Part shown: positions 1-35,753 of the stretch, piece after piece
How positions within the stretch are numbered: position 1 is the stretch's first letter
Layout: each line of letters opens with the position of its first letter
Origin: Planctomycetota bacterium
GTDB taxonomy: Bacteria > Planctomycetota > Planctomycetia > Pirellulales > UBA1268
DNA: 35,753 nucleotides
NCBI GenBank assembly: GCA_016872955.1
Contig: VGYP01000002.1
Span: 1-35,753 of the forward strand
Direction of reading: 5' to 3'
The notes under the pieces: model-generated
Told to the model about the DNA's origin: nothing
Databases searched by the model: none
What the model saw: the letters and a program-made list of their open reading frames with translations, nothing else
Translations under genes and position numbers: made by a program

Positions 1-1038
1 GGCCGGACTCAGGTATTCGTGCATGCGGATCGTGAAGTTGCCCGCGCCGACGCCGAGCAGCAGGTGGTCGGCGATCATGTGGGATGCGATGTCCCAGACC
101 ATGGTCCGCCCGCCGTCGCTCGGGCCGGCCTGCTGGTGGGGCCGCGAGACGAACAGCCTTCGAATCATCCGCCCGGCCTCCATGTCACCGGCCGTAAGCC
201 AGCCGCCGGCCAACACGGTGATCAGGCCGCCGATCAGCCCCACGCCGATGCAAAGCTGCAGGCACCGCGACGGCCGCACCTGCCGCGTGTGCCAGAGCAG
301 CGTGACGCCGCAGAGCATCGTCGCCACGACCAGGGCGAGCCAGGCCGCCCGCGACTGCAGCACCACCACGATCGCCAGTGCCGCGACAGCACCCAGGCCA
401 GCCGCCGCCCGCCAGGGGCCGCGGAGGTCGGCCGCGGCGCATACGCACCACGGCAGCAGCAGCAGCAGGTACCCGGCGAACAGATTCACGTTCGACATCA
501 TGCCGTCGAGAAAGGCCATCTCCATCGCGCGACGCGTCGGCAAGCCCGCGGCCGCGAGCGACCGCATCTCCCAGCCCGCGGCGGCCGCGGCCACGAGCGT
601 CGCCACGACCGCCGTCTGGAGCAGCCGCCGTCGCCAGGCCGGGTCCAGCGGCAAGACGAGTAGGCAGACGCAGAGGACCAGGAACGAGCCGAGCGTGCGA
701 AACACGTCGGTCAGCCCCGCCGACACGTTGAGGGCGACGACGAGGGACAGCGACGTGGCGACGAGAAACGCAGCCGCCGCGACCACGATCGGATCGCCGA
801 GCGGCCGCCAGTCGAGCCGCCGGGCGATCGGCGGGACCAGGGCGACCAGTGGCACCGCCACCACAAGACCTGCCAGGAGGGCCACCAGACGCGGCATCTG
901 AGAGACGTCGTGGACGCTTCTGTCGACGACCACGTTGAGGGCCACGAGTAACCCCGCGAGCACGAGCGTCGCCATGGCCGCGCCGCTGCCCCCGACGGCC
1001 GACGGTCGCGGAGAGGGCGGTGGATCGCGATCGCTCAT
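1..1038 (-). CDS. O-antigen ligase / Wzy_C-family polytopic membrane protein (C-terminus runs off the window start)
   Basis: Absent from the ORF track because it has no stop inside the window. My reverse-strand translation from ATG 1038-1036 reads MSDRDPPPSPRPSAVGGSGAAMATLVLAGLLVALNVV... and stays open to position 1 (346 codons). It has many hydrophobic segments, plus LQSRAAWLALVV and a late LLLGVGAGNF motif typical of Wzy_C/WaaL proteins. The start overlaps the upstream stop (TGATG). Confidence 0.7.
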   Translation of the reverse strand, partial: MSDRDPPPSPRPSAVGGSGAAMATLVLAGLLVALNVVVDRSVHDVSQMPRLVALLAGLVVAVPLVALVPPIARRLDWRPLGDPIVVAAAAFLVATSLSLVVALNVSAGLTDVFRTLGSFLVLCVCLLVLPLDPAWRRRLLQTAVVATLVAAAAAGWEMRSLAAAGLPTRRAMEMAFLDGMMSNVNLFAGYLLLLLPWCVCAAADLRGPWRAAAGLGAVAALAIVVVLQSRAAWLALVVATMLCGVTLLWHTRQVRPSRCLQLCIGVGLIGGLITVLAGGWLTAGDMEAGRMIRRLFVSRPHQQAGPSDGGRTMVWDIASHMIADHLLLGVGAGNFTIRMHEYLSPA

Positions 1039-1952
1039 CACTCGTCCTGCAGCTGCTCCGACCGCTCAGCGGGCGTTGCGGCCTCGTCCTCGAGTGTACC
1101 AACGCCGGGCGTGAACGGACGTGGCCTGAAGCCGAGATCCGCGGTAGCCACCGCATGATCACAGGAGAGGTCCTCGTTCATCCGGCGGCCCATGCCGGCC
1201 AGCGGCGCCGCCGTGATCCACGTCCAGCGGGCGAGCGAGGCGCACGTGTTCCAAAGCCACGGCGGCAGGCTCACCGTGCGGGCCGGAAGGCCGTGGGCCC
1301 GACAGGTCCGCTCGACGAGGTCGCGGAACGTCAGCGTCTCCGCCCCCGCGATTGCATAACATCGTCTCGGTGGATCGTGGTCGATGGCCGCCAGGCATGC
1401 CGCTGCTACGTCGCCGGCGTGGACGGGCTGCCGCAGTCCGGTCGCGGCGCCGCAGAGCGGAAACCATCCCATCCGTCGCACCACGGCGGCCACGGTGGCT
1501 ACCGTGCGGTCGTGCCGTCCGTCGTAGATCATCGTGGGCCGCAGGATCGTCAGCAGCACGCCGTGGGCGGCGGCCCAGGCGGCGGCCCTGCGCTCGGTGG
1601 CGGCGAGCCGGTCGGCGAGCCACCGTTCGGCGGCGTCGGGCGAGTCGGCCTTGGTGTCGATGCTCGTCGACGACAACGCGACGAGCCGCCGGATGCCGAC
1701 TTGTTCGAGCCATGCGATGTGCTCCGGCAGCACCCACAGGGGGCAGAGGCTGACCCAATCGGTCACGGCCGGCGCGTCGGCGGGCCGAGGGTCACCCGGG
1801 CGGCACCATGTGACGCCCGCACGGCGGTCCTGGACCTCGGCGGCCCGCGAGACGGCCAGCACGCCGCCGGGGCGGCGGGCCACGTGCGGCACGAGGGCGC
1901 GGCCCACCAGGCTCCTGGCACCCAGCACGCCGACGCGGGGGAAGTTGCTCAT
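1038..1952 (-). CDS. NAD(P)-binding Rossmann protein, atypical SDR / epimerase-dehydratase-like
   Basis: The track ORF 1038..2243 has an Arg/Gly-rich, implausible N-terminal 97 aa. The internal ATG at 1952 gives MSNFPRVGVLGARSLVGRALV (a GxxGxxG-like dinucleotide fold). I see no YxxxK catalytic motif. Confidence 0.7.
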   Translation of the reverse strand: MSNFPRVGVLGARSLVGRALVPHVARRPGGVLAVSRAAEVQDRRAGVTWCRPGDPRPADAPAVTDWVSLCPLWVLPEHIAWLEQVGIRRLVALSSTSIDTKADSPDAAERWLADRLAATERRAAAWAAAHGVLLTILRPTMIYDGRHDRTVATVAAVVRRMGWFPLCGAATGLRQPVHAGDVAAACLAAIDHDPPRRCYAIAGAETLTFRDLVERTCRAHGLPARTVSLPPWLWNTCASLARWTWITAAPLAGMGRRMNEDLSCDHAVATADLGFRPRPFTPGVGTLEDEAATPAERSEQLQDE

Positions 1953-1972
1953 GGCCGCGGCGGCGGAGCCGG

Positions 1973-3028
1973 TCAGGAAGGGATCGTGGCGGACGGCGCG
2001 GCCGGCGGCGGGAAGACGACCGCGGCGGCGTGCCAGGGGCGGGGCGGTGGCGGGTTCGCCGCCGTCGCGGCCAGCGTGCGGACGGCCTGTCGGCCTGCCA
2101 CGGCCGCAAACCGCAGCCACACTCCGGCCACGACCAGACTGAAGAGCCCCGCCGGGTGAGAGCGACGGAAGTGCTTGCGATAGAAGCGGATCATGCCCCG
2201 ATGTTTGTGCCATTCGACCATCAGCGGCCGCGACCGGCTGCACATGCCGCGATGGTGCACCGCCGCGGCATCGGGCACGAACAGGATGCGCCAGCCGGCC
2301 CCGCGAAATCGCAGGCAGAGGTCGAGATCCTCACAGTGCAGAAAGAAGCCCTCGTCCCAGGGCCCCACCTCGGCGAACGCCCGTCGGCTGACCATCGTCA
2401 GCGCCCCCGAGACGGCTTCCACCTCGATCGGAGCGGAGGGCAGTGGCTCGCGGTGGAGGCAGAAGTCGGACAGCAGTCGTGGCGCGAGCCAGGCGAGGCG
2501 GCCGAGACCGAACCCGCGCACGAACGCCCGCCAGGGGGTCGGCACGCTCCGCCGGGCCCCTCCCTGTTCCCTGCCGCCGGCGTCGGTCAGGAGCCCGCCC
2601 ACCATGCCGACGCGATCGCCGGTCACCATCACCCGATAGAGCGTGGCCAACGAGCCGGCACCGAGAATGCAGTCGGGATTGAGGAACAGCAGCGTCGGCT
2701 CCTCCGCCAGCGCGGCTCCGCGATTGCAGCCGGCGGCGAAGCCCGTGTTGACCCGTGACCGGACGATCCTGAGCCGCGGGTGGGCGGCGAAGTGACTCGC
2801 CACGGCCTCGAAGGGCCCGATCCGCGAGGCGTTGTCGACGAGGATCACCTGCCGTGCTTGAGCGAGCGCGGCCTTGAGGCAGTCGGCGAGCAGGTGCCCG
2901 GCGTCGTGGTTGACGATCACGATGCTCGCCGGCACGAGTTCCGCCGGCCCGCCCGCGTCGCCGCGGGGCGGGGGCGTCACCGGCCCCGTCGGCATGGGCC
3001 GAGATCCATCGCCATCAAGATCCGCCAT
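1973..3028 (-). CDS. Family 2 glycosyltransferase (WbbL/rhamnosyltransferase-like)
   Basis: Motifs: SIVIVNHDAGHLL...VILVDNAS, VNTGFAAGCNRG, FLNPDC, HCEDLDLCLRFRGAGW. The start is uncertain (ATG at 3103, 3028 or 2995) and overlaps the 3' end of the upstream GT2 gene. Confidence 0.8.
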   Translation of the reverse strand: MADLDGDGSRPMPTGPVTPPPRGDAGGPAELVPASIVIVNHDAGHLLADCLKAALAQARQVILVDNASRIGPFEAVASHFAAHPRLRIVRSRVNTGFAAGCNRGAALAEEPTLLFLNPDCILGAGSLATLYRVMVTGDRVGMVGGLLTDAGGREQGGARRSVPTPWRAFVRGFGLGRLAWLAPRLLSDFCLHREPLPSAPIEVEAVSGALTMVSRRAFAEVGPWDEGFFLHCEDLDLCLRFRGAGWRILFVPDAAAVHHRGMCSRSRPLMVEWHKHRGMIRFYRKHFRRSHPAGLFSLVVAGVWLRFAAVAGRQAVRTLAATAANPPPPRPWHAAAVVFPPPAAPSATIPS

Positions 3029-3978
3029 GGGGAAATCCTGCGACCGGACTGTACCACCCGCCGCTTCCGCCAGCACCTGCCGAGCCCCGCCAAAGCATCC
3101 CACTTGGCACGGGCGAAGGCGCGTCCCCGGCCCCGGCAGCCGAGGATCATCCCCGTAACCATAGATTGCAGGAAATGGCCGAGCAAAGCCGGCCCGAGCA
3201 GCCAGCCGGGGGTGTTTTTCACGAGGGTCCAGACGAGGTTGCGGTGTCCGAGGTAGGTGGACACCTGCCCGTCGGAACTGGCCCCCGCCACGTGCTCCAC
3301 GACCGCCTCCGGCACGTACCGGGCATGGCCGCCGGCCAGCCGTAGCCGGAAGCCCAGGTCGACGTCCTCACCGAAACAAAAGTAGTCGTCGTCGAAACCA
3401 CCGGCCTCGAGCAGGGCCGCCCGCCGGTAGAGCGCCGCCGCCGCGCAGGGGGAAAAGATCTCGCGGGGCTCGAGATCGGCCTGGCCCAGCGGCCGGCCAT
3501 GCCCCTGCCGCCACGCCAGGCCGCTCACGTGCCAGCGATCACCGATGCCGTCGAGCACCCCCTCCCGTCCCGCCAGCATCTGCCGTGAGCCGAAGGCGGT
3601 GGTCCGGGGATGCCGAGCCGCCGCGGCCACCATTGCCGCGAGCCAGCCGGGGGCCGCGAAGGCGTCGGGGTTGAGCAGGGCCACGAACTCGCCCGTCGCG
3701 GCCGCGATGCCCCGATTCGACGCCGCGGCGAAGCCGAGGTTCGCGCCGGTCTCGTCGATCGTGGTGCGGTCGGCGAGCGTCGGGCGTTCGGCGACCAGTC
3801 GGCGGCAGGCGGCGAGCGACCCGTCGATGCTGGCGTTGTCGACGACCACGATCCGCTCGGGCAGGACCGTCTGGTCGGCCAGGCACTCCAGGCACCGCCG
3901 CAGATGCTCGCCGGCGTTGAAGTTGACGATCACGACGGTGGCAGGGACCGTCCGGCCGGTCGACGACGCCTGGCTCAT
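2977..3978 (-). CDS. Family 2 glycosyltransferase (WbbL/rhamnosyltransferase-like)
   Basis: Motifs: TVVIVNFNAGEHL...IVVVDNASIDGS, ANLGFAAASNRG, LLNPDA, FGEDVDLGFRLRLAGG. ATG at 3978. Confidence 0.85.
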   Translation of the reverse strand: MSQASSTGRTVPATVVIVNFNAGEHLRRCLECLADQTVLPERIVVVDNASIDGSLAACRRLVAERPTLADRTTIDETGANLGFAAASNRGIAAATGEFVALLNPDAFAAPGWLAAMVAAAARHPRTTAFGSRQMLAGREGVLDGIGDRWHVSGLAWRQGHGRPLGQADLEPREIFSPCAAAALYRRAALLEAGGFDDDYFCFGEDVDLGFRLRLAGGHARYVPEAVVEHVAGASSDGQVSTYLGHRNLVWTLVKNTPGWLLGPALLGHFLQSMVTGMILGCRGRGRAFARAKWDALAGLGRCWRKRRVVQSGRRISPWRILMAMDLGPCRRGR

Positions 3979-4097
3979 GGATGCGGCCCCCCCCTCACTT
4001 GACGGTCCCGCAGGGCCGACCTAGGGTCGGGCGGGAGTCTGCACCACGGGCGGTCGCGGGTATCCTCCCGATCGCATCCACTCGGAGCCGGATTACC

Positions 4098-4958
4098 GTG
4101 GCAGCGCCCGCCGAGACGCCGGCCCCACCCGTTGTCCGGCGGCTGCCGTCGGAGACGCGGCTCGGCGGCACGGGGCCCGCGGACTCGGCGTGGGCCGACT
4201 GGTGGGCTGGTATGCGACGGCTCGATCTCTGGAGCACGCTGGCCTGGTACGACATCGTGCTCCGCTACCGGCGGTCGCTGCTGGGGCCGATCTGGATCAC
4301 GCTCAGCATGGGCGCGATGCTGCTGGGCATGGGACCGCTCTACGCCGCACTGTTCAATGTGCCGCTGGCCCGCTTCTATCCTCACCTCGCACTGGGGATC
4401 ATCTTCTGGAACTTCTTTAGCACGACCATCAACGATGGTTGTCAGGTGTTCATTACGGCGGCCCCGTACCTGAAACAGGGGCCCGTGCCGCGGAGCGTCT
4501 TCGTCTGGCGGAGCCTGGCCCGGCATCTGTTCTTCCTCGCCCATCACCTGATCCTCTACCTGCCTGTCGCCATCTGGGCCGGGCTGCAGTGGAACCCGCG
4601 GATGCTGCTGTTCCTGCCGGGCGTGGTCGTGGTGGTCGTGAACCTGCACGCCCTGTCGATCACACTGGGCATGCTCTCGGCCCGCTTTCGCGACGTACCC
4701 AACATCGTGGCCGCCTCGCTGCAGCTGCTGATGTTCCTGACGCCGGTGTTCTGGTTTCCCGAGAAGCTGCCCGACCGGTCGCGATTCATCCTCTACAACC
4801 CTCTGGCGCAACTGCTCGACATCCTGCGACTGCCGCTGTTGGGAAGCCTCCCGGCCCCGGGCACGATGTGGTTCCTCGTCTATTTTACGACACTCAACGT
4901 GGCGATCGCGGCCTTTCTCTATGCCGCCTGCCGGCGGCGGGTCGTCTACTGGGTGTGA
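4098..4958 (+). CDS. wzm: ABC-2 type polysaccharide export permease (Wzm/KpsM/TagG family)
   Basis: DIVLRYRRSLLGPIWITL signature followed by about 6 hydrophobic helices. The track ORF starts at 3981. GC3 rises to about 87% from roughly 4098 (GTG, GGAG 10 nt upstream), and ATG 4212 is an alternative start. Confidence 0.85.
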   Translation: MAAPAETPAPPVVRRLPSETRLGGTGPADSAWADWWAGMRRLDLWSTLAWYDIVLRYRRSLLGPIWITLSMGAMLLGMGPLYAALFNVPLARFYPHLALGIIFWNFFSTTINDGCQVFITAAPYLKQGPVPRSVFVWRSLARHLFFLAHHLILYLPVAIWAGLQWNPRMLLFLPGVVVVVVNLHALSITLGMLSARFRDVPNIVAASLQLLMFLTPVFWFPEKLPDRSRFILYNPLAQLLDILRLPLLGSLPAPGTMWFLVYFTTLNVAIAAFLYAACRRRVVYWV

Positions 4959-4964
4959 CCTCCC

Positions 4965-5693
4965 ATGGCCATGCTCGCGCTCCAGGACGTGTCGGTGGAG
5001 TACCCAATCTTCGGGGCCGACGGAGAGTCGCTCAAGAAGACGCTGACCGCGGCCGCCACCGGCGGCCGCATCGGCCGCGGAACCGGCATCGCGGTCGTGC
5101 AGGCGCTGCGGGGCGTCTCGTTCGAGCTGCGGGACGGCGACCGGCTGGGCCTCGTCGGGCATAACGGCGCGGGCAAGTCGACGCTCCTGCAGACCCTGGC
5201 GGGCGTCTATGTGCCGACCGGCGGCCGTTGCTGCCGTGAGGGCTCGATCACGAGCCTCGTCAACCCGATGCTCGGCATCGAGCGGGAAGCGACCGGGTAC
5301 GAGAACATCGTGATCCGGGGACTGCTGCTCGGACTCGACCGGCCGACGATCCGGCGACTCACGCCGGAGATCGCCGACTTCAGCGGGCTGGGCGATTACC
5401 TGCACATGCCGGTGCACACCTATTCCACCGGCATGATGATGCGGCTGGCCTTCGCGATCACGACGAGCGCGCAGGCCGACATCCTCTTGATGGACGAGTG
5501 GCTGTCGGTCGGGGACGCGGAGTTCCGACAGGTGGCCGAGGAGCGGATCCGGTCACTGGTGGCTCGCAGCGGCATCCTCGTGATCGCCTCCCACTCGGCC
5601 GAACTGATCGCCCGGGAGTGCAACCGTGTGATCGAGCTGTCGCACGGGGTCGTGGTCCGGGACGAACGGCTCCCGGCCGGCAGCGGCTCGTGA
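4965..5693 (+). CDS. wzt: Polysaccharide export ABC transporter ATP-binding protein (Wzt/KpsT/TagH family), short form
   Basis: Walker A GHNGAGKST, signature-like YSTGMMMRLAFA, Walker B ILLMDEWLSVGD. It starts 7 nt after the wzm stop. At 242 aa it has no room for a C-terminal carbohydrate-binding module. Confidence 0.9.
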   Translation: MAMLALQDVSVEYPIFGADGESLKKTLTAAATGGRIGRGTGIAVVQALRGVSFELRDGDRLGLVGHNGAGKSTLLQTLAGVYVPTGGRCCREGSITSLVNPMLGIEREATGYENIVIRGLLLGLDRPTIRRLTPEIADFSGLGDYLHMPVHTYSTGMMMRLAFAITTSAQADILLMDEWLSVGDAEFRQVAEERIRSLVARSGILVIASHSAELIARECNRVIELSHGVVVRDERLPAGSGS

Positions 5694-5825
5694 GCCCGCC
5701 CCACGGCCCGGCCCGCCTGGTCGCCGCCGTCTCCGGCCTCGACCGCCCTTGACTCATCGGGCGGCGTTCCGTATCCCTCCCGCCCTCCGCTCGGATCGAC
5801 GGGCTTCGGTCGCTGGTCGCCGGGC

Positions 5826-7727
5826 ATGCACCGCGAGGACGAGGAGCGCGCGATGTCGCCGCCGAAGGCCGTGCTGCGGCCGTATTTCGACCGGGTGTGG
5901 TATGCGGCCACCTACGGCGGCCGGCGGAGGGTCCGCTGGCGGCCCTGGCGGTACTACCGCGCCCGCGGGCGCCACAAGGCCCACTCGCCCCGGGCGATCT
6001 TCGACGCGGCCTGGTATCTCGCCCGTCACGCCGACGTGCGGGACGCGGGCCTCGATCCGCTCGCGCACTACGTCGCCCACGGCTGGCGGGAGGGCCGTCC
6101 GCCACACCCGCTGTTCGACCCGTCGTGGTATCGGCAGCGCTACACCGAAGTGAAGGCCACCGATGCCGAACCCCTGCTGCACTACCTGACGGAGGGCTGG
6201 CGAAAGGGATACAACCCGCACCCGGCCTTTGACGCGGCGGGCTACCTCGCCCGCAACCCGGACGTGGCGTCGGCCGGACTCGAACCCCTCGCCCACTACC
6301 TCGATCACGGCTGGCGGGAGGGCAGGAATCCGCATCCGTTGTTCGACCTCCACTGGTATCTGGAGCACAATCCCGACGTCGCCCTGGCCGACGTCGAGCC
6401 GCTGGGGCATTTCGTGTCGATCGGCTGGCGGGAACGCAGACGGCTCTCGCCACGGTTCTCGTCGGAGGCCTATGCGACGGCCCGCGGGCCGGCGCCGCAG
6501 ACCGATCCCTTCGTCCACTTCCTGGTCCACGAATACGAGCCGGTCGCCGCCGATGCCAGCAGGCGAGCGGCGGCCGTTGCCCGCTACGCCCCCCGGCTCT
6601 CACCCACGACCGCCGCTGCGTCCGCCGGCGACGAGCCCGCCGCGGGCAATGACGTGCGGGCGATCGCCATGTACCTGCCCCAGTTTCACCGCGTGCCCGA
6701 GAACGACGCCTGGTGGGGCGATGGATTCACCGAATGGACGTTCGTCCGCCGCAGTCGACCGATGTTCGTCGGCCACGAGCAACCCCAGGTGCCCCACGCC
6801 GACGTCGGCTACTACGACCTCGATGATCCCGCCGTGCTGGAGCGACAAGCCGCCATGGCCCGTCGGCACGGGATCCACGGATTCTGCTTCTATCACTACT
6901 GGTTCTCCGGGCGGCGCATCCTGGAAAAACCGCTCCAGCGGCTGCTGGCCAGTGGCCGCCCCAACGTTCCCTTCTGCCTCTGTTGGGCCAACGAGAACTG
7001 GACGCGGACCTGGGATGGCCTCGACGGCGAGGTGCTGCTCGAGCAGCGGCATTCACCCGCGGACGACGAGCGGTTCCTCGTCGACCTGCTGCCGGTCCTC
7101 CGCGACCCGCGTTACATCACGGTCGAGGGTCGGCCGCTCGTGGCCGTCTACCGGCCTGGTCTGCTCGCCGATCCGGCGGCCAGCGCTCGGGCATGGCGGT
7201 GGATCGCCGACCGGGCGGGCCTGCCGGGACTCTATCTCGCGGCCGTCCACGCTTTCGACCAGACCGATCCGCGGACGTTGGGCTTCGATGCGGCGATCCA
7301 GGTTCCGCCGCTGCAACTGTCGGCCCGCCGCCTGTCACCTGCCGAGGCCGGCTCCTTCCGCGGGGGCGTGCTCGACTACCGCGATGCGGTGAGCCACGCC
7401 CTGTCGCAGCCGCTGCCCGACTACCCGCTGTTCCGTGGCGTGATGCCGGGCTGGGACAATACGCCACGGCGGATGGAGCAGGCCACGGTCTGGGCCGGCG
7501 CGACGCCGCGACTCTACGGCCGCTGGCTGCACGCCACCGTCGCACGGATGCGGCGGGAGCAGCCCCCCGAGCGGCGACTGGTGTTCATCAACGCCTGGAA
7601 CGAGTGGGGCGAGGGCGCCCACCTCGAACCGGACCAGCGGCATGGCTACCAGTTCCTGGAGGAGACGGCTGCCGCCCTCCAACCAGAGGTCGCGTCGACA
7701 CCCGCCTCCGCGGGTCGCGCGGCGTGA
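5826..7727 (+). CDS. WbsX / GH99-like domain protein with an N-terminal tandem-repeat region
   Basis: The C-terminal ~350 aa carry AMYLPQFHRVPENDAWWGDGFTEW, FCFYHYWF, CLCWANENWTRTWDG and INAWNEWGEGAHLEP, the Glyco_tran_WbsX / GH99-like signatures. The alternative start ATG 5853 is preceded by GAGGAG. Confidence 0.85.
   Translation: MHREDEERAMSPPKAVLRPYFDRVWYAATYGGRRRVRWRPWRYYRARGRHKAHSPRAIFDAAWYLARHADVRDAGLDPLAHYVAHGWREGRPPHPLFDPSWYRQRYTEVKATDAEPLLHYLTEGWRKGYNPHPAFDAAGYLARNPDVASAGLEPLAHYLDHGWREGRNPHPLFDLHWYLEHNPDVALADVEPLGHFVSIGWRERRRLSPRFSSEAYATARGPAPQTDPFVHFLVHEYEPVAADASRRAAAVARYAPRLSPTTAAASAGDEPAAGNDVRAIAMYLPQFHRVPENDAWWGDGFTEWTFVRRSRPMFVGHEQPQVPHADVGYYDLDDPAVLERQAAMARRHGIHGFCFYHYWFSGRRILEKPLQRLLASGRPNVPFCLCWANENWTRTWDGLDGEVLLEQRHSPADDERFLVDLLPVLRDPRYITVEGRPLVAVYRPGLLADPAASARAWRWIADRAGLPGLYLAAVHAFDQTDPRTLGFDAAIQVPPLQLSARRLSPAEAGSFRGGVLDYRDAVSHALSQPLPDYPLFRGVMPGWDNTPRRMEQATVWAGATPRLYGRWLHATVARMRREQPPERRLVFINAWNEWGEGAHLEPDQRHGYQFLEETAAALQPEVASTPASAGRAA
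5886..6545 (+). repeat. Six tandem 38-aa (114-nt) coding repeats, consensus FDxxWYLxxxPDVxxAGxxPLxHYxxxGWREGRxPHPL
   Basis: FD/FS anchors fall at aa 21, 59, 97, 135, 173 and 211 of the 633-aa ORF, an exact 38-residue period. The first and last units are degenerate. Confidence 0.85.
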
Positions 7728-7771
7728 GTCCGTGGCCCGCGTGACGACGCGCCAGGGTCGTGTGGCCCGTA

Positions 7772-7777
7772 TATAAT
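7772..7777 (+). promoter_or_regulatory. Candidate -10 element (TATAAT within TATATAAT) upstream of the methyltransferase gene
   Basis: A perfect TATAAT sits in an otherwise GC-rich 93-nt gap, 44 nt before ATG 7821. I saw no convincing -35 element. Confidence 0.3.
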
Positions 7778-7820
7778 CACGCCTTGGCTGAGTTCCCATC
7801 CCCCCGCGTCGACAGCCGTC

Positions 7821-8609
7821 ATGAGTCACGAAGCCAACACCCGGCAGATGCGGGTCTATCTCGCGGAGCACCGCACGGAGATTACCGAAATCGCCGCCCG
7901 ACTGGGCGTCCGAGCGGACGTCCATCCGGCCGACATGATCTTCCAGTTCGTCGCCAAGCACAACGGCTTCCCCGATGCCTACCAGGCAATCCAGTACTAC
8001 TTCACCGACGGCCGGATGTCGGCCGAACGGCTGCGGGAACTGCTGGCCCGCAACCTGCCCGACAAGTCGTCGGGCCGGCTCTTGGAGTTCGCCTCCGGCT
8101 ACGGCTGCGTCACCCGGCACCTGATCGCCCAGGGCCTGCCCGGCTGGGAGGTCACCTGTGCCGACATCCACGACGAGGCGGTGCTGTTTCTGCAGAAGCT
8201 CGGGGCCCGGGCGATGCCGTCGGCGAGCCGGCCCGAGGATCTCCGGCTCCAGCCCTTCGACGTCGTCTTCGCGCTGTCGTTCTTCTCGCACATGCCCGAT
8301 GAGTCGTTCTCGCGGTGGCTGCTGCGGCTCTATGAGGCGGTCCTGCCCGGCGGCCTGCTGGTGTTCACGACGCACGGCTACCAGAGCCTGCCGCATCTGG
8401 GTGATCCCGCCTTCAATCGCCAGGGCTGGTGGTTCCGCGCCGACAGCGAGCAGCTCGACCTGCGGGGCGAGGAGTACGGCTTGATGGCCGTCACACCGTC
8501 GTACGTCTGCGACCGGATCAGGGCCCTGCCGGGCCGGCTGCAGATCGCGGTCTTCAACGAGGGTCTGTGGTGGAACCACCAGGATCTGTGGGTGGTGCGG
8601 CGGGCGTGA
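7821..8609 (+). CDS. Class I SAM-dependent methyltransferase
   Basis: Motif I LLEFASGYGCVTRHL, then FDVVFALSFFSHMPDESF and LPGGLLVFTTHG. Confidence 0.85.
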   Translation: MSHEANTRQMRVYLAEHRTEITEIAARLGVRADVHPADMIFQFVAKHNGFPDAYQAIQYYFTDGRMSAERLRELLARNLPDKSSGRLLEFASGYGCVTRHLIAQGLPGWEVTCADIHDEAVLFLQKLGARAMPSASRPEDLRLQPFDVVFALSFFSHMPDESFSRWLLRLYEAVLPGGLLVFTTHGYQSLPHLGDPAFNRQGWWFRADSEQLDLRGEEYGLMAVTPSYVCDRIRALPGRLQIAVFNEGLWWNHQDLWVVRRA

Positions 8610-11364
8610 CGGCCGCCGCGACCGGCAGCAGTACGTCGCAGCCCTCCACGACCTCGTGCCGCCAGTGGCCGCTGGCGATCCGGGCCCGGATGGCGTCGGT
8701 CGTCGGTCGCCGCCGAAACCACGGCGCCGCCGGCGTGGTATCCGCCTGCGGTGCCACCACGACCGCCCCCAGGGGCAGCCCGCCGAGCGAGACCTCGGGG
8801 TGCTCCCAGACTTCGGCGATATCGGGGAACCAGGCCGGGCAGACGAAGGCCTTGCGGCCCGCGTGGAAGGGCAGCTCGCTGCTGTAGTCCCCCTCCCCGA
8901 AGACGACCAGGCCGCTGGCGGCGGGCGTGGCCTCCCGCAGCCACAGCCCGAGCCGGTAGCGGCCCACGGAGAGCGGGTCCTGCTGCTCGATGGGGCGTTT
9001 GACCACGATGCGGTAGCAGGCACGGTAGGCGGCGACGTTGGCGATCAGGAACGGCACCAGGGCGAGCGGGGCCAGGGCGGCCACCCCCGTCGTCCGCGGC
9101 AGCCAGGAACCGATCGCGATCGCGACCGCGGCCAGCAGAAACATCAGGCAGGCGACTTGGTAGTACTCGTGCACCACGTGCAGGGGGGTGAAGATCGCGA
9201 GGGGCGCGACATAGAGCGCCAGGCACAGGACCACGAGCACCCGCTCGCGGCGTCGCGTGCGACAGCGGCTGCCGTCCGGCCAGCACAGGCAGGCGGCCAG
9301 GGCGGCGACGGCCAGCCATCCGCCGGCGTTCCCCCGCAGCCCCCGTTCCCAGACCACGCCGTGCCACGTCGCGGCATCGAGCCGCAGGGCCAAGGAGCCG
9401 AGGTTGTGGGCCGTCAGACCGCTCGAGGTGAGCAGACGCCCCAGCGGATTGGCCGCCTTAACGGTGTCGGAGTGGGCGACCCAGGCCGCGCCGATCGCGA
9501 GGGCCACCAGCCCGAGCGCCACGCCCCAGGAAGCCCCGGCCCGAAACCTCCGGCCGGCACCGCCGCACCACATCACCGCGCCCGCCACCAGCAGTGCGAG
9601 CAGCACCGGTCCGGTGGTGGTCGACTTCTGGAGCACGCCGAGCGTGGCGGTGGCGACGAACAGTCCGCGGCTCCACCAGCCACCTCGGCTGGCGACGACG
9701 TCGATCCACCAGGGAAGGCAGGCGAGCGTGAAGAACACGGCCGTCGTCTCGATCATGAACGACCGCCCCCAGTAGATGAAAAGCGGCGCCGACCAGAGCA
9801 GGGCAGCGAACACCCAGGGCACCGCCCGAGGCAGCCGCAGCCGCGCGGCGAGTTGCCAGGCGGGCCAGCCGCAGGCCGCCAGAAACAGCCAGCTGACCAC
9901 GCGGCCGGTGGCCGAGAGGTCCCAGCCGGTGACCGCCACGATCGCCGCCACGACCGACTGGTAGATGGGGAACTCGAAGGGGATCGACCAGGGCGCACCC
10001 GCGACGGGCGTCTGGTAGTCGAGCCGCCAGCCCTCGCGAACCATCCACTCCGCCGTCAGCGCCGTCTGCGTCTGTCGGAAGGCGTGGATGTCGACGAGGG
10101 GCTGATCGCGATAGCGGATGGCGATCGATCCCGACACGCAGAGCATGGCCAGCGCCAGCACCACGACGGCCCAGTGCCAGCGGGGATCGGCGAGCACCCC
10201 GCCACGGGCCGGGGGCGACAGGCCCATGGCGGCCGGCATGGGCCGGGGTGCGGCGGAAGTCGCCGCGACCGCTCGGCCGGTGAGGGCGGCGATCAGCCGG
10301 GCCCCGGCACGGATGCCGGGCAGTTCCACCCAGGCGTGGGTGCAGGTCGCCACGGCCGTGACCAGGGCCGTGACCACGCAACCGGTGCCCAGGAAGGCCC
10401 ACTCGCCGAGGATGTCGGTCAGCCCGGTGTGGATGCGGAGAATCGGGTTTTTGAAGACCGCGATCAGCAGCGGATGCAGCAGGTAGATGCTGTAACTGCG
10501 GTCGCCGAGGAACTGCATCGGCCGTGCCGCCAGGAAGTGGGTCGGCGCCGCCGCCTGCCAGACGGTGAGGCCGGCGAAGCACAGGCCCCAGAGCGTCGTC
10601 AAGGGTCGCCACGGCCCCAGCAGCCGCAGTTGCAGCGGTGAGACGAGCACGGCTGCCAGGCCGAGGGTGACGGCCGCCACGATCGCGACCGGGCGTCGGC
10701 CCCCGGGCAGCGCCCGCCACAGGTGGTAGGCGGCGATGCCGACCACGAACACCACCAGCGAAGCGATGAACGACAAGTTGGCGTAGCCCGCCAGCGCGTC
10801 GCCCCCCCGCACTAGCGCCGCCCGACCCGCCCCGCTCACGGCCGCCGCGAGCGCCAGGCAGACAACGGCGGCCCGCAGGCTCTGGATCGTGGCCAGCAGC
10901 ACCGGCAGCAGGCAGTAGAAGATCATCTCGACGCCGATCGTCCAGCCGGCCGCCACGATCGACTCGTGCTTGCCGGGCACCAGGTTGAACGTGAAGGTCA
11001 GGTTGAGCAGCAGCGTGGCCAGGTCGGGCGCCACCCCGTGGCTCCAGAAGTACACCACCCAGACCACGAGCATGCCGTAGAACAGCGGCGCGATCCGGAA
11101 AAACCGCTTCACCAGGTAGTCGCGGATCCAATCGGGCCGCCCCATCGAATGGATCGTCGAGTGGCACAGCGAGAACCCGCTGAGCACGAAGAACAACGTG
11201 ACGCCCAGGCCGAAATGGGTGCCGATGAAGCCGCACCGCGGGGGCAGCGGCAGGGCGACGAGATGGTGGAGGTGGAAGAGCAGCACCGCCACGGCGGCCA
11301 CGCCCCGCAGGCCCAGGAGGGCGGGCAGCAGTTGGCGGGCCGGAGCATGATCGGGGCGTGCCAT
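8554..11364 (-). CDS. Fusion protein: acyltransferase family 3 (OafA/YrhL-like) N-terminal domain plus GT-C-like (ArnT/PMT_2-like) polytopic C-terminal domain
   Basis: The track ORF runs to 11943, but its first 193 aa are Arg/Pro-rich and overlap the upstream gene. ATG 11364 gives MARPDHAPARQLLPALLGLRGVAAVAVLLFHL. AT3 motifs: VTLFFVLSGF, KRFFRIAPLFYG, GWTIGVEMIFYCLLP, GDRSYSIYLLHP. After aa ~430 comes a first-loop segment, DIHAFRQTQTALTAEWMVREGWRLDYQTPVAGAPWSIPFEFPIYQ, followed by more than 10 further hydrophobic helices, resembling lipid-carrier-dependent GT-C enzymes. Confidence 0.75.
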   Translation of the reverse strand: MARPDHAPARQLLPALLGLRGVAAVAVLLFHLHHLVALPLPPRCGFIGTHFGLGVTLFFVLSGFSLCHSTIHSMGRPDWIRDYLVKRFFRIAPLFYGMLVVWVVYFWSHGVAPDLATLLLNLTFTFNLVPGKHESIVAAGWTIGVEMIFYCLLPVLLATIQSLRAAVVCLALAAAVSGAGRAALVRGGDALAGYANLSFIASLVVFVVGIAAYHLWRALPGGRRPVAIVAAVTLGLAAVLVSPLQLRLLGPWRPLTTLWGLCFAGLTVWQAAAPTHFLAARPMQFLGDRSYSIYLLHPLLIAVFKNPILRIHTGLTDILGEWAFLGTGCVVTALVTAVATCTHAWVELPGIRAGARLIAALTGRAVAATSAAPRPMPAAMGLSPPARGGVLADPRWHWAVVVLALAMLCVSGSIAIRYRDQPLVDIHAFRQTQTALTAEWMVREGWRLDYQTPVAGAPWSIPFEFPIYQSVVAAIVAVTGWDLSATGRVVSWLFLAACGWPAWQLAARLRLPRAVPWVFAALLWSAPLFIYWGRSFMIETTAVFFTLACLPWWIDVVASRGGWWSRGLFVATATLGVLQKSTTTGPVLLALLVAGAVMWCGGAGRRFRAGASWGVALGLVALAIGAAWVAHSDTVKAANPLGRLLTSSGLTAHNLGSLALRLDAATWHGVVWERGLRGNAGGWLAVAALAACLCWPDGSRCRTRRRERVLVVLCLALYVAPLAIFTPLHVVHEYYQVACLMFLLAAVAIAIGSWLPRTTGVAALAPLALVPFLIANVAAYRACYRIVVKRPIEQQDPLSVGRYRLGLWLREATPAASGLVVFGEGDYSSELPFHAGRKAFVCPAWFPDIAEVWEHPEVSLGGLPLGAVVVAPQADTTPAAPWFRRRPTTDAIRARIASGHWRHEVVEGCDVLLPVAAAVTPAAPPTDPGGSTTDPR

Positions 11365-11387
11365 CCGCGTCGGCGACGGCCGCGCCG

Positions 11388-12269
11388 TCAGCCGCTCCCC
11401 TCCGTGGCCTGCAGAGAGACGATCCGCTGGAACGGCGACTCCGGTAGGATCTCTTCGTGCATCACCCGCCAGCCGGGGGCCAGGTCGGCCAAGGCCGCCA
11501 CGGTCATCGAGGTGTCGCCATAGGTGATGTCGCCATCGACGGGCGGTCGCTTGTGGGGCCGGAAGGCGAAGCCGTCGGTGGCGTGGGCCGTCTCGAGCTG
11601 TTGCCGATCCTCCGGCGTGAGCCCGGCGTGGACGTTCCAGTACACCACCGGGCGGATCGTGGCCACGAGCAGGCCGCCCGGTGCGGTGGCCGCCCGGATC
11701 GCCGCCAGGGCCTGCCGCGTCGCCCGTCGCGACGTGTGCGTGAACACGGAGAAGGCGTAGACCAGATCGAAGGAGCCGGCGGGGTAGGGCAACCGCTCCG
11801 GCAGATAGGGCGTCACCTGCAGGTCGACGGGAATACGGTCCTGCCGGCAGAGGTCGATCGCTCGATCCCAGGGGTCGCAGCCGAACAGCTGTCCCGGGTC
11901 CGCGGCGTGCAACAACAGCCGCAGCAGGCGGCCGTAGCCGCACCCGTAGTCGAGGATTTTCGCCTCCGCGAGCGGCCGTGTGCCGAGCCGCTGCCAGACG
12001 GCCATCAGTGCCCGCACGAAGGCCAGGCTCTCCGGCAAGAGCGTGCGGCCGGCAGCGCCGGTGAAAGCCTGCTGCGTCTCCGCGGAGGCCATCGCGGGCA
12101 GGAGGCCCGAGAGTGCCGGCAACGCGGGATCGGGCATGTCGAGCAGCGTCTCTCCGAAGGCGTCGAGCGGCAGACGACGGAGCATGCGAAGTGTCGCGTC
12201 GAGGGGAACACCCCCGGCGGCGACGGCCGCCTCGGTGTCGCGGACGATGTCGGCGTGCTGGAGGCTCAT
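11388..12269 (-). CDS. Class I SAM-dependent methyltransferase
   Basis: ATG 12269 (MSLQHADIV...) overlaps the upstream stop as ATGA. Motif I ILDYGCGYGRLLRLL, then FDLVYAFSVFTHT and APGGLLVATI. Confidence 0.85.
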   Translation of the reverse strand: MSLQHADIVRDTEAAVAAGGVPLDATLRMLRRLPLDAFGETLLDMPDPALPALSGLLPAMASAETQQAFTGAAGRTLLPESLAFVRALMAVWQRLGTRPLAEAKILDYGCGYGRLLRLLLHAADPGQLFGCDPWDRAIDLCRQDRIPVDLQVTPYLPERLPYPAGSFDLVYAFSVFTHTSRRATRQALAAIRAATAPGGLLVATIRPVVYWNVHAGLTPEDRQQLETAHATDGFAFRPHKRPPVDGDITYGDTSMTVAALADLAPGWRVMHEEILPESPFQRIVSLQATEGSG

Positions 12270-15200
12270 GACAGGAGACCCTCGCGGGCGGCGGCCCGCC
12301 AACCCTCGCACCTCCGCCGAAACGCGTCCAGCCGCTCGCGCGCGGCCTCTGCGTCGAGCCCCAGGATACCCGCGGCGGCGGCGATCACCTGACGGCCCTC
12401 CTCCCACTCCAGTTCACCCGGCGGACGGGTGCGGGAGTGCGACGTCCGCTGCCGCCAGAGGTTGAGGGGTTCGGGGGAGAAAGCCACGTCGCCGCGGCCA
12501 CAGAGCCGCACGTAGGCCAGCCAGTCGCCGCACAGCCGCATGTCGGCGTCGATCAGGTCGACCAGGTCGGGAGCGTTGCGGAACAGGACGGCGCTGACGT
12601 TGGGAATCGTGTTCTTGTGGATCAGGGCGGCGGCCAGTTCATCGCGGCCGGCGGCGAGGTACGGCTTCCGCCAACGCTCCGGCGAGATGTCGGCCGTCCA
12701 GTCGAGCGGCAGCCCCAGCGAGCCGCCCCGTTCGTCGATCATCTCCGACTGGCAGTAGGCCAGCACGGCCTGCGGATTCGCTTCGAGCATCGCGACGAGC
12801 GTCCGCAACAGCCCGGGTCGCGCGGCGTCGTCCGATTCGGTGATCCACACGTAGCGGCCCCGCGCCTGGACGAGGCCCTTGCGCCACTGGCGGAAGGCGG
12901 AGCCGGAGTTGACCGTGTTGGCCACCACCGAGGCCCGCGGCTCGCGCCGCGCGAACTCCTCGAGGATGGCGAGGCTGCCGTCGCCCGATCGATCGTCGAG
13001 CAGGATGATCTCGATGTCCACGACATCCTGGTCGAGGATCGACGCTAACCGCTCGGGGAGGTGTGGGGCGTGCTCGTAGTTGGGCACGATCACGCTGACG
13101 AGCGGAGCCGCGGCTGCCGCCCAGGCCCGCCGGCCGGCGGCCACCTCCCGCAGCAGACGCAGCGTCTCGGTGGCCACCACGCGGCTGTCGTAGGTGGCCC
13201 GCACACGGCCGGCGATCGAGCGACCCAGCGACCGCCGCTGCCCGGCGTCATCGGCCAGACGGAGGATCGCGGCCGTCGCCGCCGCGACGTCCTCCATCGG
13301 CACCACCACGCCGCCGTCGTCGCCCACGAACGCTGGGATGTCGCCGGCGCCGGCGAAGCAGACCACCGGCAGGGCGGTCGCGGCGGCCTCCAAAGCGACC
13401 AGCGGCATCGGATCCTCGCGGGACGAGAGCAGGAACAGGTCGGCCGCGTGCAGGAGCCGTCGCACGTCCCCCCGCGTACCCAGAAAATGCACGTGTCCCT
13501 CCAGGTTCCGCTCGGCGAGCCATTCGCGGTGGTAGTCGGCGTCGCCGCCGGCCCAGACGAATCGCAGGTCGGACCTGTGGGCGACGGCCCGGGCCGCGAT
13601 CTCGCAGAACAGGTCGGGCCCCTTCCGCCAGTCGGTCGTGCCGCAGCCGACGACCACGATGCCGGTGGGGTCCGCGCCCCACTCGCTTCGCAGAGCCTCG
13701 ATCACCGCCGTGGACGGGGCCTCGTCGTCGCAGGCGATGTGGGCGGGCACGACCTGCACCAGGTCCGCCGCGATGCCGTGCCGGACGACCAGGTTGTCGC
13801 GGATCGCCGGCGCGGCCGCCATGAACAGGTCGCTGGCGCGGCGTGTGGCCGCGAAGATCTCCCCCGGCGCCCAGTGCTCGATCGACTTTTGCAGTTCATG
13901 GGCGTGGGTCACGATCGGCATGCCGAGAGGCCGGATCCATTCGAGCACCGGTCCGTTGACCACGGTGCTCGAGTAGACGACCGACGGCGGGCGACCGGCG
14001 AAGTCGGCGGCGGCGGCCAGCGCCCGACGGCGGCCGGGCTCGTCGGGCAGGTCTTCGAGCACCGTCGTGGGATAGGCGGCCTCGAAGGCCGGCCGCAGCA
14101 CGCCCCCACCCACGCACACGATCCGCACGCCCTCGATCCCCGCCCGCTTCCACTGCTGCACGGTGCGGAGCGTCACCATCTGGGCCCCGGCCAGGTGGGC
14201 GTCGTGGCTGAGCACGAGCAGCCGCAGATCGTCACGGGGGGCGGGTGCCTGGGGAGCCAGGCCCACCGCGGCGGCCGTCTCCTCGAGATGGCGGTAGCCG
14301 TGCCGCACGTCGGGCTCGAGATGGGCCCCCTCCGCCCACTCGTTCCAGGCATTGACGAACACCAGCCGCCGGTCGGGCGGCTGCTCGCGGCCGGTGAGGG
14401 CGATCGCCTCCCGCAGCCAGCGGCCGTAGGCTTCCGGCGAGGCGTGCATCCAGGCCGTGGCCCGCTCCATGCGGCGGGCGGTGTTGTCCCAGGCGGGCAT
14501 CACGCCTCGATACAGCGTGGCGTCCGGGGCCGCCTCCGCCAGCGAAAACCGCGCGGCGTCTTCGTACTCGAAAAGCGAGCCGCGAAACGACGGATCGGCC
14601 CCCACCGTCGGGTCGGCGGCACGGTTCTCCGCCGGGATCAGCAGCGGCGGAAACTGGATCGCTGCATCGAATCCGAACTCGCGAGGATTCCGCTTGTCGA
14701 AGCTGCGGACCGCCACGAGGTGGAGTTCTCCGACCCCCTCGTCGCGGCAGGCCCGCCGCCACGTGGCCGCGGTGGCGGCGGCGTCGGACAACGATTCGGG
14801 CCGGTAGACCGCCACCAGCGGCCGCCCCTCGACCCGCACGTACCGCCGGTCGCGGAGGTAGGGGATCAGGTCGTAGATGAAGCGGGCGTCGTTGTCCGGC
14901 AAATGCTGCTGCGCGACGAGCACCTCGCGCTCGCGGCCGTCCCAGGTGCGGGTCCAGTTCTCGTTGGCCCAGCAGAGGCAGAAGGGAAAGTCCGGCCGGC
15001 CCGTCGCCAGCAGCCGTTCGAGCGGCTTCTCGAGCAGTCGGCGACCGTCGAACCAGTAGTGATAGAAGCAAAAGGCATGCACGCCGTAGCGGCGGGCCAT
15101 GGCCGCCTGCCGCTCGAGCGTGTCCGGGTCGAGCAGGTCGTAGTAGCCGATGTCGGGGTGTGGGACGGCGGGCTGCTCGTGACCGGGAAAGAAGGGGCGG

Positions 15201-17032
15201 CCGCGGTGGACATTGGTCCATTCGGTGAACCCCTCGCCCCACCAGGCATCGTTCTCGGGGATGCGGTGGAACTGCGGCAGGTGCATCGCGATCACCCGCA
15301 GCCCCGCGGGCGGGCCGGCCGGCGGCAGGGACCCAAGTCCGAGCGGGCCGTTTGCCAGGGCGTTGCTGACGGTCCGCCACTCGCGATACGATCGCGTCCA
15401 GCCGAAGACCCAGGGCAGGCGGGTGAAGAGAAACCCGCGCAGCCGCTGCTTGGCGGGGATACTCATGGGCAGGCGGCGCCACCAGCGGCGTCCCGTCCGC
15501 GACAGGCGGTCCGCGGTCCGGACGGGCAGCCTCTGGCCCCAGCGGCGGAGATCCCGCAGGGGTGCCGTCAGCCGCCACGAGCGGCTCTTCGCCATGCGCG
15601 ACAGTTCGCGATCGAGTTGCCGTCGGAAGGCGATGTTGTCGCGGCAGGCCGCCTCCAGCCGCTCGACGTCGTCCCGGAGCACGTCGGCCGTCGCCTCCGC
15701 GGTGGCCAGCGCCTCGACGAGCCGGGCTCGTTCGGCCGATAACCCGGCCAGTTTCTCGTGCTGCAGGGCGTGTTCCGCCTGCAGGTCGGAGAGTTGTCCC
15801 GTGACGCGGTCGCACTGCCGCCGAGCGGCCTCCTCGACGAGCGTTAGCCGCGCCGTCTCGGCCTCAAGCGACCGTTCGCGCTCGACGAGCGCGTCGCGTT
15901 CGGCCGCCAGGGCGTCGATCCTGGCCACCAGCTGCTCGGCCTGTTTCGTCAGGCCGGCCGCACGCGTTCGCTCGGCCTCGAGGCGGTTAGCCTCGGCCTC
16001 GTGACGGCGCAGGTCCGCCTCATGGAGGGCGGCCCGTTCGCTGGCATCGGTCAGCTGCTGCTGTTGGGCGATGCGATAGCCCTCGGCCCGCGAGGTGGCG
16101 TCGTCGAGCGACAGTCGCGTCTGGAGCAACTCGGCGGTGAGTCCGGCTTGGTTCCGGCCGGCCTCCTCCAGGGCGGCGTTCGTGCGGGCCAGGTCCCCTT
16201 CCACCGCCCGCAGGCGCGACCAGAGCATGACCGCGGCGTCGAAGGCCGGCAGGGTCGAGGCGTCGGCCGCCGTGTCGGCCCCCGCAGCCGTGCCGCGGAG
16301 CGACTCGTGGAGACGCGCCGTGTCGGGGGCCGCCAGCCGCAATGCCGCCGCGATGGCCGGTGGCTCGACCGCGTGCAGCATGCCCGACCGGTAGCACGCG
16401 GGCGGATCCACGACCGGCATCCCGAAGCGGTCCCGGAGCGTTCCGAACAGGGCGGCCGGCCGTTCGACGACCCGCTCGAGGTCGCAGACGACGATCCGTT
16501 CTGGCCACCGCTGGGCGAAGACGAGCAGGGACTGGTTGTAGTGCCGCCAGACATCGAGCGCGAAGGTGGGATTGGCGCGGAAAGCCCAGTCGCCCCGCCG
16601 AAACAGCGAGTCGATCACGTCCCAGGGCGGCCGTACAACGGCCACGAACACCGCTTCGGGGAGACACTCCCGCCAAAAGTCGAGTAGCAGGGTGGTGCGC
16701 GGGTTCTTCCACCCCCAGGGATGGCCACGGCGGCGACGATCCCAGGCGAGTTGTTCGGCCTCGCGCCGCAGCCCGTCGGGCACCGTGATGCCGCCGCCCG
16801 CCACGAAGCCCTCCGGTCCGATGCCGGTGGCCTGCAGCACCCGCTCGTGCCAGTGCAAAAACTCAAGGTCCTCGAAGTGGCCCGCCCCGTTGCCAGGGTG
16901 CGGCCCCAACAGATCGGTGCCCATGTCGATGCCGGCCGCCTGGCAGAGTGACGCCACCAGCGACGTGCCGGAGCGGTGCATGCCCACGACGACGACGGCC
17001 GGCGGATGATTCGCGCTGCTGGATTCGGCCAT
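12266..17032 (-). CDS. 1588-aa multidomain polysaccharide biosynthesis protein: sulfotransferase, coiled coil, WbsX/GH99-like, GT4 (GT-B), GT2 (GT-A)
   Basis: Sulfotransferase: VVVVGMHRSGTS and WGWKNPRTTLLLDFW. Coiled coil at aa ~268-480. WbsX: MHLPQFHRIPENDAWWGEGFTEW, CLCWANENWTRTWDG, NAWNEWAEGAHLEP. GT4: VVVGCGTTDWRKGPDLF...HVHFLGTRGDV...SSREDPMPLVALEAAATALPVVCF. GT2: VSVIVPNYEHAPHL...IILLDDRSGDGS...WITESDD. Approximate nt spans: ST 16388-17005, coiled coil 15593-16231, WbsX 14273-15301, GT4 13133-14230, GT2 12443-13105. Confidence 0.85.
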   Translation of the reverse strand: MAESSSANHPPAVVVVGMHRSGTSLVASLCQAAGIDMGTDLLGPHPGNGAGHFEDLEFLHWHERVLQATGIGPEGFVAGGGITVPDGLRREAEQLAWDRRRRGHPWGWKNPRTTLLLDFWRECLPEAVFVAVVRPPWDVIDSLFRRGDWAFRANPTFALDVWRHYNQSLLVFAQRWPERIVVCDLERVVERPAALFGTLRDRFGMPVVDPPACYRSGMLHAVEPPAIAAALRLAAPDTARLHESLRGTAAGADTAADASTLPAFDAAVMLWSRLRAVEGDLARTNAALEEAGRNQAGLTAELLQTRLSLDDATSRAEGYRIAQQQQLTDASERAALHEADLRRHEAEANRLEAERTRAAGLTKQAEQLVARIDALAAERDALVERERSLEAETARLTLVEEAARRQCDRVTGQLSDLQAEHALQHEKLAGLSAERARLVEALATAEATADVLRDDVERLEAACRDNIAFRRQLDRELSRMAKSRSWRLTAPLRDLRRWGQRLPVRTADRLSRTGRRWWRRLPMSIPAKQRLRGFLFTRLPWVFGWTRSYREWRTVSNALANGPLGLGSLPPAGPPAGLRVIAMHLPQFHRIPENDAWWGEGFTEWTNVHRGRPFFPGHEQPAVPHPDIGYYDLLDPDTLERQAAMARRYGVHAFCFYHYWFDGRRLLEKPLERLLATGRPDFPFCLCWANENWTRTWDGREREVLVAQQHLPDNDARFIYDLIPYLRDRRYVRVEGRPLVAVYRPESLSDAAATAATWRRACRDEGVGELHLVAVRSFDKRNPREFGFDAAIQFPPLLIPAENRAADPTVGADPSFRGSLFEYEDAARFSLAEAAPDATLYRGVMPAWDNTARRMERATAWMHASPEAYGRWLREAIALTGREQPPDRRLVFVNAWNEWAEGAHLEPDVRHGYRHLEETAAAVGLAPQAPAPRDDLRLLVLSHDAHLAGAQMVTLRTVQQWKRAGIEGVRIVCVGGGVLRPAFEAAYPTTVLEDLPDEPGRRRALAAAADFAGRPPSVVYSSTVVNGPVLEWIRPLGMPIVTHAHELQKSIEHWAPGEIFAATRRASDLFMAAAPAIRDNLVVRHGIAADLVQVVPAHIACDDEAPSTAVIEALRSEWGADPTGIVVVGCGTTDWRKGPDLFCEIAARAVAHRSDLRFVWAGGDADYHREWLAERNLEGHVHFLGTRGDVRRLLHAADLFLLSSREDPMPLVALEAAATALPVVCFAGAGDIPAFVGDDGGVVVPMEDVAAATAAILRLADDAGQRRSLGRSIAGRVRATYDSRVVATETLRLLREVAAGRRAWAAAAAPLVSVIVPNYEHAPHLPERLASILDQDVVDIEIILLDDRSGDGSLAILEEFARREPRASVVANTVNSGSAFRQWRKGLVQARGRYVWITESDDAARPGLLRTLVAMLEANPQAVLAYCQSEMIDERGGSLGLPLDWTADISPERWRKPYLAAGRDELAAALIHKNTIPNVSAVLFRNAPDLVDLIDADMRLCGDWLAYVRLCGRGDVAFSPEPLNLWRQRTSHSRTRPPGELEWEEGRQVIAAAAGILGLDAEAARERLDAFRRRCEGWRAAAREGLLS
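15593..16231 (-). other. Predicted coiled-coil segment (~210 aa) inside the 1588-aa protein
   Basis: A continuous Ala/Glu/Arg/Leu/Gln-rich stretch that is nearly free of Pro and poor in Gly, for example LEAERTRAAGLTKQAEQLVARIDALAAERDALVERERSLEAETARLTLVEEAARR. It ends before KSRSWRLTAPLRDL. Confidence 0.6.
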
Positions 17033-17111
17033 GGGTCGGGGACTGTCCTCGGTCGCGACGGCCGCCGTCCTGGCCGCCGAACACCGCCTTCCAGACTACC
17101 TTCGGTCGCCG

Positions 17112-17132
17112 GCAGCCGCCCACCGCGGCTGC
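17112..17132 (-). terminator. GC-rich hairpin immediately after the rmlC stop (8-bp perfect stem, 5-nt loop, no U-tract)
   Basis: GCAGCCGC-CCACC-GCGGCTGC on the plus strand at 17112-17132. It abuts the rmlC stop (17133-17135) inside the 100-nt rmlC-to-giant-gene gap, the largest of the few gaps in the minus-strand gene chain. Confidence 0.3.
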
Positions 17133-17669
17133 TCAGCGATCCGGCCCGAACCGCGGTGCAGCGGCGTCCCGCGGCGACAAGACTGGAGGCCCGTTCAGCG
17201 GCCAGTCGATGGCCAGGGTCGGGTCGTCCCAACGGACGCACCGCTCGCAGCCGGGCGCGTAGAAGGCGGTGGCCTTGTAGAGCACCTCGGCCACCTCCGA
17301 GAGGACGAGAAACCCGTGGGCCAGCCCCTCTGGCACCCACAGTTGACGACGGTTGGTGGCCGTGAGTTCCACACCCACCCAGCGGCCGAAGGTCGGCGAG
17401 CCGGGGCGAATGTCGGCGGCCACGTCGAACACGCTGCCCACCACGACCCGCACGAGCTTGCCCTGCGGCTGCGGCTCCTGGTAGTGCAGGCCGCGGAGCA
17501 CGTGCCGGCGACTGGTGCTATGGTTGTCCTGCACGAAGGGAACGGTTCGCCCGACCGCCGCCGCGAAGGCGGCCGCGTTGAAACTCTCGAAGACCGAACC
17601 TCGGTCGTCGCCGAACAGTTGTGGCTCGATCACGAGCACGTCCGGGATGGCGGTGGGCTCGGCCTTCAC
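17133..17669 (-). CDS. rmlC: dTDP-4-dehydrorhamnose 3,5-epimerase
   Basis: Motifs: [71 protein letters not shown]. The likely start is GTG 17669, overlapping the rmlA stop as GTGA. The track ORF extends to 17801 through implausible sequence. Confidence 0.9.
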
Positions 17670-18553
17670 GGCAGGCGGCCCTCGCCCGGCAGGCCGAGCA
17701 GATACTCGCCGTAGCCGCTCTTGACCAGCGGTCGGGCGAGGTCGGCGAGGGCCTGATCGTCGATCCAGCCGTGCCGCCAGGCGATCTCCTCGGGGCAGCA
17801 AATCTTGAGCCCCTGCCGCTTCTCGAGGGACTGGATGAACTGGGCGGCCTCGATCAGGCTGTCGTGCGTGCCGGTGTCGAGCCAGGCGTCGCCGCGGCCC
17901 ATCAACTCGACCGCCAGCTGGCCCCCTTCGAGGTAGACGCGATTGACGTCGGTGATTTCGAGTTCGCCCCGCGCCGAGGGCTCGATGCCGCGGGCGATGT
18001 CGACGACCTGCTCGTCGTAAAAGTAGAGCCCCGTGACGGCGTAGCGGCTGCGGGGTCGTCGGGGCTTCTCCTCGATCGAGACCGCCCGACCGGCCGCGTC
18101 GAACTCGACGACGCCGTAGCGTTCCGGGTCGGCGACGGGATAGGCGAAGACGGTCGCGCCGGCGGAGCGGGCCGCCGCTGCTGCCAGCCGCTGCGCGAGG
18201 CCGTGGCCGTAGAAGATGTTGTCGCCGAGCACGAGCACCGACGGGCTGCCCGCCAGGAACGCCTCCCCGAGCAGGAAGGCCTGGGCGAGCCCCTCCGGAC
18301 GGGGCTGCTCGGCGTAGGCCAGATGGATGCCCCAGTGGTTTCCGTCGCCGAGCAGCTCGCGAAACCGGGGCGTGTCGTGGGGCGTCGAGATCACGAGGAT
18401 CTCGCGGATGCCCGCCAGCAGGAGCACGCTAAGCGGGTAGTAGATCATCGGCTTGTCGTACACCGGCAGCAGCTGCTTGGAGACCCCGAGCGTGACCGGG
18501 TGGAGCCGGGTGCCGCTGCCGCCGGCCAGGATGATGCCCTTCCGCATGGTCAT
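17666..18553 (-). CDS. rmlA: Glucose-1-phosphate thymidylyltransferase
   Basis: [56 protein letters not shown]. The track start at 18580 is a TTG; ATG 18553 or 18547 is more likely. Confidence 0.92.
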
Positions 18554-18583
18554 GCCGTGCCCGCCGGGGATCGGACGCAATGC

Positions 18584-19480
18584 TCAGTCGTGGGCGGCCG
18601 CGACCAAGGCCGCGACCGCCGCCCGCACGCCATCTTCCCACCTCGGCAGCCGACGTGCGAGGGCAGCTTCCAGTTTGGCGGTGCACAGCCGCGAGTTGGC
18701 AGGGCGGCGGGCGGCAGTCGGATACTCGGCCGTGGCCAGTGGCCGCACGCCCCCGGGCCGCACCTTGAGCGGCAGACCCGCCGCCCGCGCCTCGGTGAGC
18801 AGCATCTCAGCGTAGGCGTGCCAGGTGGTCTCGCCCCGTGGGGCGAGGTGATAGAGGCCCGGGGCAGGGGCCGCCGCATCCCCGGCGCGCCCGAGAAACT
18901 CGGCGGTGATCTCGGCGATCAGGGCCGCGGGGGTCGGTGCGCCGGTCTGGTCGGCCACCACGGCCAACTCCTCCCGCTCCGCGGCCAGTCGCAGGATCGT
19001 CCGCAGGAAGTTCGCGCCGTGCAGGGCGTACACCCAACTGGTGCGGAACACGTAATGGCGGCCGCCCGCCGCCGCGACCGCCCGCTCCCCGGCGAGCTTC
19101 GTCCGGCCATAGACCGAGCGTGGTCGCGGCGGGTCGGTCTCGGTGCGGCGGCCAGCGGCCTCGCCGTCGAAGACGTAGTCGGTGGAGTAGTGGACGAGCA
19201 CCGCGTCCAGCCGGCGGGCCTCCGCCGCGATCCGGTCGACGGCCGTGGCGTTGACCAGCTCCGCCCGCTCTGGCTCGGCCTCGGCCCGGTCGACGGCGGT
19301 GTAGGCGGCGGCGTTGACGATCACGTCGGGCCGCTCGCGGGCAAGCAGCGACCGCACCGCGTCGGGATGCTCGAGGTCGGCCCGGTCACGGCCGCAGGCG
19401 ATCACCTCGCCCAGGGCCGGCAGCGTCGCGGCCAGTTCGCGGCCCACCTGACCGGTCGCTCCCAAGAGCACGATCCTCAT
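18584..19480 (-). CDS. rmlD: dTDP-4-dehydrorhamnose reductase
   Basis: MRIVLLGATGQVGRELA..., VIVNAAAYTAVDRAEAEPE, LVHYSTDYVFDG, VYGRTKLAGE. The ATG overlaps the upstream stop as ATGA. Confidence 0.9.
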   Translation of the reverse strand: MRIVLLGATGQVGRELAATLPALGEVIACGRDRADLEHPDAVRSLLARERPDVIVNAAAYTAVDRAEAEPERAELVNATAVDRIAAEARRLDAVLVHYSTDYVFDGEAAGRRTETDPPRPRSVYGRTKLAGERAVAAAGGRHYVFRTSWVYALHGANFLRTILRLAAEREELAVVADQTGAPTPAALIAEITAEFLGRAGDAAAPAPGLYHLAPRGETTWHAYAEMLLTEARAAGLPLKVRPGGVRPLATAEYPTAARRPANSRLCTAKLEAALARRLPRWEDGVRAAVAALVAAAHD

Positions 19481-20244
19481 CGCGGCCCCACGTCGGAGGA
19501 TGGGTGGGTGGGCGGATTGAGCCGCCGATAGTCACCGCAGCTGAAATACCTCTCGAGCCAGACGTAGGCCACGATGAAGAAATAGCGGGTGCCCATCTCG
19601 CGGATCCTGAGCTTGGCGATGCCGGTGCGGCGGTTCCGCCAACTGATCGGGATCACCGTCCAGGTGAAGCCGCGGACGATCGCCTTGAGCGGCAGCTCAA
19701 CGGTGATGTTGAAGTGGGGCGAGAGAATCGGCATGCAGCCCTCGATCACCTCCCGACGGTAGGCCTTGAAGGCGTTGGTGGTGTCGTTGAGCCGGATCTG
19801 GAACAGCACCCGCACGAACCAGTTGGCCAGCCGGTTCAGGAACAGCTTCACCCGCGGGTAGTCGACCACGGCACTGCCCTTGATGAAGCGGCTGCCGAAG
19901 ACGCAATCCCAGCCCTCGCCGAGCAGGCGCCAGTAGCGGACGACGTCGCTGGGGTCGTCGCTCTGGTCGGCCATCATGATCACCACGGCGTCGCCGCTGA
20001 AGGCGGCCAGCCCCCGCTGGATCGCCCGACCGAAGCCGTGCGGGCCCGGGTTCCTCACCGGCACGAGTACGGCGATCCGCGCGGCCAGCTGTTCGAGCAG
20101 GCTCCAGGTCGCGTCGGTCGAGCCGTCGTCGACCACGACGATCTCGTGAGGCACGCCCTGGAACGTGAGCTCGGCATCGAGGTGTTCCACGGTCGAGGCG
20201 ATGCAGCCCTCCTCGTCGCGGGCCGGGATCACGACCGACAGCAT
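19477..20244 (-). CDS. Family 2 glycosyltransferase, polyprenol-phosphate sugar synthase type (GtrB/ArnC/DPM1-like)
   Basis: The internal ATG 20244 gives MLSVVIPARDEEGCI...IVVVDDGSTDAT...VIMMADQSDDPSD...NDTTNAFKAYRREV. The upstream 172 aa of track ORF 19477..20760 are Arg/Pro/Ser-rich and overlap the preceding gene. Confidence 0.8.
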   Translation of the reverse strand: MLSVVIPARDEEGCIASTVEHLDAELTFQGVPHEIVVVDDGSTDATWSLLEQLAARIAVLVPVRNPGPHGFGRAIQRGLAAFSGDAVVIMMADQSDDPSDVVRYWRLLGEGWDCVFGSRFIKGSAVVDYPRVKLFLNRLANWFVRVLFQIRLNDTTNAFKAYRREVIEGCMPILSPHFNITVELPLKAIVRGFTWTVIPISWRNRRTGIAKLRIREMGTRYFFIVAYVWLERYFSCGDYRRLNPPTHPSSDVGPR

Positions 20245-20284
20245 GCGGGGTGGCGCGGGGCGAGGCGGCCAGGCCGCCGTCCGC

Positions 20285-21370
20285 TCAGCCGTCGCAGCGG
20301 TCGAGCCAGCCTGGATGGCGTTCGGCATGGTCGGCGATTTCCTCGAAGATGCTTGGTGCGTTGCGTGCCGGCCGCCAGCCATGGCGGGCCGTCGCGGCGG
20401 AGTGGTCGAGCACGACCCAGGGCAGGTCGTAGGGCCGGATTTCGGTCGACGCTCCCACATCATGGTGCCCGAAGCGTGCGGCGCACCAGGCCGAAAGCTC
20501 GGCCAGGCTCGTCGCCGCGGCCGCGCCCCCCGCCGCGTTGACGAGTTCGGGCGCGCCCGGTCTGACCGCGGCCATCTGCATGACCAGCAGATCGGCCAGG
20601 TCGTCGGGATGGAGGCAGTCGCGGACCTGCAGGCCGCGACCGCCGAAGCCGATCGTGGCGAGCGGTCGCCGGGCGGCCCAGCGGTGGATCCACCAGGAGA
20701 AGATGCCCTGGTCGGCCCGGCCGAACTGCCCCGCCCCCGCCAGCACGCCGCAGCGGTCAATCACCAGCGGCGTGCCGGCGGCGTTCGCGTATTCGCCGGC
20801 GAGCGTCTCGCCGGCGAGCTTCGTCGCGCCGTAGAGCGAACAGGGCGGCCCGGCCGGAAAGTCCTCGCGGATGCCGGCGGCCGACACGCCCGGCGGCAGG
20901 GGCCGCGTCTCGTCGAGGGCGAAGCAGGCGGCGCCGCGGCCGGCCCGCTTCACCATCGGCAGGGCGGCGAGGGCCGGGATCGCATACACGCGGCTGGTGC
21001 TCAGGAGCACGACGCCGGCCTGCCAGCGGGCGGCGGCCTCCAGCAGGTTGACGGTGCCCAGCAGGTTGTGGTCGACCAGTTGCCGGCGGCCGGTGTGCCC
21101 GCCGGCGGCTGTGCCGGCCAGCACGCTCGGCTCGGCGGCCGCGTCGATCACCCAGTCGACCGGTCCAAGCGGGTCGATGTCGGCGGCCAGTCGCACGTCG
21201 CCGTGCACGACGCGCACGCCGCGGGCCTCGAGATCGGCCACGTTGGTCTCAGAGCCACGGCGACGGAGGCTGTCGATCACCGTGATCGAGACACCCGTGC
21301 GGGCAGCCAGCAGTCGCCGGCAGATCGCCGCCCCCACGAACCCACAGCCGCCGGCGAGGAGAATCTTCAT
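20285..21370 (-). CDS. NAD-dependent epimerase/dehydratase (extended SDR, CDP-paratose-2-epimerase-like)
   Basis: MKILLAGGCGFVGAAICRRL..., VIDAAAEPSV, NLLGTVNLLEAA, LLSTSRVYAI, YGATKLAGE. Confidence 0.8.
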   Translation of the reverse strand: MKILLAGGCGFVGAAICRRLLAARTGVSITVIDSLRRRGSETNVADLEARGVRVVHGDVRLAADIDPLGPVDWVIDAAAEPSVLAGTAAGGHTGRRQLVDHNLLGTVNLLEAAARWQAGVVLLSTSRVYAIPALAALPMVKRAGRGAACFALDETRPLPPGVSAAGIREDFPAGPPCSLYGATKLAGETLAGEYANAAGTPLVIDRCGVLAGAGQFGRADQGIFSWWIHRWAARRPLATIGFGGRGLQVRDCLHPDDLADLLVMQMAAVRPGAPELVNAAGGAAAATSLAELSAWCAARFGHHDVGASTEIRPYDLPWVVLDHSAATARHGWRPARNAPSIFEEIADHAERHPGWLDRCDG

Positions 21371-21380
21371 GCGGGTGGAC

Positions 21381-22454
21381 TCAGGTGGCGGAGCCCGCCC
21401 GCCGCAGGTGGGCCTCGACGAGCTGGTCGAAGGTCTCCCCGAGGGAGATCTCAGGCCGCCAGCCGGGGTAGTCGGCCTGCATCCGCCGCAGGTCGGAGTA
21501 GTAACAGATATGGTCGCCGGCCCGGGCCCGCTCGTCGTAGACCCAGTCCATGACCTTGCCGGTGCGGGCAGCCGACATCGCGAAGGCCTCCAGGATGGAA
21601 CAGGTGTTGGCCTTGCCGCCGCCGATGTTGTAGACCGCCGCGGACCGAGGGGCGTCCAGGAACCTGCCGATGAAGGCGGCCACGTCGGCGGCGTGGATGT
21701 TGTCGCGGACCTGCTTGCCCTTGGAGCCGAACACGGTGTAGCGGCGGCCCTCGAGGTTGCACTTCACGAGATAGCTCAAAAAGCCGTGCAGCTCGACACC
21801 GGTGTGGGCCGGTCCGGTGAGACAGCCGCCGCGGAGGCAGCAGGTGGGCATGTCGAAGTAGCGGCCGTATTCCTGCACCAGCACGTCACCGGCGACCTTC
21901 GATGCGCCGAACAGGGAGTGCTTGCTCTGGTCGATCCGCAGCGACTCCGGGATGCCGTGGGCGTAGGCCGGGTCGGCGTAGTCCCAGCGGGTGTCGAGTT
22001 CGACGAGCGGAATCTCGTTGGGCGCATCACCGTAGACCTTGTTCGTGCTCATGTGCACGAACGCACTCTCGGGGCAGGCGCGGCGGGCGGCCTCGAGGAG
22101 GTTGAGCGTGCCGACGGCATTGGTGTCGAAATCGTCGAAGGGAATCGCCGCGGCTCGGTCGTGGGACGGCTGGGCGGCGGTATGGACGATCGCCACGGGC
22201 CGGACCTCGGCGACAAGGGCGAGCACGCCGGCCCGGTCGCGGACGTCGAGTTCGTGGTGGCGGAAGCGACGCAGCGTCGCGGTCAGCCGCTCCTGGTTCC
22301 AGCGCGTGTCGCCGGCGGGACCGAAGAAGACGGCCCGCTGGTTGTTGTCGACGCCGTGCACCTCCCAGCCACGGGCGTCGAAGTGGCCGGCCACTTCGCT
22401 GCCGATCAGCCCCGAGGAGCCGGTCACGAGGATCCTCCGCGCCGGATCGCTCAT
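21381..22454 (-). CDS. NAD-dependent epimerase/dehydratase (extended SDR, CDP-paratose-2-epimerase-like)
   Basis: [68 protein letters not shown]. The ATG overlaps the rmlB stop as ATGA. Confidence 0.85.
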
Positions 22455-23548
22455 CCGTCCGCTCCCCGGGCCGGCGTCAGCCCCCGCTCGTCCGCCGCGT
22501 AGTGCCGGCCGATCCAGTCGCGATAGCCGCCGCTGGTCACGTCGGCGACCCAGTCGCCGTGGTCGAGATACCAGCGGACGGTCTTGCGGAGGCCGGTCTC
22601 GAACGACTCCCGCGGCCGCCAGCCGAGCTCAGTCGTGATCTTGCCGTGGTCGATCGCGTAGCGGCGGTCGTGGCCGGGACGGTCGGCGACGAAGGTGATT
22701 TGCTCGGCATACCGCCTGCCGTCCGCCGGGGGCGACTCCTCGTCGAGGATCCGGCAGAGCAGGCCGACCACGTCGATGTTCGCCAGTTCGCTCGTACCGC
22801 CGATGCAGTAGACCTCCCCGGGTCGGCCGGCCTCCAGCACCAGCCGGATCGCCGCACAGTGATCGGTCACGTAGAGCCAGTCGCGGACCTGGCGGCCGTC
22901 GCCGTAGATCGGCAGGGGCTCGCCGGCGAGCGCCCGGTGGATGCACAGCGGGATTAGCTTCTCAGGGAACTGCCAGGGGCCATAGTTGTTGGAGCAGTTG
23001 GTCGTGACCACCGGCAGGCCGAACGTGTGGTGATGGCCGCGGGCGAGGTGGTCACTGGCCGCCTTGCTGGCCGCGTAGGGGCTGTTGGGGCGGTATTGGC
23101 TCCGCTCGCTGAAGGGGGGGTCGGTGGGGCCGAGCGTGCCGTAGACCTCGTCGGTGGAGACGTGCAGGAAGCGAAACCGGTCCCGTTCGGTCGGCGGCAG
23201 GTCGGCCCGGTGGGCCCGCGCAGCCTCCAGCAGTCGGAACGTCCCGACCACGTTGGTGGCCACGAAATCCTCGGGCCCGTGGATCGAGCGATCGACGTGG
23301 CTCTCGGCGGCAAAGTGGACGATCGCCCGCACGCGGTGATCCGCCAGCAGCCGCGCCACGAGGTCGCGGTCGGCGATGTCGCCCCGCACGAAGATGTGCC
23401 GCGGATCATCGGCGAGGGCGTCGAGGTTGCGGAGGTTGCCGGCGTAGGTGAGTTTGTCGAGCGTCACGACCGGCTCGTCACCGGCCGCGAGCCAGTCGAG
23501 CACGAAGTTCGAGCCGATGAAGCCGGCGCCGCCGGTGACGAGGATCAT
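22451..23548 (-). CDS. rmlB: dTDP-glucose 4,6-dehydratase
   Basis: ATG 23548 gives [16 protein letters not shown]...DKLTYAGNL...[12 protein letters not shown]...HVSTDEVYG...[11 protein letters not shown]...[17 protein letters not shown]. The upstream 187 aa of the track ORF are not protein-like. Confidence 0.92.
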
Positions 23549-23635
23549 GGATGCGCTCCGGGGCGGCCGCGGGTGCCCGGCCGAACGGGTACCGGCGGCC
23601 GGCCTGAGGCCGCCCGCGTCCCGAGGCCTCCAAGG

Positions 23636-23681
23636 ATACCCCCCGGGAACGGCCGCAGCACGACGAATCAGGGGGTATGAT
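23636..23681. promoter_or_regulatory. Inverted repeat (ATACCCCC / GGGGGTAT, 27-nt spacer) whose right arm overlaps a -10-like TATGAT, in the rmlB/queD divergent gap
   Basis: Arms at 23636-23643 and 23671-23678, TATGAT at 23676-23681. The element lies in the 186-nt gap between divergent starts at 23548 (-) and 23735 (+). Confidence 0.3.
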
Positions 23682-23734
23682 TGGTGCAATCGCTGCGGTC
23701 GGCACCGCCGATCGGCCCGCGTTCTTTCCGCCCG

Positions 23735-25281
<1,547 letters not shown>

Positions 25282-25370
25282 ATCACGCCCCCGTGAGGGG
25301 AGTCTGCGTTGACCGCCTGGCCCATCTCGGGGGTGAGGTATGATCTGCCGATATGCGGAGAGGAGGTCGA

Positions 25371-26396
25371 ATGCAGGTATCGCGAGTGGCCAGGCGCAGC
25401 CTCGTACAGCCATGGCGATGGTGTCGGCGTCGCCCAGGTTTCACGCTCGTCGAGTTGCTCGTGGTGATCGCCATCATCGCGTCGCTGATCGGCCTTCTCC
25501 TGCCGGCGGTGCAGTCGGCCCGTGAATCGGGCCGACGGTCGCGATGCGGCCTCAACCTCAGGCAATTGCAACTGGCTGTCCTCGGCCACGAATCGACGAA
25601 GCGGCGGTTGCCGGCCGGCTACGTCAGCGAGGCGGGCCGGACGCCGGTCGACGGCGTGACACTCGACAGGCCACCCGGCACTGGCTGGGGGATGCTGATC
25701 GCTTCGTATCTTGAGGAGGCCGACCTGGCCGCGGATTACGTCGCCAGCGTCGGACAGGGCATCGGTGCGCCTGCCAATCAGCGGGTTGTCACGAAGCCGT
25801 TGCCCGTCTACCGCTGCCCGTCGGATGGCGGGCCGTCGACGCCCTTCGAGGTCCAGACGGTGGCCGGGGCCAGGCATTCCTCGGGTGCACTCCTGGCCCG
25901 GTCGAGCTATGTCGCCAACTGCGGCCGAGACGAGCCGTGGAAGGACGCCATCGAGGATTGGAAGGACAAGGCCGACGGCCCGCTGTATCGCAACTCCTGG
26001 TTGCGGATCGGCCAGATCGTCGACGGCATGTCGAAGACGGTGTTTCTCGGTGAACACTCGCAGCGGGTCTCCCAGAAAGCCTGGGCCGGCACCATCCCTG
26101 GCGCGTCTAGCCAGCCGAGTGACTCGTTCATGAGGATGACCGGTTCCAGCGCCGACGAGGCGGCCACGCTCCTGTTGGTGCACAGCGGTCCGGCGCCGGG
26201 CGAAGACCTCGTGATCCATGCGCCCAACGACCCCATCGCCCATGTTTGCCAGATGTATTCCGATCACCCAGGCGGCTGCAACGTCTCGCTGGGCGACGGC
26301 GCGGTGCGATTCGTGTCCGATTCCATCAACCACGACGTCTGGGCCGCCATGTCAAGCATTGACGGCGGCGAAATGGTGGCCATCGATGGCCAATGA
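25371..26396 (+). CDS. DUF1559 / H-X9-DG protein with a prepilin-type N-terminal cleavage/methylation domain
   Basis: RRRPG|FTLVELLVVIAIIASLIGLLLPAVQSARE (G-F...E+5, nt 25437 onward) and HPGGCNVSLGDG (H-X9-DG, nt 26265-26300). AGGAGG at 25361-25366 precedes ATG 25371. The track start 25353 is an alternative. Confidence 0.85.
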   Translation: MQVSRVARRSLVQPWRWCRRRPGFTLVELLVVIAIIASLIGLLLPAVQSARESGRRSRCGLNLRQLQLAVLGHESTKRRLPAGYVSEAGRTPVDGVTLDRPPGTGWGMLIASYLEEADLAADYVASVGQGIGAPANQRVVTKPLPVYRCPSDGGPSTPFEVQTVAGARHSSGALLARSSYVANCGRDEPWKDAIEDWKDKADGPLYRNSWLRIGQIVDGMSKTVFLGEHSQRVSQKAWAGTIPGASSQPSDSFMRMTGSSADEAATLLLVHSGPAPGEDLVIHAPNDPIAHVCQMYSDHPGGCNVSLGDGAVRFVSDSINHDVWAAMSSIDGGEMVAIDGQ

Positions 26397-26733
26397 GCAG
26401 ATGCTGCCGGCGGCGCGAAGAAGGTGGTGGCGCCGCAGGCTGCTGCTCGCCGCGGTCCTCGCCGGCCTGACGCCCTGCGCCGGGTGCCACCCCACGGCGC
26501 CCCGCGTCGAGTTCGCCAATCGACGATTCTCAGGCGCGCTGCGAACTGCCACCAACACCAAAAACCCGCAGCGACTGGCCGCGGCCAAGAAGTCGATCGA
26601 ACAGGCGGTCGCCGCCCGTGAGATCGGACTCGAGGAACACGCCTGGTATGAGGAGATCATCGCCCTGGCCGAGGCCGGCGACTGGGAGAGGGCGGAACGC
26701 AGGACGATCGAGTTCCGTCGCGACCAGCGATGA
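26386..26733 (+). CDS. Small hypothetical exported protein (possible lipoprotein)
   Basis: MANEQMLPAARRRWWRRRLLLAAVLAGLTPCAGC..., an Arg-rich n-region, a hydrophobic core and Cys residues, followed by a helical Ala/Glu-rich body. It overlaps the DUF1559 gene end by 11 nt. ATG 26401 is an alternative start. Confidence 0.5.
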   Translation: MANEQMLPAARRRWWRRRLLLAAVLAGLTPCAGCHPTAPRVEFANRRFSGALRTATNTKNPQRLAAAKKSIEQAVAAREIGLEEHAWYEEIIALAEAGDWERAERRTIEFRRDQR

Positions 26734-26759
26734 TCGCGATGCCTCGGGCAGGCGGACGG

Positions 26760-27305
26760 TCAGTCGCCGGGACGGAAGGCCGCGAGCCTGACGGGATTCG
26801 TCTCCAGCCGCGGAGGGTCGGCGACGCCCGTCTGGATCAGGTCGACGCAGTAGGGGATCGCCGGGAAGACGGCGTCGAGGCACTCGCGGATGCTCCGCGG
26901 CCGGCCCGGCAGGTTGACCACCAGCGCGCGGCCGCAGACGCCGGCGGTCTGCCGCGACAGGATCGCGGTGGGCACGTGCGCAAGTGAGACCTTCCGCATC
27001 AACTCGCCGAAGCCGGGCAGGAGTTTCGTGCAGGCCCGCTCGGTCGCCTCGGGCGTGACGTCGCGGGGCGTAGGGCCGGTGCCGCCGGTGGTCACGATCA
27101 GGCAGCAGCCGGCGGCCGCCAGGTCGTGGATCGCCGTCGCGAGCGCGTCGAGGTCGTCCGGCACGAGTCGCTGCCGCGGTTCCCAAGGGCTCGCCAGCAC
27201 CTCCGCGAGATAGGACCGGATCGCCGGGCCCCCCTCGTCGGCATAGTCACCGCGGCTGGCGCGATCCGAGACGGTGAGGATACCGATCAGGGCGATGGGC
27301 GGCAT
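26760..27305 (-). CDS. mogA: Molybdopterin adenylyltransferase (MogA/MoaB family)
   Basis: ILTVSDRASRGDYADEGGP, LIVTTGGTGPTPRDVTPEA, GFGELMR, LVVNLPGRPRSIREC. Confidence 0.85.
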   Translation of the reverse strand: MPPIALIGILTVSDRASRGDYADEGGPAIRSYLAEVLASPWEPRQRLVPDDLDALATAIHDLAAAGCCLIVTTGGTGPTPRDVTPEATERACTKLLPGFGELMRKVSLAHVPTAILSRQTAGVCGRALVVNLPGRPRSIRECLDAVFPAIPYCVDLIQTGVADPPRLETNPVRLAAFRPGD

Positions 27306-27314
27306 GGCGGGCGG

Positions 27315-27698
27315 TCAGCGGTGTTGGTCGTCGGGCCAGGCGAACAGGCGGATCCGATTGCCGTCGGGATCGGCGACCACCAGTTCCCGGAACCCCTCGG
27401 GATGGAGAGCGGGTGGCGGCACGTCGCCGCCCGCGGATACAAACCGTTCGCGGACGGCGTCGAGGTCGGTCGCCTCGAACCCCAGGCTCCAGCGGCGGCT
27501 CGCCGGATCGGTCACGTCGCGGCCCAGGATCGCCAGGCGAGCGGGGCCCGCCGCGAACAACGCATAGCGGTCGTCCTCCACCCGCAGCAGCACCTTGAGC
27601 CCGACCAGTTCGCGGTACCAGGCCACGAGGTCGGCCCAGCGAGTGGTGCGAATTTCGACCGCAAACAGCGTCGGGGCGAGATGGTCGAGGGCGGTCAT
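27315..27698 (-). CDS. VOC (glyoxalase/bleomycin-resistance fold) family protein
   Basis: The internal ATG 27698 gives MTALDHLAPTLFAVEIRTTRWADLVAWYRELVGLKV...VVADPDGNRIRLF. It ends 9 nt upstream of mogA. The longer track ORF's N-terminus is not protein-like. Confidence 0.7.
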   Translation of the reverse strand: MTALDHLAPTLFAVEIRTTRWADLVAWYRELVGLKVLLRVEDDRYALFAAGPARLAILGRDVTDPASRRWSLGFEATDLDAVRERFVSAGGDVPPPALHPEGFRELVVADPDGNRIRLFAWPDDQHR

Positions 27699-27753
27699 GC
27701 GGCGGCGATCGGTCGGGATGACCCAGGGTTGTAGCAGACGCTGGAACCAGGCT

Positions 27754-27774
27754 GTCGCCGCAGGAGGCGGCGAC
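27754..27774. other. GC-rich hairpin (8-bp perfect stem, 5-nt AGGAG loop) in the VOC/lysS divergent gap
   Basis: GTCGCCGC-AGGAG-GCGGCGAC at 27754-27774, with the same geometry as the hairpin at 17112-17132. Confidence 0.25.
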
Positions 27775-27981
27775 GGAAGACCTGCGAAAACCACCGCGTT
27801 TCGACCGGTCGCGATCGTGGCCAGACGTCCGGGATCACGCCGGCCACGGACAGCGAGTGGACGGCGGAACGACGCGGCCGTGGTGCCGGGCCTCGCCGGC
27901 AGGACCGCGGGACTTTCCAAACCCGGGCTTCCGTCGACAATAGCGGTCCGCTCACGAGCCCGCCCCGTGCGTCGAGGCCTC

Positions 27982-29490
27982 ATGTCCGATCACCAGCCAC
28001 CACCATCCGCCGCGGCCGACGCCCCGCGGGGCACCGCCAGGCAGCTCGAACAGGCCCGCCGGGACAAGCTCGCGAAACTCGCCTCTATGGGAATCGATCC
28101 GTGGGGCGGACGGTTCGACAGGGCGACGGCGATCGCCGCCGTGCGAGACGCGGGTGACGCCGTCGGCCGGGAGGCGGAAGACGGGCCCACGGTGCGGGTG
28201 GCGGGGCGGATCATGCTTCAGCGGACCGCCGGCAGCCTCGTGTTCCTGTCGCTCGCCGATCGCACGGGCCGAATTCAGATCATGCTCGGCAAGAAGCAGG
28301 TGGGGCCAGACGACTGGGAGGTGACGCGCTGCCTCGACCTCGGCGACCTCGTCGGCGTCGACGGCCGGCTGGGCTGGTCGAAGACGGGAGAGATGACGGT
28401 GTTCGCCAGCAACGTCACCTTCCTCGCCAAGAGTATCGAGACGCCTCCCGACAAGTACCACGGCCTAGTCGATCCCGAACTCCGCCAGCGGATGCGGTAT
28501 CTCGACCTGATTCACGGCGAGGGGGTGCGGGAGCGGTTCGTCGCCCGCAGCCGGATCATCGAGGCGGTGCGACGGGTGCTCACCGACCGGGGCTACATGG
28601 AGGTGGAAGGGCCGACGCTGCAGGACAGCGCCGGGGGCGCTGCGGCCCGGCCCTTCAAGACCCACCACAACGCGCTGGACATGCCGCTGGTGCTGCGGAT
28701 CGCCCTGGAACTGCACCTCAAGCGGCTGCTCGTCGGCGGCCTGGAGCGAGTGTTCGAACTCGGCCGCGTGTACCGCAATGAGGGCGTCAGCCCGCGCCAC
28801 AATCCGGAGTTCACGATGCTCGAGGCCTATGAGGCCTACGGCGACTACACCACCATGATGGATCTCACCGAGGCGATCATCCTGGAGGCGGCGCGGGCCG
28901 CGGGCACGCCCGGCCGCTTCGAGTGGATGGGCCACGCGGTCGACCTCACGCCCCCGTTTCGTCGCGCCACCTACGTCGACCTGCTGCGGGAGGTGACCGG
29001 CTGCGATCCCACCGACCCGGCCAGCGTGGCCACGGCCGCCGCCAGGGTCGGCATCGAGACGGCCGGCCGGCACCCCGACGTCGTCAAAAGCGAGCTCTTC
29101 GAGGCCACGGTGGAGGGGACGCTGGCCGGACCGGTGTTCGTGCTCGATTATCCTGCGGCGGTCTGCCCGCTGACGAAGCGGAAGGCCGGCCAGCCGCACG
29201 TCGCCGAACGCTTCGAGCTGTACGTGGCCGGCATGGAGCTGGCTAACGCCTACACCGAACTCAACGACCCCGACCTGCAGGAGGAACTCTTCCGCACACA
29301 GTTGGCGGGCCTCGCGGCCGAGGAGTCGATGGCCCGGATGGACACCGACTTCATCCGCGCGCTCCGCCACGGTATGCCACCCGCCGGCGGTCTGGGGATC
29401 GGCATCGACCGGCTGGTGATGTTCCTCACCGGCGCCGCGAGCATCCGCGACGTCATCCTGTTTCCGATCCACCGGCCGCGGGCGGAGTGA
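27982..29490 (+). CDS. lysS: Lysine--tRNA ligase (class II)
   Basis: ATG 27982 gives MSDHQPPP...QLEQARRDKLAKLASMGIDPWG. Further motifs: RVAGRIMLQRTAGSLVFLSLADRTG, FELGRVYRNEG, FTMLEAYEAY, FELYVAGMELANAYTELNDP, PPAGGLGIGIDRLVM. Confidence 0.92.
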   Translation: MSDHQPPPSAAADAPRGTARQLEQARRDKLAKLASMGIDPWGGRFDRATAIAAVRDAGDAVGREAEDGPTVRVAGRIMLQRTAGSLVFLSLADRTGRIQIMLGKKQVGPDDWEVTRCLDLGDLVGVDGRLGWSKTGEMTVFASNVTFLAKSIETPPDKYHGLVDPELRQRMRYLDLIHGEGVRERFVARSRIIEAVRRVLTDRGYMEVEGPTLQDSAGGAAARPFKTHHNALDMPLVLRIALELHLKRLLVGGLERVFELGRVYRNEGVSPRHNPEFTMLEAYEAYGDYTTMMDLTEAIILEAARAAGTPGRFEWMGHAVDLTPPFRRATYVDLLREVTGCDPTDPASVATAAARVGIETAGRHPDVVKSELFEATVEGTLAGPVFVLDYPAAVCPLTKRKAGQPHVAERFELYVAGMELANAYTELNDPDLQEELFRTQLAGLAAEESMARMDTDFIRALRHGMPPAGGLGIGIDRLVMFLTGAASIRDVILFPIHRPRAE

Positions 29491-29497
29491 ACCGCCC

Positions 29498-29644
29498 TCA
29501 GGCGGCGGCTGCCGGAGCCGACTGGACAGCCGGCGTGTCGCCGGCCTCTGCGTGGAACTCCGAGACGCCCTCGCAGGACGGCTCGCCGTAGACATCGTGC
29601 ATGCCGATCAGGGCGGCCAGATACTCGTTGAAGTGGGGATCCAT
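29498..29644 (-). CDS. Candidate small protein, 48 aa (MDPHFNEYLAALIGMHDVYGEPSCEGVSEFHAEAGDTPAVQSAPAAAA)
   Basis: Below the track length cutoff and found by hand translation. GGAGGG lies 7 nt upstream of the ATG. GC3 is about 85% (41/48 codons), against about 70% for the competing antisense track ORF 29552..29755. I recognise no homology. Confidence 0.45.
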   Translation of the reverse strand: MDPHFNEYLAALIGMHDVYGEPSCEGVSEFHAEAGDTPAVQSAPAAAA

Positions 29645-29839
29645 GATAAAGCCCTCCGTGGCACCGGGAAGAACCGTAAGGACTCCCCGTACGCAACAAC
29701 GGCGGCGAAGGTTCCGCGGGCGGCGACGTGTAGCGCGTGGGGATGGGCGGGCTGAAGAGGACGGGAAAGCCAGGTTTTTTGGGCTTTTTCACCGGCCCGA
29801 CCGCTGCTACCCTCCCGCCCCCGCGAAAGGCCGCCCCGC

Positions 29840-31468
29840 ATGTACAAACTGCTGCTCTGCTGGCGGTATCTCCGCACGCGGTGGATCGCGCTGGCCAGCG
29901 TGATCAGCGTCACCCTCGGCGTGGCGACGATGATCGTCGTCAACGCGGTGATGGCGGGCTTCTCGCACGAGATGCAGACCCGCATCCACGGCATCCTCTC
30001 CGACCTGGTCTTCGAGAGCCATTCCCTGTCCGGCTTTCAGGATCCTGCCTGGCACATGGAGGAGATTCGCCGCGCGGCCGGCGACGACGTCGTCGGCATG
30101 ACGCCCACCGTGGCCGTGCCCGCGATGCTCAACTACCAGGTTCGCGGCCAGTGGATCACGCGCCAGGTGATGCTGATCGGCATCGACGAGGCCACCCATG
30201 CCGGCGTCAGTGATTTCGGCCGGTACCTGCAGCACCCTGCCAATCGCGGCCAGTTGTCGTTCGAACTCCGCGAAGGGGGCTACGACACGGTCGACAGCCA
30301 GGCCGGCGGGGAGGAACCCACGCGGCCAGCGCTCGAGGGCGCGGGCTGGCCGCATCGCCGGATGCGGGTGGAGCGGGAGCGGCTGTGGCGCGAGAAACTC
30401 GAGGCCGATCGGGCGACCGATCCGGCAGGCGGCGATCGAGCCTCCGGCGGCGGCGAGCCGGTCCGCTCCGTCGATCGACAGGTGGATGCGGTGCTCGCCG
30501 CCACGGATGCCGCGGCGAGGGAGGCGGCGGTCGAGCCGCCCGCCCGGCCCGCCGACCCGTTCCGCCAGGCCCGGCCGGCCGAGCAGGGCACGCGGATGGA
30601 TCCGGCCAAGGAGCAGTTCACCGGCGCGGTGCCGGGCATCGGCCTGGCGAGCTTCCGCGACGCCTCCGGCACCGATCGCTTCCTCGTCCTGCCCGGCGAC
30701 GACGTGAAGGTCACTTTTCCCACCGCTGGCACGCCTCCCAAGGCCATCAGCGACACCTTCACTGTCGTCGACTTCTACGAGAGCAAGATGAGCGAATACG
30801 ACTCGAACTTCGTGTTCGTGCCGATTGCAACGCTGCAGAAGATGCGCGGCATGATCGACCCTCAGTCGGGCCTGGCGAGCGTGAACTCAATCCAGATCAA
30901 GCTCCGCAGCGGAGCCGACCTGGACGTCGTCCGCGACCGGCTCCGTAAGGCCTTCCCCGCCGATCTCTATGCGGTGGCGACCTGGAAGGACAAGCAGGGC
31001 CCGCTCCTGGCCGCCGTCGACATGGAGATGGCGGTGCTCAACATCCTGTTGTTCCTGATCATCGCGGTGGCCGGCTTCGGCATCCTGGCGATCTTCTTCA
31101 TGATCGTCGTCGAGAAAACCCGTGATATCGGGATCCTCAAGTCCCTCGGGGCCCGGGCCGCCGGGATCGCCGGCATCTTCCTGGGATACGGGCTGTTCCT
31201 GGGCCTCGTGGGAGCGGGAGCCGGGCTGGCCCTGGGCCTGGCGATCGCCGCCAACATCAACCGCATCCGCGCCGGCGTGGAGTGGTGCACGGGCCAGCGC
31301 GTGTTCGACCCGTCGATCTACTACTTCTTCAAGATTCCCACGATCATCGACCCGCTGACAGTCGGCTGGATCGTGGCTGGGGCCGTCGGCATCGCTGTGG
31401 CCTCGAGCGTGCTGCCCGCCCTGCGGGCGGCGCGGCTGCAGCCCGTGGAGGCGCTCAGGCATGACTAG
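29840..31468 (+). CDS. Lipoprotein-releasing ABC transporter permease (LolC/E/F, FtsX-like family) with an enlarged periplasmic domain
   Basis: MYKLLLCWRYLRTRWIALASVISVTLGVATMIVVNAVMAGF at the N-terminus, and a C-terminal FtsX module ILLFLIIAVAGFGILAIFFMIVVEKTRDIGILKSLGA. Immediately followed by lolD. Confidence 0.85.
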   Translation: MYKLLLCWRYLRTRWIALASVISVTLGVATMIVVNAVMAGFSHEMQTRIHGILSDLVFESHSLSGFQDPAWHMEEIRRAAGDDVVGMTPTVAVPAMLNYQVRGQWITRQVMLIGIDEATHAGVSDFGRYLQHPANRGQLSFELREGGYDTVDSQAGGEEPTRPALEGAGWPHRRMRVERERLWREKLEADRATDPAGGDRASGGGEPVRSVDRQVDAVLAATDAAAREAAVEPPARPADPFRQARPAEQGTRMDPAKEQFTGAVPGIGLASFRDASGTDRFLVLPGDDVKVTFPTAGTPPKAISDTFTVVDFYESKMSEYDSNFVFVPIATLQKMRGMIDPQSGLASVNSIQIKLRSGADLDVVRDRLRKAFPADLYAVATWKDKQGPLLAAVDMEMAVLNILLFLIIAVAGFGILAIFFMIVVEKTRDIGILKSLGARAAGIAGIFLGYGLFLGLVGAGAGLALGLAIAANINRIRAGVEWCTGQRVFDPSIYYFFKIPTIIDPLTVGWIVAGAVGIAVASSVLPALRAARLQPVEALRHD

Positions 31469-32207
31469 CGCTACGCTCGAGAGCCCCGGCGCCGTCGCCG
31501 TGCCGGCCCCGCCGGCCAGCCTGCTCACCGTGCGGTCGCTGCGGAAGCGATATCGCTCCGGCGACAAGGTGCTGGAGGTGCTACGGGGCGTCGACTTCGA
31601 CCTGGCGCCAGGGGAGTTCGTGTCGGTGATCGGCCAGAGCGGCTCCGGGAAGAGCACGCTGTTGCACCTGATGGGCCTGCTCGACGGGGCCGATGCCGGC
31701 AGCGTGCACCTCGCCGGCCGGCGGATCGACGACCTGCCGGGCCGCGACCGCGACCGACTGCGGAACACCGATATCGGGATGGTGTTCCAGGCCTATCACC
31801 TGCTGCCCGAACTGACCGCCCTTGAGAACGTGCTGGCGCCCCTGATGGTGCGACATGGCCTGTGGGCCTGGTGCCGCGAACGCTCGGAGGCCCGGCGGCA
31901 GGCGACCGACCTGCTCAAGCGATTCGGCCTCGGCGAGCGTCTCCACCACAAGCCGCGGCAGCTCTCCGGCGGGGAGATGCAGCGGGTGGCGATCGCCCGG
32001 GCGCTCGTGGGCGGCCCCCGGCTCCTGCTGGCCGACGAGCCGACCGGCAATCTCGACGCCGAAAGCGGGGGCGGCATCCTCGACGTGCTCGCCGCGTTGA
32101 ACCGCTCCGAGGGGCTTTCTATAGTGCTCGTCACCCACGACGCGTCGATCGCCAGGCGTGCCGATCGGATCGTGCGGCTGGTGGCCGGACGCGTCGAGAC
32201 GGCCTGA
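31461..32207 (+). CDS. lolD: Lipoprotein-releasing system ATP-binding protein
   Basis: GQSGSGKSTLLHLMGLLD, LSGGEMQRVAIARAL, LLLADEPTGNLD. It has an 8-nt overlap with the permease gene. Confidence 0.88.
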   Translation: MTSATLESPGAVAVPAPPASLLTVRSLRKRYRSGDKVLEVLRGVDFDLAPGEFVSVIGQSGSGKSTLLHLMGLLDGADAGSVHLAGRRIDDLPGRDRDRLRNTDIGMVFQAYHLLPELTALENVLAPLMVRHGLWAWCRERSEARRQATDLLKRFGLGERLHHKPRQLSGGEMQRVAIARALVGGPRLLLADEPTGNLDAESGGGILDVLAALNRSEGLSIVLVTHDASIARRADRIVRLVAGRVETA

Positions 32208-32253
32208 CGCTCCCGGGCTCGTAGGCCCGTTTCCTTACGCCTCCGGTGCCCCG

Positions 32254-33126
32254 ATGCCGCGGATGATCTTCATGAACGACTCGCTCGTGCCGGAGCACGA
32301 GGCGAAGGTCAGCGTCTTCGATCACGGTCTGCTCTACGGCGACGGCGTGTTCGAGGGGTTGCGGAGCTACGGCGGCCGGGTGTTCCGGCTCGATGCCCAC
32401 CTCGACCGGCTCTATGCCAGCGGCCGCGCGATCTGCCTGGCAATCCCGCTCGCCAAGCCGGCCATGGCCAAGGCCGTGGTCGACACCCTCGCCGCCAACA
32501 ACCTCGCCGACGGCTACGTACGGCTGGTCGTGACCCGCGGCGCGGGCAGCCTCGGCCTCGACCCGAACAAGACGAGCCACCCGCAGGTGATCGTGATCGC
32601 CGACACGATCAGTCTCTACCCACGGGAGTATTACGAGCGGGGGCTGCGGATCGTCACGGCCGCCACGCAGCGGACGCAATCGGCCGCGCTGTCGCCGCGG
32701 ATCAAGTCGCTCAACTACCTCAACAACATCATGGCGAAGCTCGAGGGGTTGCAGGCCGGCTGCATCGAGGCGTTGATGCTCAACCACAAGGGGGAGGTGG
32801 CGGAGTGCACGGGCGACAACGTGTTCGCCGTCCGCCAGGGACGGCTGGTCACGCCGCCGCCCGACGCCGGCATCCTGGAGGGGATCACCAGGGCCGCCGT
32901 GATGGAACTCGCCGCGGCCGCGGGCATCGACTGCCGCGAGATGGCGCTCGTGCGGCACGACCTCTACACGGCCGACGAATGTTTTCTGACGGGCACGGCG
33001 GCCGAGGTGATCCCAGTCGTCGAGATCGACGGCCGTGTGATCGGCAGTGGCGTCCCCGGCCCGGTCACGAAGCGACTGACCGACGACTTCCACGCCCTGG
33101 TGCGGCAGACCGGGGCAGACCGGTAG
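32254..33126 (+). CDS. ilvE: Branched-chain amino acid aminotransferase (class IV PLP enzyme)
   Basis: KVSVFDHGLLYGDGVFEGLR, RLDAHLDRL, YVRLVVTRG, KSLNYLNNI, GILEGITR, DECFLTGTAAEV. The start is ATG 32254, with 32263 or 32272 also possible. Confidence 0.88.
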   Translation: MPRMIFMNDSLVPEHEAKVSVFDHGLLYGDGVFEGLRSYGGRVFRLDAHLDRLYASGRAICLAIPLAKPAMAKAVVDTLAANNLADGYVRLVVTRGAGSLGLDPNKTSHPQVIVIADTISLYPREYYERGLRIVTAATQRTQSAALSPRIKSLNYLNNIMAKLEGLQAGCIEALMLNHKGEVAECTGDNVFAVRQGRLVTPPPDAGILEGITRAAVMELAAAAGIDCREMALVRHDLYTADECFLTGTAAEVIPVVEIDGRVIGSGVPGPVTKRLTDDFHALVRQTGADR

Positions 33127-33281
33127 GGCCGTCGTGCGACCGTGGCCCGCCGCCGCAGTCACCCGCCTCGGCGTGGTGTTGACGCTGCAGAGACCCCCAA
33201 CGCGGTGACCTCTCAAGGGTCCGCCTCTCAGGGGATGGTCTGCCTCAGGCCGCAGCCGGCCGCTCCCGGTTCGGATGCTGC

Positions 33282-34030
33282 ATGACCGCCAACTGGTTTC
33301 TCGTCATCGATGGCACACGGCACGGTCTGTTCACGGCACTCGACATCCGGGGCCTCGCCAGTCGCGAGGAAATCCCTTCCGAGACGATGGCGTGGCGGCC
33401 CGGCCGCGACCCACTCACGCCGGCCGGCACGGTACCGGTGGCGTCGTTCGTGGCACGTGCGACCCTATTCGCCAAGCGGCCTATGCCGCTGCCTGGATGT
33501 CGCTGGTCTGTCATCTGTTGTCGCTGCTGTTTTTCTTTTGTGGCAGCATGCTATCGCCGGAACGGTTCCGCTCCACCGAATGGTGGATGAGGTATCTGAT
33601 CACGACCGGCTCTCTCGCGGCGGCGGTCTGGAGCTTCGAGGTGGATTAAGCGCACACCCCGATGTGGCTGATGCTGCTGGCGTCGGCCTACGGCGCCGTG
33701 ACGGCTTTGTCTCTGCCGCTGGCCATGCACCGTACGGCGTTTGGAGGGGAGTCGACGTTTCTCAAGGTCGTCGCTGGGGGCGGGGGAAGATTTTTCCCGT
33801 GCTCTCGGGTGCCGTGATCACGCAGTGGCTCTTCAATGTGGATGGCAGCAAGCAACTGATCACGTTTGTGAACTACGGCTGCATCTTGACGATGATCACG
33901 GCTGGGATCGTGCTGATGTCGAAATACGTCATGCATCACCACGTGGTGTCGGTGAAGACCACCGTCGAACTCGGCTTGCTCGCTGCCTGCGGGCTGATCT
34001 ACCTGATCGGGGCACGCGTGCGGCAACGAG
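33282..34030 (+). pseudogene. Disrupted GYF_2 (DUF4339)-domain membrane protein gene, with the coding signal split over three frames
   Basis: Frame of 33282: MTANWFLVIDGTRHGLFTALDIRGLASREEIPSETMAWRPGRDPLTPAGTVP (GYF-like), after which GC3 collapses. The high-GC3 signal continues in a second frame (AAYAAAWMSLVCHLLSLLFFFCGSM...AAVWSFEVD, TAA at 33647-33649, then MWLMLLASAYGAVTALSLPLAM...). It continues in a third frame from about 33781 (KIFPVLSGAVITQWLF...LLAACGLIYLIGARV). G5/G5/T5 runs at 33776-33795 sit at the second shift. No proper stop occurs before the convergent gene at 34032. Confidence 0.5.
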
Positions 34031-34031
34031 A

Positions 34032-34889
34032 TCACGTCGACGATGTTCTGGCACGAGTCCGATCGCGGGCGCGGCCGCCCGCGGGCGCATCCGCGAGACC
34101 GCGGTCGATCCCCTCGGCCACGGCGTCCCACAGGGAGAGCCGTGCTTCGAGGCAGCGGCGGGCTGCCGTGGAAGCTTCCGCCCACGTCGCGGGGTCGTCT
34201 CCGCAGAGCCGGGCCACGATCCGCCGGCAGGCGGGACCATGGTGCGCGTCGTCGTGCTCGATGTGCCGCTCGAGATAGAAGCGAAAGCGCTGCCAGCGGA
34301 CGGGATCCGCATCGGCCAGGGTGGTCACGATCCGGCGAAACATGTCAGGAATCACGTCCTCCCGGCCGTAGGTGAAGGCCGCGGCGATCGCGGCGGTGCT
34401 GCCGTCGTCGATCACGGCGAACGACCGTCGCACGAAGGCGGCAGCGGCGGGGGGCACGCCGGCCTCGTCAAGCGCATCCGCCAGGGCCGCGCCACCGCGG
34501 ATGGTCTCAAGCAGCCGGCCGATGGCAGACGTGTCGGCACCGGCCCGCTGCATCGCCTCGAGATAAACCTCGAAGTGCGAGGCGTAGCCGCCGTCGGGCA
34601 AGGCATCAGATTCCTCGTCGAGGACGATCTCGTTGATCAACCGCCGAGCCTCGCGGTCGGCTGAAGGAATCCAGGGCAGGCTCGTGCATGTGAGCCGGCC
34701 CTGGAGCGCCTTGAGCAGGCTCTGAAAATCCCAGACTGCAAACACGTGGTGCTCCATGAACCAGCGGAGACGCTCGGGCCGATCGACCAGGGCGTAGAGG
34801 CGGTGGCCGACGAGGTGTTGTCGAAGATCGGCTGACTCGATCGAGGCTGTGCCTGAAGGCGGGGATGCCAAGGCGGCGAGAATGGTCAC
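34032..34889 (-). CDS. DUF3050 family protein (haem-oxygenase-like fold)
   Basis: HRLYALV...LRWFMEHHVFAVWDFQSLLKALQGRLT...PWIP...RLINEIVLDEESD...SHFEVYLEAM matches my recollection of the DUF3050 signature. GTG start at 34889 with GGAG 8 nt upstream. Confidence 0.7.
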   Translation of the reverse strand: MTILAALASPPSGTASIESADLRQHLVGHRLYALVDRPERLRWFMEHHVFAVWDFQSLLKALQGRLTCTSLPWIPSADREARRLINEIVLDEESDALPDGGYASHFEVYLEAMQRAGADTSAIGRLLETIRGGAALADALDEAGVPPAAAAFVRRSFAVIDDGSTAAIAAAFTYGREDVIPDMFRRIVTTLADADPVRWQRFRFYLERHIEHDDAHHGPACRRIVARLCGDDPATWAEASTAARRCLEARLSLWDAVAEGIDRGLADAPAGGRARDRTRARTSST

Positions 34890-34982
34890 GGTGGGGACTC
34901 CGGCAGATGAAAGACTCTAGGATTGATAGGCGCGGCGGGGGCCGGGGGCCAGGTGGCCGTCCCCGAGTTGGCCCGGGCTGCG

Positions 34983-35753
34983 TCAGGTCCCGACGCGGAC
35001 GGTGAACACGCCCGGCCAGCGCCGCGAGCCGGCATCCTCCAGGGCCGCGAGCCGGGCGGCCACGGCACGGGCTTCAGCCAGTGTCCGACAGAGCGTGAAA
35101 CAGGCGCTGCCACTGCCGGTGAGCCGCGGGGCGAATCCGCCGGCAGAGCCCAGATCCTGGAGCAATCGCCCGACGTCTTGCAGGAGCCCGCGGGCCGGCG
35201 CTTCGAGCGAGTTGTGCAGCATGGGGAGCGCGGCCCGCAGGTCACTGGCGGCGAGCGTGGCGGCCAGGCGGCCCGCCTCACCCGCGCGCTCGGGCTCGGC
35301 CACGCAGCCGCGGTACACGGCCGCCGTCGAAAGTCCGTCGGCGGGGCAGGCGATCACGGCGAACAGTGGCGGGAGGGGGGGCACCGGCATGAGACGTTCG
35401 CCGCGGCCTGCCATGATCGCCGCCCGCCCCGCGACGAACCAGGGGACGTCGCTGCCGATCCCCGCGCCGATTGCCGCCAGCCGCTCGGGCGGCCAGTCGA
35501 GGCCCCACGCCTCCGCCATCGCCCGCAGCGCCGCCGCGGCATCGCTCGACCCGCCGCCGAGGCCGGCGGCCGAAGGCACCCGCTTCACCAGCTCGATGTC
35601 GACCGCCGGCTCGATGCCCGCCGCATGCGCGAACGCCATGACCGCCCGCACCACCAAGTTGGAGGCGTCGGCGGGCACGTCGCGGGCGAGGATTCGGCCC
35701 GGCTCCCCGGCCAAGTCACCCGCACACCGCACCGTCAGATGAATCCCAGGCGG
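34983..35753 (-). CDS. ispE: 4-(cytidine 5'-diphospho)-2-C-methyl-D-erythritol kinase (N-terminus beyond the window end)
   Basis: NLVVRAV, KRVPSAAGLGGGSSDAAAALRA (GHMP kinase motif), GSDVPWF, GSGSACFTL. The frame stays open to the window end (PPGIHLTVRCAGD...). Confidence 0.85.
   Translation of the reverse strand, partial: PPGIHLTVRCAGDLAGEPGRILARDVPADASNLVVRAVMAFAHAAGIEPAVDIELVKRVPSAAGLGGGSSDAAAALRAMAEAWGLDWPPERLAAIGAGIGSDVPWFVAGRAAIMAGRGERLMPVPPLPPLFAVIACPADGLSTAAVYRGCVAEPERAGEAGRLAATLAASDLRAALPMLHNSLEAPARGLLQDVGRLLQDLGSAGGFAPRLTGSGSACFTLCRTLAEARAVAARLAALEDAGSRRWPGVFTVRVGT

Follow-up and report, generated by a model that had tools for sequence, protein, structure and literature searches.

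Among described systems, WbbB of Klebsiella pneumoniae O12 and Raoultella terrigena consists of a GT99 beta-Kdo terminator, a coiled coil, and GT102 and GT103 polymerase modules (PMC11231755). [quoted passage not shown] In Burkholderia gladioli, a >1454-aa "WbsX" glycosyltransferase adjoining wzt is required for O-antigen-dependent phage sensitivity (PMC13391952). ORF6 of Klebsiella pneumoniae O7 joins a methyltransferase-kinase and a coiled coil to two GT2 modules; in WbdD (E. coli O9a and Klebsiella O3), a methyltransferase-kinase and a coiled coil are followed by a membrane helix.

We analyzed 35,753 nucleotides of a Planctomycetota contig (hereafter the window) that encode a sulfotransferase-coiled-coil-WbsX-GT4-GT2 protein, which is a genuine variant, as yet uncharacterised, of a known system. 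The first-pass annotation had proposed five modules in one uninterrupted reading frame. The single unbroken 1588-codon frame with an ATG start is present, but its strand is corrected here to minus; the plus-strand frame over 12266-17032 has stops throughout. All five modules were recovered in the proposed order via Pfam, AF2, and periodicity analysis, with Pfam matches for Sulfotransfer_3, Glyco_tran_WbsX, GT4, and Glycos_transf_2. By alignment, orthologs (64-84% identity) begin at the same start, MAE. The features of the gene are:

12266-17032, minus strand: whole ORF, 1588 aa, ATG at 17032, stop at 12266-12268
16250-17002, minus strand: sulfotransferase domain, residues 11-261 (Pfam Sulfotransfer_3, profile and fold matches)
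15587-16249, minus strand: coiled-coil spacer, residues 262-482, ~221 aa (Pro-poor, heptad periodicity, AF2 helices)
15353-15586, minus strand: conserved junction, residues 483-560 (S-x-S-W-R-L-T-x-P-L-R motif and basic aromatic amphipathic helices)
14258-15298, minus strand: WbsX module, residues 579-925 (Pfam PF14307, AF2, Foldseek; E898-x-x-E901 conserved)
13133-14230, minus strand: GT4 (GT-B) module, residues 935-1300 (Pfam Glyco_transf_4, Glycos_transf_1, Glyco_trans_1_4)
12269-13120, minus strand: GT2 (GT-A) module, residues 1305-1588 (Pfam Glycos_transf_2)

The N-terminal domain has an intact PAPS-type sulfotransferase fold with its binding motifs, and catalysis is predicted. Both signature motifs named earlier, VVVVGMHRSGTS and WGWKNPRTT, occur in the ORF, and the assignment is supported by HMM, profile, and fold comparisons alike. 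Sulfotransfer_3 matches residues 11-207 (35.0 bits versus a cut-off of 27). Profile-to-PDB matches include the CurM/olefin-synthase sulfotransferases (E=8e-10) and TPST1 (5e-8), and a single-sequence PDB search gave E=0.81. The AF2 model has pLDDT >90 across most of the domain, and its best 21 Foldseek matches in the PDB are all sulfotransferases. The 5'-PSB loop (G17-M-H-R-S-G-T-S24), K109/P111/R112, and the 3'-PB residues (R134-P136...S142...R145) are present, and the PAPS-binding residues are invariant or at least 90% conserved across 70 homologs.

Residues 262-482 (~220 aa) constitute a phase-coherent heptad region. The core hydrophobics of residues 268-480 recur with a periodicity of 3.5 residues (power 2.13 versus 0.16 in shuffles; 0 of 2000 shuffles reached the observed power, p<1/2000). 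The same analysis detected no signal at a 3.6-residue period, and the phase is almost constant across 262-482. The description of a ~210-aa coiled coil nearly free of Pro and poor in Gly holds: there is one Pro in 262-482, and residues 268-480 contain no Pro and seven Gly, with A, E, L, R, Q, D, and K making up 75% of the composition. One continuous coiled coil would measure ~30-33 nm. AF2 predicts helices at 262-379 and 399-482 with low confidence between them (380-398), so the single ~30 nm helix proposed earlier, with which the coherent phase agrees, is likely rather than demonstrated; a hinge or hairpin may lie at 380-398. Among orthologs, the catalytic domains are 60-80% identical and the coil 30-34%, with many indels; its span nevertheless stays within 212-243 aa in all eight orthologs compared. 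Rapid sequence divergence at constant length is as expected for a spacer.

Exactly between the coil and the polymerase lies the only basic and most amphipathic part of the protein. This junction carries a net charge of +17 over 78 aa, whereas all other modules are net negative. It includes 11 aromatic residues, and the hydrophobic moment peaks protein-wide at 504-521. Sequence analysis revealed no transmembrane segment in the junction, and its alignment among orthologs is indel-free. From its sequence, it looks like a candidate membrane anchor or docking site.

Of the three C-terminal modules annotated initially as glycosyltransferase-type, GT4 and GT2 were upheld, but WbsX has a GH99-like TIM barrel and a hydrolase-type Glu pair. 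Glyco_tran_WbsX (PF14307) matches residues 580-918 with 433 bits. The AF2 model (pTM 0.84) is a GH99-like (beta/alpha)8 barrel whose top Foldseek matches are 5ngw (OpGH99A) and GH99 endo-alpha-mannosidases, and the profile match to OpGH99A has E=1e-5. The WbsX segment NAWNEWAEG aligns with SFNEWHEG of BxGH99, in which N-E-W-x-E-G is the site of the GH99 catalytic Glu pair. The closest WbsX relatives are from planctomycete MAGs. Glyco_transf_4 and Glycos_transf_1 span residues 949-1271, with PDB sequence matches that include WaaG, PimB, BshA, and PglA-type enzymes. Glycos_transf_2 covers residues 1313-1424, and PDB matches of this module include chondroitin synthase, heparosan synthase, and GalT1.

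The surrounding genes are those of a Wzm/Wzt locus with rhamnose synthesis:

1-1065, minus strand: O-antigen-ligase-like Wzy_C protein that runs off the window (Pfam)
1973-3103 and 2977-3978, minus strand: two GT2 genes (Pfam)
3981-4958, plus strand: wzm (ABC2_membrane)
4965-5693, plus strand: wzt, 242 aa (ABC_tran only)
5826-7727, plus strand: second, stand-alone WbsX protein, 633 aa (WbsX 434 bits at residues 280-613)
7821-8609, plus strand: methyltransferase (Pfam)
8554-11943, minus strand: Acyl_transf_3 protein, start uncertain (Pfam)
11388-12407, minus strand: methyltransferase that starts at the giant gene's stop or close to it (Pfam, ortholog locus)
17133-24109, minus strand: rmlC, rmlA, rmlD, GT2, two SDR epimerase/reductases, and rmlB (Pfam)

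The genes at 17133-24109 form the upstream part of the minus-strand run of the giant gene. The rmlABCD/Wzm-Wzt locus is fully syntenic with that of the 64%-identical ortholog. The adjacent Wzt has ABC_tran as its sole domain and, as noted initially, no carbohydrate-binding module (no Wzt_C by Pfam); the Wzt of the ortholog locus is also short (246 aa) and CBM-less. The stand-alone WbsX protein has N-terminal tandem repeats of ~38 aa, and its N-terminal 285 aa have no Pfam match. The window also encodes a DUF1559/N_methyl protein (Pfam), which, together with the planctomycete MAG relatives of WbsX, makes a planctomycete source plausible.

The sulfotransferase-coil-cassette architecture is widespread rather than rare. 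At E<=1e-30, the sulfotransferase subfamily numbers 505 clusters at 50% identity, and full-length proteins with this domain order occur in many phyla, including the cultured Rhodobacter capsulatus DSM 1710, Dyella flava, Massilia eburnea, Paracoccus shanxieyensis, and Mangrovicella endophytica. Placement of the sulfotransferase in the terminator position, as first suggested, is supported by head swapping: the same junction and WbsX-GT4-GT2 cassette carry SAM methyltransferase heads in three loci (L019, L036, and L054), a Capsule_synth (Kdo-transferase-like) head in another (L026), and a pyruvyltransferase head in a fifth (L028). The junction is N-terminal in polymerase-only proteins. In two genomes (L004 and L034) the sulfotransferase-coil is a separate protein beside a separate cassette, and some stand-alone proteins, 480-540 aa long, combine the sulfotransferase and coil with a basic tail. 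Pfam identified a Wzt_C-bearing Wzt in 7 of the 12 sulfotransferase-type loci where Wzt was found, in each case directly upstream. Other members of the subfamily are fused straight to GT2 via coil-less spacers of 19-69 aa (P0064-P0078), so the subfamily is not restricted to distal terminators. We also identified ~50 cyanobacterial sulfotransferase-spacer-GT2 proteins (Sulfotransfer_3 and GT2, about 1000 aa) and three relatives with both methyltransferase and sulfotransferase domains (P0010, P0011, and P0013).

We favor, at somewhat better than even probability, a single-polypeptide polymerase-terminator of an ABC-transporter-dependent, rhamnose-containing planctomycete surface glycan, in which a sulfate cap ends growth. 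A parallel coiled coil would oligomerise the protein, and the basic junction (484-560) would keep the C-terminal cassette on the cytoplasmic membrane face. There, the cassette would use dTDP-L-rhamnose and other donors to lengthen a chain linked to undecaprenyl diphosphate. Only once a chain is long enough could the sulfotransferase reach its non-reducing end, and PAPS-derived sulfate placed there would stop extension and fix the modal chain length. Wzm/Wzt may then export the finished chain, with a Wzt that lacks a cap-reading module implying export ungated by the cap in this lineage, and the Wzy_C protein may ligate it. The terminator reading draws support from the swapped heads, the split proteins, and the seven Wzt_C loci. 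The domain motifs and fold, the constant coil length, the placement of the junction, the content and synteny of the locus, and the Burkholderia gladioli WbsX enzyme (PMC13391952) also speak for the explanation as a whole. Sulfate is a candidate capping chemistry, and the sequence is compatible with terminal or internal placement.

Several observations run against this explanation. The Wzt proteins of the window and the ortholog are CBM-less, unlike those of all experimentally terminated systems described in PMC11231755. The locus encodes two methyltransferases that could furnish a different cap, some subfamily members are coil-less, AF2 confidence dips at 380-398, and no PAPS-synthesis genes were found in the window. 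The CBM-less Wzt would suit a sulfotransferase that decorates residues along the chain to give a sulfated polysaccharide, with the coil serving only for oligomerisation or as a scaffold. Chain length would then depend on the stoichiometry of transporter to polymerase, as it does in Klebsiella O2a, where such a transporter accompanies coupled extension and export (PMC11231755). The coil-less GT2 fusions and the cyanobacterial proteins also fit; polysaccharides with internal sulfation are well known from cyanobacteria (PMC8205485). We consider internal sulfation unlikely, though a serious contender: per-repeat modification offers little reason for a ~30 nm rigid spacer that separates the modifier from the polymerase, the head slot is interchangeable with methyltransferase and Kdo-type terminators, over half of the loci with an identified Wzt have Wzt_C, and the length of the coil is conserved but its sequence is not.

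Alternatively, the methyltransferase at 11388-12407 or that at 7821-8609 might supply the terminating group or a growth-ending O-methyl, leaving the sulfotransferase a secondary, non-terminating modification of the end or adaptor. Methyl is an established cap (PMC11231755), the first of these genes directly adjoins the giant gene's stop codon in an arrangement kept in the ortholog, and the three relatives noted above unite both domains. However, both enzymes are just ~260-300 aa and have no coiled coil, and the terminator position is occupied by the sulfotransferase, making a methyl cap improbable. Least probable is an inactive or non-PAPS head that binds glycan ends or is regulatory. The Pfam score only modestly above cut-off and the single-sequence PDB result are compatible with it, but both PAPS phosphate-binding motifs are (near-)invariant across the 70 diverged homologs, the top profile and fold matches are exclusively sulfotransferases, and the domain is 59-83% identical between orthologs.

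The bacterial sulfotransferase-spacer-GT proteins are true homologs, with the same subfamily, identical motifs, a variable Pro-poor spacer (~150 to ~640 aa), and often the same junction and cassette. Those from cultured species are 31-41% identical to the planctomycete protein, and many of the loci have a Wzt with Wzt_C, whereas that of the window has none. No characterised member was found in the searchable literature. The WbsX module shares its TIM-barrel fold with OpGH99A and the GH99 endo-alpha-mannosidases/mannanases (Bacteroides, human MANEA), but at ~14-15% identity, and it is cytoplasmic and fused to Leloir glycosyltransferases in a biosynthetic protein.

WbbB is similar in that one polypeptide carries the chain terminator at its N-terminus, the polymerising modules at its C-terminus, and a long coiled coil between them. 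It works on a glycan that contains rhamnose and belongs to a Wzm/Wzt pathway (PMC11231755), as the planctomycete protein appears to. The order of modifier, ruler, and polymerase in the first-pass annotation therefore stands, but a WbbB homolog is ruled out and the resemblance is analogy only: the Sulfotransfer_3 head has no detectable homology to WbbB and no Capsule_synth/GT99 domain, and the polymerase modules (GH99-like WbsX, GT4, and GT2) differ. PAPS-derived sulfate, rather than Kdo from CMP-Kdo, would form the cap, and the O12 Wzt has the CBM that the planctomycete Wzt lacks. [quoted passage not shown] ORF6 shares the fused polymerase glycosyltransferases, the proximal membrane-associating region of WbdD is comparable to the basic junction (484-560), and the split and stand-alone sulfotransferase-coil proteins mirror the WbdD/WbdD-WbdA format. 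However, their donors are SAM/ATP where PAPS is predicted here, the sulfotransferase fold is unrelated to their methyltransferase and kinase folds, and the planctomycete Wzt is CBM-less. In mammals, HNK-1 sulfotransferase sulfates the non-reducing end of matriglycan and halts elongation by LARGE1, a dual glycosyltransferase, a precedent for a sulfate cap acting as terminator, although this system is eukaryotic and Golgi-luminal, with a separate enzyme, no coiled-coil ruler, and an unrelated glycan. If our favored reading is correct, the planctomycete protein would be a modifier-ruler-polymerase machine with sulfate in place of the known caps.

The stretch from 12266 to 17032 encodes one uninterrupted ORF of 1588 codons on the minus strand, with an ATG at 17032 and the stop codon at 12266-12268. 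A plus-strand reading was rejected, as that frame is full of stops. The G+C content of the window is ~70%, and third-position G+C supports the giant ORF and its neighbors as real genes. The five-module, 1588-aa enzyme described by the first-pass annotation is borne out by the intact ORF and the Pfam matches, with the strand corrected to minus. Pfam assigned the following domains to the product, numbered by residue:

Residues 11-207, Sulfotransfer_3 (35.0 bits against a cut-off of 27; profile positions 1-214 of 216 covered)
Residues 580-918, Glyco_tran_WbsX (433 bits)
Residues 949-1271, a GT4 pair
Residues 1313-1424, Glycos_transf_2

NCBIfam added nothing to this protein beyond generic glycosyltransferase matches.

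By every test available, the N-terminal module (the head) is a predicted PAPS-type sulfotransferase. Its Sulfotransfer_3 score exceeds the gathering cut-off, and in an alignment of 70 homologs, 24-82% identical to the first 575 residues of the window protein, G17-M-H-R-S-G-T-S24, K109/P111/R112, and R134/P136/S142/R145 are invariant or at least 90% conserved. R134, P136, and S142 are invariant, with R134 and S142 eight residues apart. We take G17-S24 to be the 5'-phosphosulfate-binding loop, and the R134...S142 segment to be the 3'-phosphate-binding motif, of PAPS-dependent sulfotransferases. Both PAPS-binding motifs are thus present in the head and conserved across the 70 homologs, in agreement with the original assignment, and they are intact in the Rhodobacter, Paracoccus, Dyella, and Massilia proteins, including the G-x-x-R/K-S/T-G-T-S/T loop.

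Searched against the PDB as a single sequence, the head gave only a marginal CurM-type match (E=0.81). A 22-sequence profile recovered the CurM and olefin-synthase sulfotransferases at E ~1e-9 and tyrosylprotein sulfotransferases at E ~5e-8, with the R134...S142 segment aligned to the equivalent region of the CurM/olefin-synthase enzymes and TPST1. An AlphaFold2 (AF2) model of residues 1-575 had a mean pLDDT of 81.8, mostly >90 in the head. Foldseek ranks 1-21 against the PDB were all sulfotransferases (OLS-ST, TPST1/2, Stf1, CurM-ST, Stf9, Stf0, 3-OST-3, and the Alicyclobacillus acidocaldarius enzyme, 3rnl). We assign the head as a sulfotransferase because the HMM, motif, profile, and fold tests all agree. 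A P-loop kinase identity was rejected: there is no Lys at the G-x-x-x-x-G-K-S/T position, the 3'-phosphate-binding motif is present, and Foldseek placed every sulfotransferase ahead of the kinases.

Residues 268-480, previously called a coiled coil, lack proline, and A/E/L/R/Q/D/K make up 75% of them. Core hydrophobics have a sharp 3.5-residue periodicity (power 2.13 versus 0.16 in shuffles, a value reached by 0 of 2000 shuffles) and nothing at 3.6 residues. Heptad-phase coherence was used to judge extended versus hairpin geometry. The phase is constant to within ~1 residue across 262-482, which favors one unbroken heptad register over two separate helices. In the AF2 model, helices cover 262-379 and 399-482, and these, with the heptad statistics, agree with a coiled coil rather than disorder; confidence is low at 380-398 (window 15839-15895, minus strand), where it falls below 50. 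Neither Pro nor Gly is clustered in this mid-coil gap, through which the heptad phase continues. It could be a hinge, or an artifact of monomer modeling and alignment gaps; the spacer may contain a hinge or hairpin.

Across eight orthologs, spacer identity is only 30-34% (73% for the closest) and gaps are many, whereas the catalytic modules are 59-89% identical and essentially gap-free. Most ortholog indels fall inside the spacer, yet its length stays at 212-243 residues despite the divergence. Conserved length with diverged sequence is what one would expect if selection acted on the length of the spacer. Head and junction are ~160 to ~640 residues apart in more distant homologs.

The junction (residues 483-560) directly follows the coil and is gap-free among orthologs. 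Within it are S-x-S-W-R-L-T-x-P-L-R and a series of helices rich in Arg, Trp, and Phe, and it has a net charge of +17 in 78 residues; all other modules are net negative. The highest hydrophobic moment of the whole protein falls here. No transmembrane segment was found in the giant protein, and the junction had no meaningful match in the PDB. We infer a role in peripheral membrane anchoring or docking; the segment occupies the place where WbdD, the O9a/O3 terminator, has its membrane-associating region (PMC11231755).

C-terminal to the junction lies the WbsX-GT4-GT2 cassette, whose polymerizing role is predicted from its domains. The earlier description of three glycosyltransferase-type modules was right only in part. 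By Pfam and PDB sequence search, GT4 and GT2 are Leloir modules of the usual kind; the WbsX module, named 'Glycosyltransferase WbsX' in Pfam, is by profile and model a GH99-like, hydrolase-type (beta/alpha)8 TIM barrel with a Glu-x-x-Glu pair. The AF2 model of residues 579-925 (14258-15298, minus strand; pTM 0.84) matched OpGH99A (5ngw, E=2e-11), GH99 endo-alpha-mannosidases (E=2e-9), and GH71, and a 12-sequence profile retrieved OpGH99A (E=1e-5). The invariant N-A-W-N-E898-W-A-E901-G aligns with S-F-N-E-W-H-E-G of a Bacteroides GH99 (BxGH99), and the N-E-W-H-E-G segment carries the GH99 catalytic Glu pair. The module could be a non-Leloir transferase, a trimming enzyme, or a binding module. 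As rhamnose is 6-deoxy-mannose, we speculate that a manno-specific catalytic machinery would at least be chemically compatible with a rhamnose polymer. This places a predicted hydrolase-type active site, as yet unexplained, within a cytoplasmic polymerase.

In the surrounding locus, the minus strand carries, in order, rmlB, two SDR epimerase/reductases, a GT2, rmlD, rmlA, rmlC, and the giant gene, with genes for a methyltransferase and a large Acyl_transf_3 protein downstream. The plus strand bears wzm and wzt together with genes for a second WbsX protein and a further methyltransferase, and the left end of the window holds two further GT2 genes and one for a ligase-like Wzy_C protein. Features discussed here are:

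3981-4958, plus strand, wzm
4965-5693, plus strand, wzt, product of 242 aa
5826-7727, plus strand, stand-alone WbsX protein of 633 aa
8554-11943, minus strand, Acyl_transf_3 protein
24151-29490, housekeeping genes hemB/ALAD, MoCF, and AspRS
25353-26396, plus strand, DUF1559 (SBP_bac_10) protein

As first noted, the adjacent Wzt has no carbohydrate-binding module (CBM): it is only 242 aa long and Pfam found no Wzt_C in it. PAPS-synthesis genes were absent from the window ORFs scanned. A locus with a 64%-identical ortholog is fully syntenic, including the AspRS/MoCF/ALAD flank and a likewise short Wzt (246 aa), so the locus is a stable feature of the lineage. Such stability at this identity is unusual for an O-antigen-type cluster. 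The placement of the glycan genes between housekeeping genes is also recorded for L081/L082. The DUF1559 protein has an N-terminal methylation motif and belongs to a family strongly expanded in Planctomycetota; this protein and the closest WbsX relatives among the loci listed, which are planctomycete MAGs, fit a Planctomycetota origin.

Other proteins of the locus have unusual features. The Acyl_transf_3 ORF permits up to 1129 aa (1022 aa in the ortholog), and its C-terminal ~600 residues had no Pfam match. The stand-alone WbsX protein begins with ~5 tandem repeats of ~38 aa in its first ~220 residues (F-D-x-x-W-Y-x-x-x-x-P-D-V-x-x-A-G-x-x-P-L-x-H-Y-x-x-x-G-W-R-E-G-R-x-P-H-P), for which Pfam had no match. 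Loci of Acetobacteraceae/Gluconobacter (L039-L055) and others carry this repeat ahead of the WbsX-GT4-GT2 cassette. We considered whether this N-terminus is a detached Wzt-type CBM and rejected the idea, as it is a tandem repeat lacking a Pfam match and dissimilar to Wzt extensions.

A search of 5.8 billion proteins returned seven full-length orthologs, relatives of ~1750-2075 aa with sulfotransferase and WbsX domains, and ~50 cyanobacterial sulfotransferase-spacer-GT2 proteins of ~1000 aa. Three of the relatives (P0010, P0011, and P0013; 2027-2075 aa) combine sulfotransferase, WbsX, GT, and SAM-methyltransferase domains in one protein. At E<=1e-30 the sulfotransferase subfamily comprises 505 clusters (50% identity), and at E<=1e-10, 4022. 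Many members are 480-540-aa proteins with a sulfotransferase, coil, and basic tail, a WbdD-like stand-alone format; some are fused to GT2 with no coil.

Taking one genome per species, a scan recovered at least 80 loci, onto whose large ORFs the five module HMMs were mapped. Among the loci listed, Proteobacteria and Acidobacteriota have the order sulfotransferase-coil-junction-WbsX-GT4-GT2 within a single ORF; cultured carriers include Rhodobacter capsulatus DSM 1710, Dyella flava, Massilia eburnea, Paracoccus shanxieyensis, and Mangrovicella endophytica. Dyella flava DHOC52 and Massilia eburnea JCM 31587 pair the full gene with a Wzt bearing Wzt_C, and Rhodobacter capsulatus DSM 1710 is a CBM-less carrier. 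Two loci, L004 and L034, encode the sulfotransferase and coil as a protein of their own beside the cassette. The cassette itself is a conserved unit, often lacking the sulfotransferase, among the loci listed. Pfam analysis of the N-terminal parts of ten cassette proteins identified these heads:

Heads of ten cassette proteins, by locus
L019, L036, L054: SAM methyltransferase
L026: Capsule_synth (Kdo-transferase type)
L028: polysaccharide pyruvyltransferase
L001: FkbM methyltransferase and GT4
L005: PIG-L and GT2
L018 (Methanoperedenaceae archaeon MAG): Sulfatase/alkaline-phosphatase fold
L021, L032: no Pfam match (819 aa and 529 aa)

Among the loci listed, the sulfotransferase thus fills the slot that elsewhere holds methyltransferase, Kdo-type, or pyruvyl heads. 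Methyl and Kdo are established chain terminators (PMC11231755). The heads of L018, L021, L032, L005, and L001 are possible further terminator chemistries. A Wzt with a C-terminal extension of 214-258 aa was found in 7 of the 12 sulfotransferase-type loci with a Wzt, and Pfam identified all seven extensions (L006, L008, L009, L010, L034, L064, and L075) as Wzt_C, the cap-reading module of O8/O9a/O12-type systems (PMC11231755).

We propose that the protein would act as an oligomer, tethered to the membrane through its basic junction. The cassette would lengthen a lipid-linked, rhamnose-containing chain, and the distal sulfotransferase would reach only chains that span the ~30-nm coil. Sulfation of the non-reducing end would halt growth, and the chain would then be exported by Wzm/Wzt. 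The modifying enzyme sits at the coil end distal to the polymerase, where it would terminate chains. This reading as a whole, from anchor and cassette extension through distal sulfotransferase and sulfate stop to Wzm/Wzt export, we consider somewhat probable.

Its main rival, which we judge unlikely, is that sulfate is added to internal residues and the coil is a scaffold. The reading of the sulfotransferase as a terminator has weak points. Coil-less sulfotransferase-GT2 fusions occur in the same subfamily, the two methyltransferases of the locus could be alternative cappers, and the window Wzt lacks a CBM; in published prototypes, CBM-less transporters serve uncapped, export-coupled synthesis (PMC11231755). 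On the side of termination are the distal position of the head and the slot it shares with other heads. A broader proposal has two parts: that PAPS-dependent non-reducing-end sulfation is a widespread, experimentally unrecognized terminator of ABC-transporter-dependent glycans, in fused and split forms across many bacterial phyla, with some Wzt_C modules reading the sulfated terminus, and that the accompanying polymerase cassette employs a GH99-like barrel in the cytoplasm, its catalytic Glu pair intact, for non-Leloir transfer to a manno-configured (rhamnose) polymer or for trimming it. Taken jointly, these remain tentative, falling a little short of an even chance.

The architecture is real, widespread, and uncharacterized. 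Should the head prove to be a terminator, sulfate would be added to methyl, phosphomethyl, and Kdo as a length-setting cap, and would be the first to bring strong negative charge from PAPS. Planctomycetes, known for sulfatases, would then build their own sulfated envelope glycan. The family is large and includes cultured, tractable organisms (Rhodobacter capsulatus, Dyella flava, Massilia eburnea, and Paracoccus), so direct testing is possible. With its exchangeable heads, the conserved cassette amounts to a natural experiment in how terminator modules can be swapped, and its GH99-like module is a predicted, unexplained catalytic component of a widespread polymerase.

No characterized sulfotransferase terminator, with a coiled coil or in O-antigen synthesis, was found in the full-text literature searched. 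A bioinformatic terminator census by Mann, Kimber, and Whitfield in 2019 (Glycobiology 29:822) reportedly predicted 'new chemistries,' and sulfotransferase heads may already be among them. A eukaryotic precedent for a sulfate cap ending a polymer is the HNK-1 sulfotransferase acting on LARGE1 matriglycan. The modifier-ruler-polymerase layout, likened at first to that of the O12 terminator WbbB (GT99-GT102-GT103), holds; the likeness is one of analogy, as the GT families differ, Pfam found no GT99/Capsule_synth domain in the giant protein, and its PDB sequence search returned no WbbB chains. By analogy, the protein would work like WbbB or the O7 terminator ORF6, yet it is not their homolog. With the WbdD/WbbB/ORF6-O7 type it shares Wzm/Wzt in the locus, an extended coiled coil, and GT modules fused to the coil. 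The Wzt CBM is one defining feature of capped-glycan systems and is absent from the window locus; we therefore class this system as a variant, rather than a member, of that group.
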